Positions 1 to 64,000 of a stretch of 64,000 nucleotides of DNA are shown in pieces. The notes beneath the pieces were generated by a model. The model was given only the letters and a program-made list of their open reading frames with translations, did not search any database and had not been told where the DNA came from. The stretch lies in assembly GCA_965222605.1 (NCBI GenBank), contig OZ244960.1:5805280-5869279 (forward strand), written 5' to 3'. Positions within the stretch are counted from its first letter, which is position 1. The number at the start of each line of letters is the position of its first letter. The position numbers were made by a program, and so were the translations under genes. Origin of the DNA: Candidatus Latescibacterota bacterium (GTDB lineage Bacteria > Latescibacterota > UBA2968).

Positions 1-133
1 GCTCGGGACTTTTTTCTAACTCGGCAAAACGCACGAGCCGGTCTCGCGCCGCTTCGTATCTGGGCGAATTGACTTCGACGAGAACCGTGAGGTCGCTCTG
101 GATGATGAGGGGATTTTCTGGGTTATAGGTCAT
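1..133 (-). CDS. N-terminal fragment of an XPB/ERCC3-like DNA helicase; gene continues past the left edge
   Basis: Not in ORF track (runs off edge). Reverse-strand ATG at 131-133 reads MTYNPENPLIIQSDLTVLVEVNSPRYEAARDRLVRFAELEKSPE, resembling the conserved N-terminus of bacterial XPB homologues (PLIVQSD.T.LLEV...FAELE..PE). Only 44 codons visible. Confidence 0.4.
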   Translation of the reverse strand, partial: MTYNPENPLIIQSDLTVLVEVNSPRYEAARDRLVRFAELEKSPE

Positions 134-138
134 ATTTT

Positions 139-1827
139 TTATTCGCGCTCTACCGTCACGTAATACGCACCGGCGAGGCGATTGCCTTTCGCGTCTATCC
201 ACCACGTTTGCAAAGTCGCGGGACCACTCGACAAATCCACTGTAAATGTTACGGATAGGTCATCTGGGCGCACGTCCATTTCATGTTCAGAGCCGCCGAT
301 CTGCATCCACGCCCGATCTACGGGGAGCGCTTTTCCAGCCATCAATGTACCGTCAACGCCTTCCATCACGGGAGCCGGTGCTGTAATTGCGAGATTCGAT
401 TCTCGGGGCCAGCGCCGCAAGGTGATGTCGTATTTTCCGGACTGTGCAACCGCAAGTTGCCAGATACCGCTGTCCATCACACACCCGCGCACGCCCCCGG
501 GATTATCGCAATAAACGCCCATCCAATCGCAACTGGACAATCGCGAGGAGTTTTCTTCGTCTGTCCCGATGGAAATGGGGAAGTAAATATCGAGATTTTC
601 GCCAACCTCCTCCCACCACGCATCGTAATGCGCCCGCATATTTTGCACGACATTGGGGTGTTGGTCGGCGATGTTGTGTTCTTGTGCGGGATCGCTGTCG
701 AGGTGATACAGTTCGGTATAATCCACGAGACGCCATCGATTCCACAAAACTGCGGCATTGCCTTTGCGCGTGGTTCGATTCCCCTTTGGGACATTGTGAC
801 CGTATTGTACGACGAGCATCCGATCTTCCAATTCTTCTCGTTCGCGCAAGAGGCCGGTTAGAGAAACGCCATCACAGGCAGTGTCCTGGGGTTCGTCGAG
901 ACCGCAGAGGGAGATCAGGGTTGGCAACACATCTGTACCGTGCGTGGGATCGGGTATATCACGGGGGTCTCCCAACTGCCCTTTGGGCCAGCGAATAAAG
1001 AACGGAACGCGGTGACCGCCTTCATAGAGCGTGGTCTTTTTTCCGCGCATGCCGGCGTTGTACACCGTTTCTCCGTTTGCCGTCCCATTATCGGTCATAA
1101 AAATCAAAATGGTATTGTCGCGCAGTCCGGTTTTGCAGAGAAAGTCGTCGAGTTTGCCCATGTTTTCGTCGATATTGGCAATCATTCCGTAAAAACTGGC
1201 GACATTATATGCGACATGCTCGAGATAGGGCTGGCGGTATTTGTCGGGAACCCACAGCGGGGTATGGGGTGCGTTGGTAGCGATGTAAGCAAAAAACGGC
1301 GCGTCGCCCTGTTTCTCGATCCAGTTCATAGCTTCGTCAAACCACACATCTGTGCAATACCCTTCAAAAGCTTTAATTGTTCCATTGTGCCGATAGTAGT
1401 CGTCGAAATAGTCATTTCCAAAATAATCCGCAGCGGATGTAATTCCCCAGGCGGGATGGTGAATCGTTTCGTGAAAACCCCTATCCTGTGGGCGGTAGGG
1501 ATAATTGTCGCCGAGGTGCCATTTGCCAAAATGCCCCGTGCGATAGCCATTCATGGCGAAAATATCCGCCATGGTCGGCAATTCGGGATTCATCAACGAC
1601 CGCCCCATGCACACAAATGTGGCGCCATTTCGGAGCGCGTCTTGGCCTGTCAACAATTCGCCGCGCGTTGGCGTACACATGGGTGCGACGTGGAAATCTG
1701 TGAATCGGATGCTCTCGTCGTGTAATACATCTAAATTCGGTGTTTTAATGATCGGATTGCCATGGCAAGCGAGATCGCCATAGCCCTGATCATCGGTGAG
1801 AACAAAAACCACATTGGGTTTGTTCAT
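139..1827 (-). CDS. Cys-type sulfatase (arylsulfatase family)
   Basis: 562 aa; VFVLTDDQGYGDL metal-site motif and formylglycine signature CTPTRGELLTG (C-x-P-x-R). Confidence 0.9.
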   Translation of the reverse strand: MNKPNVVFVLTDDQGYGDLACHGNPIIKTPNLDVLHDESIRFTDFHVAPMCTPTRGELLTGQDALRNGATFVCMGRSLMNPELPTMADIFAMNGYRTGHFGKWHLGDNYPYRPQDRGFHETIHHPAWGITSAADYFGNDYFDDYYRHNGTIKAFEGYCTDVWFDEAMNWIEKQGDAPFFAYIATNAPHTPLWVPDKYRQPYLEHVAYNVASFYGMIANIDENMGKLDDFLCKTGLRDNTILIFMTDNGTANGETVYNAGMRGKKTTLYEGGHRVPFFIRWPKGQLGDPRDIPDPTHGTDVLPTLISLCGLDEPQDTACDGVSLTGLLREREELEDRMLVVQYGHNVPKGNRTTRKGNAAVLWNRWRLVDYTELYHLDSDPAQEHNIADQHPNVVQNMRAHYDAWWEEVGENLDIYFPISIGTDEENSSRLSSCDWMGVYCDNPGGVRGCVMDSGIWQLAVAQSGKYDITLRRWPRESNLAITAPAPVMEGVDGTLMAGKALPVDRAWMQIGGSEHEMDVRPDDLSVTFTVDLSSGPATLQTWWIDAKGNRLAGAYYVTVERE

Positions 1828-1843
1828 ATCCTCTCCAGAAATA

Positions 1844-2857
1844 TCATTTGTCTTGAAAAAACGCGCGGTTGATTGTAAAAGATTTGGCGACGAGATCTAC
1901 CCGTCTCAAGATGGGAGCCTTTTTTTTATTGGGCGCGTAGAGTCCTATATCGATAAAGAAAAGTCGGTTGAGATCGACATCGACAAAAGCATAGCTTTTG
2001 AAGGGACCACCTTTCCACTCGGCTTCGTTTTCCCAAAGGCCCTGAAGTACTACGGCGAGTTTGCCCGCAAATTCGACCTGCCGAACAGTAACTTCGCCCA
2101 GGACAATGCGGTCGCCGCCAAACCACTGCCCCATGATGTCGTCGCGCTTTTGAATAACCCAGTCTTCGGTGAGTTGATCGGGGTGTACATCGTCTTCCCA
2201 ATAAACGGAAAGCCAGCGGTTGGGGTTGTCTCTGGCGAGTACGATAAAGTTGGGATAGGTTTCGAGGATGCGATAGCCAAAGGGCACACGCACATTCCAA
2301 CCATAGGTCTCGGCGAGTTCCTGGGTGACATCTTTGCGTTCGCCAAAGCTGTAAACATTTTCTCGCACACTGTGATCAACGGCATTTTCCAGAGTGCTAT
2401 ACAAACGATCAGATTCCACATAGAGGTTTTCAACGGTGGTCTCTATATCTTTTCCCGATACGATATAGAGGGTTTGATCTTTGGCCCACACGTCTTCTTT
2501 CCAGGTTACACCCGCGCGACCGTCCAAAATGGTTTGTTGCACTTCGGGGCTGAGTATTTCTTTGACGAATTGCGCGGTGGGGTGATTGGCATTGAGGGGC
2601 GCGATAACCATGAGGCTTTTGCGCTGGTCGTGTTTGTGTGCCCTGAGGAAATTGACATCGCCCTGTGCAATTTCATAAACGCGTTCGGCCTGGGGCGTAT
2701 AGATAACGGTTTCAAAAATTTCGCGGAGGGGGTCTTCCAGGGTTTGCCAATCGGTGGAATCGGCCAATACGATGATTTTGCGAGCAGGACCGAGGGATTC
2801 GGGTAAGTGGTCGCCACATCCGATGCACAAGAGGAAAAAAAATAGAAAAAGGCGCAT
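1844..2857 (-). CDS. Lipoprotein of unknown function (DUF4837-like by eye)
   Basis: ORF track 1844-3010 overlaps alr; internal Met at 2857 begins MRLFLFFFLLCIGCG (lipoprotein signal plus lipobox Cys). Confidence 0.6.
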   Translation of the reverse strand: MRLFLFFFLLCIGCGDHLPESLGPARKIIVLADSTDWQTLEDPLREIFETVIYTPQAERVYEIAQGDVNFLRAHKHDQRKSLMVIAPLNANHPTAQFVKEILSPEVQQTILDGRAGVTWKEDVWAKDQTLYIVSGKDIETTVENLYVESDRLYSTLENAVDHSVRENVYSFGERKDVTQELAETYGWNVRVPFGYRILETYPNFIVLARDNPNRWLSVYWEDDVHPDQLTEDWVIQKRDDIMGQWFGGDRIVLGEVTVRQVEFAGKLAVVLQGLWENEAEWKGGPFKSYAFVDVDLNRLFFIDIGLYAPNKKKAPILRRVDLVAKSFTINRAFFQDK

Positions 2858-2937
2858 AACAATATCGAAAAAAAGGTGGTTGAGTATAACAAAAAATAAA
2901 GATAACAGGATTTGGAGACAGAAACAATGTTCAAGTT

Positions 2938-4053
2938 TTACGGAATATAGTGCCGGGGAAGACGCGCGCCGAGCAGAGAAACAACTTCGTGTGAAATACA
3001 ATTTCCCCATTGGGCGAGGTCGTTCACGGTGATTTTGCGGTTACCCTGTTGTCCGAGGAGGACGACTTCTTCGCCGACGGAAACGGGCGGTATATCGGTG
3101 ACATCGATCATGATGATGTCCATGCAGATTGCACCGACAACCGGGCAGGGTTTTCCGCAGATGAGGACATGGGATTTATTGGACATGCGGCGGTTGTAGC
3201 CATCGGCATACCCCAGGGGCGCAAGGGCGATGCGAGAGGGGCGCGCGAGTGTGTATGTGCCGCCGTAACTGAGGGTTTGGCCGGTAGAAAAATTTCGCAC
3301 TTGCGCGATCCTCGCTTTGATGGTTAGCGCGGGAGAAAGCGAGAGCACGCCTACACCTTGCGTGGGGGGAATGCCATAGGTGAGCAATCCCACGCGCACG
3401 AGATCAAAATGCGATTCGGGCATGTGAACGGTCATGGCGCTGTTGGCGGCGTGGCGCCAGGGAACCGAAATGTCTGTGAGTTTGGACAGGCATGAGGCAA
3501 ATGTTTTTATTTGATGGCGCGCCTTGTCCATGTCTTCTGCGCGTTCCCATGCCACATGTGTTGTGATACCCTCGAGGAATAAGTAGGGATTTTCGGCGAT
3601 TTTTTTTACAAAGGCGGGGACCTCGTCGGATAATAGGCCAAGGCGCCCCATGCCGGTATCGACTTTGAGATGTATGCGGGCGCGTGTATTGTGGCACTTG
3701 GCCGCGGCTTCCAGCGGTGGTATCGCGGCGGGATGACCGATGGTTTGAGACAGGTTGTGGGCAACGATGCTGTCGGCCTGTTCGGGCATGGTGGGGGCGA
3801 GTACGACAACTGGCGCTGTGATGCCCGCACTGCGAAGGGCAACGCCTTCTTGTAGCAGGGCAACGCCGAGTGCAGATGCGCCGCCTTTTATGGCTGCTTT
3901 TGCAGCGGGTATGAGACCATGGCCGTAGGCATTGGCTTTGACAATGGCCATGACCTGCGTTGTTGGCGAGACGAAATGGCGGACTGCGGAAATATTGTTC
4001 GCAATGGCCGATAGATTTACTTCGAGCCATGCGGGTCGGTCGGGTTGGGGCAT
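2938..4053 (-). CDS. alr: Alanine racemase
   Basis: 371 aa; PLP-lysine motif AIVKANAYGHG near N-terminus; length typical. Confidence 0.92.
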   Translation of the reverse strand: MPQPDRPAWLEVNLSAIANNISAVRHFVSPTTQVMAIVKANAYGHGLIPAAKAAIKGGASALGVALLQEGVALRSAGITAPVVVLAPTMPEQADSIVAHNLSQTIGHPAAIPPLEAAAKCHNTRARIHLKVDTGMGRLGLLSDEVPAFVKKIAENPYLFLEGITTHVAWERAEDMDKARHQIKTFASCLSKLTDISVPWRHAANSAMTVHMPESHFDLVRVGLLTYGIPPTQGVGVLSLSPALTIKARIAQVRNFSTGQTLSYGGTYTLARPSRIALAPLGYADGYNRRMSNKSHVLICGKPCPVVGAICMDIIMIDVTDIPPVSVGEEVVLLGQQGNRKITVNDLAQWGNCISHEVVSLLGARLPRHYIP

Positions 4054-7000
4054 TTAGTAGAGTACCTCAAAGCGCGATCCCAGATCGGGATATTTGGTGA
4101 CTTCGATGCGTACGGGAAATGCCTGTTTGAGCGATTCAATGTGGGTAATGACCAAAATTTTTTCAAAATCCCCGCTGATGGCCTGTATGGCTTCCACAAG
4201 GTGGTCGAGTCCTTCGGCATCCTGGGTGCCAAAGCCCTCGTCAATGACCAGGGTTCGCAGGCGCGTGCCCGTGCGGCGGGCAAGGAGTTTGGACAGGGCA
4301 ATGCGGATAGAAAAGTCAATGCGAAAAGCTTCTCCACCCGAATAGAGTTCGTAGCTGCGTTCGCCGAGTTCGTCGCTAATTTTAATGTCGAGGGTTTCGC
4401 GCGTTCCCCCGGTTTTGAGATCCCGCAGAGATTCCAGGGCGATTTGGGTGCGGTTGTCTGTCAGGCGCGCGAGAATGCGATTGGCTTCTTCTTCGATTTC
4501 TGGAATGGCTTGTTCGATGATGAGTGCCTGAATGCCGTCTTTGCCAAATGCGGTGGTCAGTTCGCGGTAGATGCGGATATCGCGTTCGCAGGATTTGATT
4601 TTTTCTTTAACTGCGTTTTGTTCTGCGCTGAGTGCATCGCAGTGTTCAATTTGAGATTGCAGAGCGGCATTTTTTTGTAGCAGGCTGTCGCGTTGGGCAC
4701 GCATCTGTGCAATATTTTTTTCCAGAGTATTGGCTTCTTCAAGGGTTGATTCGGCGCGGTTGATGGCTGCGGCGATTTCTGTCAGGCGTTGCCGCGCTTG
4801 CTCGTTGCGCTCTGTGAGTTCCGAGAGGCGTTTTTGGGCGGTTTTGAGTTGCGTTTGTGCATTTTCGAGGTCGCGTTCGGCTACTTGAAGGCGTTCGTAT
4901 TGTGCTGGGGCATCTTGCAGGGCGGCGAGTTGCTGAGAGATGCGCTGGTGGTGTTCGGCATTGTAATTCAGGGTGTGGATACGATGGCGCACCTGTTCGC
5001 GTTCTGCCCGTTCATTGGGCGCGTATTTGGCTTCGTCCAGCCATTGTTGTGCGAGGTCGCGTTTTTTGCGAAATGTGGGCAATTCCACGAGGATTTTTTC
5101 TTTTCGTTCTTCGGCGAGTTGGAGTTGGGCATTTTGCGCTTCAACAGAATCGAGTGCTTTGAGTTTTTCGCGCAGGGTGCGGTGTTCGGCCGGGTTATAG
5201 CTCAGGTTTTCAAGCGCACTGCGGGCCTGGGATAGGGCACGTGCATCCGGGCTGTTCTGGGTTTGTTCGCGCAATTGGATTTTAAGGGCGCTGATTTCAG
5301 CCGACAATGACTCGCGGGTTTGCACGGCATTTTCGGCTTCTTTTAGTGCGGCTTCGGCTTCGGCGAGGCGTTGGGCGATGCCTTCGCGCTGTGCGAGTTG
5401 ATTTTTAATCTCTTGATAGCGATGTCTGTGTTGTTCGCGTTCTGCTTCGGCTTTTTGAATATCCGATTCCAATTTTGTGGTCAACGTCTGTTGTTCTCGC
5501 AACTGGTTTGAGAGTTTTGCAGCTACTTCTTCGCGGTGGGTCTGGTCGAGTTCGCTGCCGCACAGGGGACACGAAGCGTCCTGAACATTTTGCAGAATTT
5601 GCTGCTGTTGGGCGATGTCTTCACGGGTTTGGCGCAGGGTGTTGAGGCGATCGAGATCGTTTTCGATCTGAATTTTGAGGGCACTGCCTTTATTGCGAAT
5701 CCCATCGCGTTCTGCTTCGAGGGATTGGATTTCTTCGGCTTGTGCGCGGAGAGATTGCCGCGTTTCTCTGCGCGCTTCATCGTCGGCTATCAGTACATCG
5801 GTTTGCTGTCTGTGATGTGTGCGGGTGTTGATATCTACTTTTATATTTTCAACAGCACTATCTATTTGTCGCTCGAGGTCTCGAATATTGCGTTCAATGC
5901 GCTCTCGGTTTTCGCGTATGTCTTCCCATTCGCGGTCCTGTTGCCTGGCTTTGTGCAATGCTTCGACCTGGGTTTGAATGGTTTGGCGATCGGATAGAAG
6001 TACTTCTGTTTCTCGCAATGAGCGTTCTGCATCCCCAATGCGTATTTGCCATTCGCCGAGGCGGCGTTCCACTTCGTGACGCTGGTCGGCGATTTTTTGA
6101 TCGAGTTCTCCTGCGCGTTTTTCAAGCGGTCTCAAGGCGTGTAGTTTTTTTTGCAGGTCTGCGTCTTCTTGTTGGAGTGTCCGATATTTTTCGGCGGCGT
6201 TTGTGACTTCGGCGCTTCTGTCGAGGATTTCGCGATAGGCCGACACGTCTTGCCGCGCTTTTTCACATGTGGTTTGTTGTTCCCGCATGTCCGATTCGAT
6301 GCGGGATACATCCTTTTGAAGGGCCTCGCTCTCGGCTTCATGGCGTTCGCGTTGGGTGCGTATTTTTCTCAGTGCTTCGCGGCGATTTTCCGCGCTTTCC
6401 AATTCGCTATTGCAGGTATGGAGTTGTGCGTTGACGCTATCGCGCTGTGCTACAAATTCATCGCGTTTTTCAATGGTTTGCGCAATGTCATCTCTTTTTG
6501 CGCGAGCAGTTGCAAGTTCTATATCTCTCTTGCGCGCGTGTTCTCGCGCAAGAGAAGACAGGTCGTCGTAATGCGATAAACCGAGAATGTCTGAGAGGAG
6601 GGCTTTTCGCTGGCTCGCTTTGCAGCGCGTAAATTCGTCTGCGCGACCCTGAAGCAGAAAGGCCGAGTTGATAAAGGTCTCGTATGTCATTCGCAACAGG
6701 GTATCGATGCTGGCCTGTGTTTGGCGTATAGCACTTTCTTCCGAGAGGGTTTTGTATGCGTTCGTTTCTGGGGAGTAAATTTGAAATTCGAGACGAGTGG
6801 TCGCGCTTTTGCCAGTTTTGCGAAAGCTGCGGCTGATGCGATAGCGGTCATTTTCGAGGAAAAATTCAAAATCGACCCGCATTTCAGTGGCGCCAATCCG
6901 CAGCAGACCGTCGCTGGGACGACGTTCACTGCCGGATTTGCGGGCTTCTCCCCACAGTGCCCAGGTGATGGCATCGAGCAGGGCAGATTTGCCGTGCCCA

Positions 7001-7104
7001 TTGCGTCCAGATATACAGGCGACGTGAAAGCCCGAAAAGTCGAGCGGGGGCACGTTTTCGCCATAGCTGAGGAAGTTCTGGAGGGAAAGGCTTATGGGAA
7101 TCAT
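4054..7104 (-). CDS. sbcC: SbcC/Rad50-family DNA repair ATPase
   Basis: 1016 aa; Walker A GRNGHGKSALLDAI, long coiled coil with zinc hook CPLCGS, ABC signature YSGGE, Walker B LVIDEGFG; overlaps sbcD stop by 4 nt. Confidence 0.9.
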   Translation of the reverse strand: MIPISLSLQNFLSYGENVPPLDFSGFHVACISGRNGHGKSALLDAITWALWGEARKSGSERRPSDGLLRIGATEMRVDFEFFLENDRYRISRSFRKTGKSATTRLEFQIYSPETNAYKTLSEESAIRQTQASIDTLLRMTYETFINSAFLLQGRADEFTRCKASQRKALLSDILGLSHYDDLSSLAREHARKRDIELATARAKRDDIAQTIEKRDEFVAQRDSVNAQLHTCNSELESAENRREALRKIRTQRERHEAESEALQKDVSRIESDMREQQTTCEKARQDVSAYREILDRSAEVTNAAEKYRTLQQEDADLQKKLHALRPLEKRAGELDQKIADQRHEVERRLGEWQIRIGDAERSLRETEVLLSDRQTIQTQVEALHKARQQDREWEDIRENRERIERNIRDLERQIDSAVENIKVDINTRTHHRQQTDVLIADDEARRETRQSLRAQAEEIQSLEAERDGIRNKGSALKIQIENDLDRLNTLRQTREDIAQQQQILQNVQDASCPLCGSELDQTHREEVAAKLSNQLREQQTLTTKLESDIQKAEAEREQHRHRYQEIKNQLAQREGIAQRLAEAEAALKEAENAVQTRESLSAEISALKIQLREQTQNSPDARALSQARSALENLSYNPAEHRTLREKLKALDSVEAQNAQLQLAEERKEKILVELPTFRKKRDLAQQWLDEAKYAPNERAEREQVRHRIHTLNYNAEHHQRISQQLAALQDAPAQYERLQVAERDLENAQTQLKTAQKRLSELTERNEQARQRLTEIAAAINRAESTLEEANTLEKNIAQMRAQRDSLLQKNAALQSQIEHCDALSAEQNAVKEKIKSCERDIRIYRELTTAFGKDGIQALIIEQAIPEIEEEANRILARLTDNRTQIALESLRDLKTGGTRETLDIKISDELGERSYELYSGGEAFRIDFSIRIALSKLLARRTGTRLRTLVIDEGFGTQDAEGLDHLVEAIQAISGDFEKILVITHIESLKQAFPVRIEVTKYPDLGSRFEVLY

Positions 7105-8342
7105 TCGCTACCTCTGAGTTCGGCTTCGAGTCGCGCGCCGTAATTCTGAAGGTCTTTTTCCATTTCTTTGAGGTCGGGGTGGTTTTGCAAGTATGCGTGG
7201 AGCGCGTCTTTGATGCCCATATCTTCTGAAATGCTGGCTCTGCGCTGCTGTTTTTGGACTCTGGGCTTGGGCGCAATGCTGGCGATCATGAACGCGTCTT
7301 CGAGCGCGTTTTTGACGGCTTTGAGGTCAACGGTATCTGTGTGGTCGCCGGGCAAATCGTAGATGACGCGCACAATAGCATCGGTCAGGGTGTGTTTGTC
7401 GATGGCTTCGAGTATGGCTGTTGTAGGGTCCTGATCTGGGGCGATATCAACCGATATCGTGGAAAAGGGACGGGCCGGTGTGCGTACAAATTTGTAAGAT
7501 GTCGTCCTGCCTGTCTCCTGAGTCTCAATTGTGACCATGACGACGCCTTTGGTTTCTCGCTCTTCGCCAAAATCAATGCGTTCAATGCTGCCGGAATACA
7601 CGACAGGGGGTTGAGCATTGGGGTTGAGGTCCTGAAATTTGTGGATGTGGCCCAGGGCGATGTAGTCAAAGGCGAGATTGGCGAGTGTGCTGGTGAGAAA
7701 AACGGGATCTCGCCCAATTATTGCGGTTTGTTCAGAGCCGGATAAGGTGGCGTCGGCAGCGGCGAGATGGCCCACGAGAACGGAGGGGATAGCGGGATTG
7801 ACCTGTGCGGACAGACGGTCAATCAGGAGGGCACCCAGGTCTTGAAGTTTTTCGACAACTTCTTCTTGCGACAGGTTGTGATAGGGCCCCTGGGTTAACA
7901 GGCGGCTGCGGTGCAGCCAGGGCAAGCAGGCAACTTGAATGGGGCCAGATTTTGTGTCAATGTCGATGAGGCGGTCTCCAGAGGCAATATAGACGCCTTT
8001 AGTGCCCAATGTGCCAAAGATGTCAACAGATGAGGCTTTGCCATAAGATACGGGGCTGTCGTGGTTGCCGGTGATCATGACGATGGGTATGTCGCGGGCG
8101 CTGAGCATGTGAATGAGGGATGCAAATTCGCGCTGGTGCGTGGGCGTGGGATCGCATGAGCGATAGGCGTCACCGGCGAAGAGGACGAGATCGACCTCTT
8201 CTTTCAGTGCTTCTTCAAACGCAAACCGAAGGCTTTTGATAAAGTCTTGCAAGCGCGTGTGAAGGCCCGTGCCCGAATCGAGACGGCCGTAATTTTCAAC
8301 GCCAATATGGGTGTCAGCAACGTGTAGAAATTTGATGGACAT
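7101..8342 (-). CDS. sbcD: SbcD/Mre11-family nuclease
   Basis: Start moved to MSIKFLHVADTHIG (Met29 of track ORF); phosphoesterase motifs DTH, GDAYR, GNHD, GH present. Confidence 0.9.
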   Translation of the reverse strand: MSIKFLHVADTHIGVENYGRLDSGTGLHTRLQDFIKSLRFAFEEALKEEVDLVLFAGDAYRSCDPTPTHQREFASLIHMLSARDIPIVMITGNHDSPVSYGKASSVDIFGTLGTKGVYIASGDRLIDIDTKSGPIQVACLPWLHRSRLLTQGPYHNLSQEEVVEKLQDLGALLIDRLSAQVNPAIPSVLVGHLAAADATLSGSEQTAIIGRDPVFLTSTLANLAFDYIALGHIHKFQDLNPNAQPPVVYSGSIERIDFGEERETKGVVMVTIETQETGRTTSYKFVRTPARPFSTISVDIAPDQDPTTAILEAIDKHTLTDAIVRVIYDLPGDHTDTVDLKAVKNALEDAFMIASIAPKPRVQKQQRRASISEDMGIKDALHAYLQNHPDLKEMEKDLQNYGARLEAELRGSE

Positions 8343-8425
8343 GGTAGATAGGTTATTATGGGGAGGAAGAAGGTAGGGGAAATTTAAGGAAGAAATAGGA
8401 AGGTGAAAAGAGCAAAGTGCTACCA

Positions 8426-10243
8426 CTACGGTCTTACCTCTGGCGAGAGTTTTACTTTAATCTGCAGAGTTGTGACGTCTGTAAAGTGAATCGCCAGTTT
8501 TCTGCGGCCTGTGTTATCGGCTTGTTTGGGATTGGGGGAGGTGGGCAAGGGGGTTGCGTCGAGAACTGTGAATACGGCTTCTGATGGTGATAAAATTTCC
8601 GCTTTGAGATGCTTGCCCCTGCGCGTTAGAAGGGCGGTTTGACCGTCGAGTTTGACGCTGGCTCTCGTGTGCATAAACCACCAGAGTTCAGACGGAGATT
8701 TGGCTTCAATGTCGTCGGTAATCACGACATGATTTTGGTCTATCATCTCAAAGGTGCGCTGTGCGCGCGTTGCATCATCGGCATAAACGTCGGTGAGGTC
8801 GAGAATAGCCGTCGCGTGATTGGCCTCGGATTTGAAGGATGTGATGGGGCATTTGGCTTTGGGATTCTGATCCGGGCCATTGCCGGGGTTGAACACGAGG
8901 GTGTTGTGCCCTTCGGCGCGGATGCGATAAAATTCCCACCGTTGGCGTTTGTTGCGATGTCTTTGATAGGTTTCGCGTTCCGTGCCCGAGTCGATAGCCC
9001 ATCGCTCGCCAAGTGCTTCAAGGATGAATGTGCCTTGATCGAGGTGCCGGTGCATGCCCAGATTGTAATTGCCGCCAGCCTGAATGCCCAGGACCAGCGC
9101 ATTGGGGTCGGTCCACGATGTGCGGAGAGTGGCAACATCAGCTTTGCGAAAGTGTTTGTTGAGGGGGAGGGTGCTCGGATCAAAGTCTTTTGCGCGGTCA
9201 TCGAACCACAGCAAGTCGAGCACAGTTCCCCTGCCGTATTGTCTGAGCGTATCGTAGCGAAACCAACTGTAGTGTTGTATGTCGTAGTGCTTGCCCATCC
9301 AGAAGTGCATGGGGGAACTCACGCGCCGAAACCCGCAATCGGCAAAGTCAAAACTGTAGCGATCTGCCCCCGAAATGTAAATCTGATAATCTCCGCTTTC
9401 TTTGAACCCGGGGGTGGCTGCGAGATCAAAATCTGTGCCGAGTGCGCTGAACAGGCTGGACAAAAAGAGCACGTTGTAACGCGCACCATAATCCCAATAG
9501 GTGACGCCTTCGATACCCGCGCCATCCGGGGCGTAAAAATGCATCGCCAGAGGAATGCTTTTGACGCCCGCGTGGAGAATTTCGCCGGCGAGTTCTGGTT
9601 CTTCATCGGCTATGACGAGCGCGCCCATGCCAAGTCCGCCGTTGCAGACCTGGTTCCAATTGTTGTGATTGCGCGTCCACCAGGCGTTTTCGCGATAGGC
9701 CATCAAGCCGGGTTTGAGACCCTTTTCCGCTATGGCTGTGCGAAGCACGCGCCGCTGCTCTTCTGTCCAATGGTTATACAACCAGTCGTATCCAACGGCA
9801 AAGGCATAAGTCATTTCTGCGGTGTCGAGAAAGTGATCGGGATTCCAATCTTTGAATTGCGCTGCGGCTTCGAGTTCGGCCCAGGCGCGTTCCAAATGGC
9901 GTTGTTCGCCCTCCATGAGATAGAGAAAGGCGAGTTGTCGCACCCGCTCTTTCACGCGGCGGCTGGTGGAGAGCAACCGCCTTCCATCCGGGATGCTGTA
10001 TTCCGAAGGTTTTTGCGTGAGTATTTTCTGGGTTTCTCGCTTGATCCTGCGATAGATTTTTGCGGCAACAGTGTCCTGGGCAATTTGTTTTTTGATGCGT
10101 ACGAGGGTGTTTGCATCCATCATCAGGCGCGGGTGGCCAGGTTTTAAGGTCATTAGAATCTGATCCCTATCCGGAGGGGTGAATGCTTCTGCGTGAGTTT
10201 GGATACTCAGTGCGAGGATGATTATTGAAATGATTGATTTCAT
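8426..10243 (-). CDS. Heparinase II/III-like (polysaccharide lyase-like) secreted protein
   Basis: Start at MKSIISIIILALSIQTHA (signal peptide); motifs NHNNWNQVCNGG and HRHLDQGTFILEALGERWAIDSG typical of heparinase II/III-like proteins. Confidence 0.75.
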   Translation of the reverse strand: MKSIISIIILALSIQTHAEAFTPPDRDQILMTLKPGHPRLMMDANTLVRIKKQIAQDTVAAKIYRRIKRETQKILTQKPSEYSIPDGRRLLSTSRRVKERVRQLAFLYLMEGEQRHLERAWAELEAAAQFKDWNPDHFLDTAEMTYAFAVGYDWLYNHWTEEQRRVLRTAIAEKGLKPGLMAYRENAWWTRNHNNWNQVCNGGLGMGALVIADEEPELAGEILHAGVKSIPLAMHFYAPDGAGIEGVTYWDYGARYNVLFLSSLFSALGTDFDLAATPGFKESGDYQIYISGADRYSFDFADCGFRRVSSPMHFWMGKHYDIQHYSWFRYDTLRQYGRGTVLDLLWFDDRAKDFDPSTLPLNKHFRKADVATLRTSWTDPNALVLGIQAGGNYNLGMHRHLDQGTFILEALGERWAIDSGTERETYQRHRNKRQRWEFYRIRAEGHNTLVFNPGNGPDQNPKAKCPITSFKSEANHATAILDLTDVYADDATRAQRTFEMIDQNHVVITDDIEAKSPSELWWFMHTRASVKLDGQTALLTRRGKHLKAEILSPSEAVFTVLDATPLPTSPNPKQADNTGRRKLAIHFTDVTTLQIKVKLSPEVRP

Positions 10244-10341
10244 GATGCCTTTTATTTTTAACAACAACGAGTTCGCCCAGTCTCCACTGAGCGAACTCGT
10301 TTGGTTATGATCTGAGATTTTCACAGGTATCTCATTTGTCT

Positions 10342-11112
10342 TTAGTCCATGGACTCCATGGCGTCCATGTTTACCTTAACGCCTTTTTTCTTCAAGGCGG
10401 CAACATGCGTGTTCATTGACATGTCATTCAGAGCATTGCGCCTGATATTTAGTGTTGCCAGGTTGGCCAGGCCCGCGGCTGGCGCTATATCCATGACTTT
10501 GTTGTTGTTCAGCCCTAAGGTTTTCAACTCAGCCATGCCCGACACTGCCGAAATATCTGCGACTTTGTTGCCGGAAAGATTCAGATTTCTCAGTTTGGTC
10601 GCCTCAGAAAGTGCCGAAATATCAGAGATGTTGCGGTTCACACTGAGATTCAGTATTCTCAGATTTTTCAAACCGGAAAGTGCCGATATGTCGGATACAT
10701 TATTGCGGGTCAGATTTAGCGTTCTCAGTTTTTTCAAACCTGAAAGTGCCGAGAGGTCAGAGACGGCGTTGCTGTTGACGACCTTGTTTTCCACGCGCGT
10801 AGCACCAAGATTCAGTAATGTCAAATTTTTGGCATGCTCGAGGCCGCTCAAATCGCTGATGTTTGCATTTTGCGCAACAAGACGCTTCAGTTTAGCCATG
10901 TCAGCCGTGGTGATCACCGCATCGCTCGCCATGCCCAGAGAATCTGCAATGACTGCGCGCAAATTGGCGTCGGCAATCATGACTGGTTTTGGCTCCATTT
11001 GTTTAGCGCTTTCGCTTTTTTGCTCGTTGGCTTTGTGATGGGCGGCGTCACTCGCGCCATAGCTGCATGCAACGAGGAGTGCGAGAATAAAGAGAAGATG
11101 TCGATACGTCAT
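10342..11112 (-). CDS. Secreted leucine-rich-repeat (LRR) protein
   Basis: Signal peptide MTYRHLLFILALLVACSYG; repeated LSGLxxLxxLNLxxNxISDISA units; C-terminal NTHVAALKKKGVKV tail shared with paralogues. Confidence 0.8.
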   Translation of the reverse strand: MTYRHLLFILALLVACSYGASDAAHHKANEQKSESAKQMEPKPVMIADANLRAVIADSLGMASDAVITTADMAKLKRLVAQNANISDLSGLEHAKNLTLLNLGATRVENKVVNSNAVSDLSALSGLKKLRTLNLTRNNVSDISALSGLKNLRILNLSVNRNISDISALSEATKLRNLNLSGNKVADISAVSGMAELKTLGLNNNKVMDIAPAAGLANLATLNIRRNALNDMSMNTHVAALKKKGVKVNMDAMESMD

Positions 11113-11177
11113 GGGTAGTTCCTCCAAATGGATTTTTCGTGTGACGGTGAATGGAACTGTGAACTTCTCACAGATAT

Positions 11178-12053
11178 TTAGCTGTCGGTATTTACCTTAA
11201 CGCCTCTTTCTTTCAAGGCGGGAATTTGCGTGTTCATTGATGTCTCACTCAGCGCGTTGCGCTTGAGATTGAGTGTTTCCAGCTTAGCCAAACCGGCGAT
11301 CGGCGCGAGGTCCGCGACTTTGTTGTTGTTGAGACTCAAGGTTTTCAACTCAGCCATGCCCGACAGTGCCGAAAGGTCAGAGATTTTGTTGACATTGAGC
11401 GTCAGTTGTCTCAGATCGGTTAGACCCGATAGCGGCGCGATATCCGAGATGCCGGTGTTGCTCAGACTCAGGTTTCTCATCTTGGTTAAGCCCGATAGAG
11501 ACGAAACATCGGCTATCTTTTTGTTGGCGAAAAACGACAGTACTCTCAACCTGGTCAAGCCCGACAGGACTGAGATGTCAGATATCATGTTGGCACCAAG
11601 ACGCAGTTGTCTCAGATCGGTTAGACCCGATAGCGGCGAGAGGTCGGATATTGAGGTGGCGCGTTCAAGGTCCAGGTTTCTCAGCTTGGTCAAACCCGAC
11701 AGCGGCGAGAGGTCGGATATATCATTGCTGTTGACGGCCTTATTATCCACACGCGCAGCACCGAGGTCCAGATGCATCAGGCCGGTTGCATGCTCTAAGC
11801 CAGTCAAATCGCCGATGTTTGCATTTGGCGCTACAATACGCGTCAATTTTGCCATTTCAGCCGCGGTGATCGCCGCATCGCTCGCCATGTTCAGGGAATC
11901 TGCAATGACCGCGCGCAGGCTGGCATCGGAGATGGTCACTGTTTCGGTGCTTTCACTTTTTTTCTCGCTCATTTTGTGATGGACCGCATCACTCGTGCTA
12001 TAGCTGCATGCAATGAGGAGGACAAGAACAAAGGGGAGATGTCGATACATCAT
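11178..12053 (-). CDS. Secreted LRR protein (tandem paralogue)
   Basis: Start at MMYRHLPFVLVLLIACSYS; same cap (LRAVIADSL...AEMAKLT), LRR units and NTQIPALKERGVKV tail as neighbour. Confidence 0.8.
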   Translation of the reverse strand: MMYRHLPFVLVLLIACSYSTSDAVHHKMSEKKSESTETVTISDASLRAVIADSLNMASDAAITAAEMAKLTRIVAPNANIGDLTGLEHATGLMHLDLGAARVDNKAVNSNDISDLSPLSGLTKLRNLDLERATSISDLSPLSGLTDLRQLRLGANMISDISVLSGLTRLRVLSFFANKKIADVSSLSGLTKMRNLSLSNTGISDIAPLSGLTDLRQLTLNVNKISDLSALSGMAELKTLSLNNNKVADLAPIAGLAKLETLNLKRNALSETSMNTQIPALKERGVKVNTDS

Positions 12054-12260
12054 TGAAATTTCCTCCAGAAGAGGGTGAATGAGACACGCAAAGTGCCCGT
12101 GCCAAATGGATGTGATATTGAGCACAACAACTTACGAGAGATTTCCTCCTTTCTGTTGTGGGTGCGTGTTCTTGTGTGCTCTAATCTGAGGTATGATAAT
12201 ATAAAAGCGGTTGATTAGTCAATAAAAATAAGAGGTAAAATGTAAGAGAAGAGGGGATGG

Positions 12261-14009
12261 CTAACGCTTGAGGTCGAGTTGTGCTGACCACGAGGAGGTG
12301 CGGTGGTGGCTGTAGCGCGTTGACAGGCGGAAATGCGCGTTTGCCCAGGTGAGGCGCAAGCCGCGATTGGTGCCGTCTCCTGAGAGGGTGAGCAGGCGTA
12401 TGCCGCCCCAGACATGGGGTTCAATGTCGTAGATACGCGCGTTGTAGGATGAGATTTTGTGGTGGGTGGCCCAAAGTGCGAGGGAAAAGCCCGTTGATTT
12501 GCCGAGTTGCATGCGAAGTCCGGCGGCGTTTCCCGAGGTACCGGCGTGAGCGCGCTGGAGCCATGCGGTCATGGTGCGTGCGGGGCGTTTGTAGATGAAT
12601 GCAAGGCGAAGACTTTGGCGGGGTACGCGATTTGTGGCACTTCTGGCATCGGCGGTTAGACGTGCAGAAAATCCCCTGCTGAAGCGGTGGGTAAAATTGA
12701 GCCGCAAGCGAGCACCTCGTTCTGGCAGTGCGCTTTTCTCTGAAAGGAGATGGCCGTAGCGGTCAAGGGCGATATCGAGGCGTTTGCGTTTTGATACGCG
12801 CCAGGTCAGGCCAAAAAATGCGCCCCATTCGTTGTTTGGGGGGGAGCCGTATGCGGCATAGGGTGCGCCGTGCAAGCTGTGAAAACTGGTACCATAGTAT
12901 CTGCCAATGAGGTGGAGACGCAGGATAGGCGTACCGGCGACGAGGCCGGTTATAAAAGCTCTGGGGGCGATTTCACCAAACAGGGCGATACGGTTGGTGC
13001 GGTAGAGGCCGTTCAGGCTGAATAACATGCCTGCCTGAGCAGTGCGCGGTACGGCGGAATCACTGGCTATGTCAGACGCGATGGGTGTAAAGGCCGTGTT
13101 GAGGAATGCCAATCCAATGTGTTTTTGCGAGGAGCCAATGGCTATGTTCGCGCCTGTGAGGCGTTCGCGGAGTGCGTTTTTGCGCGCTTGTGAGGTTTCG
13201 GTGTGGTGAAGGCCGCTGGTGTAGATGCGCGTGTCAGAGCCAAAGGTCGCATCCCATGTCATTCGGCCATACATCAGGCTCCAGAACAAATGAGTGTGTG
13301 AGCCGCTCAGGTAAATGCCGCGCAGGGCACCGTGTTCTGTGCTGGTGCGATTGCCCGATTGCGTGGCAGTGCGGGCGCGTGCATAGCTCAAGCCGGTCGC
13401 GCTGCGGGTGCGGCGAGAAAAGAGCAATCCCTGTCCCCATTCTGGACGCACATCTCCGAGGATGATATCGATGTGAGAAAGGGGCAGGGCAATATATCCG
13501 GTGACGTGATCGGTAAGGGTCGGTTCTTCTGGGTCGCGTTCGGTCAGGAAAAAGGCAGAGAGATGTGCGGGTGAAGAGATTTCGAGTCGTTGATAGAGGC
13601 GCATGTCGCCAAAGCTATTGGCGCGTTTAGAAGGGCGCGTGACGCGGGATGTATATTGCAAACGCCAGGGGCGCGAGGGTGCGATGGACAGATAGGGCGC
13701 GATGAGGTCGATATGTTCTTCCGATAAACCCTGTACCTTGGCGAGTTCTGCAAGGGCGCGATAGGGGCGACGGGCGATGATCCGCCGGACGAGTTCTGGG
13801 GTGAGACCGGGCAAAATGAGCAGGTCTTTCGCGCTTGCGCGATTGAGTTCGAGGCTTATGCCTTCGAGGTCGCGCAACAAGTCATTATACGCTTCGGCTT
13901 CGTTTTCGGTGTAGATGGCGGGCGGTTGCGCGAATAGGAGCGCGGGAAGGCACAGGGTGAACACAATGTGCCATGCGAGCGTGCGGATGTGAAAGATGTG
14001 TTCTGGCAT
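12261..14009 (-). CDS. Helix-hairpin-helix domain protein with large C-terminal beta-rich (possible outer-membrane) region
   Basis: 582 aa; signal-like N-terminus; ComEA-type HhH segment LNRASAKDLLILPGLTPELVRRIIARRPY; rest unassigned. Confidence 0.5.
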   Translation of the reverse strand: MPEHIFHIRTLAWHIVFTLCLPALLFAQPPAIYTENEAEAYNDLLRDLEGISLELNRASAKDLLILPGLTPELVRRIIARRPYRALAELAKVQGLSEEHIDLIAPYLSIAPSRPWRLQYTSRVTRPSKRANSFGDMRLYQRLEISSPAHLSAFFLTERDPEEPTLTDHVTGYIALPLSHIDIILGDVRPEWGQGLLFSRRTRSATGLSYARARTATQSGNRTSTEHGALRGIYLSGSHTHLFWSLMYGRMTWDATFGSDTRIYTSGLHHTETSQARKNALRERLTGANIAIGSSQKHIGLAFLNTAFTPIASDIASDSAVPRTAQAGMLFSLNGLYRTNRIALFGEIAPRAFITGLVAGTPILRLHLIGRYYGTSFHSLHGAPYAAYGSPPNNEWGAFFGLTWRVSKRKRLDIALDRYGHLLSEKSALPERGARLRLNFTHRFSRGFSARLTADARSATNRVPRQSLRLAFIYKRPARTMTAWLQRAHAGTSGNAAGLRMQLGKSTGFSLALWATHHKISSYNARIYDIEPHVWGGIRLLTLSGDGTNRGLRLTWANAHFRLSTRYSHHRTSSWSAQLDLKR

Positions 14010-14156
14010 TGGGCGCGTTTGCGATATAAAGGTCTGAATTTACAGTAAGTTGCTTTGTTGTTGCAATAGACCTTATGCAAACGGTATGCCAGCACAGTGA
14101 ACTGGTCTGGACTGCGACCAGTCATGCTCGATTTACTCGCCTTCATACACCGATCC

Positions 14157-16001
14157 TCATTTTTGATACAGTTCTATTCTGCGATTGCGGATGGTGAGCA
14201 TATACATCCATGCATTTTCCCGATGGCCTTTGCCAAAGGATATTTGGCCGGTTGCACCGGGTATGTCGGTAAGGGTTTCAAGGCGGTCTCGCAGGCGGTC
14301 TCGGGTGGTGCCGCCCGCGTTTATACCGTGCAGGATGGATAGCATGGCATCGTATCCGAGGGCGGCAACGATATTCTGTTCTTTGCCAAAGCGCGAGCGG
14401 TAGGCGTTGACGAAATTTTGCACGGATTCGAGGTGGCTCTGGTCGTAATATTTTGCGACAAAAACAGCACCATCGACATAATTGCCTCCGTCGCGAGCCA
14501 CTTGATCGTGGTTCCAGCCATCGCTGCCGAGTACCTGCGAAGAGACGAGGGCGGAGTGAAATTGAGGCGCAATGAGTAAGATGTCTTCTGCACCGCCCGC
14601 AATGAGGATGCCGTCCAGGGCTTTGACAACTTCGAGTTGCACTGTGTCGGGGTCAACTACGACGGGCGGTGGGGGGGCGATGTGTATGTTGCCGAGGATT
14701 AAGGAGTCAATTTCCGAAGCGAGACTGTCGGGTACTTGAAGTGCCAGTCCCGCGCTGCGGATGCGTTCAAATTGGCGGCGATAATCCGTGGTGCCCGGTT
14801 CATACCATTCTTGAATGAGCACTTCGGCACCGAGATCTTCGGCTCTGGTGGCAAATTCACGGGCGATGGTCCGGCCATAATCATCTCGAGATGCGAGTGA
14901 GGCCAGCGTTCGCAAGCCCTGTTTATTCACGGCGTGTTCTGCAATATGCCTGCCCTGCGCGCCCGGTGTTGCGTTGACTTGAAAAACATAGGAACTGAGG
15001 GATGCAATGCCATCGTCTGAGGCTGTTGGAGCCACCAGAGGCACTTTTTTGGCACTGAGCATGGTTGCGATAGGCGTGGTTTCCGCGCTTGTGAGAGCGC
15101 CGATGATGGCGAGTACTTCGCGTTCTTCAACAAGGTGCTGTGCCGCGCGTGCTGCGCGAATGGGGTCGCCTTCGGAATCTTCAAATATTAATTCGATCTG
15201 GTCGTGAGATACGAGTGCATTGCGGTCTCTCGCAAGTGTGATACCGTTGCGAAGGTTTTCGCCGTTTGGGGTGCCCAATGGGGCGATGACGCCAATTTTA
15301 TAGCGCGCATTTTTGGGTTCTGGAGCGGGTTGGGACGATGGAGTAGCGCGCGCGCGTATGAGGATTTGGCGCGCGTGTGCGGCAAATTGTCCGTTTGGAT
15401 GGTGATCGAGAAAGAAGGACAGGTGTTTGTTGCCCGTTTTGAGGTTGCCGAATTTTATGTGCCAGTGCGCTTTGCCAAAGGCAATGGCTTCATCGATGAT
15501 GGCGCGATTAAAGTCGATTTTCAGATTTTCGACCTCTGCATCGGTCAAGTTTTCGCTGCCAGATAATTGGCCCAGGCGGTCGGCTGCACGCGCTTTGGTG
15601 CGTATGTCGGCGCGGCTGGTGAGTACGCGCACATATTGTGTGGCAGCATTGTAAATCTGGTGCTGGTGAAAATAACAGTCGCCAATGATCAGGTCGGTTT
15701 CGGAGACGTATCGGCTGCGCGGGTAGTGATGTTGAAGCGCGATGGCCTCGTCCAGAGCCAGATCGTAAGCTTTCAATTTGTAGTGCGATTTTGCCAGCAG
15801 AAATCGCGCGGCAGAGGTGCGCTGGTTGGGGGGGTGTTGTTCGATAAGTTCGATAAACCCATTCCGGGCGTCTGATAATTTGTCCTGGTTATAATGGGCA
15901 AGTGCGCGTTGGAAAAGGGTTTCCGCTTTCTGACTGAAGATCTCACCCGATATTTGGGCAGAGAAGAGCAGGATAAGAAGGAGTATAGATAATTTTTTCA
16001 T
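14157..16001 (-). CDS. TPR-repeat plus type-1 periplasmic-binding-fold (LivK-like) protein
   Basis: 614 aa; signal peptide; N-terminal TPR-like helices, then YKIGVIAPLGTPNGENLRNG... typical of branched-chain-amino-acid-type binding proteins; ATGA overlap with upstream gene. Confidence 0.7.
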   Translation of the reverse strand: MKKLSILLLILLFSAQISGEIFSQKAETLFQRALAHYNQDKLSDARNGFIELIEQHPPNQRTSAARFLLAKSHYKLKAYDLALDEAIALQHHYPRSRYVSETDLIIGDCYFHQHQIYNAATQYVRVLTSRADIRTKARAADRLGQLSGSENLTDAEVENLKIDFNRAIIDEAIAFGKAHWHIKFGNLKTGNKHLSFFLDHHPNGQFAAHARQILIRARATPSSQPAPEPKNARYKIGVIAPLGTPNGENLRNGITLARDRNALVSHDQIELIFEDSEGDPIRAARAAQHLVEEREVLAIIGALTSAETTPIATMLSAKKVPLVAPTASDDGIASLSSYVFQVNATPGAQGRHIAEHAVNKQGLRTLASLASRDDYGRTIAREFATRAEDLGAEVLIQEWYEPGTTDYRRQFERIRSAGLALQVPDSLASEIDSLILGNIHIAPPPPVVVDPDTVQLEVVKALDGILIAGGAEDILLIAPQFHSALVSSQVLGSDGWNHDQVARDGGNYVDGAVFVAKYYDQSHLESVQNFVNAYRSRFGKEQNIVAALGYDAMLSILHGINAGGTTRDRLRDRLETLTDIPGATGQISFGKGHRENAWMYMLTIRNRRIELYQK

Positions 16002-16507
16002 TGAACAAAGTTGATAAAATCTTCTGGATGCAGTTTTTGGAGTCGCTGTTGAAGGCGTCCGGGGGGGTGTTTTTTGGATAGTTCGGCACTTTTTTTCATC
16101 ACTTTTTCATCTATGTAGATTGGCGCGTCAAATTTGAGTGCCATCAAGATCGCGTCGCTGGGGCGTGCGTCGAGTTCCAGAGGGGTTCCAGGGGAGGTGA
16201 GATGCAATTGCGCGCGATAGATGTGGTCTATGATGTCTGTGATGAGTGCGTGTTGAACGCTGGCTTGCAGGTTTTTAATGACTGTTCTGATCAAATCGTG
16301 TGCAAATGGACGCGGCGGTTTGTAGTCATCGCCTGAGATATGAAGGGCAAGTGAGAACATTTCGCCCATTTGAATCCATATTGGCACGCGGTGGTCGCCG
16401 TCTTTTTCTTTGAGCATAATGACCGGTTCTTCGAATTGGCGGTCGATAAATATGCCTTCGATTTGGGCTTCATAGACCATGGACGCGACCTCTGTGAGTT
16501 TTACCAA
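15998..16507 (-). CDS. Bifunctional nuclease family protein (DUF151/BFN)
   Basis: 169 aa; EPVIMLKEKDGDHRVPIWIQMGEMFSLA...PRPFAHDL matches BFN-domain pattern. Confidence 0.75.
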   Translation of the reverse strand: MVKLTEVASMVYEAQIEGIFIDRQFEEPVIMLKEKDGDHRVPIWIQMGEMFSLALHISGDDYKPPRPFAHDLIRTVIKNLQASVQHALITDIIDHIYRAQLHLTSPGTPLELDARPSDAILMALKFDAPIYIDEKVMKKSAELSKKHPPGRLQQRLQKLHPEDFINFVQ

Positions 16508-16589
16508 ATATAAAGGAGGGCAATGGAAGGGTCAAGCGGTCAGTCTAAACATACCGAGAATGATGCGGTAGTAATTTTAAGACATTTTT

Positions 16590-17036
16590 TTAGACATCAA
16601 CGGTTTTTGGATGAGTTTGTGGATGTTCTTTGCGCCATTGGTCAATTTTCTGTGCATCTGCTTCTGTCAAGACAATATGCCCTTTCGCGCTGTTTGGGAG
16701 GCCAACCCCAATACCTGCTTTCGCCATGGATTTGATAATTTTTTTAATGGTGTGAGGGGAGACATTCCAGGATTTTGCCAGGCTCGATACTGTGAAAATT
16801 TCTGAAGCCTGTCCGTTAATCGTATTTTCAGGATTTTGTATGATGTCTGACAAATTCACAGCCTGGGTCGCTGCATCAATTGTGATAGATACGAGCCTCC
16901 CCTGATCGTCGTATGAAAAGAGAATATTGTCATGTTCACCATCAACACCGGCATTTTCGGTTTTGGATACGAGGCCCTGAGCCAGCGTAATTTCCAGGGT
17001 ATCTGAATCGGGGAAATACATAAATGGCTCTTTCAT
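16590..17036 (-). CDS. DUF2283-domain protein fused to a C-terminal helix-turn-helix-like segment
   Basis: MYFPDSDTLEITL...DDQGRLVSITIDAA is the DUF2283 pattern; C-terminal FTVSSLAKSWNVSPHTIKKIIKSM looks like an HTH. Confidence 0.55.
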   Translation of the reverse strand: MKEPFMYFPDSDTLEITLAQGLVSKTENAGVDGEHDNILFSYDDQGRLVSITIDAATQAVNLSDIIQNPENTINGQASEIFTVSSLAKSWNVSPHTIKKIIKSMAKAGIGVGLPNSAKGHIVLTEADAQKIDQWRKEHPQTHPKTVDV

Positions 17037-17229
17037 GGTTTACTCCATATTTCCACTGTCAACTGCATCGATAATTGTCCGCAAATTTCTCAGTGTTTCA
17101 GGATGTTTTTCGAGCAGCACGGTGACAAAATAATTCGTGACGTTCATGCTCCAGCCTTGTAGCAAATTTACGCAACTACGAGAGTTATGACAACTGTAGA
17201 TGGGATGTTCGCAGATGTGAACGGCACAT

Positions 17230-17874
17230 TTAGTCCAAAACGAGTGAGACGGCGAGCCAGCCGCCTACGGGTATGATGTTGGATATGAGTTTGGGGTGGT
17301 TGGCAACGCGGCGGTTGTAGTCCTGTATGCCTCGGCGACCATCGCCTTCGGATAGTGCGCGGTGTGCGTGCCCGTGTCCATTGGCATTGTCGGCGATGAT
17401 GAGGCCGCCCGGGCGCGTGTTTTCAAGGGCAAAGTCGAGGTATTTGGGATAGCTTTCTTTGTCCGCGTCGATGAAGATGAGGTCAAAAGGTCCGTCCTGC
17501 GCCGCGTTTTTCATGAGTTCTGCGCCGTCGCCCAGGCGCACGTCTGTTCGGTCTGATAGCCCGGCTTTTTCGTAGTTTTGCTGCGTGACCTCGGCGTGTT
17601 TGGGCTCAATTTCCAGGGTGATGAATTGCCCGTTTTCGGGCAGTGCGCGGGCGAGCCAGATACCCGAATAGCCAGCGAGCGCGCCAAATTCGAGAATTTT
17701 TTTTGCGCCGATTGTCCTGGCGAGCAAATACAGGGTCTGCCCGGCTTCGGGGCTGACGGAGATTCGCGGAATACCCTGTTCGGCAGCGTTGGGCATGATG
17801 CTTTTGAGCAAGTCGTCTTCGCGGGCAAATACTTCCCGTTTATATGTGTTGAGATCGGGATAGGTTTGTTGCAT
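17230..17874 (-). CDS. Class I SAM-dependent O-methyltransferase (family 3, caffeoyl-CoA OMT-like)
   Basis: 214 aa; SAM motif ILEFGALAGYSGIW and FDLIFIDADKESYPKY. Confidence 0.85.
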   Translation of the reverse strand: MQQTYPDLNTYKREVFAREDDLLKSIMPNAAEQGIPRISVSPEAGQTLYLLARTIGAKKILEFGALAGYSGIWLARALPENGQFITLEIEPKHAEVTQQNYEKAGLSDRTDVRLGDGAELMKNAAQDGPFDLIFIDADKESYPKYLDFALENTRPGGLIIADNANGHGHAHRALSEGDGRRGIQDYNRRVANHPKLISNIIPVGGWLAVSLVLD

Positions 17875-17901
17875 TGGATTATCCTTTCACTTTTCGCGCT
17901 T

Positions 17902-18945
17902 TTAGAATGTGATTCTTCTGCCTTCTTTAGCGGATTGATACGCGCCGAGGATCATTTCGACGGAGATGCGCCCCTCTTCTGGGGAGACGCGCTCATTGCT
18001 CAGACCGCGGATATAGTTGATAAATGGACGGGGTATGGCGGCGATGCGCTCGCCCTGCCCTTTGGGTATGTCCATTTTGAATTCGGTCCAGCGATCTTCA
18101 CCGAGGCGGATGTATTTGAGTGGTACGGCGTCTTCTGGTCGCGGTGCAGAGGTGGAAGGCGCGTCGCCGTAGTCCTGGATTATGGTTCCCTTGTCGCCGT
18201 AGATTTCAGTGGTGTTGACGCCTGCGACGGTGGTGGAGCCGTTGAACAATATGCCCATCATGCCAGTTTCAAAGCGGAATATTGAGACGCCGTTATCATC
18301 GGGCGCAGTATCTGTCACGATGTTGTCGATTTCGGCCATTACTGAGACGGGGCGGCCAAAGATCCAGTAGAACCAGTCGACGGCATGGGTGGCGTCGTCG
18401 AAGTACATTCCGATATTGGCAATGGGGTCGAGGTGCCATCTGGACGCGCCAGTGACAAAGTGGGGATTGAGCAGTACCGGGATGCAATGTCTTCGGCGAA
18501 CAACCGCGATATTCCCCACTATGCCTGTGTCAACGAGTTCTTTGATTTTGCGGTTGACCGGGTCCTGCCGCATCTGAAAGGCCATGCTAAATTTGACGCC
18601 CGATTTATTTACGGCCTCAATGATACGATCGCAATCTTCAAGGGTGGTGGCCATGGGTTTTTGGAGCAGGATGTTTTTGCCCGCCTGAGCGGCCATCAGC
18701 GCGTATTCTGCGTGGCGATTGGTTTCGATGCCGATCATGACGGTGTCGATGTTTGGATCGCCGAGTACAGCGTCTAATGACGTGCGAAATTCCATGCCGA
18801 ATTTGTCGGCGTTTTCGCGCCCGCGGTCTTTGTTGTCGTCCCATGTGGCGATGAGTTCGACATCGTCATAATGCTGCATTTGACCACAATATGCGTTGAT
18901 GTGTCCGTGTGCGTGGCTGATTACGCCAATATGAACTTTGTCCAT
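17902..18945 (-). CDS. Gfo/Idh/MocA-family oxidoreductase
   Basis: 347 aa; N-terminal Rossmann segment, EKPMA-type motif (LLQKPMATT). Confidence 0.85.
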   Translation of the reverse strand: MDKVHIGVISHAHGHINAYCGQMQHYDDVELIATWDDNKDRGRENADKFGMEFRTSLDAVLGDPNIDTVMIGIETNRHAEYALMAAQAGKNILLQKPMATTLEDCDRIIEAVNKSGVKFSMAFQMRQDPVNRKIKELVDTGIVGNIAVVRRRHCIPVLLNPHFVTGASRWHLDPIANIGMYFDDATHAVDWFYWIFGRPVSVMAEIDNIVTDTAPDDNGVSIFRFETGMMGILFNGSTTVAGVNTTEIYGDKGTIIQDYGDAPSTSAPRPEDAVPLKYIRLGEDRWTEFKMDIPKGQGERIAAIPRPFINYIRGLSNERVSPEEGRISVEMILGAYQSAKEGRRITF

Positions 18946-18953
18946 AAATATTC

Positions 18954-19946
18954 CTATTTCACGTAAACAACGGTTTCGTTGTCGAGCGATTCAATTGCTG
19001 CGGCAATGACTTTTTGCACGGCGAGGCCGTCTTCGCCCGAGCCGTCGATGTCTTCGGGGGCAACCCCGTCTCTGACCTGGTGGAGAAATGTGCCGATGCG
19101 GTCTCGAAAGGTGTCGATAAAGTCTCCAAATCCCCCAAAAGCCGGGTCTGTGTACACGGTTTTTTCGAGGTTGCCCGCCGGGTAGAGGGTGAGTTCGTAC
19201 CACATGTCTTCAAGGACGAAGCGACCGCCTGTTCCGGCGACTTCACAGCGTTCCATGGGATGCCCGCGTTCGATGTCGTAACTGCCCGTGAGTGAACCGA
19301 CTACGCCATTTTTAAAACGCATGTTGAATTGCGCGGTGGACCATATTTTACGCCCCGGTGCTTTGGTGGCGAAACATTGAACCGCTTCGATATCGCCGCA
19401 GAAATAGCGCATGACGTCAATGGTGTGTGGGTGGAGCGCTTTGAGGTGATAATATGGCGAACTTTCCGCCGGGTTCATGATCCACATCGCCATATTGATA
19501 AAGAGCAGATGGCCCAGGCGACCTTCATTTACCCATTTTTTTGCAAGGCGAGCAGCAGGGGTAAAGCGGTGGTTGAGATCAATGCCATAGCAGACGCCCA
19601 TTTTTTTTGCTTTGGCGACCATTTCTTCGCCGTGTAAAATATTATTTGAGATGGGTTTTTCACCCAAAACGTGACAGCCGGCTTCGAGGGCTTGTATTGT
19701 GGGTGCGTAGTGATCGCTGCTGTATTCATATCCGCCCGTGGCTACGCTTACCACATCGGGTTTGCGTTCTTCAAGCATTTTCTGAACGTTGTAAAAAGCG
19801 GTGACGCCCAGGCGCTGTGCGGCCGTATTGGCGCGGGTTTCGTCAATGTCGCATACGCCTACAAGCTCGGACAATGGGTTTTCAACATAAATGTCAGCGT
19901 GCCGGTTGCCAATTGGCCCCAGTCCGATGACGCATACACGTAGCAT
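18954..19946 (-). CDS. Gfo/Idh/MocA-family oxidoreductase
   Basis: Track ORF extends to 20393 but overlaps the CNNM gene; true start MLRVCVIGLGPIGNRH at 19946; GEKPIS motif. Confidence 0.85.
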   Translation of the reverse strand: MLRVCVIGLGPIGNRHADIYVENPLSELVGVCDIDETRANTAAQRLGVTAFYNVQKMLEERKPDVVSVATGGYEYSSDHYAPTIQALEAGCHVLGEKPISNNILHGEEMVAKAKKMGVCYGIDLNHRFTPAARLAKKWVNEGRLGHLLFINMAMWIMNPAESSPYYHLKALHPHTIDVMRYFCGDIEAVQCFATKAPGRKIWSTAQFNMRFKNGVVGSLTGSYDIERGHPMERCEVAGTGGRFVLEDMWYELTLYPAGNLEKTVYTDPAFGGFGDFIDTFRDRIGTFLHQVRDGVAPEDIDGSGEDGLAVQKVIAAAIESLDNETVVYVK

Positions 19947-19974
19947 AAAGGTACTCCATATTTGGGATTGGTGC

Positions 19975-21021
19975 TCAATCATCCAGCGTTTGCCGGCGAC
20001 GACGGGCGAGTTCGCGCAGGTCGTCAACGCGGTCGGATTCATCGACGATTTCAGAGCCGAGAATTTCTTCGAGTACGTCTTCAAGTGCCAGAACGCCAGC
20101 GAGTCCCCCGTATTCATCGATGACGGCAAAGAGGTGTTGGCGACGGTCGAGAAACATTTGCAGGATGCGGTCGAGGCTATGCGATTCGGCGACAAAATGC
20201 ACGGGTTGCATGAGGTCTGATAATTTGCTGTGGTCGCGGTCATCGGTAAGTGCAGCCAGGATGTCGCGCCGCAAAACAATGCCGACAATGTCTTCAAAAT
20301 CTTTCTCGAAAACGGGAATGCGGCTGTAAGACCATATTCCGCGCTGGTTGCGGGCTTCTTCAACGGTGAGGTCGTCTTTGAGTGAAAAGACAACGGTTCG
20401 GGGGGTCATGATCTCCCTTGCAGTTTTGGATTTGAGGGAGAGTATATTTTGTATCACGCGCGCTTCTGTGGGGTCTAATGCGCCACTGCGCCTTCCCAGG
20501 CGGGCGAGTGAAATGAGTTCTTCATCGGAAATATCCTGTTCTTTTTGTTCTTTGGCAACCAGGCGCGTGGCCAGGCGCGACAATACAATAAATGGTGCGA
20601 ATATCCAGACCAATAACTGGAGGGGGCGGGCAATGATGCTCGCCAGCGGGCGCGCATAAACCACGCCGATTGTTTTGGGCAGGAGTTCGGATAGGAATAA
20701 GATGGCGAAGGTCATTGCGATGGAAAAGGCAATGCCAGCAAAGGACTCGCCGGCTGTTTCTTCTCCCATAACCGCTGTGGCAAAAAGAAATCCAGCGAGG
20801 CTGACGCCACCGGTGTTTGATATGGTGTTCAGAGATAAGATGGCGGAAATTGGGCGGTCAACGGTTTGGCGCAAGCGTCGCAAGATGAGGCCAGAGGTTT
20901 TGTTTTCTTGCGCGAGGATTTCGATATGGCTGATGGGCACAGAATAGAGTACGGCTTCAAAGAGGGAGCACATGGCAGATATTAAAATAACAGCAGCAAC
21001 AACAATAATAAGCTCGATCAT
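19975..21021 (-). CDS. CNNM/HlyC/CorC-family membrane protein (DUF21 plus CBS pair)
   Basis: Start MIELIIVVAAVILISAMCSLFEA; TM DUF21 region followed by CBS-pair region (REIMTPR...). Confidence 0.85.
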   Translation of the reverse strand: MIELIIVVAAVILISAMCSLFEAVLYSVPISHIEILAQENKTSGLILRRLRQTVDRPISAILSLNTISNTGGVSLAGFLFATAVMGEETAGESFAGIAFSIAMTFAILFLSELLPKTIGVVYARPLASIIARPLQLLVWIFAPFIVLSRLATRLVAKEQKEQDISDEELISLARLGRRSGALDPTEARVIQNILSLKSKTAREIMTPRTVVFSLKDDLTVEEARNQRGIWSYSRIPVFEKDFEDIVGIVLRRDILAALTDDRDHSKLSDLMQPVHFVAESHSLDRILQMFLDRRQHLFAVIDEYGGLAGVLALEDVLEEILGSEIVDESDRVDDLRELARRRRQTLDD

Positions 21022-21250
21022 GGGATTTTGTCTCCTTGCGCAGTTTGGCAAGACTGGGAGGTTTCATCTTTTTATTTAAGCATAAATTTTTTTTCGTCAA
21101 GATGTTTGCGAGGCGGGGTACAACTTTGGCAAGAGTTTAACCTCTGGCTTGCAATAAGGTATTTTTCCTTGCCAAGTGTGTTTGAATCCGCTAAATTACG
21201 GCGTCATAATTTTCGAAATTTTACGGGGATTATCATTTTTACAAAATGCT

Positions 21251-21631
21251 ATGAAACGCGAAAGAATACATTATAACACGGTGCGCGAAGTTTGTTTTGC
21301 GCCGGAAGATCTCGTTCGTCTTTCCGATAATTTGCAGGAAAACGGCGCGCCATGTCATATCCGCCATTTAATGCCCGGGGAGGCAGACCCCGTGCGTTTG
21401 GCTCAGGTCAAAGACGTTATTGAAACGGTACTGACAGGGCGCAAGTACGAGGTTTTGTTGCTGCGCTCGCAGGGCAAGACTTTTACAGAAATCGCGCTGC
21501 TTTTAGAGATTTCAAAAAGTGCGGTGCAAAGTCACTACCGCCTCGCCATACGGCGGGTGCAACGCGCTCTGGGTATAGAACCCGGACAAAAGGTCAAACC
21601 CCCGTCACCATCGCCGTATTCCATGGTCTAA
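21251..21631 (+). CDS. Small LuxR/sigma-70-region-4-type HTH protein
   Basis: Start at MKRERIHY; C-terminal LTGRKYEVLLLRSQGKTFTEIALLLEISKSAVQSHYRLAIRRV is a region-4/LuxR-type HTH. Confidence 0.55.
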   Translation: MKRERIHYNTVREVCFAPEDLVRLSDNLQENGAPCHIRHLMPGEADPVRLAQVKDVIETVLTGRKYEVLLLRSQGKTFTEIALLLEISKSAVQSHYRLAIRRVQRALGIEPGQKVKPPSPSPYSMV

Positions 21632-21655
21632 CTTTCCTCTGTTTGTTTTGTCAAT

Positions 21656-21687
21656 CAGGTTCCGCTTTGCGCGACCTGTTTTTTTTT
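21656..21687 (+). terminator. Rho-independent terminator
   Basis: CAGGTtcCGCtttGCGcgACCTG stem-loop followed by a run of nine T. Confidence 0.65.
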
Positions 21688-21796
21688 GCTCCAAAGCCTC
21701 CAGTCCCTCGCCTTTTTCTAAAAAATGTCGCAGGAGACCCGTGCTTGAGCACGGAGAGGAATGTGACGTGATTGAATGTGGTGTTGCATGTAGATG

Positions 21797-21825
21797 TTGA
21801 CATTCATACCATTTGCAAGTATATT
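21797..21825 (+). promoter_or_regulatory. Consensus-like sigma-70 promoter upstream of tnpB
   Basis: TTGACA (21797-21802), 17-nt spacer, TATATT (21820-21825), about 70 nt before the tnpB ATG. Confidence 0.55.
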
Positions 21826-21895
21826 GGAGTATGATTAAGCTAATAAAAACAATAGTTTGTGTCTATGAATCTGCATTGCGGAGGGTCAATTTTAG

Positions 21896-23134
21896 ATGCA
21901 ATACCTGACAATAAAAGCCCATCTTCGTGGAGAACCTGAACGCTTTGCCATTCTCCGTGACGCAATGCTGTCTGCGACCAAAGTCTATAATGGCTTGATC
22001 TTCCATCTGCGTGAAGAATACGACCAGCATGGGAAAGTCTGTTATTCGGTCAGCCATCTCAACCGTATCGCCCGCGGATTGCCTCGCCACAAGGAATTGT
22101 ACTCCGATGTGGTGGACACCACGCGACAAGAGGTGGGGTGGGCTTTTCGGTCGTTCTTTCAAAAGTGCAAGCGCGACAAGAAGGCACGGCCTCCAGGGTT
22201 CAGGAAGAAGACGTGCCTGTCTCCGCTGCGCTATTCCCACCCCAATAATGGATCCATCAAAGTGATCCACAAACGCGGGATGACATATCTTCGCATGTCC
22301 CTTGGCACCACCCGACAGGACGGTGTGCGCCATATCGTCTTTCGTCTCCACACCCGCCCAGATATTGACCTTCAGAGGTTGAAAAACGTCCAGATCATCT
22401 ACGATACGCACACACGGGATTTCCAAGTCCGTCTGGTGGTCGAAGTGGATATTGTTCAAAAGCTGAGAGAGGCCACCGTTGGTGTAGATATAGGCGAAGA
22501 CTGGCTCATCGCCGCAGATTTCTGTGACAGCACGCGGTATCTGATCTGTGGACGTGAACTTAAGGCCACACGCCGATACTGGCAGAAGGTCAGAGCAAAG
22601 GTCAAACCGCCCAGCCAGGACCATCCCAAGATGTCGAGACGCTATCGCCAGATCGCCCGAAAAGAAGCCCGACAAATCACGCATGCCCTCCATATCGCCA
22701 GCAGACGGTTTGTGGATATGTGTGCCGATAAGGGTGTGGGCACTATCATCCTGGGAGACCTGACCGGCATCCGACAGCACATCGCTTATGGCACAAGGAT
22801 GAATCAACGCCTGCACGCCTGGCCATATGATAGGCTCAGGGCGATGATTGAATACAAGGCCGCACTGTGTGGCATAAAGGTCAAAGTCGTCTCGGAAAAG
22901 TATACCTCGCAGACTTGCCCGCACTGTGGTATAAGAAAGAAATCCAATCGCAAACATCGTGGTTGGTACTCCTGCCTATGTGGCTTTGAAGGTCAAGCGG
23001 ATCTGGTAGGTGCTTTCAATATCCACCGGCAGGTATCTGGGGTTCCCAGTAGTGGGCGTTCGGCACGCCCCGTGGTCTTGGTGTATGATCACCATACGGT
23101 CCACGAAGCTGCAAGTTCTCGAGAGGCAGCCTGA
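21896..23134 (+). CDS. tnpB: TnpB-family RNA-guided nuclease-like protein (IS200/IS605 OrfB)
   Basis: 412 aa; RuvC-I VGVDIGED (Asp198), RuvC-II region IILGDLTGIR (Gly287 where Glu is expected), zinc finger CPHCG...CLCG, RuvC-III QADLVGAFNI (Asp369). Confidence 0.88.
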   Translation: MQYLTIKAHLRGEPERFAILRDAMLSATKVYNGLIFHLREEYDQHGKVCYSVSHLNRIARGLPRHKELYSDVVDTTRQEVGWAFRSFFQKCKRDKKARPPGFRKKTCLSPLRYSHPNNGSIKVIHKRGMTYLRMSLGTTRQDGVRHIVFRLHTRPDIDLQRLKNVQIIYDTHTRDFQVRLVVEVDIVQKLREATVGVDIGEDWLIAADFCDSTRYLICGRELKATRRYWQKVRAKVKPPSQDHPKMSRRYRQIARKEARQITHALHIASRRFVDMCADKGVGTIILGDLTGIRQHIAYGTRMNQRLHAWPYDRLRAMIEYKAALCGIKVKVVSEKYTSQTCPHCGIRKKSNRKHRGWYSCLCGFEGQADLVGAFNIHRQVSGVPSSGRSARPVVLVYDHHTVHEAASSREAA

Positions 23135-23200
23135 AAGTCAGGGCAACTCCCGGAATCCCTCGACTTTAGTCGAGGGAGCACGTCGAGTGTATCTTTGGTG
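23000..23200 (+). ncRNA. Candidate omega/reRNA scaffold overlapping the tnpB 3' end
   Basis: Inferred only from the known position of TnpB guide RNAs, plus the perfect 8-bp hairpin at 23157-23176; boundaries not determined. Confidence 0.3.
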
Positions 23201-23255
23201 TTTATCACAATAGTTGTGAATCGCGTTTTAATTTCATTTTTGAAAGGAGTTTTCC

Positions 23256-23633
23256 ATGGCTGTATTTCTTCATACGCGCATTCGCGTGAGCGATTTGGAT
23301 AAGTCGATCCAGTATTATTGCGATCACTTTGGTTTTGTGCTAAAGAGCCGTTCGGAGAAGTCGCCAGCGGGCAATCAGATCTGCCATCTGGAATTGCCGG
23401 GCAACGAGCATACGCTGGAATTGACGTATTCCGATGATTACGAGTTGAATGTGCCCGAAGATTTGATGCACTTTGCGATCGGCGTGTCCGATTTGATTGC
23501 CTTTTGCGATGAGCTAGAAAAAAATGGACTCGAAATTTGGCCCGGCGATTGGCGAGAGACTTTCCCCACAGGTCGCAAAATGGCGTTTGTCGATGATCCC
23601 GATGGGTATGAAATTGAGTTGTTGGAACGATAA
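23256..23633 (+). CDS. gloA: Lactoylglutathione lyase / VOC-family protein
   Basis: 125 aa; HTRIRVSDLDKSIQYY...HLELPGNEHTLELTY...HFAIGV...DPDGYEIELLE is the glyoxalase I pattern. Confidence 0.85.
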   Translation: MAVFLHTRIRVSDLDKSIQYYCDHFGFVLKSRSEKSPAGNQICHLELPGNEHTLELTYSDDYELNVPEDLMHFAIGVSDLIAFCDELEKNGLEIWPGDWRETFPTGRKMAFVDDPDGYEIELLER

Positions 23634-23640
23634 AAATTAA

Positions 23641-23670
23641 GGGATCGCCTGACTGAAATAAGGCGGTCCC
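23641..23670. terminator. Bidirectional stem-loop between convergent gloA and higA
   Basis: GGGATCGCCT-10 nt-AGGCGGTCCC (one G-U pair), T-rich on the plus-strand side. Confidence 0.5.
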
Positions 23671-23744
23671 TCAAGTTATTTTATTAGTAATTGCCGGGTT
23701 TTATTTTTGAAAGGGGATACAGGATGCGGTGGGATAGATATCAA

Positions 23745-24044
23745 TCAGTCGGATGGTGTAGTGATTACAACGCGCTCAACCTGAATCTCATCGGCCTTCT
23801 GCATGACCTGTGCCAAGTCGTAGGCCGCCTGCATTCGGTACCATGTGATTGCGCCTCCGCCGAAGGCTTTGTCCAGGCGAATCGCCATCTCAGGCGAGAT
23901 GCCAGCCTGGCCGTTCACGATATCCGATAGTTCCTCGTAGTCAACGCCGAGTTTTTGCGCGGCTACAGCCACACTCAGCCCAAGTGGTTCCAGGCAATCG
24001 TAGCGTACTGACAGCCCCGGATGGGGCGGATTCTTCATCGGCAT
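23745..24044 (-). CDS. higA: HigA-family antitoxin (XRE HTH)
   Basis: 99 aa; [30 protein letters not shown]...[12 protein letters not shown] is the HigA pattern. Confidence 0.85.
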
Positions 24045-24053
24045 TTTTTCTCC

Positions 24054-24332
24054 TTAGTGGTAGTCAATCAAGTCCACGTTACGAGCATTTTCTCCTTTAA
24101 ACTGAAACACGATGCGCCAGTTACCCGACACACTGACCGACCAGTATCCCATGCGGTTACCTTTTAACGGATGTAGTCGAAAGCCCGGTAGGTTCATGTC
24201 TCCAGGTACTGTCGCCTCATCAAGGCGGGCTAGAATACGCTCTATTTTGTCAGCGTATTCAGGTTGAACATATCGCCGATTTCCTTCTTCATAGAGGGAT
24301 TTGAGACCTTTGTGGCGAAAACTGAGGATCAT
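24054..24332 (-). CDS. higB: HigB-family toxin (RelE superfamily, killer protein)
   Basis: 92 aa; MILSFRHKGLKSLYE...LHPLKGNRMGYWSVSVSGNWRIVFQF...DLIDYH is the HigB pattern; toxin upstream of antitoxin as usual for HigBA. Confidence 0.85.
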   Translation of the reverse strand: MILSFRHKGLKSLYEEGNRRYVQPEYADKIERILARLDEATVPGDMNLPGFRLHPLKGNRMGYWSVSVSGNWRIVFQFKGENARNVDLIDYH

Positions 24333-24416
24333 AAACCAAATATAACCTATCTTCTTCCAGAATCAAAATATCACCTAAATTCAGCATCGATTGCAGAATG
24401 ACCAGGTCCAGAACTG

Positions 24417-24872
24417 ATGTTACCCAATTTAACTGTGCGTCCAGCGCGGGTTTCTGATAGAAAAGCACTTAATGAATTAGTAAAAATGATTGGACCGCAA
24501 TGCGTTATGGAGTTGCCGGGCGGGCACGTGTCCATAGATGTGGAGCAGATACTTGTGGCCGTGCAGAGCGATCAGGTGATTGGATTTGTGGCATGGCATC
24601 AAGATGAGATGCAGGCCGCGATTGTGGGGCTTGGGGTGTGTGATACGCATCGGCGCTTTGGCGTGGCAACGCAGTTGGTCAACGCGCTGACTGAGCATTT
24701 GCGGGAGGCGGGGTTGCGGTTGTTGGAAGTGGTTGTGCCCGGCGATGGGGTAGGCGCGATGGCCGTTTTTGAATCGGTAGGGTTCAGGCGGCTGGGGCGC
24801 AGTGCTACTGGTGCGTTTACTTTTGAATATCGCTTGTGGGGACGCAGAAATCGGGCAGATGGATTTGCGTGA
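24417..24872 (+). CDS. GNAT-family N-acetyltransferase
   Basis: 151 aa; acetyl-CoA motif HRRFGVATQLVNAL. Confidence 0.75.
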   Translation: MLPNLTVRPARVSDRKALNELVKMIGPQCVMELPGGHVSIDVEQILVAVQSDQVIGFVAWHQDEMQAAIVGLGVCDTHRRFGVATQLVNALTEHLREAGLRLLEVVVPGDGVGAMAVFESVGFRRLGRSATGAFTFEYRLWGRRNRADGFA

Positions 24873-24924
24873 TCTGTTATTAGTTTGGGAGCAATGTCAG
24901 GCAGGTGATTGAGAAAGGTGGATT

Positions 24925-26880
24925 ATGGCCGAAGTACAAACCTCAAATACAACAGATGTAGCAACGCGCGAGGGTATTACGCTCAGGGCTGTTCTTTTTG
25001 GTATGGTCGTGGTGCTGTGGATTGCGTTTTGGAATACGCATGCCGAGTATCTCGCCCATACATCGCGTATGAATATCAGCCATTTTCCAATGGTATTGTT
25101 GTGTACCTATGTGCTGGTGGTGTTGCTGAATCAGTTGGTGCGCTGGATAAAGCCTCGATATGCGCTGTGTCAAACCGAGTTGCTGATGGTGTTGGCGATG
25201 GGGCTTTTGGGTGCGGCCATTCCCGCTTATGGTTTGACGAGTTTTTTTCTGGGCATGATTTCGGTGCCGCATTATCTGGCGACGCCCGAAAATCAATGGT
25301 CGGAATTTGTCCATCCCCATTTGCCCGATTGGCTGGTGCCGAGCAATGAAGGCCACGCCATGCAATGGCTTTACGAGGGCCTGCCTGCGGGACAATCCAT
25401 TCCCTGGGATGTGTGGGTTGTTCCGCTGTTCTGGTGGTTGAGCGTTATTGCAGCCATTGTTCTGGCGTCTATCGCGCTTTCAAGTATGTTGCGAAAACAG
25501 TGGTCTGAGCACGAGCGCGTGGCCTATCCCGTGCTCGGTCCTCCGGTAGAACTGGCCTCGGCTGCCGACGCGCCAAAGCGGGAAGGCATTTTGTACAATC
25601 GGTTGTTCTGGATTGGATGCGGCCTGATTTTTTTTGTTAAAGCGTGGAATATTTTGTCGTATTTCAACCCCGGTATTCCCATTATCTGGTTGGGACAGCA
25701 GTGGTTTTATTTTGCCCGATTTTATCCGCCGCAGCATACAGGGGTGAATTTTTTTACCATTGGCTTTGCGTATTTTGCCAATGTGGATGTGTTGTTTTCC
25801 ATTCTGGTATTTCATGTTCTATACCTCAATGAGATTGCTTTTTTTCGTCGAATTGGGTTCACATTGACGGCCAAAACGGGTCCCGGCGATGCGGTGGCTG
25901 GGCTGCAAAGTGCCGGTGCATTTATTGCTCTGGTCTTCTGGACATTTTGGACGGCGCGGTTGCATTTGAAGGATGTGTTTCGCAAGGCGTTATGGGGCGA
26001 CGATACGGTGGATGATTCGGATGAGTTGATGTCGCATCGCATGGCGGTTATTTCGCTTGGGGTCAGCGTGTTGTTCTTGCTGTTGTGGCTGCGTACTATG
26101 GGATTGGAATGGAATTTTGCGTGTCTGTTAACCCTGGGTTTATTCATCGCTTATGTTGGGCTTGCCCGTGTGATTGCCGAAACCGGCGTGGTGTATATGA
26201 GCATGCCTATCAGCGAGGCCGGTTTCGCAGATCTGTTTTTTCATCCGGCAGATTATTCGGCGGGTGCGAGAACTTCGATCACGCTGTTTTCTGCCTTGCG
26301 TTGCCAGAGCAAGGCAATGTTTATGGTGCCTCTGGTTCACGTTGCCAGGTTGGGCGAGTTGATCCAGCAGCAAAAGGGGCGTTTGTTGATGACCGTGCTT
26401 TTGACACTCATCGTTGGGATCGGTGGGACGGTGATTCTGACGCTTTTTTTGAGTTATACACACGGCGCGTATAATTTTAATGATCTTCCTTTTACGCGCT
26501 ATCCGCCGCGGGTGTACGACGGTCTGGTCAACGCCTTAAAAGAAGTGCCCGAATACAAACCCGAACGCTATTTGTTTATCGGTGCTGGAGCACTCATTTT
26601 TAGTGTTATGAGTTTTTTGCGGTATCGCTTTACATGGTGGCCCCTGCATCAGATTGGGATGATTGTGCCGGTTGGTCACGCGATGCATTCGACTATGTCT
26701 ATTTTGATTGCGTGGAGCGCCAAAGCTATTATTCTTCGCATTGGGGGAGCTTCGCTTTATCGGCGCAGTCGGCCCTTTTTTGTCGGGATGCTGGTGGGCT
26801 ATGGGCTTGCCGTGTTCACGTCCTATGTGGTGGATCAGATTTGGTTTCCCGGGCGGGGGCATCACATGCATTCGTGGTAG
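24925..26880 (+). CDS. Large polytopic membrane protein of unknown function
   Basis: 651 aa; many hydrophobic segments; no catalytic motif recognised. Confidence 0.6.
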   Translation: MAEVQTSNTTDVATREGITLRAVLFGMVVVLWIAFWNTHAEYLAHTSRMNISHFPMVLLCTYVLVVLLNQLVRWIKPRYALCQTELLMVLAMGLLGAAIPAYGLTSFFLGMISVPHYLATPENQWSEFVHPHLPDWLVPSNEGHAMQWLYEGLPAGQSIPWDVWVVPLFWWLSVIAAIVLASIALSSMLRKQWSEHERVAYPVLGPPVELASAADAPKREGILYNRLFWIGCGLIFFVKAWNILSYFNPGIPIIWLGQQWFYFARFYPPQHTGVNFFTIGFAYFANVDVLFSILVFHVLYLNEIAFFRRIGFTLTAKTGPGDAVAGLQSAGAFIALVFWTFWTARLHLKDVFRKALWGDDTVDDSDELMSHRMAVISLGVSVLFLLLWLRTMGLEWNFACLLTLGLFIAYVGLARVIAETGVVYMSMPISEAGFADLFFHPADYSAGARTSITLFSALRCQSKAMFMVPLVHVARLGELIQQQKGRLLMTVLLTLIVGIGGTVILTLFLSYTHGAYNFNDLPFTRYPPRVYDGLVNALKEVPEYKPERYLFIGAGALIFSVMSFLRYRFTWWPLHQIGMIVPVGHAMHSTMSILIAWSAKAIILRIGGASLYRRSRPFFVGMLVGYGLAVFTSYVVDQIWFPGRGHHMHSW

Positions 26881-26899
26881 AGGATGTGCATGAACAAAA

Positions 26900-28354
26900 A
26901 TGGGGGAGGATGTGAGCAGTCAATCTCTGGCAACACGAGCGGTGCGCGGTGCGTTTTGGACCAGTGGCGGGTTGGGCGTGCATCTAATCGTGACACTGAT
27001 TTTTTTTCGGATTCTAAATCTGGAAGATATGGGGTATTTCATCTGGGCACAGCGCGTTTTAATTTTGTTCCAGATGGTTGGTGTATTGGGTTTAAATGAT
27101 GCCCTGGTAAAATACCAGAATGCCTCTCGCGTCCACATTTCTTCTGCTTTTTGGACCTGTCTTTTTGTGGGCGTGGTGCTTTTTGCCGGGTTTATTGCAA
27201 GTGAGTGGCTTCTGATTATCTGGTTGGGGAGAACGCCGAATATTGCGGCGTTTTTTGATATTGCAAAACCCATGGCTTTGATCATTCCCCTTGCATCTGT
27301 TTCGGGCATTGTGAAAGCGATTCTGGCTCGGGAATTGCGCTTTCAATCCATAGCAATAAGTGAAATGGCCGCTGCGTTGATTGCGGCAATTGTTGGCATT
27401 GGCCTTCTCGTTGGTGGTTGGGGCATAAAAAGTGCGGTTTGGAATACAATAGCGAGAGAGATTGCATTGTTGGGCGGTTTGTGGATTGCCGCTGCCTGGA
27501 TGCCGTCGCTGTCGTTTAGTTGGGCAAAGCTGAAGGATCTCCTGCCATTTGGATTCAATGTTTCTGGCGCGAATCTGCTCAACAATATCAACAATAATCT
27601 GGACAAGGTCTATTTTGTTCCCGTTTTACTGGGGCCTGTTGCTGCGGGTATGTACGCTTTTGCCTATCAATACACTATGGTTCCATTGAATCGGGCAAGT
27701 GTTGTGCTTACGCGGGTAATTTTTCCGGCTTTTTCCGTGGTGCAGAGCGATAATCGGACTTTGCGACGGGGATATACGCGCACTATTACTGCGATTGCCC
27801 TTTTGGCCTGGCCCGCGCTCATAGGTGGTTTTATTTATGGGCGAGAGATTTTGTTGTTCGTAAAAGGCGAGGAGATATTGCCGGCTCTTAATTCACTCAG
27901 GCTGTTGGTTTTAGCTGGTATGCTTAAAGCTGTGGGTACGGTTGTGGGGTCAGTTTTTCTCGCCAAAGGAAAGGCAGACTGGTCATTCCGATGGACGCTT
28001 GTAAATCTGATTGTTTTCGTACCCGCGCTCTATTGGGGGGTGCGCTATGGTATCGATGGGATCGCCGCCGTGCTTTCAGCGGCTGCTGCGTTATTTCTCG
28101 TGGTTACGCAAATACTGGTCAACCGTTTGATCAATCTGCGAATGGCCAATTATTTGAAATCATTTGTTCGACCATTGCTGACAACGCTATTGGTCGCCGC
28201 TGCGCTGGTTGCGGTTCGTTTATTGACCGATCTGGGGCTTGTTGAAACTCTGTTGTTGGGAGGAGTGATTGGGAGCATTGCCTATGCTATTGCTGTTCGT
28301 TTGTTTGCGTGGGCATTTGTGATGCGGTTCTGGCGTGATTTCCGGGGGCAATAG
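26900..28354 (+). CDS. Polysaccharide-biosynthesis flippase (Wzx/MOP superfamily)
   Basis: 484 aa; 12-14 predicted TM segments; N-terminal LATRAVRGAFWTSGG typical of PST-family flippases. Confidence 0.8.
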   Translation: MGEDVSSQSLATRAVRGAFWTSGGLGVHLIVTLIFFRILNLEDMGYFIWAQRVLILFQMVGVLGLNDALVKYQNASRVHISSAFWTCLFVGVVLFAGFIASEWLLIIWLGRTPNIAAFFDIAKPMALIIPLASVSGIVKAILARELRFQSIAISEMAAALIAAIVGIGLLVGGWGIKSAVWNTIAREIALLGGLWIAAAWMPSLSFSWAKLKDLLPFGFNVSGANLLNNINNNLDKVYFVPVLLGPVAAGMYAFAYQYTMVPLNRASVVLTRVIFPAFSVVQSDNRTLRRGYTRTITAIALLAWPALIGGFIYGREILLFVKGEEILPALNSLRLLVLAGMLKAVGTVVGSVFLAKGKADWSFRWTLVNLIVFVPALYWGVRYGIDGIAAVLSAAAALFLVVTQILVNRLINLRMANYLKSFVRPLLTTLLVAAALVAVRLLTDLGLVETLLLGGVIGSIAYAIAVRLFAWAFVMRFWRDFRGQ

Positions 28355-28454
28355 ATCAAAAAATAGGCTCGAAATTGTGATTGTGTTGTCATCTACTTCA
28401 TGGCATAATGCAAGCGTTCGGCTGTAAAATGGGATTGTGAATAGGAGGTGCGTT

Positions 28455-29537
28455 TTGAAAACCTATCGCGTGGGCATTATTGGATTGGGACGAATGGGTA
28501 GCACCATTGACGATGAAGGGCATGCTGTAAAACCGTATTCTATTGCGGCCTGTTGTGAGGTGATAGATCAACTCGAACTGGTCGCTGGCTCCGATTTGCA
28601 GGCAGATAAGCGGGCAGCTTTTACCCGGCGATGGGGTGTGGAGGCTGTGTACGAAGATTATCTGGAGATGGTGGATCGAGAGTCGCTCGATCTGGTGGCG
28701 GTGTGTACAACCGCATCGGGTTTGTTTAAGCCTGCCCATGAAGCACCCGATGCCAATTTCAGGGGCGATTCGCATGCGGATTTAACCGTGAGCCTTGCCA
28801 ATGCTGGGGTGCCGATGTTGTATGTGGAGAAGGCCATGGCGAGTTCAATAGCGCGGGCAGATGAGATTTTGGAAGCGGTACGAGCAAATGGCACTGTGTT
28901 TAATACGGGTGTTTTGAGACGATTTAACGAAAGTTATCACACGGTGCGACGCGCAATTGCCGAGGGTGAAATTGGGGAACCCAAAGCAGCTGTTCACTAC
29001 GCGGCCTCGTCTTTGATGCACGGGCATATCCACTCCATAGATACGCTTTCTTTTTTGCTGGGTGACCCGGAGATTGAAGCGGTGCGGGGTGAATTGTTGC
29101 CACGAGATTTTGCGATTGAGAACAATCACATTGCTTTTGATCCGAGCGCGACTTTTCAATTGCGATTTGAAAATGGCATAGAAGCCTGGTCGGTACCCGC
29201 TGGTGGGTGGGAATTTGAGGTGATAGGGACAAAAGGGTGCATCCGGTCGATTAATAACGGCGATGGCATAAAGCTGAGAAAAACTGGTACTATGGTCGGC
29301 AAACGCCAGGGATGGGATGATGCGGAGGTCGCGCCTGTTGTGCCCAAAAGCCATGTGGTGTCGTGTCTCGAGGATTTGATAGACGCTTATGAGCAAGGGC
29401 GTCCAACGCTGGGGCATGTGGAGGTCGCTCATCACATCACTGAGGCTTGTATTGCTGTGGCAGAGAGCCATCGTCGGGGGAGTGCGTGGGTAAATCTGCC
29501 GCTAGAAGAAAGGGATTTGTACATCTTTCACGTTTAA
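28455..29537 (+). CDS. Gfo/Idh/MocA-family oxidoreductase
   Basis: Likely TTG start (LKTYRVGIIGLGRMG) directly after AGGAGG; VEKAMA motif. Confidence 0.85.
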   Translation: MKTYRVGIIGLGRMGSTIDDEGHAVKPYSIAACCEVIDQLELVAGSDLQADKRAAFTRRWGVEAVYEDYLEMVDRESLDLVAVCTTASGLFKPAHEAPDANFRGDSHADLTVSLANAGVPMLYVEKAMASSIARADEILEAVRANGTVFNTGVLRRFNESYHTVRRAIAEGEIGEPKAAVHYAASSLMHGHIHSIDTLSFLLGDPEIEAVRGELLPRDFAIENNHIAFDPSATFQLRFENGIEAWSVPAGGWEFEVIGTKGCIRSINNGDGIKLRKTGTMVGKRQGWDDAEVAPVVPKSHVVSCLEDLIDAYEQGRPTLGHVEVAHHITEACIAVAESHRRGSAWVNLPLEERDLYIFHV

Positions 29538-29557
29538 GCCATTATTGGGAGCAGACC

Positions 29558-30634
29558 ATGAAAACATACCGCGCAGCACTGATTGGATGCAGTCGGATGG
29601 GAGCATTTATCGACAATGAGGTGGACAACACGCTGGCGTATTCCCATGCAGCGGGATACGAGGCATGTGATCGAACGGATTTGGTCGCGTGTTCGGATCT
29701 GCGCGAAGATGTGATGGCGCAGGCGGGCGAGCGATATGGGGTTCCAAAATCGCGGCAGTACACGGATTACCGGGAACTTATCAATACGGAAGAGCCAGAT
29801 ATTGTGAGCGTGGCCACGCAGCCAGAGCAGCGCGCAGAAATTGTGGTGTATGCTGCCGAGCATGGGGCAAAGGCGATTTATGCGGAGAAGGCGATGGCGG
29901 CTTCTATGGCGGATGCCGATGCGATGGTCGATGCGTGTGAGCGCAATGGTGTGTTTTTCAATCTGGGGACCAATCGGCGATGGGATCGAGGGTATGACAG
30001 TATGAAAGCGGTGATTGACAGCGGGCGTATTGGGCAATTGCGGTCGCTGATTATTCATCAGACGAGTTCTCTTTTCAATGGTGCGAGTCACAGTTTTGAT
30101 CTGTTGATGCGCCTCAATAGCGACCATCCCGCATTGTGGGTGCAGGCGCATTTATCACAGGGGGCGGATGAGATTGAGGGGAATATTTTGAAGGCGGATC
30201 CGGTGGGGCATGGGATTATCCAGTTTGAAAATGGCGTGACGGCTTATGCCCTCAATTCCGGACGCGGTTTGGAGGTTGAAGCTGTGGGCGATGCGGGGGT
30301 TGTGACGAGTTTGCAAAATGGCGCGGGGTGGCAGGTGCGCGAGGTGGTTGGGCACGATCACAGGGGACGGAATGTGCTGGGGTTTGGGGATTTTCCAGAG
30401 GTGGAGCCGACGAGTTCTACGGTACATTTGATTGAAGACCTGGCACACGCGCTGGATACGGGCGAACCGACGCGGTGCGGTGTGCGGTTGGCACATGCCA
30501 ATCAGGAATTGATTTTTGCTTTTGTCGAATCGCACCAGCGAGGGGGCGAGCGGGTGCATCTGCCGTTGAAAGACTGTCCCTATCGCATGGATCGCGGTTT
30601 TGCACCCAGGCAACCGAAGTTTGAACGCGAATAA
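29558..30634 (+). CDS. Gfo/Idh/MocA-family oxidoreductase
   Basis: Start MKTYRAALIGCSRMG at 29558 (track N-terminal extension overlaps previous gene); AEKAMA motif. Confidence 0.85.
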   Translation: MKTYRAALIGCSRMGAFIDNEVDNTLAYSHAAGYEACDRTDLVACSDLREDVMAQAGERYGVPKSRQYTDYRELINTEEPDIVSVATQPEQRAEIVVYAAEHGAKAIYAEKAMAASMADADAMVDACERNGVFFNLGTNRRWDRGYDSMKAVIDSGRIGQLRSLIIHQTSSLFNGASHSFDLLMRLNSDHPALWVQAHLSQGADEIEGNILKADPVGHGIIQFENGVTAYALNSGRGLEVEAVGDAGVVTSLQNGAGWQVREVVGHDHRGRNVLGFGDFPEVEPTSSTVHLIEDLAHALDTGEPTRCGVRLAHANQELIFAFVESHQRGGERVHLPLKDCPYRMDRGFAPRQPKFERE

Positions 30635-30645
30635 AGGAGGTTATT

Positions 30646-31662
30646 GTGGAATATCGCGAGTTTGGACAGACGGGTTTGAAGGTTTCGGCAATCGGTTTTG
30701 GATGCTGGGAATTGGGCGGGGGGTATGGGTCTATTGATGACGCTGAGGTCGTTGCTGCGGTCAATCGCGCCATCGATTTGGGGATCAATTGTTTTGATAC
30801 GGCTCAGGGATATGGCAGTGGTACGTCTGAGCGGTTGCTTGCACGGGCATTGGGACCGAGGCGTAAAGATGTGATTTTGGTCACAAAGTTTGGTATTGGC
30901 TATAAACACGGCAGGGACAGCAGCAAAGAGATGGTCCACCGGGCGATTGAGCAAAGTTTGGAGATGCTGAATACGGATTACGTCGATGTGTATCTGGTGC
31001 ATTGGCCCGACCGCGATACGCCTTTTGAAGAGACCATGGGTGCTTTGGAAGAAATCGTCCAGGCCGGGAAGACGCGGTTTGTGGGGCTGTCGAATTTTAC
31101 GCCTCCAGAAATTGCGCGGTGTATGGATGCGCGTCACGTGGATGTGTTGCAATACGGCTGTAATTTGTTCGATCGCCGCCATGTGAAATGGACGTTTCCA
31201 TACGCGGAAGCAAATAATGTGGGGGTGATGACGTACGGTTCTCTGGCTTATGGCTTGCTCGCTGGCGCGTTTACAGAAGATACGGTTTTTGAAGATAATG
31301 ATTGGCGGAGAAGAGGCGGTAGCAATACGACTTTGCGCCTGTTTGATCCGGGTATATTCCAGCGCAATGTTCGGGCGGTGAATGAGTTGAAGAAAATCGC
31401 CGCAGGACTGGGCAAAAATCTGCCGCATATGGCGCTGAATTGGGTGTTGTCTCACCAGGCTGTGAGCACGGCACTGGTGGGTGCGCGAAAGCCGGAAGAG
31501 GTTGAAGACAATATGGGTGCTCTGGGGTGGACATTGGGTGAGGATACAAAGCGGGCAATTGATAGGGTTTTTGCCAAATACGAGATTGATACTGCGCCCA
31601 ATAAGTGGGGCGAAACTGATGCGAGGTGGATAGATATTGATCCCGCGGAGTGGACAGGTTGA
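30646..31662 (+). CDS. Aldo/keto reductase
   Basis: GTG start after AGGAGG; motifs DTAQGYGSGTSE, LVHWPD, GLSNF. Confidence 0.9.
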   Translation: MEYREFGQTGLKVSAIGFGCWELGGGYGSIDDAEVVAAVNRAIDLGINCFDTAQGYGSGTSERLLARALGPRRKDVILVTKFGIGYKHGRDSSKEMVHRAIEQSLEMLNTDYVDVYLVHWPDRDTPFEETMGALEEIVQAGKTRFVGLSNFTPPEIARCMDARHVDVLQYGCNLFDRRHVKWTFPYAEANNVGVMTYGSLAYGLLAGAFTEDTVFEDNDWRRRGGSNTTLRLFDPGIFQRNVRAVNELKKIAAGLGKNLPHMALNWVLSHQAVSTALVGARKPEEVEDNMGALGWTLGEDTKRAIDRVFAKYEIDTAPNKWGETDARWIDIDPAEWTG

Positions 31663-31669
31663 GGAGGAT

Positions 31670-32617
31670 ATGATGGATAACGTACGCGTTGGTGTAATTG
31701 GATGTGGTGGCCGGGGCAGGGGACACATCCGAATCTTGAATGAATTTGAAGATGTGCATCTCGCAGCGGTTTGCGATCCGGTTGTGGAGATCCGCGAGTC
31801 CGTGTGTGATGAGTATGAGATCGAAGGACAATACGGCGATGTTTCCGCGTTGCTCGAAGGCGAGGCTCTCGACGCTGTTTTTGTCGCGCCTCCTGCACAC
31901 TTAAATGCCACGCTTGCATTGCCGTGTCTGGAGGCTGGCGTAAATACCTTTTTGGAGAAACCACCGGGTTTGAGTCTGAAAGAAACCAAAGCGTTAAAAG
32001 CTGCATCTGAAGAAACGGATGCGAAAGCCATGGTGGGATGGAATCGGCGATTTCATCCGATTATTGTCGAGGCGCGCAATCTGGTGCTGGATCGCGGTCC
32101 CGTGACGCAATTGGTGGGGGAGTTCCACAAGAGTATCACGGAGTTGGGCAATTCGGGCAAATTTGCCGAGGTACTGATGGATTGTATGCTTTTTGAAACG
32201 CCGATTCACGCCATTGATACCATCCGCTTTTTGGCAGGTGCTGATGTTTCTGAGGTACACAGTGTGGTGCAGCGGTCTATGTCCGGCTATCGGGATGTAC
32301 ACGCGGCTCTCGTCGCGTTTGAAAATGGCGTTGTCGCGCAACTTATTCACAATTATACGACCAATGCCAGGCTGGAGCGTTATGAGATCCACGGGCACGA
32401 GATTTCGGCTTATATGGAGGGTGTGTCGCGCGGAGAGGTTTTTTGCGATGGTGAGAAGATGGCGTTGAGCGGGAATGGGTCGGGAACAGATGAACAGAAC
32501 CGATTTTTCATCGATTGCGTCAAAGAAGATCGCCCAGTCGCGCTTCCCGCGGCAAATTTGGATGAGGCGATTAAAACGATGGAATTGGCCGAGGCGATTA
32601 TGGCGGGGACGCGATAA
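31670..32617 (+). CDS. Gfo/Idh/MocA-family oxidoreductase
   Basis: Start MMDNVRVGVIGCGGRG after GAGGAGG; LEKPP motif. Confidence 0.85.
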   Translation: MMDNVRVGVIGCGGRGRGHIRILNEFEDVHLAAVCDPVVEIRESVCDEYEIEGQYGDVSALLEGEALDAVFVAPPAHLNATLALPCLEAGVNTFLEKPPGLSLKETKALKAASEETDAKAMVGWNRRFHPIIVEARNLVLDRGPVTQLVGEFHKSITELGNSGKFAEVLMDCMLFETPIHAIDTIRFLAGADVSEVHSVVQRSMSGYRDVHAALVAFENGVVAQLIHNYTTNARLERYEIHGHEISAYMEGVSRGEVFCDGEKMALSGNGSGTDEQNRFFIDCVKEDRPVALPAANLDEAIKTMELAEAIMAGTR

Positions 32618-32633
32618 AACCGGCTTCTTTCTA

Positions 32634-32662
32634 TTGACAATATTTTCCGAATCCCATACTTT
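32634..32662 (+). promoter_or_regulatory. Sigma-70-type promoter for tRNA-Pro
   Basis: TTGACA, 17 nt, TACTTT, ending 11 nt before the tRNA 5' end. Confidence 0.5.
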
Positions 32663-32673
32663 TAAATCAGAAA

Positions 32674-32750
32674 CGAGGTGTGGCTCAGTCCGGTAGAGCA
32701 CCTGCTTTGGGAGCAGGGGGCCGGGGGTTCAAATCCCTCCACCTCGACCA
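32674..32750 (+). tRNA. tRNA-Pro (anticodon UGG), CCA encoded
   Basis: Manual fold: acceptor CGAGGTG/CACCTCG, anticodon stem CCTGC/GCAGG with loop TTTGGGA, T-loop GGTTCAAATCC. Confidence 0.9.
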
Positions 32751-32756
32751 ATAAAC

Positions 32757-32795
32757 AAGGGGTTGTGAGTTTTTGCTCGCAACCCCTTTTGTTTT
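32757..32795 (+). terminator. Rho-independent terminator after tRNA-Pro
   Basis: AAGGGGTTGTGAG-loop-CTCGCAACCCCTT (one G-U) followed by TTTTGTTTT. Confidence 0.8.
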
Positions 32796-33012
32796 GAGGT
32801 GTAGTGGAACCGCTATAAAGGCTAATGAACGGGGCAGGACATCGCCCCGTTTTACACCGCTTGACATTGGGCATCAACGTGGTATTTTCTCACACAGAGA
32901 TAGTGTCAAATGTTGTGGATGGCGTCGCGCGCAGCATTGAATTAAAGCGTGAACGGGCCTGGACCAGTTGTAATCCGTCCCCAATGCAAGCGCGTGATAA
33001 TAAGGGTTTTTT

Positions 33013-36000
33013 ATGCTCAAATCACTTGACCGCATGGGTACCTGGCGGACTTATTCTCTGGATAGCGGCCTTGCCGGGCTGCGCGTTGAACATATCGCCG
33101 AGGACAACGAGGGGTGTATCTGGTTCGCCACCTGGGACAACGGTGTTAGTCGCTTCGACGGGGACGAGTTCCGGAATTTTACCAAACAGGACGGCCTTGT
33201 TAATGATCATATTTATTTTGTTTCACAAGACAGTCAGAATCGATTGTGGTTCGGTACAGAAAAAGGCGTCTGCTGGTACGACGGGGTGGGTTTCCATTAT
33301 TTGAAGGGCGATGGGATCGCAGGCCGATCCGTGCAATCTATCTACGAAGATCGTCAGAGGCGTATATGGTTCGGTGGCACGAGTACCCTGGGGTATTACG
33401 ATGGTACTGTGTTTCACGACATGATTCCGCTCTACCTCCAGCACTACGAGCAGCCTCCTTCTCATCAGTGGGCCATGTGTTGGGGTATTACTCAGGATCC
33501 GCAAGGACACCTGTGGTTTGGCTTTGACCGCCTCATCCGCTTTGATGGTGAATTCTTCCACCGCTATGAAGAGAAAGACGGTTTTCCCTACGAAGGGACC
33601 GCCTATGTCGTGGGCCAGGACCATACCGGCAAGGTGTGGATTGGTCGGTTCGGAAATCGAGATGAACTCTGGTGCTATGCCGATGGTGCCTTCCAATCTG
33701 TTCAGGTAAATTTGGGAGGCTGGCTACGCAAAATTCAGTGTGACCGTGAAGGGCGAATGTGGTTCTGCACCTCGGAAGGGGTATTGTATCAGGACAGTGA
33801 CGGATTCAGCAGGTTTCCCCTTGCCGATGGCTTGTCCCATCCCGCAGTCAAAGCCGTGTTTCAGGATCGCGATCATCAGTATTGGTTCGCCACCTGGAGC
33901 GGCGTTGGACTTTACGATGCTCATAGTATCAGCGTTTTTGACCTCGGTAAGGCTTTTCCCAAAGACAAAGAGCCGAGCGAAATCTCGCAGATCGTACAAG
34001 ATCGGCAAGGTGATATATGGATCGGGTGTGTGTCACCCCTTCTTACTGACCTGCCCCAAAGCGTCGCCCGCTTTGATGGCGAGCACTTTACATTTGTAGG
34101 CTCCGAGCAAGGCTTTGATATCAACAACTGTTTCTCTATGTACGAGGACCACGAGGGGTATCTGTGGTTTGGCGGCCTCAACGGCCTGTTCCGCTACGAT
34201 GGGCAGGAAATAAAAAAAATAAAAATAGCTGCGGGTTCAGGCGACAGGAGTATCAGTACAATTACCCAGGACGCGCAAGGTCAATTCCTTTTCGGCTATT
34301 GGGGAAAGGGCACCTATAAAACTAAAATCGGATTCAAAAAAGAAGAGTTTTCGACCAGCCCATTAGAGATCATTTACCAGCGGGGCGAGGCGTTCCAAAC
34401 CATTTTTGTGGAGGATGAAAAGAAAGATATTTTAGACCGCATTGGCACTGTGATTGCCGGGCGCAACAGCGAGATCTATTTTCATTTGGCCTGCCACAAT
34501 TTCTCAGTTGGCAACAGGGGCTTCGCTCGCTGGCATCCCGAAGATGGCCTTAAATTTTATGGAATTGAAGATGGTTTGATAGACCCCAAGGTCAACGACC
34601 TGCTATTAGACCGCGCAGGCAACCTGTGGATTGCCACTTTGAGCGGTCTCGTTCGTTTTGATGGCTACACTTTCCACACATTCACGACTGAAGACGGTCT
34701 GCCGAACAACCGCATTCGGTGTCTATTCGAGGATCGGCAAGGACACCTCTGGCTCGGGACAGAAGGCGGTGTAGTTCACTACGATGGTCAGCTTTTTCAG
34801 ACCATCAAGTCACCGCATATAGGATCGGTTTCTCAGATATTCGAAGATCGCGACGGAACGTTCTATTTTGGCACTGCTCTGGGTTCTATAATACGCTATC
34901 GCCAGCGGCAAACTCCGCCCCAGATTCGCCTGATTCAGGTTGTCGCCGATCAGGTCTATGAGAACTTAGACGACATCATCTTGTCCACGGCAGGACAGCA
35001 GGTGATTTTCGAATACAAGGGGATGAGTTTTTCCACACATCCGCGCGACATGCTCTATGTCTATCGCCTGAAGGGATACGACTCCGACTGGCGTCCAGCG
35101 ACCCGAAAGATGCGGGCCTTTTACCGGGGCTTGCCGCCGGGAGACTACACCTTTCAGGTCAGGTCTATAGATCGCGATCTCAATTATTCAGAGATCGCGC
35201 AGGTAAGACTCTCGATAACGGCGGACCCGCGTATCGAAGCATTTACGGACATAATCAACCGTCGAGGAAGCCAGAAGTTTATCGGGCATAGCGAGGCTCT
35301 GCGCGAGTTTCTAATCAATCTTGAAAAAATCGCATCTACCAATATAACTGTGCTGATTATGGGCGAGACAGGTGTGGGCAAGGGACTGGCAGCACGGGTG
35401 CTACACGCGCTGAGTAACCATAGCGATGGGCCTTTTATAGAGGTTAGTTGCGGTGCATTGCCCGAGGCGTTGATCGATAGCGAACTTTTTGGTCACGAGC
35501 AAGGGGCTTTTACCAGCGCTATTTCCCGCAGACTGGGCAGGGTGGAACTGGCGGAGGGTGGCACGCTCTTTTTGGATGAGATCGGCGATATGGCTGTGGA
35601 AACGCAGGTCAAGCTGTTGCGCTTGCTGGAAGAGGGCACGTTTGAGCGCGTTGGGAGCAGCGAGACGCTGACGACAAAGACGCGGATTGTGGCAGCGACG
35701 AATCGCAATCTGGAAGAGATGGTCAGCACAGATGATTTTCGGGAGGATCTCTATTACCGCCTCAATGCCTTTCCGATGTATTTGCCGCCGCTGCGCGAGC
35801 GCAAGGAGGATATACCATACCTTGCCGAGTTTTTCAAGAACCGCATGGCGACACATTTAGATAAGCAAATCGGCCCTTTGACAGTAGAGGTTATAGAAGT
35901 GCTGCAAGCCTACCATTGGCCAGGCAATGTGCGAGAACTGGAGCATACGATAAACCGCGCCGTAATCGTGTGTCAGGATTCTCGAATTGACGTTGGGGAT

Positions 36001-36219
36001 ATCGGCCTCATAAGCAGTAGCTCTCCTGTTTTTACAGACCGAGAAATCGTGCCTTTGGCTGAATATGAACGCGATTACATACTCAAAGTGCTCAAAGCGA
36101 CCAACTATCAGATAAAAGGTGTTCATGGTGCAGCGGCACTGCTGGGACTACACCCTTCGACGCTGTATGGGAAAATGAGAAAACAGGGTATCAAACGCCC
36201 AGGTAAAGATCATATATAA
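33013..36219 (+). CDS. Sigma-54-dependent transcriptional activator with N-terminal two-component-regulator propeller and Y_Y_Y sensor region
   Basis: 1068 aa; repeated W/F-x-G-T/S..G propeller blades, Y_Y_Y segment (YVYRLKGYDSDW...GDYTFQV), AAA+ core GETGVGKG, GAFTSA loop, DEIGDM, R-finger region, C-terminal Fis-type HTH; no signal peptide, TM segment or receiver domain. Confidence 0.9.
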   Translation: MLKSLDRMGTWRTYSLDSGLAGLRVEHIAEDNEGCIWFATWDNGVSRFDGDEFRNFTKQDGLVNDHIYFVSQDSQNRLWFGTEKGVCWYDGVGFHYLKGDGIAGRSVQSIYEDRQRRIWFGGTSTLGYYDGTVFHDMIPLYLQHYEQPPSHQWAMCWGITQDPQGHLWFGFDRLIRFDGEFFHRYEEKDGFPYEGTAYVVGQDHTGKVWIGRFGNRDELWCYADGAFQSVQVNLGGWLRKIQCDREGRMWFCTSEGVLYQDSDGFSRFPLADGLSHPAVKAVFQDRDHQYWFATWSGVGLYDAHSISVFDLGKAFPKDKEPSEISQIVQDRQGDIWIGCVSPLLTDLPQSVARFDGEHFTFVGSEQGFDINNCFSMYEDHEGYLWFGGLNGLFRYDGQEIKKIKIAAGSGDRSISTITQDAQGQFLFGYWGKGTYKTKIGFKKEEFSTSPLEIIYQRGEAFQTIFVEDEKKDILDRIGTVIAGRNSEIYFHLACHNFSVGNRGFARWHPEDGLKFYGIEDGLIDPKVNDLLLDRAGNLWIATLSGLVRFDGYTFHTFTTEDGLPNNRIRCLFEDRQGHLWLGTEGGVVHYDGQLFQTIKSPHIGSVSQIFEDRDGTFYFGTALGSIIRYRQRQTPPQIRLIQVVADQVYENLDDIILSTAGQQVIFEYKGMSFSTHPRDMLYVYRLKGYDSDWRPATRKMRAFYRGLPPGDYTFQVRSIDRDLNYSEIAQVRLSITADPRIEAFTDIINRRGSQKFIGHSEALREFLINLEKIASTNITVLIMGETGVGKGLAARVLHALSNHSDGPFIEVSCGALPEALIDSELFGHEQGAFTSAISRRLGRVELAEGGTLFLDEIGDMAVETQVKLLRLLEEGTFERVGSSETLTTKTRIVAATNRNLEEMVSTDDFREDLYYRLNAFPMYLPPLRERKEDIPYLAEFFKNRMATHLDKQIGPLTVEVIEVLQAYHWPGNVRELEHTINRAVIVCQDSRIDVGDIGLISSSSPVFTDREIVPLAEYERDYILKVLKATNYQIKGVHGAAALLGLHPSTLYGKMRKQGIKRPGKDHI

Positions 36220-36324
36220 TCTCAAGGATCATATATGATCTTTTGTTGTTAAAATACTATTATTAAGATACTTAAGTAATACATAAGAGTTAGACTGATT
36301 ATTTTTGAGATCATATACGATCTC
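36208..36324. promoter_or_regulatory. Three related palindromes, candidate activator (UAS) sites
   Basis: GATCATATATAATC (36208-36221, overlaps activator stop), perfect palindrome GATCATATATGATC (36227-36240), GAGATCATATACGATCTC (36307-36324); 100-215 bp upstream of the sigma-54 promoter. Confidence 0.45.
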
Positions 36325-36353
36325 GAAAATATAAAATACAGTCTAACTCTTAT
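36283..36353. repeat. Perfect 15-bp inverted repeat bracketing the third palindrome
   Basis: ATAAGAGTTAGACTG (36283-36297) and CAGTCTAACTCTTAT (36339-36353). Confidence 0.8.
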
Positions 36354-36423
36354 TTTTTTATAATAATTCTATCCTGATTAAAAATAACATCTTACGAGTA
36401 TAGTTATTTGGGTCCATTCACAG

Positions 36424-36439
36424 TGGCACACATATTGCA
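36424..36439 (+). promoter_or_regulatory. Sigma-54 (-24/-12) promoter
   Basis: TGGCAC-acata-TTGCA, an exact match to TGGCAC-N5-TTGCW, 65 nt upstream of the ATG at 36504 in an AT-rich intergenic region. Confidence 0.75.
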
Positions 36440-36503
36440 TTATATCTATGTGTTTAATGCCATAAAGGAGAAGATTTAGACTTCAAAGAAAGGAAGGTAG
36501 AGT

Positions 36504-37346
36504 ATGAAACATTTTTTGGTATTTGTGGTCATTGCAAGTTGCTTGTGGTTATCACATCCGGCGGCGCATGCCGAGTCAGATAGGGCATTTTTGAAGAAGA
36601 CCATTAAGGAAAACTTGGAGGGCGCGAGTTCGTCGGAAATCATTTTTGCCAGGTACGGGCGGCGCACCATCACGTTGAAACCCCTCGCGACCAGCCAGTA
36701 TGAAATGCGCCTGGCACTCTGGACTTTGATGGGCGAGCCGGTTGAACTTTATGAATGCCTCATGCCGCACTTGGGGAGCCTGATCTTTGGAGCGAACGAC
36801 GGTTACGCCAATAGAGTTGAAATTGTCAGCGTCGGTGATAAAAACGAGACTGACATATCATTCTACGGCGATAGCAAAGTGTACGTCAGCCAGGACGTGT
36901 TGGACAAAATCGATTACGTGGACTTTAGCTTTTCGATCGTGACCTATGACCTTTTTGAATTGCCGGACGAGTTCTATTCGAAAGACAATAGCATGCGTTT
37001 TGGTACTTTTAAAGCGTATATCCATTTGAAGAACCCTGGTGTTTTGGCTTCACCCGGCAAATGGGGCTGGGACACGCCAGGAAGTCCTGAATGGGAAAAA
37101 TTTCTGTCGAAGTATCAATTTCCTTTGGATGAAGGTAAATACAAGTTGCCGGAAGACCATTACATGGACGAAAAGCAGGCTAAGGAGGCATTTCGCCGCA
37201 TGCGCTGGCGTTACCACAAAAAACAGGACTTATTCGTTAAAAACTGGTTCGATATTCATCATTTGCGCGTGAATCCGGACCGTATCCTGGACCTCATCCG
37301 CAAACACAGTCCTGAAGCCTACGCCGAGATCATGGAAAAAGAATAA
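36504..37346 (+). CDS. Secreted protein of unknown function (first gene behind the sigma-54 promoter)
   Basis: 280 aa; signal peptide MKHFLVFVVIASCLWLSHPAAHA; GGAAGG RBS; no recognisable domain. Confidence 0.6.
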   Translation: MKHFLVFVVIASCLWLSHPAAHAESDRAFLKKTIKENLEGASSSEIIFARYGRRTITLKPLATSQYEMRLALWTLMGEPVELYECLMPHLGSLIFGANDGYANRVEIVSVGDKNETDISFYGDSKVYVSQDVLDKIDYVDFSFSIVTYDLFELPDEFYSKDNSMRFGTFKAYIHLKNPGVLASPGKWGWDTPGSPEWEKFLSKYQFPLDEGKYKLPEDHYMDEKQAKEAFRRMRWRYHKKQDLFVKNWFDIHHLRVNPDRILDLIRKHSPEAYAEIMEKE

Positions 37347-37532
37347 AGCAAGTGAGGTGGAATATGAAACGTTTTTGGTTGTGCTTGAGGTGGATTGATG
37401 ATTTGCATTTTTCTACCTGGCTTGTGCAACAGAAAGGCGGTTTACTTATGAGAGGTCAAAGCATAAGTAAAGCAAGTTATCAGTACAAAATAAGACGTGC
37501 CTGTTTTTAAGACTACAAGAAAGGGGTTCAGT

Positions 37533-38303
37533 ATGTGGCGCATGTTTGTCGTCTTGGCCGTTGTGGTGAGTTGCTGGACGGTGTATTCTGTGTATTCCGA
37601 ACCGAGTTTTCCAATGCCTGAGATGGTGATGATTCCGTCGGGCAGTTTTCAGATGGGCTGTGTGTCGGGTAGGCGCTGCTCGGACGCTGAGAAACCTGTG
37701 CATGAAGTGATGATAGACTCGTTTGCCCTGTCGAAGTATGAGGTGACCTTTGAGGAGTATGATGCATTCACCGATGCGACGGGACGCGAGCGGGCAGACG
37801 ATGAAGGTTGGGGGCGTGGTCGGCGTCCGGTGATCAATGTTTCGTGGTTTGATGCGATGGCCTACACGCAGTGGCTGTCGTCACAGACGGGCAAGACCTA
37901 TCGTTTGCCGAGCGAGGCGGAGTGGGAGTATGCAGCGCGCGCGGGAACTGAGACGATGTTTAGCTGGGGGAATGATTCTGGTTACAACCGCGCCAATTGC
38001 AATGGCTGTGGCAGTCGGTGGGATAAAAAACAGACGGCACCAGTGGGATCATTCGAGGCCAATGGCTGGGGCCTTTACGACATGCACGGTAATGTATGGG
38101 AGTGGGTACGAGATTGTCGGAACGAGAGTTATAGGGGCGCACCGACAGATGGTTCTGCATGGATTGGAATTTGCTCTGAGCGCGTGTTGCGTGGTGGTTC
38201 GTGGTACTTCAGCCCGTGGGTCTTGCGGTCGGCGTATCGCGACTGGTACCCCTCCGGCTATCGGGACGACGTCATCGGTTTTCGAGTTGCCCGGTCTTTT
38301 TAG
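37533..38303 (+). CDS. Secreted FGE-sulfatase-fold (C-type-lectin-fold) protein, non-catalytic; DGR-target-like copy 1
   Basis: Start MWRMFVVLAVVVSCWTV (signal); MVMIPSGSFQMG, RPVINVSW, YRLPSEAEWEYAARAG, GLYDMHGNVWEW, RGGSW...GFRVARSF; no Cys pair after GGSW. Confidence 0.85.
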   Translation: MWRMFVVLAVVVSCWTVYSVYSEPSFPMPEMVMIPSGSFQMGCVSGRRCSDAEKPVHEVMIDSFALSKYEVTFEEYDAFTDATGRERADDEGWGRGRRPVINVSWFDAMAYTQWLSSQTGKTYRLPSEAEWEYAARAGTETMFSWGNDSGYNRANCNGCGSRWDKKQTAPVGSFEANGWGLYDMHGNVWEWVRDCRNESYRGAPTDGSAWIGICSERVLRGGSWYFSPWVLRSAYRDWYPSGYRDDVIGFRVARSF

Positions 38304-38326
38304 CTCCTGATTCTTTACATCTTTAC
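38277..38326 (+). repeat. Conserved 3' block, copy 1 (last 8 codons, stop, 23 nt non-coding)
   Basis: GGTTTTCGAGTTGCCCGGTCTTTTTAGCTCCTGATTCTTTACATCTTTAC; 49/50 identical to copy 2. Confidence 0.9.
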
Positions 38327-38426
38327 TTCATTTGTGGGGCTGGGGACTGGCGGGGGTTTTACGATTTTTTTAGCGACCACTATGATTGCACTTGAGTCGG
38401 TGAACAAGTATCTAAAGGAGGCATCT

Positions 38427-39163
38427 ATGTGGAACCATATTATGTTGACCATTTGTTCGGTGTTTGTGTTGACAGGTCCGGCATCGACTGGAGACATGAC
38501 CCGTGACCCGGACAAGGACTTCAATAAGCTAAGCACCGCAGGAAACCAACGCCCTCAAGGGATCTGGTCGAACGGAACGACCATGTGGGTGGTGGACTCC
38601 TATGACCAGAAAATTTATGCCTACAACCTGAGGACCAAAGCCCGTGACTCGAACAGGATGATAGCTGGGACCGCGAGAATCGTCCTGTGATGAATGTGAG
38701 CTGGGAAGATGCCCAGTCTTATGTTCGCTGGTTGTCTGGCAAGACGGGAAAACCCTATCGTTTATTGAGTGAATCGGAATGGGAGTATGTGGCGCGTGCA
38801 GGTACAGAGACGGCGTATAGCTGGGGGGATCATATTGGTGAAAACCGTGCCAATTGTGATGGTTGCGGCAGTCAGTGGGATGGTAAGCAGACGGCGCCAG
38901 TGGGATCATTCGCAGCCAATGGCTGGGGCCTTTACGACATGCACGGTAATGTAAGGGAGTGGGTGGAAGACTGCTATCATGGCAGCTATGCGGGCGCACC
39001 TACTGATGGAAGTGCACGGGAGTCTACGGAGGGGTGCTGGCGCGTGTTTCGTGGTGGTTCGTGGGACCTCGAACCGAGGAATTTGCGTTCGGCGTATCGC
39101 AGCAGAGGCACCACCGATGTTCGGTACTACAGCATCGGTTTTCGAGTTGCCCGGTCTTTTTAA
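38427..39163 (+). pseudogene. Two-frame chimera: signal peptide plus one WSNGTTMWV..KIYAY blade (38427-38690) joined out of frame to the C-terminal 60 percent of an FGE-fold gene (38648-39163); DGR-target-like copy 2
   Basis: AAGGAGG RBS before ATG 38427; FGE homology (DDSWDRENRPVMNVSW) starts about 38651 in the +1 frame; stop of frame 1 overlaps GTG/ATG at 38687-38692. Confidence 0.5.
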
Positions 39164-39186
39164 CTCCTGATTCTTTACATCTTTAC
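39137..39186 (+). repeat. Conserved 3' block, copy 2
   Basis: GGTTTTCGAGTTGCCCGGTCTTTTTAACTCCTGATTCTTTACATCTTTAC. Confidence 0.9.
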
Positions 39187-39195
39187 CTCTTTTGT

Positions 39196-39243
39196 GGGGG
39201 AGGGTGGGGGGTGGGGGCTTGGGGGTTGGTTTTAGACGGGGGG
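39196..39243 (+). repeat. G-tract cluster (potential G-quadruplex) downstream of copy 2
   Basis: G-runs of 5, 3, 6, 5, 5 and 6 within 48 nt; a shorter version sits at 38336-38356 after copy 1 and GGGGG at 39834-39838 after copy 3. Confidence 0.7.
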
Positions 39244-39343
39244 TTTTACGATTTTTTTTCGAGGGAGGGTTTACGTGGTATGTTCGAAGAATTTTCCCCA
39301 TTGAACAATCCTGTTATAGGATAGGATATCAGGAGTTAGGCTT

Positions 39344-39802
39344 TTGAATGACCAGTCAAATGCTCGGGCACGTCAAACTGGACCGGCATTAGAGGCACAT
39401 TACCAGTTCATTCTGTGGCTGGTGCCCACCCTGGAGCGATTTCCCCGCAATCAGTGGGATGCAGAGAAGACAGCTCCAGGGGGCTCGTTTAGTGCCAACA
39501 GATGGGGTCTCCACGACATGCACGGTAATGTGGCAGAGTGGGTGCAAGATTGTTGGAACTGGGATTACAAGGGGGCACCTGCAGACGGTTCTGCGTGGGA
39601 GTCTGGGGACTGTTCTGAGCGCGTGTTGCGTGGTGGTTCGTGGATAAGCGAACCCTATTCTGATTTCAGTCTTGCTATCTGCTCGGCATGTCGGGCCAGC
39701 ATACTCCTCAAATCTCGCCAAAGAAGGATTTTCGGTCATATAGTTGGAGGTGAAATTTTCCGAAGTAGCACCGTCGGTTTTCGAGTTGTCCGGTCTTTTT
39801 AG
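39344..39802 (+). CDS. Chimeric ORF: Avd/four-helix-bundle-like N-terminal 37 codons fused in frame to the C-terminal part of an FGE-fold domain (copy 3)
   Basis: TTG start after AGGAG; ALEAHYQFILWLVPTLERFPRNQ then WDAEKTAPGGSFSANRWGLHDMHGNVAEWV...RGGSW...GFRVVRSF; may be a non-functional fusion. Confidence 0.5.
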   Translation: MNDQSNARARQTGPALEAHYQFILWLVPTLERFPRNQWDAEKTAPGGSFSANRWGLHDMHGNVAEWVQDCWNWDYKGAPADGSAWESGDCSERVLRGGSWISEPYSDFSLAICSACRASILLKSRQRRIFGHIVGGEIFRSSTVGFRVVRSF

Positions 39803-39825
39803 ATCCTGATTCTTTATTTTTTCCC
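39776..39825 (+). repeat. Conserved 3' block, copy 3 (diverged)
   Basis: GGTTTTCGAGTTGTCCGGTCTTTTTAGATCCTGATTCTTTATTTTTTCCC. Confidence 0.8.
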
Positions 39826-39853
39826 TCTTGTGTGGGGGAGGAAGGAGAAAACC

Positions 39854-41509
39854 ATGCGTAAACGAATCACGACTGTTGTTATCATCGTCACCACGCTTTT
39901 GATCTATCCGCTGTCTCAGGTTCCTGGGAGTAGTCACGATACATGTGATACGCCGCCTAACAGGGCCCCTATGGCGAAGGGCACCATTGATCCTGTGACG
40001 CTGGGTGTTAATCCTGATACTATAGATGTATCGGACAAATTCAAGGATGATGACGGAGATACGCTGACATACAAGGTATTAGTGAGTGCAGACGCCATTG
40101 TAAAGGCGCATATGGATAGCAGTAAAGTGATAATCGGTCGGGACAGTGTGTTCCGTGCGACAATTACCGTGGTGGCTACAGACCCAGACAGTTTGAAGGC
40201 AACGCAGACGATAGCAGTGAAGGTGAATCAAGCTCCTTTGGCGGTGGACTCGATTGCTTCCGTGATGCTGGGTGTTGATCCCGACACTGTGGATGTATCG
40301 GACAAATTTAGCGATGCGGACGGAGATACACTGACATACAAGGCGACGGTGAGTGATACAGCTATTGCAACGGTGAGTATGGATGATGGCAAGGTGACCA
40401 TCAAGCCTGGGACGAAGGAGGGCAATACGATGGTGACGGTGACAGCGGAAGATCGGTGGGGATTGCAAGCAAAACAATACATTGCTGTGGTACAAGTGGA
40501 TCCGATAATCAAAGTCATTGAACACATAATCATTGTGTTTGTAGTAACTGGAATTGGAGCTTTGCTTTTAAAATTCGCCTTTAAATTTAATTTTAACTTT
40601 GATACTCGTATAGGTGAAAAAGGTAAGGTTCAGGAAAATAAAGATGCGCTTAGGAGGCTCCAGTATATCGTCGGAGTTCTGGGTATCGGACTGCCGCTTC
40701 TCCTGCTCATTGCATGTCTGTACGATTACGGGTCTAATACTATGATGGTAGAAGATTTCAGTAAGTGTGTCAAAAATTCAATCAGTGCGTATTACGATAG
40801 CGCGAGTCGAGACGTATTCGTTGGGATTCTATGCGTAATCGGTGCATTTCTGTTTGCCTATAAAGGCTATGACACTCGGGATGACCAGGCGAGCCATCTC
40901 GCGGGATTGTCGGCGTTCGGAGTTGCACTCTTCCCCGCGACAAGCAACAACAGAGCGGTAGAGGCGATGCATTACTTGTCTGCCATATTGCTCTTTTTGA
41001 CGCTGGCCTATATTTCGCGGTATCGTTTTACAAAATCGAAATGTGAGTCTATACGACCAGGAACGCTCAAGGCGAAACGGAACCAGGTGTATAATTGGTG
41101 TGCTTATATGATGATATTTGGCCTGCTTGCTATCGGTGCATTTAAGTGCTTGAAATTGCCCGCGATGAACGACTACAAGATGATGTCCGCCGCCGTGCTA
41201 CTTTTGGTACTGACCTATTTTTTAATAAATGCCTATTTTTCATGGCATTCTACAGAAAAGGCTAAACAGAATAAGAAAAGCGCACATGTGATAACATTTG
41301 GCCTCTTCGCTATTGGAGTTGGGGTTTGGACACAATATTATCTGACTTCGTTTCCCTTTATGTTTGTGACCGAAACCGTGCTGTTTTTAGCGTTTGGCAT
41401 TTCGTGGTTGGTCAAGAGTGACACATTGATATTATTACGCGATAAAGATGAAAATGATGTCGATGATGATCAAAATGGTGCCGATGACGATGAAAATGAT
41501 AGTGCGTAG
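39854..41509 (+). CDS. Secreted/membrane protein: two tandem Ig-like (cadherin/Big-like) domains plus a C-terminal polytopic membrane domain and acidic tail
   Basis: Start MRKRITTVVIIVTTLLIYPLS; two ~95-aa repeats each with D.DGDTLTYK; then at least 6 hydrophobic segments; tail DKDENDVDDDQNGADDDENDSA. Confidence 0.65.
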   Translation: MRKRITTVVIIVTTLLIYPLSQVPGSSHDTCDTPPNRAPMAKGTIDPVTLGVNPDTIDVSDKFKDDDGDTLTYKVLVSADAIVKAHMDSSKVIIGRDSVFRATITVVATDPDSLKATQTIAVKVNQAPLAVDSIASVMLGVDPDTVDVSDKFSDADGDTLTYKATVSDTAIATVSMDDGKVTIKPGTKEGNTMVTVTAEDRWGLQAKQYIAVVQVDPIIKVIEHIIIVFVVTGIGALLLKFAFKFNFNFDTRIGEKGKVQENKDALRRLQYIVGVLGIGLPLLLLIACLYDYGSNTMMVEDFSKCVKNSISAYYDSASRDVFVGILCVIGAFLFAYKGYDTRDDQASHLAGLSAFGVALFPATSNNRAVEAMHYLSAILLFLTLAYISRYRFTKSKCESIRPGTLKAKRNQVYNWCAYMMIFGLLAIGAFKCLKLPAMNDYKMMSAAVLLLVLTYFLINAYFSWHSTEKAKQNKKSAHVITFGLFAIGVGVWTQYYLTSFPFMFVTETVLFLAFGISWLVKSDTLILLRDKDENDVDDDQNGADDDENDSA

Positions 41510-42043
41510 GAGTAATTGTGCAGAAACCGAGCCTGATAGAATGTCTTGCCATTAAACGAAAGAGAAAAATGTAGTTAGAGTTTCGGGATAGCACTCATCA
41601 TCAAGAACCCAAAATCTCCAATGTCTTTTTTCGCTGGCGAATACAGGTTTGTCCTCTAAGCACAGCCACCAATTCAAATAATCCCGGCCCAAACCCAACG
41701 CCGCAAAGTGCAAGGCGCGTTAATGCGTTTGGAACCCAACAGGTCGGGTTCACCAGCCAATGTGTACGTGTGGCGTCGCACGCAACGATAGTAGGCGAAA
41801 ATTGATAAAAGAAGAGACAGCATGCGAAGAGTGATCACAAGTATTTTTGTTCTATTTTTACTGGGATTCTCCACAGTTGCATTCGCCCAACTGCCACCGG
41901 AGGTCATGGTAGATAAACATCTGATGCAGGCAGAACAGCTACTTGAGAAAAAAGACTATATAGTTGCGTTCAACATGATGGACAAAATCATCGCGCTGCA
42001 AAAAGAGCACAGTCTCACATTGCCAGACGAGTTCCACTTTAAG

Positions 42044-42052
42044 TATACACAG
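42044..42052. repeat. Target-site duplication, left copy
   Basis: TATACACAG immediately before the left inverted repeat. Confidence 0.85.
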
Positions 42053-43126
42053 ACGTGATGTGTGACTTTAAATAGCGAAAAAGAGGTTCCTCGGCTATCT
42101 TGAATTGTTCACTAAACAAGAAGCCATTCAACGAAAGGAACCTCCAATGTATAATTTAGACCTTTTTGTCATTGCAATCTACTGTTTTATTGAAGACGAA
42201 CTTTATTCGGCTTTCTGTAAGGTACATGGCAAGCCCCGTCAAGCAGGCTTTGAGCCCGGTCTAAGTGATGCCGAATGTCTCACCATAGAAATCGTGGGTC
42301 ACTTTCTGGGATATTCAAGCCAGAAAAAACTTTATGAGCAGATGAAAGAACACTTCATAGATTGGTTTCCCACTTTGAAAGACCGTCCTGCCTTTGTGCG
42401 TCAATGTGCCAATTTGTGGGTTGTCAAGATGTGGATGCAACAGCGGATTGTTGCCAGCTTGGAAGGGCATCAGGCATCCTGCCAGATCATAGATACGCTA
42501 CCCTTACCGATCTGTAAACTGGCAAGGCGACATTATCGCAAGATATTTACAAGAGAGCCAGTCTTTGAGTTCCCACCCCCTTCAAAAGGCTTCTGTGCTG
42601 CCAAAAGCGAAGCGTATTTTGGTTTTAAGGGTGGCCTGAGGATCACGGATTATGGCCTTATTGTCCACGCGCCGATCTTGAAAGCGTATGGACACGACAA
42701 GAACTGCCGAGAGGCACTCCTTGATGGCACAATGGGAGATACAACCGTCTTGGCCGATGCGGCCTTTATGGATTTGGACTGGCAAAAAAGGTGCTTTGAT
42801 ACCTACCGAATACGCATAAAGACACCCTTAAAGTCCAATATGAAAGACAATCCTGAACGCACCCCTTTCATTTTGCCCAAAGCGAAGAAAGCCACAAGGC
42901 GATTAGTCGGAGCGGTGTACAACTTCGCAGAAGTTCAACCGTTTATGCACAATTGACAGAACGCTTGCATATTGCCCGCATGAAAGTGCGAGATGCATGG
43001 CATTTATTGAACTTGTGGCATACCAAAATCTTAACCCATACTATGTGTGTCTTTCTCAATATCATCAATTATCGAGACCCTCTTGATTTTGATGGCCTCG
43101 TGCAATTTTGAAGTCACACATCGCGT
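42053..43126 (+). mobile_element. IS982-family insertion sequence (1074 bp)
   Basis: Terminal inverted repeats ACGTGATGTGTGACTTTAAA (42053-42072) and TTTGAAGTCACACATCGCGT (43107-43126), 18/20 complementary; 9-bp direct repeats outside. Confidence 0.85.
42147..43111 (+). pseudogene. IS982-family DDE transposase with a frameshift near 42900-42950
   Basis: MYNLDLFVIAIYCFIEDE...LSDAE...IIDTLPLPIC...GFCAAKSEAYFGFKG...LADAAF in frame 1 (stop 42956); conserved C-terminus STVYAQLTERLHIARMKVRDAW...continues in another frame to a stop inside the right IR. Confidence 0.75.
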
Positions 43127-43135
43127 TATACACAG
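43127..43135. repeat. Target-site duplication, right copy
   Basis: TATACACAG immediately after the right inverted repeat. Confidence 0.85.
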
Positions 43136-43267
43136 ATTGCCTTTTCAACAGGCTCGATGCAGACCGCTGTGAACGGCAGGGAGCAGGAATGATGACAGAC
43201 GAGACGGCGGAGCTTGGCCCGTAGTGCCTTTATATGGGAACCGTAACTATCTGGGCTAAGATGTGCG

Positions 43268-43513
43268 TTATTTGGCGCGTTGACGCCATCCTCTTATTCT
43301 TTCTCTCTGTTGTCTGACAAGTGTGACGACTTCTTGCGTAGAGATGTCTGCCTCGATTGAAGGAACATCCAGTGGTGACCCGGAGAGGCGTTCTGGCACC
43401 AGGGCATAAGTCCTGCCGTCTTTTCTGCGTATAAGGACCTTACCCATTGATTCGGCTTTGTCGAGTACGCTGGAGAGTCTTTGTCTGGCTTCTGAGTACG
43501 TATATACTTCCAT
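43268..43513 (-). CDS. Phd/YefM-like antitoxin candidate
   Basis: Start MEVYTYSEARQRLSSVLDKAE... (Met17 of track ORF), typical Phd/YefM-type N-terminus; begins 1 nt after the vapC stop. Confidence 0.6.
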   Translation of the reverse strand: MEVYTYSEARQRLSSVLDKAESMGKVLIRRKDGRTYALVPERLSGSPLDVPSIEADISTQEVVTLVRQQRERIRGWRQRAK

Positions 43514-43514
43514 C

Positions 43515-43913
43515 TCATTCCTCCAAATTAACGAGGTTGATACCGAGTGCATCTGCGGCACGTTTAAGTGTTCGATCCAGTGTTAATAAGGGTGCTGCAT
43601 GCCGCAAGGCGCAGTCCAATAAGTACGCGTCGTATGCGTATGCGTTTACCTGAGCCGCGATGGACAGAACATTTGCCATGTCAATGTTCACGTATTGCAG
43701 GGGGATGCTATCGAGAATCTCCAGCCCCCGCTGTGCATCCGCGACGCTGATGCGATGTTGCTTGATCATCGCAGAGAAGGCATTTCCGATTTCCCAGGGA
43801 ATGGAACCGGGACCGATAAGTGTGTGACCCGATGTGGCTGCGATAATCGCGTCTCTTTCAGGTTCAGCTACGATCACCGCAATGATCGCTGACGTATCAA
43901 TTACAATGTTCAT
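43515..43913 (-). CDS. vapC: PIN-domain toxin (VapC family)
   Basis: 132 aa; MNIVIDTSAIIAV (first acidic residue), later YDAYLLD and LTLDRTL. Confidence 0.8.
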   Translation of the reverse strand: MNIVIDTSAIIAVIVAEPERDAIIAATSGHTLIGPGSIPWEIGNAFSAMIKQHRISVADAQRGLEILDSIPLQYVNIDMANVLSIAAQVNAYAYDAYLLDCALRHAAPLLTLDRTLKRAADALGINLVNLEE

Positions 43914-44123
43914 TATGGTCTCCTCAAGACACTATCAATTGTACAATTGTCTGAAGAAATGTCAAGGGATATATACTTCAAAGGTGCCTCGTGCTGAAAG
44001 AAATTGACCAGGAAAAGATAGGTGTAGTATGAAGCGTCTTTGTATCGTGCTTGCAGTCGTTGCAAGTTGTCTATGGGTATGTTTGATCAAAACGGCGTAA
44101 TACCAAAATAGAAGGAAAAACCA

Positions 44124-46442
44124 ATGCGTAAACAGATTCTGTTTCTCTTATCAACACTCGCGCTTTTGATATATCCGCTGTCTCTTTCGGGACAGAATAG
44201 TACGGCAGGTGATCAAGACCTTACCCCGGACTTTGATGGGGATGGTCAGGTTGGCTTCCCTGACTTTTTGGCGTTTGTGGGTCAGTTTGGGGCACGTGAG
44301 GGGGATGGGCGTTATGATGTCAGATATGATCTGGATAGTGATGGCGAAATTGGATTTTCCGATTTTCTGCTCTTTAGTGCCAGCTTTGGCAAAGGGGAGC
44401 CTGCCTCTGGCGGTGATGGTGCAACGATGGTTGCTATTCCGGATGGGAACCTGCGTGCTGCTATTGAGGCTATTCTCAACAAGGTGAGTGGTGCGCCGAT
44501 CACTCAGGGTGAGATGGCGGCCTTGACGCGCCTTGATGCCCGGAATGCGAATATCAAGGACTGGGCCGGGCTTGAGTTTGCGACTAACCTGATAGATCTG
44601 AATCTTGAAGACAACAACCTCTCGGATGTATCTGCGTTGTCTGGCTTGACTCGTCTGGAAGTGCTGAATCTTGGGTCCAACGACCTCTCAGATGTGTCTG
44701 CGTTGTCGGGCTTAACCAACCTGACATTTCTGAATCTTTCTGACAACAGTATCTCGGACCTCACGCCCCTATCGAGTTTGACTAACCTGACAACGCTGGA
44801 TCTTTCCGGCACCGGCGTCAGGGATTTGTCAGCGTTGTCTGGCTTGACCAATCTGGAATCGCTGGATCTTGCTAACAACAGGATCACGGATGTATCTGTA
44901 TCGTCATTGTCAGTTTTGACCAATCTGAGGTCGTTGGAACTTTCCTCCAACTTCATTGGTGATGTATCTGCATTGTCAGTTTTGACCAATCTGAGGTCGT
45001 TGGATCTTTCCTCCAATTTCATCAGGGATGTGTCCGCGCTGTCTGGCTTGGTCAATCTGACGGATCTGGATCTTTCCTTCACGAGCATCAGTGATGTGTC
45101 AGTGCTGTCTGGCTTGATCAATCTGGAATCGCTGGATCTTTCCTTCACCAGTATCAGTGATTTGTCAGTGCTGTCTGGCTTGATCAATCTGGAATCGCTG
45201 GATCTTTCCGGCACCGGTATCAGGGATTTGTCAGCGTTGTCTGGCTTGACTAATCTGACAAGTCTGAAACTTTACAAAACCAGTATCTCAGACCTCGCAC
45301 CTCTGGTCGCAAACACGGGATTGGGCAGTGGAGATGAGATTGATGTGAGAGAAACTCCGTTGAGTGACACATCACGCAAAACGCATATTCTATCCCTTCT
45401 GCGTAGAGGAGTTGAGATTTCTTTTTATGTAAGTATCCCAGATATTAATCTGCACGCTGTTATTGAGGATAGTCTCGGCAAGGCGCAAGGGGCACCAATT
45501 GCGGTAGCTGAAATGGCGGCCTTGACGCGCTTTAGTGCCCGGGATGCGAATATTAGGGACTTAACAGGGCTTGAGTTTGCTGCTAATCTGGTATGGTTAC
45601 ATCTTGGTTCCGGTGTGATTGATCCGTTTTCCAACAGCAACGAGATATCCGACATCTCGCCCCTTTCTGGCTTGACCAACCTGACTTATCTGAATCTTTT
45701 TCTCAACGATGTCTCGAATATCACCCCATTATCAGGCTTGACCCGTCTGGAATGGCTGAATCTTGCCAACAACAGCATCAGTGATGTGTCCGCGCTGTCA
45801 GGCTTGACCCGTCTGGAAGGGCTGAATCTTAACAATATGAACATCACAGATGTGTCAGCACTATCGGGCTTGACCCGTCTGGAATGGTTGCGTCTTACAT
45901 TCAGCGACATTGTTGATGTGTCCGCGCTGTCAGGCTTGACCAACCTGACTTTTCTGTTTCTTGGTTACACCAACATCTCGAATATCACACCATTATCAGG
46001 CATGACCAATCTGGAAGAACTGCGTCTTAACAATAACAACATCAGTGATGTGTCCGCACTCTCAGGCTTGACCCGTCTGAATTACCTGGTGCTTACCCGC
46101 AACAACATCAGTGATGTGTCCGCACTCTCAGGCTTGACCAATCTGGAACAGCTGTGGCTTTACAACAACAGCATCTCGGATCTTGCGCCTCTGGTGGCAA
46201 ACACGGGATTGGGTACTGGAGATGTGGTTGGTGTGCAGAATAATCCGTTGAGTGCCATATCGCTCAACACGCATATTCCAGCCCTTCAAGACAGAGGAGT
46301 TGAGGTGCGTTTTGGCGCGTTGAAGCCCGCGGTGGAGAAGGAGGAATCCTCAGGGCTTGAGGAGTGGGAGGCAGGAGATTATATTTTTCGCAGGCAGGTG
46401 GAGAAGGGAAAGGACGCGCTCAAATCCGCGACAGAGCAGTAA
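44124..46442 (+). CDS. Secreted dockerin-like plus double LRR-module protein
   Basis: 772 aa; signal MRKQILFLLSTLALLIYPLS; two EF-hand/dockerin-like DxDGDGxVGFxDF repeats; two LRR modules, each with the cap LRAAIE...EMAALTRL and tail ...THI..L..RGVE. Confidence 0.8.
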   Translation: MRKQILFLLSTLALLIYPLSLSGQNSTAGDQDLTPDFDGDGQVGFPDFLAFVGQFGAREGDGRYDVRYDLDSDGEIGFSDFLLFSASFGKGEPASGGDGATMVAIPDGNLRAAIEAILNKVSGAPITQGEMAALTRLDARNANIKDWAGLEFATNLIDLNLEDNNLSDVSALSGLTRLEVLNLGSNDLSDVSALSGLTNLTFLNLSDNSISDLTPLSSLTNLTTLDLSGTGVRDLSALSGLTNLESLDLANNRITDVSVSSLSVLTNLRSLELSSNFIGDVSALSVLTNLRSLDLSSNFIRDVSALSGLVNLTDLDLSFTSISDVSVLSGLINLESLDLSFTSISDLSVLSGLINLESLDLSGTGIRDLSALSGLTNLTSLKLYKTSISDLAPLVANTGLGSGDEIDVRETPLSDTSRKTHILSLLRRGVEISFYVSIPDINLHAVIEDSLGKAQGAPIAVAEMAALTRFSARDANIRDLTGLEFAANLVWLHLGSGVIDPFSNSNEISDISPLSGLTNLTYLNLFLNDVSNITPLSGLTRLEWLNLANNSISDVSALSGLTRLEGLNLNNMNITDVSALSGLTRLEWLRLTFSDIVDVSALSGLTNLTFLFLGYTNISNITPLSGMTNLEELRLNNNNISDVSALSGLTRLNYLVLTRNNISDVSALSGLTNLEQLWLYNNSISDLAPLVANTGLGTGDVVGVQNNPLSAISLNTHIPALQDRGVEVRFGALKPAVEKEESSGLEEWEAGDYIFRRQVEKGKDALKSATEQ

Positions 46443-46507
46443 TTCAAAGAAAAACAAAAGGCCGTAAGTATTGCTCAATTGCAACAAAAACTTACGACCC
46501 AAAAAAT

Positions 46508-46581
46508 TGGTTGCCCCTCAGGGATTCGAACCCCGATACCTGGAACCAAAATCCAGTGTCTTGCCATTAGACGAAGGGGCA
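46508..46581 (-). tRNA. tRNA-Gln (anticodon UUG), CCA encoded
   Basis: Manual fold of reverse complement: acceptor TGCCCCT/AGGGGCA, anticodon stem CTGGA/TCCAG with loop TTTTGGT, T-loop GGTTCGAATCC. Confidence 0.85.
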
Positions 46582-46764
46582 ATAACTTGTGTTGAGGGGT
46601 AAATATAAATTTTTAGCCGATTACTGGCAACACACTTTTTAGAAATTAGCAGTCAGCGGTCAGATAGAACCTTCTGGGATCGCGGCTAAGCATGCCCCCG
46701 TAGTGTTTTTATACGGGGATCCTGCCGCGATGACGCACGGGACAGCACGGGGGCCGTCCCCTAC

Positions 46765-48450
46765 TTACTTTTTATTACCACTTCTCACTCTCGCCCATGT
46801 GTCGCGCAGAGTAATTGTTCGGTTTAATACGAGCTTTTCATCTGATGAGTCTGTATCGACACAGAAATAGCCCAGGCGCTCAAATTGGACTACGTGACCA
46901 ACTTCTGCCCCTTTCATGCTCGGCTCGACATAACAGGTGGGACGCACTTCCAGTGAGTCGGGATTTAAGTTGGCTGTGAAGTCCTCTCCATCTTTGGTTC
47001 GGGTTGGGCTTACAGTCATGAACAGCCGATCAAATAATCGCACTTCGGCCTCCAGTGCGTGTTTGGCCGATACCCAGTGCAATGTCGAGCGAACCCGGCG
47101 TTTATCGGGTGTTGTTCCACCTCGGCTTTCGGGATCCCAGGTACAGCGCAGCTCGATCACGTTGCCGTCGTCGTCCTTCACGGCATCCTGGCAGGTGATA
47201 TAACACGCCGCGCGCAACCGCACTTCGCGTCCAGGCGCAAGACGGTAAAATTTGCGCGGGGGATCTTCCATAAAATCTTCCCGCTCGATGTACAGTTCCC
47301 GCGAAAAGGGAACGGGGCGCGTGCCCGCATCGGGGTCTTCGGGATTGATCATCGCTTCAAATGTCTCTTCTTCGTCTTCGGGATAGTTTTCAATGACCAC
47401 TTTTAAGGGATCGATCACGCCCATTACCCGGGGCGCGACTTTGTTCAGGTGCTCGCGAATATAGAATTCAAACAAATCTATTTCTGCCGTTGTATCCCGC
47501 CGGTTCATTCCCACGCGCCAGATAAAATTCACAATGGCTTGTGGCGGTATCCCGCGCCGTCGCATCCCCGAAAGCGTGGGCATGCGCGGGTCGTCCCATC
47601 CGTTTACGAGATTGCGTTCGACCAGTTGGGTCAGCATGCGCTTGCTGGTCAATGTGTAGGTGATATTCAACCTCGCAAATTCAATTTGCCGCGAGGGAAA
47701 GATCTCTAATTGCTGGATGTACCAATCGTACAGGGGGCGGTGTTCCGCAAATTCAATGCTGCACAGCGAATGCGTCACTTGTTCAATGGCGTCGGATTGC
47801 CCGTGTGCCCAATCGTACATTGGATAAATACACCACTTGTCACCCGTGCGGTGGTGTGACGTGTGTTTGATGCGATACATTACGGGATCGCGCATGTTCA
47901 TATTTGGCGATGCCATATCGGCCTTTGCGCGCAATGTACACGCGCCATCGGGAAATTCTCCATTTTTCATCCGCGCAAATAGATCGAGATTTTCCGACAC
48001 GGTGCGATCTCGATAGGGGCTGTTTTTCCCCGGTTCTGTCACTGTTCCGCGGTAATCGCGTATCTCCTGTGGACTCAGGTCGCAGACATAGGCTTTCCCC
48101 TGCTGAATGAGTTCCACAGCATAATCGTAGAGTTGGTCAAAATAGTCAGAGGCAAAGTACAATCCGTCGCCCCAATCAAAGCCCATCCACTTCAAATCTT
48201 CTTTGATGGACTCGACGTATTCGGTGTCTTCTCGGTCTGGATTGGTGTCGTCAAACCGGAGATTGCACTGTCCGTCAAATTCCTCGGCGAGACCAAAGTC
48301 CAGACAAAAAGCCTTGGCATGACCAATGTGCAGATAGCCGTTTGGCTCTGGCGGAAAGCGCGTTACGATTTTTTTGTGTTTGCCATTTTTTACGTCTTCG
48401 CGAACAATTTCTCGGATAAAATCCGTTGGTGCGTCTTCGGTTATTGCCAT
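46765..48450 (-). CDS. glnS: Glutaminyl-tRNA synthetase
   Basis: 561 aa; [17 protein letters not shown] (HIGH), LTSKR (KMSKS-like), full-length class I GlnRS layout. Confidence 0.92.
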
Positions 48451-48497
48451 TTTAAAACCTTTTGGGTTGTTAGTTGTCAGTCTTCAGCTTTTTCACT

Positions 48498-50210
48498 TCA
48501 CACTTCACACTTCACACGTTCTATCACCTGATCCAGAGGCACATCTGAGCGGTCATCTTCATGTCTCAGTTTCATCTCCACCTGTCCATTGGCCAGGCCG
48601 CGCGATCCCACGGTCAACCGTATTGGAATGCCGATCAAATCTGCATCATTGAATTTTACGCCTGCGCGTTCATCGCGGTCATCGAGCAAGACATCCAGGC
48701 CCGCGGCCTTTAGTTGCTCATACAATTTCTCGGCGGCTTCCAGTTCTCCTGCGGGTTTTCGACCCGTCAGAACTACGATTTGTACCTCAAATGGCGCGAC
48801 GGATATCGGCCAGATAATGCCGTGGTCATCGTGATGGGCTTCGATAATACACGCCAATAGCCGGCCCACGCCGATGCCGTAACAGCCCATGACGAGGGGC
48901 TGCATTTTGCCGTTTTCATCCAGGACCTTCGCGCCCATGCTGTCGCTGTACTTTGTGCCGAGCTTGAAGATATTGCCCACTTCAATGCCGCGCGTGCTGT
49001 CGAGCGGGGTTTCACATTCTGGACAGGGCATGCCTTTTTCTACGGCGATGAGGTCTGTGACGATGTCAGGCTTAAAATCGCGTCCGACATTGACATTTAA
49101 GCAGTGATACCCTTCCTCATTTGCGCCCGATACAAAATTTGTTCCTTTTGCGATGGCTTTATCTGCGACTACGATAGCATTTTTTACGGCCATTGGCGAC
49201 GCATATCCCGGTACTGCGTCAACTGCTGTGATTTCCTCATCTGTTGCAGGACGCAATGCCTGCGCCTTTACCACATTGGCCAGCTTGGTTTCGTTCAACT
49301 CGTGATCGCCGCGCAATACCGCAAATATAAATTTGTCTTCGCCATTTATTGTGCCGATTAAAAATACGGCTTTGGCTGTTTTGCTCTGCGGCACATCCAA
49401 AAACGACGCGACTTCTTCAATGGTTTTGCAATTGGGAGTCGCCACTTTTTGCAGGGGTTCTTCGCTATCTGCTTCAATGGCTTCTCGCTTATATGTCGCT
49501 ATCTGTCGATTGGCGCGATAACCGCATGTATCACATAAGAGCAGGGTGTCTTCACCGCCCGGGTTTAAGTACATAAATTCGTGCGCTTCTGTCCCGCCCA
49601 TCATACCCGGGTCGCTTTCTACTGAGATGACGTGATCGCCCAATCCCGCGCGTTCAAATATCCGCTGATATGCTTCGTACATGCGCGGATAATACGCATC
49701 TAAACCCGCCTGGTCGATGTGAAAGCTGTATCCGTCTTTCATCGTAAATTCGCGTACGCGAATCAATCCGCCCCGGCTGCGTGGCTCGTCGCGGAATTTG
49801 GTTTGAAGTTGGAACGCGCTCAATGGCAATTGTCGGTAGCTCTGTACCATGTGGCGCGCCAAATCGGTTACGACTTCTTCGTGCGTCATTGCCAAACACA
49901 TGTCGCGGTCTGCGCGGTCTTTCATGCGCATCATTTCCTGTCCCACATCGTCCCACCGCCCGCTCTCGCGCCAGATTTCCGCGGGTTGCACCACGGGCAT
50001 TGAAATTTCAAAGCAATCTGCTCGTTCCATTTCCTCGCGCAAAATCTGTTCGATGTTCCGCTTCACGCGCAATCCCAGCGGCAAGAAACTAAAAATTCCC
50101 GATGCCAGAGATCGGATCAATCCCGCGCGCAGGGCCAACTGGTGGCTGATCGCTTCTGCATCCGCGGGTACCTCGCGCAGGGTTTGTGTCAACAATTGAG
50201 AATAACGCAT
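48498..50210 (-). CDS. proS: Prolyl-tRNA synthetase (bacterial type with editing insertion)
   Basis: 570 aa; MRYSQLLTQTLREVPADAE..SHQL..RAG N-terminus and class II motifs. Confidence 0.92.
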   Translation of the reverse strand: MRYSQLLTQTLREVPADAEAISHQLALRAGLIRSLASGIFSFLPLGLRVKRNIEQILREEMERADCFEISMPVVQPAEIWRESGRWDDVGQEMMRMKDRADRDMCLAMTHEEVVTDLARHMVQSYRQLPLSAFQLQTKFRDEPRSRGGLIRVREFTMKDGYSFHIDQAGLDAYYPRMYEAYQRIFERAGLGDHVISVESDPGMMGGTEAHEFMYLNPGGEDTLLLCDTCGYRANRQIATYKREAIEADSEEPLQKVATPNCKTIEEVASFLDVPQSKTAKAVFLIGTINGEDKFIFAVLRGDHELNETKLANVVKAQALRPATDEEITAVDAVPGYASPMAVKNAIVVADKAIAKGTNFVSGANEEGYHCLNVNVGRDFKPDIVTDLIAVEKGMPCPECETPLDSTRGIEVGNIFKLGTKYSDSMGAKVLDENGKMQPLVMGCYGIGVGRLLACIIEAHHDDHGIIWPISVAPFEVQIVVLTGRKPAGELEAAEKLYEQLKAAGLDVLLDDRDERAGVKFNDADLIGIPIRLTVGSRGLANGQVEMKLRHEDDRSDVPLDQVIERVKCEV

Positions 50211-50329
50211 TTCTATTCCTTTTGAAAATTCCTGGAAAATATAAACAAAATATGAGGATCAGAGCCAAATATTGTATTCGGTTTGATATTGTGGACGATT
50301 CGGCGTTACATAAAGTTTCACGATAGGCA

Positions 50330-51010
50330 TCATGCACGCCCAAGTGCGATTAACAGATCTGGACGATTTGAGCCGACGGCATCAACCCCCAGATCGATAA
50401 CACGCTGTATCTCCTCAACCGTGTCGGGGTTCCAGGCACGGATCATGAGGCCGTGTGCATGCGCTTTCTGAACGAGCTGGGCGTCAATATTCGGATGCAG
50501 GATGTGTATCGCTTCCGCCCCCATATCGACAGCTTGTTCACACGCATCATCTGGTGGATTCGACCACAACGCACCCAGCGCCAGGCTCGGATTCAACTGA
50601 CGCGCTTCGCGTAGTCGCTCATGGACAAACGAAGTCAGAAGTACCTCGCTTTCCATACTATTTCGCTCAACCGTCCGGACGACAGGCTCGGCGGTGTCGG
50701 GCCCTTTCAGTTCAATCTGAAGAACCACTTTCCCGCGCACCAGATCTATCACTTCCTGTAGCGTGGGAATGCGCTCTCCTTTGCCGGCGTCCAACCGCTT
50801 AACTTCCTCTAACGTAAAGTCGGCGATCGCACCCTGTCCATCGGTCGTTCGATCCACGGTGGCATCGTGAATGACGACGAGGTGCTGATCGCGCGTGAGG
50901 TGCACATCAATCTCGACCTGATCGACGCTGAGATCTATCGCTTTTTGAATGGATAGTCGCGTATTTTCAGGTTCGAGTTCTGCTGCTCCCCGGTGTCCTG
51001 TAAGAATCAT
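50330..51010 (-). CDS. Glycerophosphodiester phosphodiesterase
   Basis: 226 aa; GHRGAAELEPENT and EIDVHLTRD motifs. Confidence 0.85.
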   Translation of the reverse strand: MILTGHRGAAELEPENTRLSIQKAIDLSVDQVEIDVHLTRDQHLVVIHDATVDRTTDGQGAIADFTLEEVKRLDAGKGERIPTLQEVIDLVRGKVVLQIELKGPDTAEPVVRTVERNSMESEVLLTSFVHERLREARQLNPSLALGALWSNPPDDACEQAVDMGAEAIHILHPNIDAQLVQKAHAHGLMIRAWNPDTVEEIQRVIDLGVDAVGSNRPDLLIALGRA

Positions 51011-51043
51011 TTGAGTCCTCTCTGTGGTAATGGTAAAGTAAAT

Positions 51044-51859
51044 CTATCCAATCTCGACCACCAGCCCATCTTCGCCCACCATGACTTCGCCGCCGTATTC
51101 TTTCCGAATCTGATCGCCCATGCGATGCACGGCTTGTAGATCACCCGTGATGTCTTCGATTACCAGATGCTTGATCATCACGCGTTTGACATTGGCCTCG
51201 GTTGCGATTTCCGCGATTTCTGGGGGGGTAATATGCCACGATCCCCAGGGTTGGGTCGCCAAAAATTCAGCCGTGCCCGAACATTCTATGGATAATAAAT
51301 CGGCATCTTGACAGAATGCTGGGAATTCCGCATCGGGATTTCCGTCGCCTGTGATTATGACGCGGTGATCTTTTGTGCCGATGCGGTAGGCGAGTGTGGG
51401 GATGCCGCCGTGATCTGTGAATGTTGCGGACAGTTGAAAATCGTCCGTGGATAGAAATTCGCCTTTTTCTCCGATCTCAATGACTTCTGGATCGAGTACA
51501 CTGTCGTCTTTTCCATGCCCAATCCGACTTTGAATATCCTGCTCAAAGGGCGGGCGAATTACATGTGATACAAAGTGTTTTGTACCGACGGGACCATAAA
51601 TTTGCAAGGGTTTTTTGCGGACCTTTACCCAGCCGACAAATACGAGATAGGGGACATCGACGATGTGATCAAAGTGCAGGTGTGTCAAGAATAGCCGATC
51701 TACATTTTCGCAATTTACACCTGCACGCGCCAAATTTGTACACGCTGATCGACCGCAGTCAAACATCCAGTTTTCATTGCCGATTTGCAATAATTGCGAT
51801 GGTCCACCGCGATTCGGGTTGTCTCGCACCGCACCACTGCCGAGCATGATATATCGCAT
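51044..51859 (-). CDS. MBL-fold metallo-hydrolase
   Basis: Start MRYIMLGSG at 51859; HLHFDH zinc motif. Confidence 0.8.
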   Translation of the reverse strand: MRYIMLGSGAVRDNPNRGGPSQLLQIGNENWMFDCGRSACTNLARAGVNCENVDRLFLTHLHFDHIVDVPYLVFVGWVKVRKKPLQIYGPVGTKHFVSHVIRPPFEQDIQSRIGHGKDDSVLDPEVIEIGEKGEFLSTDDFQLSATFTDHGGIPTLAYRIGTKDHRVIITGDGNPDAEFPAFCQDADLLSIECSGTAEFLATQPWGSWHITPPEIAEIATEANVKRVMIKHLVIEDITGDLQAVHRMGDQIRKEYGGEVMVGEDGLVVEIG

Positions 51860-51870
51860 GATTAAATCCT

Positions 51871-52833
51871 CTATAACGGTCCGTTGACGGGAAATTCGGG
51901 TTTTTGTCCGTTGAGGACACGCACAATATCCGCTGCTACCATTGCCATTTTTTGTATCGATTCGGTCGAGTGGCCGGAATAATGGGGCGATAGAAGTACG
52001 TTGTCGAGTTCGCACAGGGGGTTGTCTGGCGTTGCGGGTTCTTGTTCAAAGACGTCGATGATTGCGCCGCCAATTTGTTTGTTTTTGAGTGCGGTTACGA
52101 GTGCCTGTTCGTCGATGACTGGCCCGCGGCTGCAATTGGCGATGATGGCGTGGGGTTGCATGCGGGCGAGTGTGTCGGCATTGATGAGGTGATGCGTGCT
52201 GTCGAGAAGGGGGACGTTGAGGCTGATATAGTCCGAGGTAGATAGGAGTTCGTCCAATTCTACGCGGCGCACATTCAGGCGGTTTTCTTCTTCTGTGGGT
52301 GCGGGAAATTCATCGGTGTAGATGACGTTCATTCTGAAGCCGAGGGAGCAGATTTCCGCAAGGCGACGGCCTATGCGACCAAAGCCAATAATGCCCAGGG
52401 TTTTGCCGAGTAATTCTGGGGCGTGTACGCGATCTCGAAACGCCCAGTCGCCAGAGCGGGTCGCGGTATCGGCTTGACCAATTTTGCGCGGCAGGGCGAT
52501 GAAGGACATAGCGAGATATTCGGCGACAGCTTCTACGGGTGCGCCGGGTGTATTGACGACATAAATACCGCGCTCGGTGGCGGCGTCAACGTCGATATTA
52601 TCGACGCCAATGCCGTGGCGACCTATGACTTTGAGACGCGGTGCGCGATCCATTACAGGTCCGTCAATAATGCCGCGCGCGCGTGCGAGAATGCCGTCGG
52701 CGTGTTTGACCGAGGCGATGATTTGATCGGGTTCAAATCCTTTGGCCCAGAGGATATCGCAGTCGTTTTTGAGAAGGTGATCTTGTCCACAGGGATGTAC
52801 GGGTTCAAAGAGTAGGATGTTGAATTTTGCCAC
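51871..52833 (-). CDS. D-isomer-specific 2-hydroxyacid dehydrogenase family protein
   Basis: 320 aa; NAD motif GIIGFGRIGRRLA; catalytic-region pattern NCSRG...SPH. Confidence 0.85.
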   Translation of the reverse strand: MAKFNILLFEPVHPCGQDHLLKNDCDILWAKGFEPDQIIASVKHADGILARARGIIDGPVMDRAPRLKVIGRHGIGVDNIDVDAATERGIYVVNTPGAPVEAVAEYLAMSFIALPRKIGQADTATRSGDWAFRDRVHAPELLGKTLGIIGFGRIGRRLAEICSLGFRMNVIYTDEFPAPTEEENRLNVRRVELDELLSTSDYISLNVPLLDSTHHLINADTLARMQPHAIIANCSRGPVIDEQALVTALKNKQIGGAIIDVFEQEPATPDNPLCELDNVLLSPHYSGHSTESIQKMAMVAADIVRVLNGQKPEFPVNGPL

Positions 52834-52930
52834 AGTGTGTCCTTTCTATTGTTGTTTTTGTAAAAACATAGTGTATATCCGGAGTGCGATTTTGTCAAGA
52901 TGCGAGAATTTTATTTTTCTATATTCTGTC

Positions 52931-52959
52931 TTGCTTCGTTTTTGGGTTTTGTATATATT
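52931..52959 (+). promoter_or_regulatory. Sigma-70-type promoter for tRNA-Glu
   Basis: TTGCTT, 17 nt, TATATT, ending 16 nt before the tRNA. Confidence 0.45.
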
Positions 52960-52975
52960 TTCCCTTCTATGAGGC

Positions 52976-53050
52976 GACCCCGTCGTTCAGTGGTTAGGAC
53001 ACCGGGTTTTCATCCCGGCAACGGGGGTTCGATTCCCCTCGGGGTCGCCA
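52976..53050 (+). tRNA. tRNA-Glu (anticodon UUC), CCA encoded
   Basis: Manual fold: acceptor GACCCCG/CGGGGTC, anticodon stem CCGGG/CCCGG with loop TTTTCAT, T-loop GGTTCGATTCC; aligns position by position with E. coli tRNA-Glu. Confidence 0.9.
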
Positions 53051-53074
53051 TTAAAATTTAAGTGTATTATTCAG

Positions 53075-53103
53075 GGGTCGTGACTTCACGACCCTTATTT
53101 TAT
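53075..53103 (+). terminator. Rho-independent terminator after tRNA-Glu
   Basis: GGGTCGTG-actt-CACGACCC followed by TTATTTTATT. Confidence 0.7.
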
Positions 53104-53186
53104 TGGTGGATGAATGGGAGATACGGGCTATATTGGGAAACGATTTGTTTATTGATCAGTAATCCCGAATAAAGAAAGGAGTTCTT

Positions 53187-54335
53187 TTGACAATTGCACC
53201 TCTTCTTTCACCCGATGCTTTTGAAGGTATTGAAGGCCTGACGCATCTGTGTACGGGGGGTGAATCCCCGTGGCTTAAAAGTCAGGCTGGGGTATATGCC
53301 GAGTTTGCCAAATTCAAGGGTGGGTCACACAAGGGCCGCGATAAAATTTACGACCGCGGAGAACGCTGTCGCAAGCGCATGGGGCAGCTCTGGAATGTGC
53401 CGGCCAATCGCATCGCGTTTATGCCTTCTGCTGCCGAGGGCATGGGCTGGTTTTCGCGGGGGTTAGACTGGCAGCGCGGCGATAATGTCGTGACCAATAA
53501 TCTCGAGTTTCCCTCTGTGGCGTATGCGTGGAAGCACCTGCGATCCAGAGGCGTTGAAGTCCGATTGGTACCGCACAGGCAGTGGCGGGTGCGCGAAGAG
53601 GACCTGCTCGCCGCTGTTGATTTTCGCACGCGCGTTCTCGCAGTCAGCCATGTGGGGTTTTACACGGGGCAGTGTTTGAATTTGGCGCAACTCTCTGAGG
53701 GCGCGCGAAAAAAAGGCGCGTTATTTGCCGTTGATGCGACGCATTCTTCGGGGGTTTTGCGCGTGCCAGCGCAGTTGACAGATCTCACGGTGAGCAGCAG
53801 TTACAAATGGCTTTTGGCAACGCATGGTACAGCCCCTTGTTATTTGAGCGAACGCGCAGAGGAGCAGGTTGCATCGACGTGTTTTGGCTGGCATAATCTC
53901 AAAGTGTGGCCCGAACAGACTGCCGAGCGCGATCCCGAGGTCGCCGAGCAACCCATGCCGGAAAAACTCGAACCCGGGAATCCGGCTATGCAGGTGATTA
54001 TGCATCTGGATCACGCGCTGGGTGTGATTTTAGATATTGGTCCCGAGAAGATTGAAAATCACGCACGCGATTTGTCCGAATTGGTGTCTCGTGGTCTTGC
54101 GAAGTTGGGTTACGAGGTCATTTCGCCAAGTAATCGAGAAGCGCGGTCGGGGAATACCTGTTTTGCGTGTGAAGATGGTCGCGAGATGGTCTATCGCCTT
54201 GAAGAGCGCAATGTTTTTTGCTGGGGCGAGTTTGGGCGGGTGCGCGTTTCTACGCATTTGTACAATAGTAGCGATGATGTGGCGCGATTGCTCGATGCGC
54301 TGAATGAAGTAATCCGCAGAAAAAAACGCGAGTGA
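53187..54335 (+). CDS. Class V aminotransferase / cysteine-desulfurase-like PLP enzyme
   Basis: 382 aa (non-ATG start); PLP-lysine context VSSSYKWL. Confidence 0.8.
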   Translation: MTIAPLLSPDAFEGIEGLTHLCTGGESPWLKSQAGVYAEFAKFKGGSHKGRDKIYDRGERCRKRMGQLWNVPANRIAFMPSAAEGMGWFSRGLDWQRGDNVVTNNLEFPSVAYAWKHLRSRGVEVRLVPHRQWRVREEDLLAAVDFRTRVLAVSHVGFYTGQCLNLAQLSEGARKKGALFAVDATHSSGVLRVPAQLTDLTVSSSYKWLLATHGTAPCYLSERAEEQVASTCFGWHNLKVWPEQTAERDPEVAEQPMPEKLEPGNPAMQVIMHLDHALGVILDIGPEKIENHARDLSELVSRGLAKLGYEVISPSNREARSGNTCFACEDGREMVYRLEERNVFCWGEFGRVRVSTHLYNSSDDVARLLDALNEVIRRKKRE

Positions 54336-54445
54336 GCGGTGTACAACTGGCCGCCTCTCAGGCCAGTTCATTTGAGCGTTTTTCGCAGATGGTCGCAGAT
54401 AAAAATGTAGGGGCGGGTTTCGAACCCACCCGTTTTTAAGAAAGG

Positions 54446-55285
54446 ATGTTAGCCATGATGAAATTGGGATGTATGTCTCTGAGTTACAAAGATCAGTTCA
54501 GTGCTGGCGAAATCGATATGGCGGGGTTTATCGACAAGGCGTATGATCTGCGCCTGGATGGGATTGATATTCACACGCGCGCGTTTGAATCTGAAGACCC
54601 AGCTTATTTGCGAGATATTCGCATGCGCTGTCTCAGGCGCGGTCTGGCGATTTCGTATCTCGGTGTGAGCAATGATTTTGGCAGGCCCCAGGAAGAATTG
54701 CAGGAGGTGATAGATAGTGTCAAGCACTGGGTCGATGTTGCGGAGTTTATGGGTGTGCCACTCGTGCGGATTTTTGCGGCGTGGAATCGCAATGAAGAGC
54801 CTGAAGAACAGGTGTGGGATCGCATGATTCCCTGTATGCAGGAGGTCGCGGCATACGGGCAACAAAAGGGCATTGTTCTGGGCTTACACAATCACAATCA
54901 CGGGTGTGTTACGCGCACGGGTAAAGACGTGCGTCGAATTCTCGAGATGGTCGATAATCCCTATTTGTCCCATATTCTCGACACAGGGCAATATGTCGGA
55001 TCGCCGGGGTCGAGTGGTCAGCGCGGGACAGAAGATCCGGCATTGAATTTCTATGGGAGTATTGCAGAAACAGCCCCTCTTGCCGTGCATGTTCGCGCAA
55101 AGGTCTATCGCATCAGTACAGGAGAAGAGGTCTGGCTGAATTATCCGCGCATTTTTGAGATTTTGAATGGGGTGAATTACAATGGGTGGGTATCGATCGT
55201 GTATGAAGGACAGGATGAAGAGGCTGAAGAGACGGCGGTTCCCAAAGCCGTGAATTATCTGCGGCAATTTGTGCCGGGTGGGTGA
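54446..55285 (+). CDS. Sugar-phosphate isomerase/epimerase (xylose-isomerase-like TIM barrel)
   Basis: 279 aa; pattern GLDGIDIH...LHNHNH...DTGQ typical of the AP_endonuc_2 fold. Confidence 0.8.
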   Translation: MLAMMKLGCMSLSYKDQFSAGEIDMAGFIDKAYDLRLDGIDIHTRAFESEDPAYLRDIRMRCLRRGLAISYLGVSNDFGRPQEELQEVIDSVKHWVDVAEFMGVPLVRIFAAWNRNEEPEEQVWDRMIPCMQEVAAYGQQKGIVLGLHNHNHGCVTRTGKDVRRILEMVDNPYLSHILDTGQYVGSPGSSGQRGTEDPALNFYGSIAETAPLAVHVRAKVYRISTGEEVWLNYPRIFEILNGVNYNGWVSIVYEGQDEEAEETAVPKAVNYLRQFVPGG

Positions 55286-55380
55286 GGGGATGGCAGTGAG
55301 GTGCAGTCGGACTTTGAGGCCAAAGTGGAAGCGATAACGCGCTGATGGCCTGGCGTGCCGAAGTTTGCAAAAGGGGAGTG

Positions 55381-57150
55381 ATGATCATGCCCTGGGATAG
55401 CGATAGATTGTTGCAGCAAATCGAACTTGGCGAGGACAGCCGCGTCGAGTTCAAGGAAGTTGTGTTTGCTGGTGGTCGCGTGCGGGCACCGCGTCGGGAA
55501 ACCATCGCCGATGAATTGGCTGCTTTTGGCAACACCATCGGTGGCACATTGATCTTCAGTGTGTCAGACGCTGGTGAGGTGTGGTCGATGAACCGAAAAC
55601 AAATGGATGCGTTGGAAGCCTTCGTCAGCGAGAATTGTTCGGACAGCATCCGTCCTCCGTTGGCGTTCGTCACCCAACGGCTGGCCTTGCCAGACGGTTC
55701 GTTCGCGTTGGTCGTCGAAGTCGAACAGAGTGCGTTGGTACACAAGAGCTCCGGGGGATATCTTTCCCGGCAGGGTAGCACCAGGCGAGAGTTGTCGTCG
55801 GAAGCATTGCACCGCCTGTTTCAACAGCGGGGGCGTTCTGGCCTTCTTGGCCCTGACGAAGCGATTGTCGCTGGGACAGGGGCCAATACGCTCGATGCGA
55901 CGCTTGTGGACCGTTTCTTAAGTTCGCGTGCCACTGAGTCCACCGCGGCACAACTCGCAAAGCTGGGACTGGTGCGGGAGGATGACAACGGTGTGACCCG
56001 CGCAACAGTCGCCGGGGTGCTGCTTTGCACGATACGCCCGGATGAACACATACGCGGTGCGGTGATCGAAGCCGTTCGCTATCGCGGCACGGTACTCGGT
56101 CGTGCGAGCCAGCACGACGCGGCGTCAATTACTGGTCCATTGGATCGGCAGATCCGCGACGCCGTCAATTTCGCCAGGCTCAACACGCGGGTGGCGGCGC
56201 GCAAGGACCCCGGACGGGTGGAGGTCCCGCAATTCAGTCCGCGGGCGGTGTTCGAGGCCATCGTCAACGCCGTGGTCCACCGCGACTACTCAATGGAGAA
56301 TACGAAGATACGGCTCTTTATCTTCGACGATAGACTTGAGTTATGCTCTCCGGGTGCCCTGCCCAATACGCTGCCTATCGAAGCCATGCGAAATCGACAA
56401 GCCACCCGCAACGAAACGCTCGCGTCCGTCTTCCGTATGCTTGCAGTAGGGGATATCGTCGGTGCTGGCGACCAGCAGTACTTTTTGGAGCTACGCGGCG
56501 AAGGCGTTCCGATCATCTATGAGCAGACGCGGGATCTGACAGGGCACGACCCGAACTACGAACTGATCGGTGGCGCAGAACTGCGACTGACGATACCGTC
56601 CGCTCGTCCACCGGTAACGGGCATTGAAGGTGAAGTATCCGTATCTGCCGCGGGTCGGCCACTCGCGGGTGCAAAGGTCGTTGTGCTGTATCCCAACAAG
56701 ACCTGGATGGAGGGGGAGACCGATACGTTTGGCCGGGTCGGTTTCGAGTTTCACTCGGAACTCCCCATCACCGTTTTTTGTGCGGCATCGGGGCACACAG
56801 CCCATGTGGAGCGGAATTGGTACCCGCCAGAACTGCTCTCTGTACAGCTTGAGACGCTGCCAATGGGAGGATCAGAGATTTTCACGGAAGGAACAGGTCA
56901 TTTGCCCGATTTGACCGGGCGACTAAATCCGATCCTCGACGATCTAGACCGCATGTATCTTTACGCGATTAACGTCGCTATTGATGAAGGCAAGCAGCAA
57001 CCCGTTTATTTCAAACTGAATCAGCCCTTGCGGCTTACCGATGCCAACGGTTTTGAATGGGTCGTGCGGTTTGTTGAGATGATCGGAAGGTCGGCACTGC
57101 TGGAATACGAGTCCCCGGGCCAAAGACGGAGGACCAATGAACAGAGATGA
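55381..57150 (+). CDS. AlbA_2 (Schlafen-like) plus HATPase_c_4 DNA-binding protein with ~230-aa unassigned C-terminal extension
   Basis: Start MIMPWDSD after GGGGAG; LGEDSRVEFKEV...ELAAFGNTIGGTLIFSV (AlbA_2); AVFEAIVNAVVHRDYS (HATPase_c_4-like); C-terminus includes a beta-sandwich-like GEVSVSAAGRPLAGAKVVVLY. Confidence 0.75.
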   Translation: MIMPWDSDRLLQQIELGEDSRVEFKEVVFAGGRVRAPRRETIADELAAFGNTIGGTLIFSVSDAGEVWSMNRKQMDALEAFVSENCSDSIRPPLAFVTQRLALPDGSFALVVEVEQSALVHKSSGGYLSRQGSTRRELSSEALHRLFQQRGRSGLLGPDEAIVAGTGANTLDATLVDRFLSSRATESTAAQLAKLGLVREDDNGVTRATVAGVLLCTIRPDEHIRGAVIEAVRYRGTVLGRASQHDAASITGPLDRQIRDAVNFARLNTRVAARKDPGRVEVPQFSPRAVFEAIVNAVVHRDYSMENTKIRLFIFDDRLELCSPGALPNTLPIEAMRNRQATRNETLASVFRMLAVGDIVGAGDQQYFLELRGEGVPIIYEQTRDLTGHDPNYELIGGAELRLTIPSARPPVTGIEGEVSVSAAGRPLAGAKVVVLYPNKTWMEGETDTFGRVGFEFHSELPITVFCAASGHTAHVERNWYPPELLSVQLETLPMGGSEIFTEGTGHLPDLTGRLNPILDDLDRMYLYAINVAIDEGKQQPVYFKLNQPLRLTDANGFEWVVRFVEMIGRSALLEYESPGQRRRTNEQR

Positions 57151-57191
57151 GGTTCTGTATGTCATGAGTATTTTTTACGAGGTACATCGTT

Positions 57192-60100
57192 TTGAATAAT
57201 GCATTTTTCGAAAAGCCTGTCCTCAACTCGCCTTATGAGCGGCCTAACCTACATTGGGAACTGGATGGGGCAAGACAGCCAACCCAGAAAATCATCGAAA
57301 GCCGAAGGCAGGTCTCATTCATCACGGCGGTCCCGACATCGAAGAAGCAAAGGGGATCATCCTTGAATCAAGCCTCTCTTGTGTTCGACAAGGCCGCGAG
57401 GGAGCTTGAGACCGATAATCAGCAATACGAGTTGATGCAGACTATCAATGGTGTTCGCCGACAGATTGACCGGTGGCGCGAGCTACCGAACCCGAACCAA
57501 TGGCGTGTGACCGCGGAGACTGCCCGCTTGCTTCGGCACTGGCGGCACCACCAATTCAGTGGTATTCGCCCCTTTTTCTGCCAGGTGGAAGCAGTAGAAA
57601 CCGCAATATGGCTCACTGAGGTTGCGCCGAACATAGGGCAGGTGGGTAGGGGATTCCTCGACCATCTGGAAAACGCTAATAACGACGCCAATCCAGATTT
57701 GTCGCGATTGGCACTCAAGTTGGCGACAGGCGCAGGGAAGACCACTGTGATGGCGATGTTGATCGCCTGGCAGACCATCAATGCGGTCCGCCGACCCCAG
57801 AGCCGCAGGTTCACGCGCGGCTTTCTGGTGGTTACGCCCGGTATTACCATTAAGGATCGCTTGCGCGTGTTGCAGCCGAATGATCCGGATAGCTATTATC
57901 AGAGCCGCGAGTTGGTGCCGAGTGACATGCTTCCCGATCTGGAAAAGGCAAAAATTGTTATCACCAACTACCACGCCTTCAAGTTGCGCGAACGCATGGA
58001 ATTATCCAGAGGCGGGCGTTCCTTGCTTCAAGGACGGGGCGATGCACTAACGACCCTGGAGACCGAGGGACAGATGCTGCAACGGGTGATGCCCGAACTC
58101 ATGGGCATGAAGAATGTCATGGTTCTCAACGATGAGGCGCACCACTGCTATCGGGAGAAGCCGGGTGAGCAGGAAGAAGGCAGGCTTACGGGAGACGATA
58201 GGCAGGAAGCTAAAAAGAATGCGGAAGCTGCGCGGCTATGGATTTCCGGGCTTGAAACGGTGGGTAAAAAGCTCGGTATTAACCGGGTGATGGATCTTTC
58301 TGCGACGCCTTTCTTTTTGCGCGGGTCGGGTTATCGCGAAGGAACATTGTTTCCCTGGACGATGTGCGACTTCTCGCTGATGGACGCCATCGAATGCGGC
58401 ATTGTCAAACTGCCCCGGGTACCGGTGGCGGACAATATCCCCGGTGGCGATATGCCGAAGTTCCGCAATCTCTGGGAACACATCCGCACCCGCATGCCGA
58501 AGAGGGGACGGGGTAAGTCCAAACATCTCGATCCTTTGAGTTTGCCCGTAGAGCTACAAACTGCACTGGAGGCTTTGTACGGGCATTACGAAAAGACCTT
58601 CGCGCTTATGGATGAGGCTGGTATTAGTGTTCCGCCGTGCTTTATAGTGGTCTGTAATAATACCTCGACTTCCAAGCTGGTTTACGATTATATTTCTGGC
58701 TTCCACCGCGAAAACGATGATGGCTCAACGACGTTTGAAAACGGGCGTCTTGGGTTGTTCCGCAACTTTGACGAATATGGCAACCCGTATCCACTGCCTC
58801 GCACCTTGTTGATCGATAGCCATCAACTGGAGTCTGGTGATGCACTGGATAGTAACTTCCGCAAGATAGCCGCTGAGGAGATCGATCGTTTCCGACGGGA
58901 TCGCATCACGCGCACGGGCGACCGCGAGCAGGCTGAGAAGATCACCGACCAGGAGCTTCTCCGCGAGGTTATGAATACCGTTGGCAAACCCGATCAACTG
59001 GGGGCTTCGATTCGCTGTGTTGTGTCGGTATCAATGCTCACTGAAGGATGGGACGCGAATACGGTCAGCCATGTACTCGGCGTTCGCGCGTTTGGAACGC
59101 AGTTGCTATGCGAACAAGTCGTTGGTCGCGCGTTGCGGCGGCAATCTTATGATCTCAACGATGATGGTCTGTTCGATGTCGAGTACGCAGATGTATTGGG
59201 GATCCCCTTTGATTTTACGGCGAAGCCTGTTTCAGTGTCACCTCGGCCGCCGCGGGAAACTGTGCAGGTGAGGGCCGTGCGCCCCGAAAGGGATGAACTC
59301 GAGATTTATTTTCCGCGGGTAGCTGGGTACCGGGTGGAATTGCCCGAAGAGAGGCTCACTGCGGAGTTCAACGAGGATTCAGTGCTGGAACTCACGCCGG
59401 ATATGATTGGGCCGTCGCATACGACGAATCAGGGGATTATTGGCGAGGGTGTCGATCTCAATCTGGTTCACACAGGCGATCTTCGTCCTTCGACCCTTCT
59501 CTTTCACCTCACCCGTCGGTTGCTTTATACGAAGTGGCGCGATCCGGATGAGGATCCGAAGATGCATCTCTTTGGACAACTCAAGAGCATCACCAAACAA
59601 TGGCTTGATGGTTGTCTTGTTTGTAAAGGTGGCACGTATCCCGCGCAACTTATGTATCAGGCACTGGCTGACATAGCCTGCGAGCGCATCACGGCTGCCA
59701 TCACGCGAGCAAAAATCGATAGTCGTCCTGTCAAAGCGGTGCTCGATCCGTATAACCCTATCGGTTCCACCGCGCATGTCAACTTCAACACGTCTAAGAC
59801 CAGTCGCTGGGAGACCGACGCCCGCCGTTGCCATATCAATTGGGTTGTCCTCGATAGCGATTGGGAAGCAGAGTTTTGCCGCGTGGTCGAAGCTCATCCT
59901 CGTGTCAGAGCGTATGTGAAGAACCACAATCTGGGGTTGGAAGTACCTTACCGCTACGGCTCTGAAACGCGGACGTATATCCCGGACTTTATTGTTCTGA
60001 TTGATGATGGCCGTGGCGACGACGATCTCTTGCATCTCATCGTTGAGATCAAAGGCTATCGCAGAGAGGATGCCAAAGAGAAGAAGACGACTATGGACAC

Positions 60101-60260
60101 CTATTGGGTACCCGGTGTGAATAATCATGGTCGCTATGGTCGTTGGGCCTTTGCCGAGTTCACAGACGTCTATGAGATAGAGTCGGAATTTGAGGCCAAA
60201 ATGGAGGCGGTATTTGATGAGATGATTGAACAAAACGCCGCGCATTGCGTTTCTATGTGA
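57192..60260 (+). CDS. res: Type III restriction enzyme Res subunit (SF2 helicase plus C-terminal PD-(D/E)xK nuclease)
   Basis: 1022 aa, TTG start; Walker A LATGAGKTTVMAM, DEAH box LNDEAHHC, motif VI region, C-terminal YIPDF...VEIKGY. Confidence 0.88.
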   Translation: MNNAFFEKPVLNSPYERPNLHWELDGARQPTQKIIESRRQVSFITAVPTSKKQRGSSLNQASLVFDKAARELETDNQQYELMQTINGVRRQIDRWRELPNPNQWRVTAETARLLRHWRHHQFSGIRPFFCQVEAVETAIWLTEVAPNIGQVGRGFLDHLENANNDANPDLSRLALKLATGAGKTTVMAMLIAWQTINAVRRPQSRRFTRGFLVVTPGITIKDRLRVLQPNDPDSYYQSRELVPSDMLPDLEKAKIVITNYHAFKLRERMELSRGGRSLLQGRGDALTTLETEGQMLQRVMPELMGMKNVMVLNDEAHHCYREKPGEQEEGRLTGDDRQEAKKNAEAARLWISGLETVGKKLGINRVMDLSATPFFLRGSGYREGTLFPWTMCDFSLMDAIECGIVKLPRVPVADNIPGGDMPKFRNLWEHIRTRMPKRGRGKSKHLDPLSLPVELQTALEALYGHYEKTFALMDEAGISVPPCFIVVCNNTSTSKLVYDYISGFHRENDDGSTTFENGRLGLFRNFDEYGNPYPLPRTLLIDSHQLESGDALDSNFRKIAAEEIDRFRRDRITRTGDREQAEKITDQELLREVMNTVGKPDQLGASIRCVVSVSMLTEGWDANTVSHVLGVRAFGTQLLCEQVVGRALRRQSYDLNDDGLFDVEYADVLGIPFDFTAKPVSVSPRPPRETVQVRAVRPERDELEIYFPRVAGYRVELPEERLTAEFNEDSVLELTPDMIGPSHTTNQGIIGEGVDLNLVHTGDLRPSTLLFHLTRRLLYTKWRDPDEDPKMHLFGQLKSITKQWLDGCLVCKGGTYPAQLMYQALADIACERITAAITRAKIDSRPVKAVLDPYNPIGSTAHVNFNTSKTSRWETDARRCHINWVVLDSDWEAEFCRVVEAHPRVRAYVKNHNLGLEVPYRYGSETRTYIPDFIVLIDDGRGDDDLLHLIVEIKGYRREDAKEKKTTMDTYWVPGVNNHGRYGRWAFAEFTDVYEIESEFEAKMEAVFDEMIEQNAAHCVSM

Positions 60261-60274
60261 CCGATTGAGGAATC

Positions 60275-60437
60275 CATGAGAGAGAAAGTTTATATTGAAA
60301 CGACAGTGATTAGCTATCTGACTGCTTGGCGAAGTCCACAACTCTTGATGGCAGCACATCAAGAAGCAACGCGAATTTGGTGGGACGAACAGAAAAATAG
60401 ATTCGACCGTTCTTTGTACCCCTCTCGAATTGATTGA
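60275..60437 (+). pseudogene. PIN-domain (VapC-like) gene remnant, frameshifted and truncated
   Basis: MREKVYIETTVISYLTAWRSPQLLMAAHQ, then an extra A in CATCAAAGAAG shifts frame (stop 60398-60400); the +1 frame continues EATRIWWDEQKNRF... to a stop at 60435-60437; a full PIN protein would be about 3x longer. Confidence 0.45.
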
Positions 60438-60448
60438 GGAATAAGCTC

Positions 60449-60625
60449 ATGCGACCAGACCCAATCGTAGAAGAAGTTCGTAAAATACGCGATGCGTATG
60501 CTAAGCATTTCAATTATGACCTGGATGCGATTTGCCGAGATTTACAAGAGAAACAGAGGCTGGGCAAAAGAAGAGTGGTTTCTTTGCCGCCCAAACGCCC
60601 GAGAAAAATGAACGGCAACGGTTAG
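60449..60625 (+). CDS. Small partner protein of the PIN remnant (antitoxin-like)
   Basis: MRPDPIVEEVRKIRDAYAKHFNYDLDAICRDLQEKQ...; basic C-terminus; assignment by context and recollection of similar pairs only. Confidence 0.4.
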   Translation: MRPDPIVEEVRKIRDAYAKHFNYDLDAICRDLQEKQRLGKRRVVSLPPKRPRKMNGNG

Positions 60626-60676
60626 AAGCTGTTTTTAAACTCATTCTGTTCCCATCCCTGCCTATGACCAGGATAC

Positions 60677-60973
60677 GTGATGATGAATAGAGATGAAGTT
60701 CTGAATGTGCTCCGAGCGCACAAGCCGATTCTTTCGCAACGCTTTGGCGTCACAGAACTCGCCTTGTTTGGGTCCTTTGCCCGCGACCAGGCGACGGACA
60801 CCAGCGATGTTGATATTTTAGTGCGGTTCGGCACACCGCTCAATTGGCAACGCTACTTTGGAACGCAAGGCTACCTGGAAGACCTGCTTGGTCGGCCAGT
60901 AGATTTGGCAACTGACCAGGATCTGCGCGTCGAGATACGGCCCTACGTAGAACGGGAGGTGATCGATGTCTAA
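60677..60973 (+). CDS. MNT-type nucleotidyltransferase (antitoxin of HEPN-MNT modules)
   Basis: 98 aa; GSFARDQATDTSDVDILV signature. Confidence 0.8.
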   Translation: MMMNRDEVLNVLRAHKPILSQRFGVTELALFGSFARDQATDTSDVDILVRFGTPLNWQRYFGTQGYLEDLLGRPVDLATDQDLRVEIRPYVEREVIDV

Positions 60974-61019
60974 TGCCGAGCAGGGACCACGAGAGTGGCG
61001 CTTGTATGTGGGGCTATAA
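60966..61019 (+). pseudogene. 17-codon stub of the cognate HEPN (DUF86) toxin gene
   Basis: ATG overlaps the MNT stop as in intact HEPN-MNT pairs; MSNAEQGPREWRLYVGL then stop; sequence composition changes immediately after. Confidence 0.35.
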
Positions 61020-61042
61020 GCTAAATGGACATGGGTTGACAA

Positions 61043-61531
61043 ATGGAGACTTATACTCTATTCTATAATACTTTGTCAATATCAGAAAGGATAAGCCAGA
61101 TACCAGAAGGATCTTTAGCGAATTTAATGGCAAATATCAAAGTCAAGTGGCTCATATATACTGTGCTCGTGGGTGTCATACCTGCTCTCTTGCGAATATT
61201 GATATGGCTTATCTCACAGGACAGAACGATGGATATCTTCAACGCCTCAGACTTCGTGGCGTTTGGATTGATCTTACATATATCCAATATCAATGAAATA
61301 GAGCATTTCAATGATCACGAAAAATCTTGGAAAACAATTCAAAACGGGATCTCAATTGGTTTTATATCACTCTATAGTGTCTTATTCACGGCTTACTTAT
61401 TGGGACAATCTAACCCTGGATTGATCAGGGGTGAGACCATAAAATATATTTCTATGGTCTCCAGTCTTGTGTCGTTTCTCTTGAGTTTCTCCGTATATAA
61501 TAGAGTATCGAAACTGGTTGAGGAGGAATAA
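61043..61531 (+). CDS. AT-rich 4-TM membrane protein of unknown function
   Basis: 162 aa (alternative start Met29 at 61127); four hydrophobic segments; visibly more AT-rich than flanks; possible TTGACA-N17-TATTCT promoter at 61036-61064. Confidence 0.55.
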   Translation: METYTLFYNTLSISERISQIPEGSLANLMANIKVKWLIYTVLVGVIPALLRILIWLISQDRTMDIFNASDFVAFGLILHISNINEIEHFNDHEKSWKTIQNGISIGFISLYSVLFTAYLLGQSNPGLIRGETIKYISMVSSLVSFLLSFSVYNRVSKLVEEE

Positions 61532-61532
61532 A

Positions 61533-61649
61533 ATGTTTGAAACTATCCTTATCATAGTCTCAATTTTGGTTGCAATAATGGGTGTTGGTGTGGCGACCTG
61601 GTCTATTATGGACACGAGAAAACGGTTGAACGATAAATCTGAGGGATAG
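61533..61649 (+). CDS. 38-aa single-TM peptide
   Basis: Not in ORF track (<60 aa). GAGGAGG 7 nt upstream; MFETILIIVSILVAIMGVGVATWSIMDTRKRLNDKSEG. Confidence 0.45.
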   Translation: MFETILIIVSILVAIMGVGVATWSIMDTRKRLNDKSEG

Positions 61650-61783
61650 ACCACAGGTGCTGAAAAGCCCAATTTTTGATTCATAACCGCCCCTTGGCAG
61701 TACGTCTTGCTCCTCTCGCACAGCGAGGGTAATCATGAGTGAGACCGATCCCCTGGGGCTTTTTTTTCGGAGGCTTGAGTTAA

Positions 61784-61966
61784 ATGGCTCGAAGGACGCG
61801 CGCTAGATCCCCAAAGACTGTCGATACTATCCGACACTCGGACGCATCGCGAAAGAACATCCCCATAGCCGAGTATCAGGCTGTAATGGCGGACCATGAG
61901 CGAAGTCCCATTCAGGTCGCGTATGAGCGGCGTAATCAGAGAGAGACCAATGAAGACGACCATTGA
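61784..61966 (+). pseudogene. Diverged duplicate of the first ~50 codons of mod
   Basis: MARRTRARSPKTVDTIRHSDASRKNIPIAEYQAVMADHERSPIQVAYERRN aligns with the mod N-terminus MPRSKRIPKTVEALRHKDASRKNIPTVEYQAVMADDERSPIQVAYKRRN; includes a similar GGAGG RBS. Confidence 0.75.
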
Positions 61967-62195
61967 CATCCACGACGAGTTGCTGACCCGAGCGATACGG
62001 TACGCGAAAAACACCGGGCGCCCATTACATGCCGTAGTAGAAGAGGGCCTGCGCCAAGTGCTTCCCGCGTCGCCCGGTAGCCGCTACCGCCTACCCGACC
62101 TGAGCGAAGGGAAGGCTGGTGCGGACGACCCGCTGGCAGAGTACTCATGGCAGGAGTTGTGCAGAATAATCTACGAAGAACCGGAGGAGCAATGA
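61950..62195 (+). CDS. vapB: VapB-type antitoxin (DUF2191-like)
   Basis: Start MKTTIDIHDELLTRAIRYAK (typical M.TTIDIDDELL N-terminus). Confidence 0.7.
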   Translation: MKTTIDIHDELLTRAIRYAKNTGRPLHAVVEEGLRQVLPASPGSRYRLPDLSEGKAGADDPLAEYSWQELCRIIYEEPEEQ

Positions 62196-62380
62196 TCGCC
62201 ATATTGAAGGACTTTATATGTCGTCCAGGGGTGAGTGGGGGCGTTATACATGATGCCCGAGTTGCTGCCATTTGCGTCGCCCACGGTATTGATGCACTGC
62301 TCACCCGAGATCGCGATTTCTCATTGTTTCCGGAGTTGAAAACACGCAATCCGTTCGAGCCGCCAGCAGGCAGTGGTTAG
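62192..62380 (+). pseudogene. vapC: Truncated VapC (PIN) toxin, only the C-terminal ~45 residues conserved
   Basis: ATGA overlap with vapB; MIAIL then directly ...VIHDARVAAICVAHGIDALLTRDRDFSLFPELKTRNPF; 62 aa instead of ~130, N-terminal acidic residues missing. Confidence 0.6.
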
Positions 62381-62402
62381 AATATTCTGGAGGATATGAA
62401 CG

Positions 62403-64000
62403 ATGCCCAGATCAAAACGCATACCCAAGACCGTGGAAGCCCTGCGGCACAAGGACGCATCACGAAAGAATATCCCCACAGTCGAATATCAGGCTGTGAT
62501 GGCGGACGATGAGCGAAGCCCCATCCAGGTTGCGTACAAACGCCGCAACCGCGACCTCGATCCCCAATTGGTATGGCGTGGCAAGGATGAACAGGATTGG
62601 TCAGATTTGGTGGTACAGGCGCCGCCTCTGTACATTCAAGAGAAGGTTCACCCCAAGGTGCTGATCGACGATTTGATGCGCCAGAGCGAGGAAGACGTTG
62701 CGAGTGAGTCGGGCTTCCAGACCGATCTCTTCGCCGATTTCAATGGCCTGCCTTCAGAGGATGCTAAGACCGAGTTCTATCAGCACGACGCCAACTGGTC
62801 GAACCGCATGATCCTCGGCGATAGCTTGCAGGTGATGGCATCGCTGGCTGAGCGCGAAGGACTGCGCGGCAAGGTGCAGTGCATATACATTGACCCGCCT
62901 TATGGGATTAAGTTCAATTCTAATTTCCAGTGGTCAACCACCAGCCGAACCGTGCGAGACGGCAAAGCCGAGCACATTACCCGAGAGCCGGAGCAAGTGA
63001 AGGCGTTTCGGGATACATGGCGGGATGGGATTCATTCGTATTTGACATATCTGCGGGATCGGCTGGCTGTGGCGCGGGATTTGTTGACGGAGAGTGGTTC
63101 TGTATTTGTACAGATTGGGGACGAGAATGTACATCGGGTGCGGGCGGTGATGGATGAGGTGTTTGGGGAGGAGAATTTTGTTGCAGGAATAGTAATCACT
63201 AAAACGACCAGCGCAACTTCTCTTTATATGGCTGGAATTTGCGACTATATCCTTTGGACTGCGAAGAATTACAAAGCGTTGAAATATCGCCAGCCATTCC
63301 GCGAAAAAAGGGCAGGCGAAGCAGGAGCTGCTTTATACAACCGCATTCAAAGTGCCGATGGGGGAACCGTTCGCGCCTTGTCCAAAGGTGAAGACTACGA
63401 GCGAGATTTTTCAAATGAAGGTTGGTTTCTCGTAACATCTGACAATTTTTTGTCACAGTCTGGGGGACGGACCACACAGCAGCCGTTTTTATTTCAAGGA
63501 GAAGTGTATAGACCATCAAGCGGAGGGTGGAAAACAAACTCGGAAGGAATAAAGCGTCTAATTGCAGCGTCTCGTATAACTAAAGGTGGACGAGCACCGC
63601 GATATATCCGCCGCATTAAGGATTTTCCCGTATCTCCTGTTGCAAATGTTTGGGATGATATGTTGACAGGAAGTTTTACTGAAGAAAAGAGATATGTAGT
63701 ACAGACTGCGGAGAAGATTGTCCAACGCTGTATTCTCATGGCCACCGACCCCAGCGACCTCGTTCTCGATCCAACTTGTGGCTCTGGCACAACCGCGCAT
63801 GTCGCCGAACAGTGGGGACGCCGCTGGATCACGATTGATACCTCTCGTGTCGCGCTGGCGCTGGCTCGTGCCCGCATCATGGGCGCACGTTATCCCTATT
63901 ACCTGCTTTCCGATAGTCGTGAGGGGCAGTTGAAAGAGGCAGAGATCGAGCGCAGAGTCCCCTCAGATGCGCCCACCTATAACAACATCCGCCAGGGCTT
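62403..64000 (+). CDS. mod: Type III DNA methyltransferase Mod subunit (N6/N4 class), 3' end beyond window
   Basis: Not in ORF track (open to window edge). ATG 62403 after GGAGG; motif IV IYIDPPYG (DPPY) precedes motif I DPTCGSGTTAHVA. Confidence 0.88.
   Translation, partial: MPRSKRIPKTVEALRHKDASRKNIPTVEYQAVMADDERSPIQVAYKRRNRDLDPQLVWRGKDEQDWSDLVVQAPPLYIQEKVHPKVLIDDLMRQSEEDVASESGFQTDLFADFNGLPSEDAKTEFYQHDANWSNRMILGDSLQVMASLAEREGLRGKVQCIYIDPPYGIKFNSNFQWSTTSRTVRDGKAEHITREPEQVKAFRDTWRDGIHSYLTYLRDRLAVARDLLTESGSVFVQIGDENVHRVRAVMDEVFGEENFVAGIVITKTTSATSLYMAGICDYILWTAKNYKALKYRQPFREKRAGEAGAALYNRIQSADGGTVRALSKGEDYERDFSNEGWFLVTSDNFLSQSGGRTTQQPFLFQGEVYRPSSGGWKTNSEGIKRLIAASRITKGGRAPRYIRRIKDFPVSPVANVWDDMLTGSFTEEKRYVVQTAEKIVQRCILMATDPSDLVLDPTCGSGTTAHVAEQWGRRWITIDTSRVALALARARIMGARYPYYLLSDSREGQLKEAEIERRVPSDAPTYNNIRQG

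Follow-up and report, generated by a model that had tools for sequence, protein, structure and literature searches.

A TnpB with glycine in place of the canonical RuvC-II glutamate and a probably relocated catalytic glutamate, carried by an IS200/IS605-type element of a Latescibacterota-like bacterium

Introduction

Does a TnpB protein that carries glycine in place of the canonical RuvC-II glutamate still cut DNA, or is it a dead nuclease that has been put to another use? This question is raised by a tnpB gene located in the stretch of 64,000 nt analysed here (the window), in which bases 22745–22765 encode I-I-L-G-D-L-T with the glycine at residue 287.

TnpB proteins with a displaced RuvC-II glutamate have been described under several names. 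Altae-Tran et al. surveyed TnpB in a census (2023, PNAS, PMC10691335). Among its rearranged groups RIIr-5, described as "glutamate replaced with glycine", is the largest, and the loss is compensated by an alternative glutamate in a RuvX-like arrangement, on strand beta-5 rather than beta-4. Jiang et al. (2023, Sci Adv, PMC10530073) named the class TnpB2 and placed the alternative glutamate about 45 residues away; the E467A substitution abolished cleavage by the mimivirus Fanzor, and the Thermoplasma volcanium protein TvTnpB (alternative Glu323) cut DNA in a TAM-dependent manner without collateral activity. A 2023 NAR study (PMC10711439) used the term "Ealt" for a glutamate that lies six residues ahead of the zinc finger. 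In the cryo-EM structure of the Acanthamoeba polyphaga mimivirus Fanzor2, ApmFz2, the triad Asp324/Glu467/Asp501 holds Mg2+ (PMC11832414). Exapted, inactivated TnpB proteins are also described in the census (PMC10691335).

Results

The tnpB gene and the register of its RuvC motifs

The features of the locus are collected in Table 1. The predicted protein scored 192 bits against the NCBIfam model guided_TnpB (curated cut-off 100), 72.7 bits against Pfam Cas12f1-like_TNB (cut-off 26.3) and 47 bits against Pfam OrfB_IS605 (cut-off 30.5). By these sequence matches, the reading frame of 412 residues is assigned to the TnpB family.

Table 1. Features of the element and its surroundings, in window coordinates. 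Counts refer to the alignment of 110 close homologs.
Feature	Position	Strand	Basis or remarks
Weak sigma-70-region-4/LuxR-like HTH gene	21176–21631		Upstream flank gene; Pfam hits below cut-off
tnpB-only element, IS200/IS605 type, non-autonomous	~21720–23186	+	1.47 kb; limits of copy similarity, empty sites
Left subterminal hairpin, CCGTGC-ttga-GCACGG	21739–21754	+	Sequence; ~19–20 nt inside left boundary
Predicted sigma-70-type promoter, TTGACA-17-TATATT	21797–21825	+	11/12 consensus matches; inside left end
tnpB CDS	21896–23134	+	412 aa (P0001); ORF call, profile matches, AlphaFold2 model, Foldseek
RuvC-I Asp198	22487–22489	+	Codon gat; catalytic by alignment; 110/110; end of beta-1
Glu201 of D-x-G-E	22496–22498	+	108/110; subclade feature
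Gly287, at canonical RuvC-II Glu position	22754–22756	+	Codon gga; 108/110; end of beta-4
Glu334, probable relocated RuvC-II Glu	22895–22897	+	106/110; just after beta-5
Zinc finger, Cys341-x2-Cys344...Cys360-x-Cys362	22916–22981	+	Each Cys 110/110
RuvC-III Asp369	23000–23002	+	Codon gat; 108/110; start of helix
Predicted guide-RNA (omega/reRNA) scaffold	23027–23186	+	~160 nt; covariation; overlaps last ~105 nt of tnpB, ends at right boundary
Right subterminal hairpin, 8-bp stem	23157–23176	+	Followed by 10 nt ending TCGA; 8/8 pairs with compensatory changes
Putative guide, GTGTATCTTTGGTGTTTATC	23187–23206	+	First flank bases past boundary; length taken from other TnpB systems
Glyoxalase gene	23256–23633		Downstream flank gene, also at empty sites

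The register of the RuvC-II block was checked by phmmer against PDB chains, in which "tiilGdltgir" was paired with "tiqmEdltnir" of AsCas12f (8j12), so that Gly287 falls on the AsCas12f glutamate. In the same comparison Asp198 and Asp369 were paired with the Cas12f aspartates of RuvC-I and RuvC-III, respectively. Fanzor chains were not reached when residues 275–385 were searched against the PDB by phmmer. The by-eye register of an earlier, sequence-only reading of this DNA, which had put glycine at the RuvC-II position next to intact RuvC-I and RuvC-III aspartates, was thus correct: no glutamate is placed at the catalytic position by the alignment, and both aspartates lie at the codons listed in Table 1.

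Conservation and covariation of the active-site residues

A protein search of 5.8 billion sequences returned 434 relatives, from which 110 near-full-length proteins of 44–89% identity were aligned. Gly287 is present in 108 of these homologs, which makes it a clade character rather than an accidental or private substitution. Both of the close homologs that have Glu287 (reading IIEDMKG), the only two in the alignment, carry valine at position 334, where the other members of the alignment, with few exceptions, have glutamate. Glu334 follows Gly287 by 47 residues and stands six residues ahead of Cys341 (E-KYTSQT-C-PH-C). At RuvC-I, the protein reads D-I-G, and D-L-G is found in 104 of the 110 homologs.

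The same two positions were followed in more distant relatives. A HMMER scan of 1.84 billion cluster representatives gave 6929 proteins at E ≤ 0.001 (46 at E ≤ 1e-30), and 95 long proteins among the best 150 of these 6929 were taken into a wider alignment. The combination of Gly287 and Glu334 was found in 80 of the 95, and Glu287 with proline or valine at 334 in 12; none had glutamate at both positions. In each of the remaining three, which have Gly287 but no Glu334, the sequence looks degenerate: Asp198 is missing as well from one of them, and the other two are broken or misaligned. The mutual exclusion gives p = 8e-13 in Fisher's exact test (n = 95), a value that overstates the case as it ignores the kinship of the relatives. 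A parallel picture is seen within the genome itself, which encodes 31 TnpB ORFs: IILGDL goes together with (S/C)EKYTSQT in the four ORFs of this family, while xxxE(D/K)L goes together with (D/N/K)PxYTSQ in at least 22 canonical paralogs.

Judged from these alignments, the RuvC-II glutamate has most likely been relocated to Glu334, giving a probable catalytic triad of Asp198, Glu334 and Asp369. The first of the two possibilities raised from the sequence, that the acidic residue is supplied from elsewhere, has therefore gained the support of a residue kept in 106 of 110 homologs and exclusive with Glu287, in an arrangement that was already published.

Another candidate for the missing acid is Glu201, three residues past the RuvC-I aspartate. 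It is kept in 108 of the 110 close homologs, and both of the homologs with Glu287 have asparagine there. However, the wider alignment (n = 95) separates the two residues. Among the 80 proteins with Gly287 and Glu334, residue 201 is I, V, L, M or Q in 59 (glutamate also occurs in this class). Of the 12 proteins with the canonical Glu287, among which E, Q or I are found there, 3 have glutamate. Because residue 201 is mostly not glutamate in the Gly287 class and is glutamate in some canonical proteins, it is not coupled to the rearrangement in the 95 wider relatives. The published structures and mutants likewise put the alternative glutamate ahead of the zinc finger. We rejected Glu201 as the compensating residue; that it, rather than Glu334, replaces the lost glutamate is almost certainly wrong.

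Predicted structure

An AlphaFold2 model built on the alignment of 110 sequences had a mean pLDDT of 87.9 and a pTM of 0.81. In the model, beta-1 (residues 193–199) has Asp198 at its end, beta-4 (281–288) has Gly287 at its end, beta-5 (328–333) is directly followed by Glu334, and a helix that begins at residue 368 has Asp369 at its start. This modelled strand order is the published topology of the rearranged RuvC-II class. The small side of Gly287 may leave room for the side chain of Glu334 to reach the metal site from the neighbouring strand.

Foldseek matched the model to AsCas12f (E = 5e-23), ISDra2 TnpB (E = 1e-15) and Fanzor2 (9b0l; E = 1e-11, TM 0.58). The predicted structure has the TnpB/Cas12f fold, with WED, REC, split RuvC and zinc finger. 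ISDra2 TnpB (PDB 8h1j, 8exa) and AsCas12f (8j12) share with the protein this fold, the aspartates of RuvC-I and RuvC-III, the zinc finger and a guide RNA that overlaps the 3' end. However, both have the canonical glutamate on beta-4, and proline where Glu334 stands here.

Relation to rearranged TnpB and Fanzor proteins

The gene very probably belongs to the described rearranged RuvC-II class (RIIr-5, TnpB2 or Ealt), a placement that was made by residue features and not by position in the published TnpB trees. It shares with the class the glycine at the canonical glutamate position, an alternative glutamate some 45–50 residues further on and six before the zinc finger, a D-hydrophobic-G motif at RuvC-I, the size and fold of TnpB, a guide RNA at the 3' end, and relatives with a Y1 TnpA. 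It differs in that the second zinc pair is CxC, Glu201 is specific to its subclade, and the copies described here have no tnpA.

The CxC pair is the sole cause for which the strict Ealt regular expression, D{P}G x(120,160) E x6 CxxC x(12,18) CxxC x(4,8) D (PMC10711439), fails to match the protein, which reads D-x-G, 133 residues, E-x6-CxxC-x15-CxC-x6-D. When the second pair is relaxed to C-x(1,2)-C, the expression matches residues 198–369, and 104 of the 110 homologs match as well. The expression is one paper's search device and not the definition of the class.

ApmFz2 (PDB 9b0l) has the same type of relocated-glutamate triad. Its spacings from D to E and from E to D are 143 and 34 residues, as against 136 and 35 here, a comparison of spacings only and not a residue-level alignment. 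In Fanzor proteins RuvC-I reads D-P-G, the N-terminus is extended and includes a nuclear localisation signal, and there are links to IS607 or eukaryotic transposons, whereas the present protein has D-I-G and relatives with Y1 TnpA. Membership in the pro-Fanzor/Fanzor lineage was rejected, as the motif is D-I-G and not D-P-G and the relatives are associated with Y1 TnpA and not with a serine recombinase.

The mobile element and its copies

The genome, a single contig of 6.34 Mb whose closest relatives in public data are Candidatus Latescibacterota MAGs, has four intact copies of the gene, with 90–91% protein identity, and one decayed copy. A BLAST search with the element ends located two miniature derivatives outside the window, one of 103 bp and one of 395 bp, that share these ends. 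In an oriented alignment of the five genomic copies and two miniatures the flanks are unrelated; similarity begins on the left at T/AAAAAATGTCGCAGGAGA, followed by the hairpin, and ceases on the right with the hairpin followed by AGCACGTCGA. The T at 21719 can be counted either to the element or to the flank. In the other copies the left hairpin occupies the same place with a different stem sequence.

In five genomes of the same genus both flanks align at about 90% identity; the alignment stops at 21719 and resumes at 23187, and the element is missing between the two. In a sixth the orthologous site is empty and a copy is present elsewhere. The element is therefore an insertion whose presence varies within the genus. 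Beside its left end, 18 nt (TGTCTTTGTCTCATTCAT) of the relatives' empty sites are absent here. The left flanks end in CTCC (three times), TCCC, ATCC, CTCCT(C) and TTTC; the copy described here is the one with TTTC(T), where most other copies show CTCC. With this flank and the absence of the 18 nt, neither the insertion history nor the putative TAM is clean at this site. The intact copies have diverged by 7–11% in nucleotide sequence and none are identical; the copies do not imply recent transposition.

The element is of the IS200/IS605 family: it has subterminal hairpins and no target duplication, and a Y1 tnpA is found in its relatives, though it is absent from these copies. The closest comparison is with IS608 of Helicobacter pylori, whose boundaries lie 19 and 10 nt from the hairpins and whose right end reads TCAA (PMC3201880). 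The element has similar subterminal hairpins, spacings of about 19–20 nt on the left and 10 nt on the right, and TCGA in place of TCAA, also without target duplication. IS608 differs in carrying tnpA, in having TTAC as its target/TAM compared with about CTCC here, and in having a TnpB with a canonical site (PMC10691335).

Six copies, the four of this genome and two from other Latescibacterota MAGs, were compared pairwise and gave dN/dS values of 0.14–0.25 (0.15–0.25 for the four alone) at dS values of 0.15–0.34. All six have kept Asp198, Glu201, Gly287, Glu334, the four cysteines and Asp369.

Promoter, transposase and neighbouring genes

Every copy keeps the predicted promoter, in three cases with TATAAT. 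From its position in the sequence it appears to be the element's own and not a sign of domestication.

No cognate Y1 tnpA was found in the genome, whose single full-length Y1 TnpA is encoded far from the element, at 354399–354758 of the contig, and is only 33–42% identical to those linked to the clade. Among related loci, about 35 of 76 have a Y1 tnpA directly upstream on the same strand; these are from Bacillota, Thermus, Chloroflexota, Acidobacteriota and others. By this association with Y1 the clade counts as an ordinary IS200/IS605 lineage, of which the copies described here are non-autonomous members.

A Sigma-TnpB-type pairing with the upstream HTH gene was also considered and rejected. 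That gene lies in the flank, it is present at the empty sites too, and its Pfam matches are below cut-off.

The sequence-only reading had seen a strong promoter and no tnpA, and took both to be compatible with exaptation. The two observations stand. The argument built on them does not, as the promoter lies inside an element that is present in several copies with unrelated flanks, the site described here is empty in genomes of the same genus, and relatives have the Y1 tnpA upstream.

Guide RNA and guide

The predicted guide-RNA scaffold is kept in the 395-bp miniature, which has no ORF, and three of its stems have compensatory changes. Of 59 related loci, about 55 gave a match to a covariance model (R1) built from ten close copies, at the same place and on the same strand. 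In the resulting alignment 42 of 52 pairs have changed on both sides, 90.8% of the cells can pair compared with 42–52% when the partners are slid, and the covariation score is 0.28 compared with 0.04–0.06 when slid, figures that are biased towards the structure, since the alignment was fitted to the model. A scan of positions 21400–23500 against Rfam at E ≤ 1 gave no family. These covariation data point to a structured guide RNA at the 3' end which abuts the right boundary, as in TnpB systems.

For each right end, the adjoining 20 nt have no match in the genome beyond their own flank. For GTGTATCTTTGGTGTTTATC there is no other genomic match at up to three mismatches with a plausible TAM. A search of the whole genome for a second target of the TldR style returned, for the guides, only near-matches at chance level, with 2–3 mismatches and no consistent motif upstream. 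Guides that match their own flank only are what is expected for a transposon-borne TnpB and not for a TldR-like regulator.

Discussion

The second possibility raised from the sequence was that the protein is a nuclease-dead, TldR-like RNA-guided DNA binder, one that can no longer cleave since the RuvC-II glutamate was lost and that acts as a guide-directed repressor. Glycine at the canonical glutamate position, a strong promoter and the lack of an adjacent tnpA would all fit with such a protein, and the census provides precedents in its exapted, inactivated TnpBs (PMC10691335). However, Glu334 is conserved and covaries with Gly287, and the same arrangement is active in ApmFz2 and TvTnpB (PMC10530073, PMC11832414). 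No copy has lost Asp198, Asp369 or the zinc finger. A single copy in a syntenic position would be expected of an exapted gene, whereas this gene has several copies and its site is empty in genomes of the same genus; the upstream HTH gene, which might be taken for a partner, belongs to the flank and is found at empty sites as well, and the guides match only their own flanks. With the triad and the zinc finger under purifying selection and no guide having a second site in the genome, the TldR-like reading was not upheld, and we consider it extremely improbable.

Taken together, our analysis suggests that the protein is most likely an active RNA-guided nuclease on a mobile element, neither dead nor domesticated. 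TnpB would be made from the promoter in the element's own left end and would bind the structured RNA of about 160 nt encoded across its own 3' end. This RNA would carry the first ~16–20 nt of right-flank DNA as the guide, a length that we infer from other TnpB systems. The complex would then cut the empty donor site, which would consist of a short pyrimidine-rich TAM, probably about CTCC, followed by the flank. Such cutting would allow the element to be copied back after excision, as in other IS200/IS605 elements.

Another pertinent question is why the copies persist. The genome lacks a cognate transposase, and yet purifying selection has kept intact four copies that have diverged by 7–11%. 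They may serve some purpose other than TnpA-dependent transposition, for example an RNA-guided function at the level of the host, and Glu201, which is specific to the subclade and stands next to the RuvC-I aspartate, may also alter the chemistry of the rearranged site; we regard this as very unlikely. In a related reading, the copies would be active nucleases stranded without their transposase that persist for a host-level role such as defence or regulation. The missing Y1 tnpA, the intactness of all copies in spite of their divergence, with dN/dS of about 0.2, and the lack of identical copies are consistent with this. However, the flanks are unrelated, presence and absence vary among genomes of the same genus, no conserved neighbouring gene accompanies the copies, and the miniature derivatives share the ends. 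Moreover, the form in which TnpB most often occurs overall is the tnpB-only copy (PMC10691335), and the element itself can be the unit on which purifying selection acts. A host-level role of the stranded copies is thus highly unlikely, and the reading of the locus as a mobile element with its own nuclease is preferred.

The locus is a well-delimited example of the rearranged class from a poorly studied, Latescibacterota-like phylum, with boundaries, empty sites, guide-RNA scaffold and miniature derivatives all defined; beyond annotation it matters little. It could serve as a compact test candidate for nucleases with the rearranged site, which reportedly lack collateral cleavage (PMC10530073). 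For annotation, the point is that glycine at the canonical RuvC-II position is not proof of nuclease death in proteins of the TnpB family, and that a glutamate six residues ahead of the zinc finger should be looked for.

TnpB complement and protein features

Across the whole source genome, 31 intact TnpB-family ORFs of at least 250 aa each were found; 4 of them are in the relocated-glutamate state (the family of the window gene), at least 22 have the canonical RuvC-II glutamate, and a crude pattern did not assign the other 5. Only one full-length Y1 transposase gene (C1:354399-354758) was identified in this genome.

The strict published regular expression for the alternative-glutamate (Ealt) class matches only 5 of the 110 aligned homologs. 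The clade is missed because its second zinc-finger pair is C-x-C, which replaces CxxC clade-wide. Beside RuvC-I, Glu201 is nearly invariant within the subclade (108 of 110 homologs); among the wider relatives no coupling was seen between this residue and the rearranged RuvC-II site.

The conserved C-terminal tail has low model confidence (pLDDT 49-74). Since the guide-RNA scaffold has its 5' half encoded in the same DNA as this tail, constraint on the RNA may be behind part of the apparent conservation of the protein.

Features of the element, its flank and its derivatives (positions are in the window unless a locus is named)
Feature	Position	Remark
Upstream ORF, 151 aa	21176-21631	upstream of element; sub-threshold sigma-70 region 4 / LuxR-type HTH matches
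Left junction of element	21719/21720	18 nt of the empty sites in five same-genus genomes absent here
Glu201	22496-22498	three residues past RuvC-I Asp; D-x-G-E
Second zinc-finger pair, C-x-C	22973-22981	Cys360, Cys362; clade-wide
Conserved C-terminal tail	23040-23134	residues ~383-412; SSGR.ARPVV...HTVHE
Miniature without ORF, 395 bp	L090:116-510 (source genome C1:1144615-1145009)	outside window
Miniature without ORF, 103 bp	L091:45-147 (source genome C1:1886444-1886546)	outside window

Insertion site and miniature derivatives

At the empty sites of five same-genus genomes, the two flanks are separated by 18 nt (TGTCTTTGTCTCATTCAT) that are missing from the window copy, either through a loss that preceded insertion or through a later deletion adjoining the left end. 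The left flank of this copy terminates in TTTC(T); most other copies are preceded by CTCC. The orthologous intergenic site of one same-genus genome (locus L098, G008:C2) carries a different insert of ~144 nt immediately left of the 18-nt segment. This intergenic stretch looks like a hot spot of small insertions. The upstream HTH-like ORF is conserved in relatives whose site is empty and is part of the flank, with no link to the element.

Two miniatures derived from the tnpB element, neither with an ORF, were found in the source genome, both beyond the window. The 103-bp miniature consists of the left-end and right-end hairpins and nothing more. The 395-bp miniature retains the entire ~160-nt guide-RNA scaffold, with compensatory changes, preceded by a promoter-like TTGACA-17-TATCCT, and may be a stand-alone guide-RNA satellite.

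Follow-up and report, generated by a model that had tools for sequence, protein, structure and literature searches.

Here, we report a locus that is probably what remains of a chromosomal diversity-generating retroelement (DGR) with several targets in a Latescibacterota-like genome, with its avd-RT-TR core (accessory protein gene, reverse transcriptase and template repeat) deleted. The locus lies in a 64-kb stretch of DNA (64,000 nucleotides, hereafter the window) on a chromosome of 6,338,376 bp (6.34 Mb). Three plus-strand open reading frames (ORFs) of the window (c1, c2, and c3) have a common ending, RGGSW...GFRV(A/V)RSF, from which a preliminary description had recognized three tandem genes. 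The C-terminal module is present in all three ORFs as described, but c1 alone makes a complete gene, c2 and c3 being chimeras truncated at the 5' end (pseudogene remnants). The array was broken by two deletions and an IS, and its parts (VR, variable region; FGE, formylglycine-generating enzyme) are as follows.

37533-38303, plus strand: c1 ORF, the sole intact target gene, encoding a 256-aa FGE/C-type-lectin-fold protein.
38176..38293, plus strand: VR1, homologous to the sister-strain TR, with its variable core at 38205-38276.
38294..38372, plus strand: conserved non-coding flank 3' of VR1, with GTCTTTTTAG, CTCCTGATTCTTTACATCTTTAC, G-runs, and then GTTTTACGATTTTTTT.
38427..38657, plus strand: remnant of a secreted 'GIWSxGTTMWV' repeat protein, with signal peptide and one repeat.
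38687-39163 (remnant 38657..39163), plus strand: c2 ORF, a 5'-truncated target.
39037..39153, plus strand: VR2, homologous to the TR, with its variable core at 39065-39136.
39154..39343, plus strand: VR2 3' flank running into the avd-upstream region.
39344-39802, plus strand: c3 ORF, an avd stub (39344..39454) plus an FGE-type C-terminal part (39455..39802).
39344..39454, plus strand: avd stub, the first 37 codons of avd, with the deletion junction at 39454/39455.
41822..42058, plus strand: putative fourth target remnant, a 78-aa N-terminal piece ending beside the IS.

An Rfam scan of the window returned three tRNAs and no other match, and a promoter/terminator scan of the locus gave no signal above chance.

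The product of c1 matches the Pfam FGE-sulfatase family (PF03781) over the whole profile (E 9.9e-61; positions 2-255 of 255), and its predicted structure (AF2 model, pLDDT 75) resembles PvdO, FGEs, and Treponema denticola TvpA. Among solved structures, PvdO (5HHA) is the nearest relative by both sequence (E 7.8e-46) and fold (TM 0.79 and 41% identity in a structure search). It likewise lacks the FGE catalytic cysteines, but it is a pyoverdine-maturation factor and not a DGR target, and its likeness to c1 is one of fold only. TvpA (2Y3C) also matches by sequence (E 2.5e-16; identity only 26%) and by predicted fold (TM 0.72; rmsd 3.1); like c1, TvpA is a target with the FGE-type C-type-lectin fold and a C-terminal VR, without the FGE catalytic cysteines. 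The VR of c1 sits within the last 43 codons, which form the C-terminal segment of the C-type-lectin/FGE fold. In catalytic FGEs, the motif GGS[FY]LCHxSYCxRYR holds two copper-binding cysteines. This pair was not found in c1 or c2; the c1-to-FGE alignment ends at RGGSWY and, on direct reading, neither protein has a cysteine among the 32 residues following RGGSW. The FGE-type fold (PF03781 in all three ORFs) and the missing catalytic cysteines of the preliminary description thus both hold. In c3, a CxxC lies 13 residues downstream of RGGSW, a spacing unlike that of FGEs. Its N-terminus has an apparent signal peptide and perhaps a lipobox (VVSC), and c1 survives as an intact binding protein, probably secreted or lipid-anchored.

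In c2, the PF03781 match (E 2.8e-38) covers profile positions 93-255 only; the gene has lost its signal peptide and starts ~90 residues into the fold. What is left is plainly related to c1, residues 90-256 of which align to c2 at 66% (78% identity of the c2 body at the DNA level). Upstream, residues 11-94 of a 402-aa repeat protein from a related contig (L073) align to 38400-38657 (tblastn). The junction of this repeat-protein remnant with c2 (~38657) is out of frame, homology to c1 beginning at 38657 in another frame.

The PF03781 match of c3 is shorter still (E 8.4e-21; profile positions 154-230 only), and the FGE-type C-terminal part continues the reading frame of the avd stub. An Avd-like start of this copy had been noted before, and it is 36/37 identical to the start of the Avd ORF in sister-strain contig L121, which belongs to Pfam bAvd (PF22296). 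Residues 16-45 of an intact Avd (P0285) place at 39365-39454 (tblastn; E 4.5e-12), with no other Avd match in the window. The stub is 78% identical to the avd start behind a VR gene in L040; by itself it has no Pfam match, the fragment being too short. The interval 39154..39343 is collinear with, and closely similar to, the stretch that separates avd from the c1 orthologue in both L119 and L121. Between its boundary motifs (39629-39643 and 39776-39792), c3 has a block of 132 nt instead of 72 (39644-39775), which includes the CxxC and has no homologue in any locus compared. Further downstream, the product of 41822..42058 is 66% identical to residues 41-123 of an L073 ORF (4335..3310) that runs on into an FGE domain. 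A DDE transposase ORF (42105-42956) adjoins this piece, which, judged by that similarity, is probably a fourth target remnant.

Counts given earlier for the variable blocks of c1 and c2 were reproduced exactly. The two copies are identical at 15/15 nt before the block (38190-38204 versus 39050-39064), differ at 16/24 codons within the 72-nt block (38205-38276 versus 39065-39136; the count takes in an extra codon, ATC, preceding GGTTTTCG), and are identical at 49/50 nt after it, past the stop codon. Differences by codon position (1/2/3) number 14/7/5 in the block and 24/15/37 in the upstream coding sequence. The boundary motifs CGTGGTGGTTCGTGG (<=2 mismatches; 0.17 sites expected) and GGTTTTCGAGTTGCCCG (<=3 mismatches; 0.25 expected) each occur at exactly three sites in the 64 kb, and blastn (word size 7) found no fourth VR-like copy in the window. 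The same VR 3' flank stands behind c2 and c3, in L073, L119, and L121, and behind the kinase-FGE targets of two further related contigs (L122 and L123). Behind VR1 it has no significant hairpin or cruciform (folding energies no better than those of shuffles; z about 0). A G-quadruplex was considered as a general DGR flank feature and rejected (strict motif in 1 of 116 VR flanks); the motif is at most a local peculiarity.

The retroelement machinery is absent from the window, as first reported, and Pfam, YxDD, tblastn, blastn, and motif scans agree that the 64 kb hold neither RT nor TR. No RVT domain was found in the large ORFs of the window (Pfam), the sole YxDD motif in a six-frame scan lies inside a heparinase-like ORF, and an RT of the same clade gave no match to the window at E<=1 (tblastn). 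Only the three VR-type copies were found in place of a TR, and only codons 1-37 of avd (39344-39454) in place of an intact gene. A search of genome contigs with the VR boundary motifs returned >117 loci, mostly cyanobacterial DGR VRs and TRs, which makes the boundary motif generic to this DGR class; none of the loci listed was a Latescibacterota TR, and the genome of the window was not among them. Metagenome contigs gave 0 matches for a TR-specific pattern and 0 for the TR-spacer junction. A protein search with an RT fragment covered matches of <=254 aa (1.75 times the query length), a range outside which full-length RTs probably fall, and an Avd profile search had 120 of its 3114 matches listed.

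Three sister-strain contigs (L119, L120, and L121), with flanks 94-97% identical to the window, keep avd, an RT remnant, and an adenine-rich TR at the orthologous position, in line with the earlier proposal that the DGR core had been deleted. After the c1 orthologue, avd (1-~78) is fused to the last ~45 RT residues; the junction reads EKLRF/TREKVVARVCAWIAHADHANT, where the intact Avd P0285 goes on ...EKLRFLCRLARDL. The fusion was left by an internal RT deletion. Directly after it follows an intact adenine-rich TR encoding NNKPRNLRSANRNRNTTENRNNNN, whose mismatches with the VRs of the window fall mostly at adenines. This TR was seen in three contigs from three samples, so an assembly artefact is unlikely. 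Neither c2 nor c3 is present in the sister strains. The adenine-rich pattern for the TR is as follows.

CGTGGTGGTTCGTGG AAC AAC AAA CCG AGG AAY TTG CGK TCG GCG AAT CGC AAC AGG AAC ACC ACC GAA AAT CGG AAC AAC AAC AAC GGTTTTCGAGTTGCCCGC

VR1 (38176-38293) and VR2 (39037-39153; 81%) both align to the TR at L119 11325-11442 (blastn). Past GGTTTTCGAGTTGCCCG, the VR reads GTCTTTTTAG and the TR reads CACGCTCG, so that TR and VR part right after GCCCG; this 3' divergence, together with the conserved flank, would make an IMH-like boundary. Decay extends to a more distant relative, L073 (about 80% nucleotide identity), whose syntenic locus keeps only an RT C-terminal fragment, from YVDDF onward. L122 and L123 have a related full cassette (target-avd-RT-TR) that displays the original arrangement, although the RT reading frames are interrupted. 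In this clade the genes run avd-RT-TR, the TR directly adjoining the RT stop codon, and not avd-TR-RT as the preliminary description had it. The spacer downstream of the RT-less sister TR is ~90% identical to that of the L122 avd-RT-TR cassette.

Against the sister TR, 22/31 adenines are changed in c1 compared with 5/41 other bases (Fisher p 3.8e-7), and 15/31 adenines in c2 compared with 4/41 other bases (p 3.4e-4), while the sister VRs have one non-adenine mismatch each against their own TR. The two copies have three non-adenine differences in common, at the third base of codons 15, 19, and 23; the sister TR is therefore not the exact donor, and the shared differences point to one lost TR variant of the window's lineage. 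Among 40 homologues, mean entropy is 2.99 bits at positions from adenine-containing TR codons, 0.65 bits at adenine-free TR codons, and 0.71 bits over the rest of the protein. The 90% cluster of c1 has three members, which differ mainly in the VR, and L119 and L121 show ~25 differences in the 72-nt core and ~11 over its remaining ~700 nt. A rival reading, in which no retroelement takes part and positive selection drives rapid change of the C-terminal loop in an ordinary paralogue family, has in its favor that PvdO-type FGE-fold proteins possess a similar C-terminal segment without any DGR. The TR, Avd gene, and RT remnants at the orthologous locus, the concentration of changes at TR adenines, family variability that tracks adenine-containing TR codons exactly, and the avd fragment within the array itself refute it, and we give it practically no credence.

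The same comparisons bear on whether c2, and possibly c3, are silent cassettes that donate variable blocks to c1 by homologous recombination, as in pilE/pilS. The layout would suit such a system, since one full-length expressed copy is followed by promoterless 5'-truncated copies, and the blocks have 25/26 identical nt on their upstream side as well as the downstream identity given above. Yet the upstream homology is very short, the block of c2 is found in c1 of no strain, the three c1 alleles are explained by TR adenine changes, and the sister strains have no c2 or c3 to draw on. Clear deletion junctions with unrelated genes (repeat protein and avd) also speak of decay and not of a maintained donor array, which leaves silent cassettes very unlikely.

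The favored history, a decayed DGR, may be set out from known DGR workings. An avd-RT-TR cassette would have adjoined the targets, and an RT-Avd complex would have copied TR RNA, misincorporating opposite adenines. The cDNA would then have replaced a VR of ~118 nt at the 3' end of targets with the FGE/C-type-lectin fold, randomizing ~17 codons of the ligand-binding face; replacement would have stopped at the TR/VR divergence after GCCCG, beside the conserved 3' flank. In the window itself, one deletion junction (~38657) joins a neighboring repeat-protein gene to mid-target 2. The other (39454/39455) joins avd codon 37 to mid-target 3, and with it the remainder of avd was lost together with the RT and TR.

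Whether any target is still rewritten was judged from closely related assemblies. Between the window and an independent assembly of nearly the same strain (L001) there are 51 differing positions (47 substitutions), which with a single exception lie upstream of 34525; L001 is identical across c1-c3, VRs included (n=2 assemblies, consensus only; a weak test). Zero VR differences count against activity only weakly, because the whole last 7 kb is identical and the common ancestor must be very recent. L119 and L120 differ by 34 SNPs, with zero in VR or TR. The variable region of c1 is most likely frozen now.

Alternatively, the array may be live, with c1, and perhaps c2, serving as remote targets that are still rewritten in trans by an RT-Avd and a matching TR located at another site of the 6.34-Mb chromosome. 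Both remote targeting and action in trans are documented for DGRs (PMC5758913, PMC10907252), the VR boundaries and conserved 3' flanks of c1 and c2 are intact, and the spacer of the RT-less sister TR is conserved. L121 has a derived G->A 12 nt upstream of the variable core in both TR and VR, and shares its RT deletion with L119; the co-varying base hints at TR-to-VR transfer after loss of the cis RT, by a trans-acting RT or by gene conversion. Dispersed stand-alone FGE-type genes of the c1 family are also common in related chromosomes (L124 and L125), as expected if remote targeting is normal in the group. Against this stand the identity of the two assemblies, the missing TR in the 64 kb, and the non-adenine mismatches of c1 (five) and c2 (four) with the nearest known TR. 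No related cassettes other than L122 and L123 were seen in the same samples (those of L121 and L001), and these two were rejected as donors; their TRs disagree with VR1 and VR2 at many non-adenine sites, and the 90% clusters of their neighbor genes occur on 5.2-5.5-Mb chromosomes only and not on the 6.34-Mb one. A live array is accordingly improbable. It is equally doubtful that RT-less modules (the sister TR plus target, and bare c1 and c2) continue to be rewritten by one RT-Avd encoded at another site, as the shared base of L121, the conserved TR spacer, and the same 3' flank behind unrelated targets hint. If true, DGRs would live on through one 'master' enzyme that serves several private templates whose own RT genes have been deleted.

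Degenerate DGR loci and remote targets have already been described, and the decayed DGR reported here adds no new mechanism. The prototype of Bordetella phage BPP-1 (mtd-avd-TR-brt) makes the same adenine-specific TR-to-VR transfer into a C-terminal C-type-lectin fold, and the sharp 3' TR/VR divergence that gives directionality (IMH-like) is also alike. Unlike BPP-1, the clade has the order avd-RT-TR and no detectable hairpin/cruciform 3' of the VR, and the element of the window is chromosomal, multi-target, and, in this window, dead. The Treponema DGR serves several targets, some of them remote (PMC5758913), whereas the window retains no RT or TR and only 37 codons of avd, with two of three copies truncated. 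Thiohalocapsa sp. PB-PSB1 has chromosomal DGR loci with the RT, TR, or accessory gene missing or pseudogenized (Dore et al. 2024, PMC10907252). There, as in the window, mobile elements accompany decay and orphan VRs are possibly served in trans (PMC10907252); its targets are large conflict-system sensors in a different phylum, whereas the window encodes a short secreted FGE-only protein.

The locus is a clean, well-dated example of chromosomal DGR death. Closely related strains capture its successive stages, first loss of the RT while the TR was kept, then loss of the TR and of most of avd, together with truncation of targets and their fusion to adjacent genes. The locus also shows that the FGE-fold genes of these genomes that are annotated as 'formylglycine-generating enzyme family' encode retroelement-diversified binding proteins and not sulfatase maturases. 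Should a trans-acting RT be found, this locus together with the sister strains would offer a natural test of whether a private TR can outlive its own RT.

Three plus-strand ORFs end in the module RGGSW...GFRV(A/V)RSF, at the places given in the preliminary description.

Target-type ORFs of the array
37533-38303, plus strand: c1, 256 residues, complete, with predicted signal peptide
38687-39163, plus strand: c2, partial Pfam FGE-sulfatase match
39344-39802, plus strand: c3, avd start followed by FGE middle

All three matched Pfam FGE-sulfatase, with the full profile only in c1 (2-255 of 255, E 9.9e-61), positions 93-255 in c2, and 154-230 only in c3. Resemblance of c2 to c1 begins at residue 90 (window position 38657). 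A secreted "GIWSxGTTMWV" repeat protein, full length in L073 (an ~80% nucleotide-identical relative), contributes its first 80-odd residues on the other side of this junction, in a different frame. The first 37 codons of c3, described earlier as an Avd-like (accessory protein) peptide, are indeed 36/37 identical to the sister-strain Avd gene start and are matched by the intact Avd P0285 (E 4.5e-12); at 39454/39455 the frame passes from avd into the mid-FGE domain. The inter-motif block of c3 is longer than those of c1 and c2 and had no match among the sequences compared. In L073, the C-terminal segment of the c1 orthologue (5473-6294, minus strand) is expanded and aberrant (…RGGSWFNGPGNLRSARRFGRPLMRSWRLHGSPPPNWNPEHQSFNYGFRVLRDL) and recalls this block, so variable region (VR) decay by insertion seems to have occurred in more than one lineage. 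ORF 41822-42058 is probably a fourth broken target, because the L073 protein whose N-terminus it matches carries an FGE domain, and the window copy ends beside a DDE transposase ORF.

The earlier counts for c1 against c2 were exact: 15/15 bases identical before the block, 16/24 codons different within it (38205-38276 versus 39065-39136), and 49/50 bases identical after it, through the stop codon. Differences by codon position (1/2/3) were 14/7/5 inside the block and 24/15/37 upstream. Each of the two boundary motifs occurs exactly 3 times in the 64 kb (chance expectation, about 0.2). A conserved noncoding element (...CTCCTGATTCTTTACATCTTTACCTCTTTTGTGGGG, several G-runs, then GTTTTACGATTTTTTT) lies 3′ of VRs whose target genes are unrelated and belong to different genomes (window 38294-38372, 39154-39260, and 39793-39838; also L073, sister-strain contigs L119 and L121, and cassette contigs L122 and L123). 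It formed no hairpin; in c2, L119, and L121 its G-runs fit a strict G-quadruplex motif, which is not general among diversity-generating retroelement (DGR) flanks.

The fold was FGE-like and noncatalytic, as proposed: c1 and c2 have zero cysteines after RGGSW and are therefore not catalytic FGEs. The closest solved structures by sequence were PvdO, FGEs, and the Treponema DGR variable protein TvpA (2Y3C, E 2.5e-16), and an AlphaFold model (pLDDT 75, VR loop low-confidence) gave TM scores of 0.79 to PvdO, about 0.71 to FGEs, and 0.72 to TvpA. The window also encodes a sulfatase (PF00884; 139-1827, minus strand), for which the FGE-fold genes are unlikely to supply the maturase, because the catalytic cysteines are missing.

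Neither reverse transcriptase (RT) nor template repeat (TR) was found in the 64 kb by Pfam, YxDD, tblastn, and blastn searches, in agreement with the first description. Pfam scans of the large ORFs gave no RT, only ordinary housekeeping, leucine-rich-repeat (LRR), insertion sequence, and defence-like genes; the sole six-frame YxDD motif sits in a heparinase-like ORF; a same-clade RT had no tblastn match at E≤1; and sensitive blastn gave no fourth VR-like sequence.

Several complete Latescibacterota chromosomes are ~80% identical to the window at the DNA level. Two further proteins share the 90% cluster of c1, and most of their differences from it fall within the 24 residues that follow RGGSW. 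The contigs that encode them, from three samples (L119, L120, and L121), have flanks 94-97% identical to the window. All three carry the c1 orthologue, the same 3′ flank, and then an Avd-RT fusion ORF (Avd residues 1 to about 78 plus the last ~45 RT residues), with the junction ...EKLRF|TREKVVARVCAWIAHADHANT..., where intact Avd instead reads on ...EKLRFLCRLARDL.... Directly after the fusion stop codon lies an adenine-rich TR: CGTGGTGGTTCGTGG AAC AAC AAA CCG AGG AAT TTG CGT TCG GCG AAT CGC AAC AGG AAT ACC ACC GAA AAC CGG AAC AAC AAT AAC GGTTTTCGAGTTGCCCG. It diverges from the VRs immediately after GCCCG. This fusion and TR at the orthologous site support the reading originally preferred, deletion of the DGR core.

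DGR core regions in relatives
L119 10951-11445 and L121 2301-2795: Avd-RT fusion and TR of sister strains; identical internal deletion, TR and spacer intact

Related target-avd-RT-TR cassettes with interrupted RT frames are present in L122 and L123; the syntenic locus of the more distant L073 retains an RT C-terminal fragment only. In this DGR clade (order avd-RT-TR), as in L122 (5934-7376) and L123 (10001-10976), no gap separates the RT stop codon from the TR, and many database "RT" ORFs therefore run into the TR and are annotated RVT_1 plus FGE-sulfatase. The RT frames of L122 and L123 are broken near the N-terminus and end at ...HADHANT, where L119 and L121 continue.

Changes were concentrated at TR adenines, with c1 and c2 scored against the sister-strain TR and each sister VR against its own.

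Changes relative to the TR
c1: adenines 22/31, other bases 5/41, Fisher p 4e-7
c2: adenines 15/31, other bases 4/41, Fisher p 3e-4
Sister VRs: adenines 15-20 of 31-32, other bases 1, Fisher p 1e-8 to 3e-6

Among 40 family members, entropy was 2.99 bits at adenine-containing TR codons, 0.65 at adenine-free codons, and 0.71 in the rest of the protein. Three non-adenine differences (at the third position in codons 15, 19, and 23) are common to c1 and c2 and are most simply explained if the last rewriting of each drew on a TR that belonged to the window's own lineage and differed slightly from the sister TR; that template would have been lost afterwards with the deletion at 39454/39455.

An RT acting in trans might still serve the RT-less modules of this genome, which we consider improbable. 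L119 and L121 share the identical RT deletion with completely different VRs, and in L121 TR and VR alike carry a derived G→A at a site 12 nt 5′ of the variable core; TR-to-VR transfer may thus have followed loss of the cis RT, although gene conversion or between-strain recombination could account for both observations. The spacer downstream of the RT-less TR and its counterpart in the L122 cassette are about 90% identical, and related chromosomes carry dispersed stand-alone family members, as trans service would allow. Comparisons of consensus sequences argue against rapid ongoing rewriting: 51 differences (47 of them substitutions) separate L001 (a near-identical independent assembly) from the window, with a single exception upstream of 34525, and c1-c3 are identical; moreover, none of the 34 sites differing between L119 and L120 falls in VR or TR.

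Upstream, a tRNA gene (32674-32747) lies just before a sigma-54 Reg_prop/Y_Y_Y regulator (33013-36219). L121 (1-320) skips from the tRNA flank straight into the gene preceding c1 and so lacks the 3.2-kb regulator gene; in the more distant L064, L071, and L073, FGE genes lie across the regulator's other side on the opposite strand. The tRNA-regulator-FGE region is a rearrangement hotspot. Window 31795-32954, about 1.2 kb, looks like a recombination tract: it holds 40 of the 47 substitutions that distinguish the window from L001, as well as 3 of the 4 single-base indels, and the next 7 kb show no difference. Other window genes include a TnpB-like ORF (21896-23134, plus strand; OrfB_IS605 and Cas12f1-like TNB domain, 412 aa), three LRR proteins (10342-12125, minus strand, and 44124-46442, plus strand), of which the 772-aa protein is syntenic with LRR genes adjoining FGE genes in L064 and L071, and a Schlafen/AlbA_2-HATPase_c_4 protein adjoining a 1,022-aa ResIII helicase with RE_endonuc domain (55345-60260, plus strand), a pair that looks defence related.

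DGRs with several or remote targets, and complementation in trans from a plasmid, are known (Wu et al. 2018; PMC5758913), and Thiohalocapsa PB-PSB1 has degenerate loci in which an RT or a TR is missing, some with signs of trans service and some with none (PMC10907252); the window locus is likewise degenerate and lacks both. A literature search found no DGR study in Latescibacterota. The evidence supports a decayed DGR target array, of a kind already known; the only reading with some novelty would be continued trans service of RT-less modules.

Follow-up and report, generated by a model that had tools for sequence, protein, structure and literature searches.

The locus analysed here raises the question of whether two sharply divergent patches at the 3′ ends of related genes are variable regions (VRs) written by a diversity-generating retroelement (DGR) and, if they are, whether they can still be rewritten. 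The sequence read is a 64-kb window (the whole stretch of DNA that was analysed, 1% of a 6.3-Mb chromosome), and all features described below lie on its forward (+) strand. A first-pass annotation, made from the sequence alone, had set the codons of positions 38205–38276 (copy 1) beside those of positions 39065–39136 (copy 2) and had proposed DGR-type mutagenesis at template adenines. The codon listing matches the sequence exactly, and the copies differ at 26 of 72 bases, of which 14 are first, 7 second, and 5 third codon positions. Identity between the copies is 96% in the 5′ flank (38180–38204, 25 nt), 64% in the 72-nt core, 98% in the 3′ flank (38277–38326, 50 nt, extending beyond the stop codon), and 75–80% in the upstream gene bodies, which marks a sharply bounded hypervariable patch within a homogenised block and not ordinary paralogue divergence. 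The 5′ anchor CGTGGTGGTTCGTGG occurs three times in the window, compared with 0.17 occurrences expected by chance; the last of these, at 39629, reveals a third copy, which is disrupted and which the first-pass annotation does not list. Asking whether one of the two copies carries an A at the differing sites was rejected as a test for a DGR, because about 50% of sites are expected to do so with or without one.

Template repeats (TRs) were obtained from five related metagenome contigs (L041–L045), identifiable by their encoding P0004, the full-length Avd protein of the relatives. In locus L011, the ORF immediately 3′ of the VR begins ARQTGPALEAHYQFIVWLVPTLERFPRSQKF, and the same 37 residues are encoded at window positions 39344–39454. 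Used as a protein query, the L011 ORF gave more than 1,700 homologues with Pfam bAvd matches, some of them named "diversity-generating retroelement protein Avd", and P0004 itself matches the NCBIfam model NF033474, "DGR protein Avd" (111 bits; cutoff 80). Each of the five contigs carries an intact cassette in the order target (FGE-type), avd, RT, TR, in which the RT is a 361-aa RVT_1 protein with the motifs LPIGNLTSQ and YVDD, and the TR begins at the RT stop codon. The targets in the relatives include PKD/CarboxypepD_reg-FGE and kinase-FGE proteins.

The TR core reads AAC AAC AAA CCG AGG AAC TTG CG(G/T) TCG GCG AAT CGC in its first half and AAC AGG AAC ACC ACC GAA AA(T/C) CGG AAC AAC AAC AAC in its second half. 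The flanks of the TRs are identical to those of the VRs, and the 3′ continuation of the TRs, CACGCTCGTCTGCCAG, is unlike that of the VRs; the TR signature is GGTGGTTCGTGG-N72-GGTTTTCGAGTTGCCCGCACGC, where GGTTTTCGAGTTGCCCGCACGC is the TR-type 3′ continuation. A TR that had been inferred beforehand from VR1 and VR2 (the VRs of copies 1 and 2) together with Latescibacterota VRs consisted of AAC/AAT codons, and the real TRs lie 2–5 bases away from it. The five TRs vary at third-codon core positions 24, 45, 57, and 69, with further variation at position 27 (L044), at 3′-flank position 86 (L043), and, when L047 and L049 are included, at position 18.

A GTDB genome scan with both VR flanks, in a collection to which the window's own genome does not belong, returned 39 stretches. 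Nine Latescibacterota loci contributed ten matches with the same VR scaffold, comprising eight with the standard 72-nt core and two, both in L019, with 66- and 78-nt cores; no Latescibacterota TR was found in this two-flank scan. The A-rich matches from the scan proved to be TRs that belong to unrelated DGRs, cyanobacterial and other. The non-coding 3′ flank of the Latescibacterota MAG matches is closely related to that of the window, being near-identical in some, and the window is syntenic with Latescibacterota MAG chromosomes at 80–81% nucleotide identity.

The adenine test covered 116 aligned bases, from 27 before the core through 17 after it. VR1 departs from the TR of L042 at 22 bases; every one of these is among the 33 adenines of that TR, and the 83 remaining positions agree throughout (Fisher p = 7e-16). 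VR1 agrees with L042 at every position at which the TRs vary, and three such polymorphic positions are among the 83 non-adenines. The template test that the first-pass annotation had named as a check thus places 22 of 22 VR1 mismatches on TR adenines. The TR used was borrowed from other strains or species (the L042 flanks are 94.8% identical to the window), and the adenine pattern is proven, at the level of sequence, against TRs from related contigs rather than against the window genome's own TR. Cognate TR/VR pairs used as controls behave similarly, with 20 mismatches at adenines and 1 elsewhere for L042, and 19 and 1 for L041. Over a set of 15 related VRs, entropy per column averages 1.42 bits at TR adenines, compared with 0.25 bits in the remaining columns, and TR adenines account for 30 of the 34 highly variable columns. 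VR2 has 16 mismatches to the TRs at adenines and 3–5 at other bases, a count that varies with the choice of TR variant and of 5′ boundary; the non-adenine changes would fit an older copy that has drifted inside a pseudogene.

With the TRs in hand, two claims made from the VR1–VR2 comparison need amendment. The claim that every difference between the copies fits a template A fails, since 23 of the 26 differences are on template adenines: core positions 18 (C/T), 24 (G/T), and 42 (G/A) are non-adenine in all recovered TRs, and the first two of them occupy the third place of a codon and vary from one TR to another. The claim of an invariant scaffold does not extend to the Y of LRSAYR and the I of IGFR, whose codons (TAT and ATC) sit on template AAT and AAC and agree between the two copies by coincidence.

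Comparison of strains gives a second view of the same patch. The 90% cluster of the gene 1 protein, the product of the gene that ends in VR1, has three members, whose differences are almost confined to residues 225–248. Across the neighbouring genes, contigs L047/L048 and L049 share 96–97% identity with the window. In the gene 1 orthologues of L047 and L049, 16–23 of 645 bases differ from the window in the gene body (about 2–4%), as against 21–25 of 72 in the core (about 30%), of which 17–21 are at TR adenines; over the orthologues taken together, the gene-body count is 11–23 of 645. Variability among these orthologues is concentrated in the VR core. This comparison and the template test, both of which use sequences from outside the window, bear out the proposal of DGR-type adenine mutagenesis. 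Two further comparisons bear on timing. L001, a 9.8-kb contig from a second assembly, is 99.5% identical to the window overall and has no substitution between 34524 and 39890, all three VR-like regions included; because L001 is near-clonal over this stretch, its identical VRs say little about rate. L047 and L049 have an identical RT-deleting junction and have VRs that differ at 20 TR adenines, and the TR and VR of L049 have in common a private G-to-A variant at −18, which together suggest that homing went on after the loss of the local RT, with an RT acting in trans.

Target gene 1 (37533–38303) is intact and encodes a 256-aa FGE-sulfatase/C-type-lectin-fold protein. Pfam PF03781 matches it with E = 1e-60 over residues 40–266 of the 268-aa ORF, so that the domain reaches the last residues; the product has a hydrophobic N-terminal signal or anchor segment, and VR1 forms its C-terminal end, the location expected for a VR in a C-type-lectin target as judged from the predicted domain. 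A second contig encodes the same protein unchanged. A PDB sequence search with gene 1 returned PvdO, FGE, and the Treponema denticola DGR variable protein TvpA (2y3c, E = 2.5e-16). The stretch of VR1 homologous to the TRs of L041–L045 spans 38176–38293; comparison with the L042 TR places its 72-nt mutagenised core at 38205–38276, and its TR-homologous 3′ end, GGTTTTCGAGTTGCCCG, is intact. For annotation, gene 1 is a DGR-diversified binding protein and not the formylglycine-generating or PvdO-like enzyme that domain searches alone suggest.

The gene that ends in VR2 has a composite structure. Its upstream part is an 87-aa ORF (38427–38690) with a signal-like N-terminus and one repeat unit of about 48 aa; window positions 38500–38655 match three tandem units in Latescibacteria locus L023, and no Pfam match was found in the ORF. 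Its downstream part is the 3′ half of a second FGE-sulfatase target (38657–39163), comprising a 157-aa ORF (38690–39163) and homology within repeat family D4 that begins at 38657. This half covers PF03781 profile positions 93–255, with the first 92 or so missing, and its FGE reading frame is closed by a stop just 5′ of 38657. By these comparisons the 87-aa ORF is the 5′ remnant of a repeat-protein gene, out of frame with the FGE half, and gene 2 as a whole is a deletion chimera of that remnant and the FGE 3′ half; the second FGE target is probably a pseudogene. Alignment to the TRs places VR2 at 39040–39153 and its mutagenised core at 39065–39136.

Where TR homology ends, a different sequence begins. 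A pyrimidine-rich element of about 48 nt follows every VR in the window and in related loci and follows no TR. In VR1 the element (GTCTTTTTAGCTCCTGATTCTTTACATCTTTAC...), located by its conservation, spans 38294–38341, beginning at the end of TR homology and extending beyond the stop codon; in VR2 it spans 39154–39203 and corresponds to the family consensus; and in the third copy, where it was located by alignment and by membership of repeat family D13, it spans 39793–39837. The distal part of the VR1 element, a candidate stem region, has about 5 substitutions relative to the family consensus. A hairpin is weakly predicted in the element by alifold, with one covarying pair, and no inverted repeat of at least 6 nt was found after VR1. 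The element is a candidate target-recognition (IMH or hairpin-like) sequence. Downstream of the VR2 element are a G-rich tract and then a region (39215–39343) that precedes avd where the cassette is intact.

That region leads into the remains of a local cassette. Codons 1–37 of avd (LNDQSNARARQTGPALEAHYQFILWLVPTLERFPRNQ) are present at 39344–39454 and match the N-terminus of P0004 at 36 of 37 residues; over 39215–39454, from upstream of avd to avd codon 37, the window is 89% identical to L041–L045. A tblastn search of the window with intact Avd (E ≤ 1) gave two matches, of which the stump alone is convincing (97% identity, E = 1.6e-21); the second, near 58830, is at chance level (E = 0.41). 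The accessory gene is therefore represented in the window by 37 codons fused to an FGE fragment. No RT was detected: the 361-aa L042 RT has no tblastn match at E ≤ 1 over all 64 kb, and Pfam scans of 20 large window ORFs contain no RVT_1 match. The same 20-ORF scans identified housekeeping genes, a sigma-54 activator, LRR and Big_9 proteins, a DDE transposase, and TnpB. No TR was detected either: blastn of 38100–38400 against the window (word size 7) returns three copies and nothing else, and a Hamming scan with the inferred TR, at up to 30 mismatches in 72, returns VR1 and VR2 alone. Since the window has neither TR nor RT and retains avd as a 37-codon stump, its VRs are products of a DGR and not part of an intact one.

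The boundary of the loss can be placed to within a few bases. At the junction, GCAATCAG (39447–39454), an 8-nt microhomology is common to the avd and FGE genes when the sequences are set side by side: avd reads CGCAGTCAG / AAGTTC, the FGE gene reads GGCAGTCAG / TGGGAT, and the window reads CGCAATCAG / TGGGAT. Homology to avd ends at this point, and homology to the FGE "CGSQW" region starts at 39447. The undeleted order is seen in L043 and L044 (avd, RT, TR, second FGE target, Big_9 gene), and the same Big_9 gene lies 3′ of the fusion in the window. In L043 coordinates, the missing segment measures about 2.2 kb and comprises the final two-thirds of avd, the RT and TR, and the opening half of the next target.

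What remains of that target is the 3′ fragment of a third FGE gene (39447–39802), in frame with the avd stump in a 152-aa fusion ORF, on which the Pfam FGE-sulfatase match covers residues 32–108 only. The third copy lies within it: TR-type flanks (39617–39643 and 39776–39792) enclose two VR-like remnants, the first 12 bases of the core (39644–39655) and the last 15 (39761–39775), between which a foreign core of about 105 nt (39656–39760) stands in place of the central 45 bases. At both the DNA and the protein level the foreign core is without a match in the window and in L001–L046; a marginal 23-nt inverted match to the FGE "TFEEYD" region scores 15, compared with a shuffle maximum of 14–17. 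A DDE transposase is encoded 2.3 kb downstream of the wrecked cassette.

We propose, with a probability of roughly 85%, that VR1 and VR2 are DGR variable regions whose local cassette was destroyed by deletion and which are most probably frozen relics. By this account, an RT–Avd complex would have reverse-transcribed a TR RNA of about 118 nt, misincorporating at template adenines, and the cDNA would have replaced the 3′ ends of FGE-sulfatase/CLec-fold target genes, randomising about 14–16 codons of the ligand-binding face and leaving the scaffold codons, which lack adenine, untouched. Targeting would rely on the end of TR/VR homology (GGTTTTCGAGTTGCCCG) and on the VR-only downstream element. 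We infer this writing step from the adenine-only mismatch pattern and from the established DGR mechanism, in which RT and Avd act, adenines are misincorporated, and the VR is replaced (PMC3240598, PMC5703328, PMC5758913). The later damage is visible in the sequence: the deletion of about 2.2 kb across the 8-nt microhomology took away the RT and TR together with the end of avd and the 5′ half of the third target; a second deletion made target 2 a chimeric pseudogene; and foreign sequence overwrote the VR of the third target. Gene 1 is intact and would now carry one fixed VR allele.

The existence of the VRs and the freezing of the VRs call for separate treatment, as the freezing of VR1 and VR2 is the inferred part of this reading, favoured by about two to one over continued rewriting from a distance. 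In favour of freezing, L001 has the same VRs as the window, and VR2 and the VR1 3′ element carry ordinary non-adenine substitutions. In addition, none of the members listed for the nearest RT and Avd clusters (a listing of 15 out of 30 for the closest RT cluster) matched the window's 6,338,376-bp contig, which is suggestive of a chromosome without a cognate cassette. L046, whose RT is 83% identical, has a TR that differs at about 12 non-adenine positions, indicating that distant DGRs could not have written VR1. Against freezing, the perfect agreement of VR1 at non-adenine positions argues for a recent writing event.

The alternative that survives best holds that VR1, and perhaps VR2, are live remote targets rewritten in trans by an intact cognate cassette elsewhere on the chromosome, which would provide RT, Avd, and TR RNA, with the decayed local cassette irrelevant to function. 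We consider this a real but unlikely possibility. DGRs are documented to act in trans and to have remote targets (PMC5758913), and several observations are those that a live remote target would give: outside the adenines VR1 agrees fully with a known TR variant, and the end of its TR homology (GGTTTTCGAGTTGCCCG) is preserved; several complete cassettes, with TRs that are nearly identical and with this VR 3′ element, occur on related contigs from the same samples; and L047 and L049 combine one RT deletion with different VRs, with TR and VR covarying at −18 in L049. Against it, the VRs are identical in the sole near-identical second assembly, the listed members of the closest RT and Avd clusters do not place a cassette on the window's contig, the candidate stem region of the VR1 3′ element has its 5 or so substitutions, and VR2, which lies in a pseudogene, has acquired changes at non-adenine bases.

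A broader form of trans action is tentative and, in our judgement, doubtful: a distributed DGR network in these Latescibacterota genomes, in which one or a few master cassettes would provide many orphan VRs and RT-less TR/VR satellites with RT, Avd, and TR RNA in trans. If such a network exists, targets would be recognised through the shared VR-specific 3′ element of about 48 nt, VR1 would still be live, and decay of the local cassette would be tolerated since its function would be supplied elsewhere.

Very little probability attaches to an explanation that dispenses with a retroelement, according to which the genes are ordinary paralogues with C-terminal loops under diversifying selection and flanks kept alike by gene conversion. 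Paralogous surface proteins commonly have positively selected loops, and the VR1–VR2 comparison by itself is not diagnostic, about half of the differing sites including an A by chance. This reading is effectively refuted by the recovered TRs and the adenine-only mismatches of VR1: 22 of 22 VR1 differences fall on 33 adenines of an independently found TR (p = 7e-16), that TR is a non-coding copy after an RT gene, an avd stump is present at the locus, and identity runs on into non-coding 3′ sequence. The weakest proposal, that the third copy (39447–39837) is the TR of a still-functional minimal DGR, could point to its location after the avd start, its two TR/VR flanks, and its incomplete gene, and is refuted, leaving it a negligible probability, by a core that lacks adenine enrichment and bears no relation to VR1 or VR2, by a VR-type 3′ element in place of the TR-type continuation, by the missing RT, and by some 200 nt 5′ of the flank that are FGE coding sequence 74–85% identical to the other targets.

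Among known DGRs, the locus resembles the DGR of Treponema denticola and its product TvpA (PDB 2Y3C), the type example of CLec1 in an FGE-sulfatase domain (PMC5758913), in that gene 1 matches TvpA and the TR is made of AAC/AAT codons. A further likeness is that one element has several target genes, some of them away from the RT (PMC5758913). The window differs from it in that its targets have no RT or TR nearby, its cassette is visibly deleted, and its host is probably a member of the Latescibacterota and not a spirochaete; the intact relatives differ in their order of target, avd, RT, and TR, with the TR starting from the RT stop codon. It likewise resembles the DGR of Bordetella phage BPP-1 (mtd-avd-TR-brt) in adenine-specific mutagenic retrohoming from TR to VR, in the accessory protein Avd, and in the end of TR/VR homology, which is a short G+C-containing block followed by VR-only sequence; in BPP-1, these correspond to the IMH and to a hairpin/cruciform required for homing (PMC3240598). 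In contrast to BPP-1, the system here is chromosomal, the target is of the FGE-type CLec class rather than Mtd, the TR follows the RT rather than preceding it, and the VR-only element is about 48 nt, pyrimidine-rich, and only weakly predicted to form a hairpin.

FGE-sulfatase targets (CLec1, category "b") form the largest target category, accounting for 19% of DGRs (Wu et al. 2018, PMC5758913), and short FGE targets consist of the domain alone or of the domain with extra domains (PMC5758913). The system represents a known mechanism and the commonest class of DGR target, and the window contains DGR products and not a DGR. The catalogue of Wu et al. 2018 (PMC5758913) comprises functional sets of RT, TR, and VR, unlike the window, which holds VRs with a deleted cassette; surveys of this kind exclude the cassette-deleted state by design. 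Our literature search found no paper treating DGRs in the Latescibacterota.

The findings leave the known DGR mechanism unchanged. What the locus provides is a clean, breakpoint-resolved example of the death of a DGR, in which a microhomology deletion took the RT and TR and left a functional target with one fixed allele. Orphan VRs escape surveys that start from the RT, so that the past reach of DGRs has been underestimated. Among the related contigs there is a natural series, from intact cassettes, through RT-deleted cassettes that keep the TR, to fully orphaned targets, which could be used to test how far DGR trans action reaches and which 3′ sequence defines a target, and these relatives hint at trans-acting networks.

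Two contigs, L047 and L049, from strains that are 96–97% identical to the window and carry orthologues of gene 1 (the intact target gene of the diversity-generating retroelement, DGR), contain an avd::RT fusion after gene 1 (L047:10951-11460; L049:2301-2810). The deletion junction of the fusion is identical between the two contigs; ~1.06 kb is missing at the junction, including ~88% of the reverse transcriptase (RT), and the template repeat (TR) is still intact at both loci. Despite the common RT-deleting junction, the variable regions (VRs) of L047 and L049 differ at 20 TR adenines, and a private G-to-A variant at −18 is common to the TR and VR of L049. Because the VRs differ in this manner and the L049 TR and VR share the −18 variant, the sequences suggest that homing in L047 and L049 used RT supplied in trans, after loss of the local RT. 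A related DGR (L046:7187-15322) lies in a genome of the same sample series that is circular and 5.24 Mb long. There are two avd genes and three targets in the L046 DGR, whose RT is 83% identical; two of the targets are of the Ser/Thr-kinase-FGE type, and the third is a short FGE target. At ~12 non-adenine positions, the L046 TR departs from the TR relevant to the window.

A 280-aa ORF (window 36504-37346) is located directly upstream of gene 1 and had no match in Pfam and NCBIfam searches. The ORF holds the same place beside gene 1 in L001 (a near-identical second assembly), L047/L048, and L049, and may represent a partner conserved together with the DGR target. A G-rich tract, GTGGGGGAGGGTGGGGGGTGGGGGCTTGGGGGTTGG, containing several runs of at least four G on the coding strand, separates avd from the VR 3′ element (window 39190-39240) and occupies the same position in L041-L045, the related contigs with intact cassettes.

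A recurring sequence of ~240–300 nt (window 41745-42053) precedes a DDE transposase ORF (42105-42956) and is contained in many related loci at 69–84% identity, mostly 79–84%, with three copies in L041; this sequence probably represents the terminus of an IS element that is frequent in the surroundings of these DGRs. In L042, an RT/maturase of a group II intron (L042:4721-6508; RVT_1, Intron_maturas2, and HNH domains) is located just upstream of the intact DGR. The flanks in this strain are 94.8% identical to window 28503-32712, and in the window this gene cluster is followed by the sigma-54 activator. The window also contains a 412-aa TnpB/IS605 OrfB-like ORF (21896-23134) with Cas12f1-like TNB and OrfB_IS605 domains. 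Most long direct-repeat families of the window come from leucine-rich-repeat proteins encoded at 44124-46442 (+ strand) and 10342-12125 (− strand), which consist of 66-nt (22-aa) tandem units.

In the third VR of the window, the central 45 nt are replaced by ~105 nt of unrelated sequence (39656-39760) that has no match in the window or in loci L001-L046. The reverse complement of this replacement sequence holds an open frame and, over 23 nt, marginally matches FGE genes in their 'TFEEYD' region; possible sources are an inverted gene fragment and a template-switch product. In L043, 3′ of the second target (6360-6420), the VR 3′ element joins directly to a decayed internal avd fragment (CCCCGCAGTCAGAAGTTCCTG...), and the deletion ends beside GCAGTCAG, a motif that also forms the deletion junction of the window; this arrangement hints that the ancestral cassettes stood in tandem and that the breakpoint recurs. 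The nearest RT clusters include, among the members listed, many fragments of 50–343 aa; these short members, which may include truncations at contig ends, fit frequent decay of these cassettes.

Follow-up and report, generated by a model that had tools for sequence, protein, structure and literature searches.

An avd start joined to the tail of an FGE-fold target gene: a probable relic of a DGR in a Latescibacterota genome

Introduction

How does a single short reading frame come to begin like Avd, the accessory variability determinant of DGRs, and to end like one of their target genes? The question is raised by an open reading frame at positions 39344..39802 (+ strand) of a 64,000-nucleotide stretch of DNA from a Candidatus Latescibacterota bacterium, the whole of which was analysed and is here called the window. 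The frame encodes 152 amino acids from a TTG start and is present as the initial annotation had described it, namely as an Avd-like N-terminus fused in frame to the end of an FGE-fold gene, which had been explained as the scar of a deletion. Three FGE-sulfatase-domain sequences are clustered in the window, and since the frame is the third of them, its FGE part is called copy 3 below. Judged by its sequence, the frame consists of avd codons 1–37 joined to the tail of a lectin-fold (FGE) DGR target gene.

Over 38924–42079 the window agrees in every base with an independently assembled Logan contig of 3,156 nt (run ERR13602196), which takes in the tail of copy 2, the truncated avd (avd'), the junction and copy 3 as well as the next gene; with 100% identity, this contig is uninformative on VR variation between assemblies. 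No second Avd–FGE fusion was found among 5.8 billion proteins. A promoter and terminator scan of 37300–40000 gave matches no better than those in shuffled sequences.

The Avd segment

The avd leader with its ribosome-binding site is located within 39164..39343 (+), 3' of the downstream element described below, with an AGGAG motif (39331–39335) 8 nt 5' of the TTG. The same TTG start is used in relatives, both for P0004 of locus L003 and for the Avd of locus L047. The following avd' (39344..39454, +) contains codons 1–37 for the accessory variability determinant of the DGR and corresponds to roughly the N-terminal third of a protein of around 127 amino acids. In the profile search that the initial annotation had proposed for the N-terminus, the peptide alone aligns through residues 16–37, in register, with positions 4–25 of the 104 positions of NCBIfam DivGenRetAVD (NF033474), at an E-value of 0.015, far below the family cut-off; by itself, this alignment is suggestive only. 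The homologues decide the assignment and uphold the claim of an Avd N-terminus: residues 1–37 of the intact, 127-residue Avd of L047 match 39344–39454 with 75.7% identity (E=1.6e-15, tblastn against the whole window), and there is no other match to this Avd in the 64 kb. Neither the complete frame nor its N-terminal peptide matches Pfam bAvd (PF22296), the family that a repaired full-length relative from locus L005 matches at E=3.4e-22. The Avd homology stops at codon 37 and does not cover the full family profile.

The surroundings of avd' are also those of an avd gene on one side. Window positions 38661–39454, where copy 2 is followed by its downstream element and then by avd', are collinear with L047 9319–10120, which runs from the FGE target to avd. 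From this collinearity it follows that copy 2 is the target that once lay directly upstream of avd, and that the frame begins at the authentic avd start. The VR-bearing copy 2 is present upstream, while the RT is absent downstream.

A profile made from the peptide led to 27 homologous proteins with the consensus ...TGPALEAHYRFxLWLVPTLERFPRSQKFLLGDRIQxTALDVLExLIEATYTR..., all of them short. A family of short proteins, with no intact Avd of this type, was considered and rejected: the matches are fragments of 38–84 amino acids with unrelated tails, and a six-frame reading of the loci, together with a genome scan, showed that over 40 loci have a full-length avd. The short matches are frameshifted, stop-interrupted or deleted avd copies. 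In the six-frame reading, avd is frameshifted in L006 and L010, and the rest of the gene is deleted in L003, L004 and L008. In L005 the rest of avd is present, broken by a single in-frame TAG (2971–2973), with no RT or TR 3' of avd on the 5.4-kb contig. The genome scan, in which an alignment of the Avd homologues was run against 185,579 species genomes, yielded 51 loci with avd, mostly full-length; a scan of a viral contig collection with the Avd alignment yielded no relatives.

The FGE segment and its variable region

Residues 32–108 of the frame match positions 154–230 of the 255 positions of Pfam FGE-sulfatase (E=8.4e-21), and DNA homology of copy 3 to copies 1 and 2 extends over 39447–39643 and 39774–39841, in agreement with the earlier reading of the C-terminal part as the 3' part of an FGE-fold gene. 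The domain is incomplete, with profile positions 154–230 against 2–255 in copy 1. The FGE middle part (39455..39654, +; WDAEKTAPGGSF...RGGSW-ISEP) forms the C-terminal subdomain up to the first VR codons and is 84.7% identical to L005 2341–2548, 82.6% identical to L062 17385–17539 and 73–75% identical to copies 1 and 2. At the distal end, repeat D5 and the alignments place the 3' end of the VR, the conserved GFRV(A/V)RSF tail and the native FGE stop at 39761..39802 (+). The FGE-cassette downstream element follows at 39803..39845 (+) and runs into the start of the next gene (repeats D5 and D7; 88.9% identity to L062 17683–17754). This next gene (39830–41509) encodes a Big_9 membrane protein.

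The C-terminal variable loops had been described as longer than those of copies 1 and 2. Copy 3 is longer by 60 nt (20 codons), but the difference is not a loop extension: about 106 nt of non-homologous filler (39655..39760, +; boundaries good to about 10 nt) replace the middle 46 nt or so of the VR core. When the 83-nt core (family pattern TGG NNC NNC ... GGN TTY CG) is aligned with the family TR, only about its first 14 nt and its last 20–25 nt can be matched. The VR ends and the conserved downstream element are thus present in copy 3, with the middle of the core replaced; the core is not alignable and the adenine-site signature of a VR is not seen. On these alignments, the filler is a second lesion of copy 3. 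It aligns with copies 1 and 2, on both strands, no better than shuffled sequences do, and it has no significant match in loci L001–L010 or elsewhere in the window. Two candidate sources were rejected: an inverted 5' piece of an FGE gene (a 13–16-nt inverted match, repeat I1), the score of which lies within the shuffle range, and the C-terminus of Avd (IFGHIVGGEI resembling ...GRxxGxW), there being no Avd profile match past residue 37. The filler opens with nine successive NNY codons (TAT TCT GAT TTC AGT CTT GCT ATC TGC), and the frame is kept.

Copies 1 and 2 and the missing core

Copy 1 (37497..38303, +) is a complete gene of 268 codons, matching Pfam FGE-sulfatase from profile position 2 to 255 (E=9.9e-61); its VR core, a former DGR variable region at the 3' end of the gene, occupies 38202–38284 (+). 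Copy 2 (38657..39163, +) is 5'-truncated (profile positions 93–255, E=2.8e-38), with its VR core at 39062–39144 (+), and is located directly upstream of avd'. The downstream element common to the FGE cassettes (39164..39343, +) is marked by direct repeats D3, D5, D7 and D10 and is homologous to L003 9815–10000 and L004 171–354. Each FGE copy is followed, past its stop, by the same conserved stretch of about 40–60 nt (repeats D5, D7 and D10).

Both upstream copies fit the 83-nt TR core of the family. Of the 24 sites that are adenine in the TR, 18 differ between the two copies, against 8 of the 59 other sites (Fisher p=1.3e-7), and these adenine-site differences imply that a DGR of this family once diversified both genes. 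The cognate TR is predicted to read approximately TGGAACAACAAACCGAGGAAYTTGCGNTCGGCGAATCGCAACAG...AACAACAACATCGGTTTTCG. The VRs of copies 1 and 2 are orphans, without TR or RT in 64 kb, and are either frozen or served by a DGR elsewhere in the genome.

The loss of RT, TR and the 3' part of avd, another element of the initial annotation, holds for the entire 64-kb window. The sole YxDD motif in six frames sits in an unrelated ORF, and tblastn with six intact family RTs returned matches derived from the TR/VR only; no further VR-like copy was found in the 64 kb, and no 3' part of avd is present. A second scar is seen next to copy 2: an ORF of 118 amino acids (38334..38690), which is the 5' end of a repeat-protein gene and is 84% identical to L003 11215–11498, adjoins the truncated copy in another frame.

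The junction

The alignments confirm that the switch from Avd to FGE takes place at codon 38 (TGG, 39455). The cross-over lies inside an 8-nt microhomology, GCAGTCAG (39447..39454, +), which with one later substitution reads GCAATCAG in the window and is found as GCAGTCAG in related avd genes, in FGE copy 2, in L003 and in L062. On the avd side, the relatives read ...TTTCCCCGCAGTCAG/AAATT, on the FGE side ...TGCGGCAGTCAG/TGGGAT, and the window has ...TTTCCCCGCAATCAGTGGGAT. More fully, related avd genes read ...GAGCG(A/T/G)TTTCC(C/A)CGCAGTCAG/AA(A/G)TT... at the junction site, the FGE genes (copy 2, L003 and L062) read ...TG(C/T)GGCAGTCAG/TGGGAT..., and the window sequence across the junction is ...GAGCGATTTCCCCGCAATCAGTGGGAT.... 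Over all fetched loci, the commonest 9-mer at the avd site is CGCAG(C/T)CAG, with 20 occurrences, and the commonest at the matching FGE site is GGCAG(C/T)CAG, with 9.

Codons 35–37 of avd specify Arg-Ser-Gln (CGC AGT CAG), the corresponding FGE codons Gly-Ser-Gln (GGC AGT CAG). Since the Ser-Gln codons are in identical phase at both sites, an in-frame fusion is automatic and needs no selection; the in-frame state is then a by-product and no sign of function. The two microhomology sites are between 2,534 and 5,097 nt apart in L014, L018, L031, L041 and L045, and with a spacing of 2.5–5.1 kb in intact loci one deletion could create such a fusion. An 8-nt microhomology, flanked on its avd side and on its FGE side as in the relatives, is what the initial annotation's deletion scar should look like, and at the level of sequence this reading of the junction is well supported.

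Related elements: layout and decay

In the intact family, the order of genes is FGE target (with VR), avd, RT and TR, often with an additional FGE target downstream. Twenty-six of the 51 genome loci contain an uninterrupted RT frame with DGR motifs (AAPFRDR/APFRDR and YxDD), which begins at the avd stop, and 26 contain a repeat of about 120 nt of the upstream VR (the TR) just 3' of the RT, at about 11.0–11.7 kb of the locus. The TR in these relatives is AAC-rich and the VR differs from it at adenines only. In 7 of the 26 TR-bearing loci, a same-strand FGE copy comes after the TR. The order avd-TR-RT, which had been assumed for the lost core, is thus incorrect for this family; the relatives show avd-RT-TR, the layout that Wu et al. 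2018 (PMC5758913) class as architecture B2.

The DGR lineage has decayed in about half of the 51 loci and in all the metagenomic fragments. Independent decay is common, and loci L005, L006, L008, L010, L047 and L055–L061 have frameshifts, an in-frame stop, avd–RT deletions and RT–downstream deletions. In the unrelated loci L047 (around 10644–10660) and L010 (around 10648–10662), the RT is cut after the same codon (...AVCEPIF), with different DNA downstream, and in L008 it is cut (around 10420–10445) three codons past ...AVCEPIF; this site of the RT may be a breakpoint hot spot. Throughout L011–L061 the Avd proteins are 51–89% identical, at least 64% in most loci. The lineage is found in MAGs named Latescibacterota, Vicinamibacterales, Binatia, Alpha- and Gammaproteobacteria, Spirochaetia, Nitrospirales, Thermoanaerobaculia, Bryobacterales and Myxococcales, a distribution which suggests that the Avd/RT lineage has spread between phyla. 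Locus L053 contains about ten FGE VR copies within 20 kb.

The initial annotation had looked to related genomes for an intact core at the syntenic position. Intact cores exist, in the 26 loci just described, but the syntenic relatives are coreless. Loci L003 and L004 are syntenic with the window, their neighbouring sigma-54 activator gene being 82% identical at the nucleotide level. In them a large FGE gene precedes an avd' whose similarity to Avd ends at about codon 51, the remainder being unrelated. Beyond avd' come an fn3 gene, the repeat-protein gene and further FGE genes; no RT lies within 10 kb. L062 and L063 represent a strain-level relative, with a sigma-54 activator protein that is 98% identical. 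Their flanks match the 11.6 kb of window positions 24874–36488 with 96.7% identity, and homology returns from 41779. What they hold in between is an LRR gene and a full-length gene for a 919-residue PKD/CarboxypepD_reg/FGE protein, without avd. No pre-deletion allele was found among the relatives examined. The next sigma-54 activator homologue (P0030, 79% identity) was rejected as a syntenic relative, since its contexts, in which WD40 genes occur, are paralogous loci; among named sequences, the activator has its closest homologues in Gemmatimonadota MAGs.

Window positions 36488–41779 (5.3 kb), compared with L062 13476–18823, form a strain-variable island of wholly different content. On the 3' side of the island are a DDE transposase ORF (42105–42956, weak Pfam matches), a Phd/YefM-PIN toxin–antitoxin pair (43268–43913, − strand) and a gene for a 772-residue leucine-rich-repeat protein (44124–46442). 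These neighbours, at 42105–46442, are mobile-element and eukaryote-like-protein genes.

Origin of the fusion

The reading that we favour, and hold to be very probable, is that the frame is a non-functional DGR relic, formed by an illegitimate join at GCAGTCAG with loss of the intervening DNA. The ancestral element would have started with an FGE-fold target whose VR lay at its 3' end, continued with a short downstream element, avd, RT and TR and, as is often the case, had more same-strand FGE targets after these. Illegitimate recombination, via the 8-nt microhomology GCAGTCAG, would have joined avd codons 35–37 to the Gly-Ser-Gln codons in the middle of a downstream FGE target, and all DNA between the two sites would have been lost. 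The product retains the ribosome-binding site and TTG start of avd, 37 Avd residues and half an FGE domain, without a signal peptide or the N-terminal subdomain, and its VR core was disrupted later. We infer that the joining event was a deletion in cis, and the resulting frame would be a pseudogene without function, although the filler in the VR does not interrupt it, something mildly surprising in a pseudogene.

How much this deletion took away is a separate matter. Against a simple deletion, the FGE part is 82.6% identical to the L062 gene, as opposed to 96.7% for the flanks, which indicates that the island has been reshuffled or replaced, beyond mere deletion. To expect precisely this fusion from one deletion is too simple, given the second VR lesion of copy 3 and the 5'-truncated fusion at copy 2. 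The claim that the deletion removed the DGR core survives in part: the scar is there and the layout of the family allows it, but removal by the same event cannot be demonstrated, since the syntenic relatives are coreless too, with avd' cut at about codon 51 in L003 and L004 and no avd in L062 and L063. That the same event removed RT and TR is possible, with slightly more to be said for doubt than for belief.

A late deletion in an already coreless cassette is an equally simple explanation as the loss of RT and TR in one event. In such a stepwise decay, RT and TR would have gone earlier, and the microhomology deletion would have taken the remaining codons of avd', some unrelated genes and the next FGE gene's 5' half. 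Cassettes without a core occur often in the family, and the syntenic L003 and L004 are themselves coreless, with an avd' that is longer (to about codon 51) than that of the window and, 2.8 kb downstream of it, an FGE gene the middle of which is 80.7% identical to copy 3. The gene order of the window is, however, scrambled with respect to L003, with the repeat-protein fragment and copy 1, which resembles L003-FGE220, upstream of avd', so that an L003-like ancestor is no simple fit; the loss of the core in L003 may, besides, be independent. We regard stepwise decay as a tenable, if doubtful, account. Rather unlikely is the replacement of a segment, in which copy 1, the repeat-protein fragment, copy 2 along with the downstream element, and avd' would have arrived as one block, whether from another strain or from a different part of the genome, and recombined into a resident large FGE gene like the 919-residue gene of L062, replacing its 5' 2.4 kb at the GCAGTCAG site. 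The 96.7% identical flanks in L062 and L063 do enclose a full-length PKD/CarboxypepD_reg/FGE gene; in L062 it reads TGCGGCAGTCAG/TGGGAT at the equivalent site, and its 3' part (82.6%) and downstream element (88.9%) are among the closest matches to copy 3. An identity of 82.6% within flanks of 96.7% means, on the other hand, that the L062 gene is not the direct parent, its C-terminal region and that of copy 3 are wholly different, and two crossovers would be required, one of them illegitimate.

A good Shine-Dalgarno sequence, the family-typical TTG start and an uninterrupted frame that crosses the VR filler and reaches the native stop would also suit a working gene, which would use the avd signals to make a small cytoplasmic protein with an FGE lectin-fold tail, its enlarged loops serving as a new binding module. 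The in-frame join is already explained by the identical codons at the microhomology; of the FGE profile only positions 154–230 of 255 are left, with no signal peptide, against 2–255 in intact paralogues, the 37 Avd residues are less than one third of the roughly 127 in the family, and the fusion has no second example in the protein search. A working gene is, in our estimate, extremely unlikely. A chimeric join between repeated FGE cassettes in the assembly has a still smaller, practically negligible probability: the three FGE copies are 74–81% identical and contain near-identical 48-nt stretches, which can mislead assemblers, but the Logan contig agrees with the window through the junction, and the junction is an 8-nt microhomology between unrelated genes, outside any long repeat. 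In a more far-reaching proposal, the truncations would represent a recurrent, sequence-directed switching-off or reshuffling of DGR cassettes (at the GCAGYCAG microhomology built into avd and its own target, and at the ...AVCEPIF cut of the RT), which would freeze useful VRs and generate new FGE chimeras, with the Avd(1–37)–FGE frame as an expressed product; this we consider highly improbable.

Significance and comparison with known systems

A literature search on DGRs of sponge symbionts and on Avd–target fusion scars found no account of either. The frame at 39344–39802 is a remnant of a well-known type of element and a case of ordinary genome erosion. Read as a relic of this kind, it offers a base-level example of the death of a DGR, in which microhomology between accessory and target genes allows a deletion of 2.5–5 kb, including RT and TR if the cassette is intact; a chimeric ORF stays behind, together with variable regions that are orphaned and frozen. 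It also calls for caution in annotation: the frame would receive the name FGE-sulfatase family protein, and although they have no template or RT nearby, copies 1 and 2 resemble live DGR targets. That one Avd/RT lineage is common to MAGs of many phyla, with about half of its loci decayed, may merit separate study.

Among described systems, the B2 DGRs with targets of the FGE-sulfatase/C-type-lectin fold (PMC5758913) are the most directly comparable, as the relatives of the locus share their exact layout and the adenine-only differences between VR and TR. The order avd-TR-RT, assumed in the initial annotation, is that of the Bordetella phage type. Compared with B2 DGRs, the window keeps target genes, VRs and the start of avd, while it is without RT and TR and has only 37 codons of avd; by its gene content it would be a dead remnant and no DGR. 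The Avd of phage BPP-1 (bAvd; PF22296, NF033474) offers a second comparison. The motif Y..F..W.VP..ERFPR.Q of the frame is in register with the start of the family profile, but the frame carries about the first third of the protein only. Avd is a basic, RT-binding pentameric barrel (PMC5758913), a structure that presumably cannot form from a fragment of 37 residues. With the TvpA-like targets, copy 3 shares the domain family and the position of the VR at the C-terminus (PMC5758913), but it lacks 60% of the domain, all on the N-terminal side, and the core of its VR has been replaced, whereas copies 1 and 2 are TvpA-like genes.
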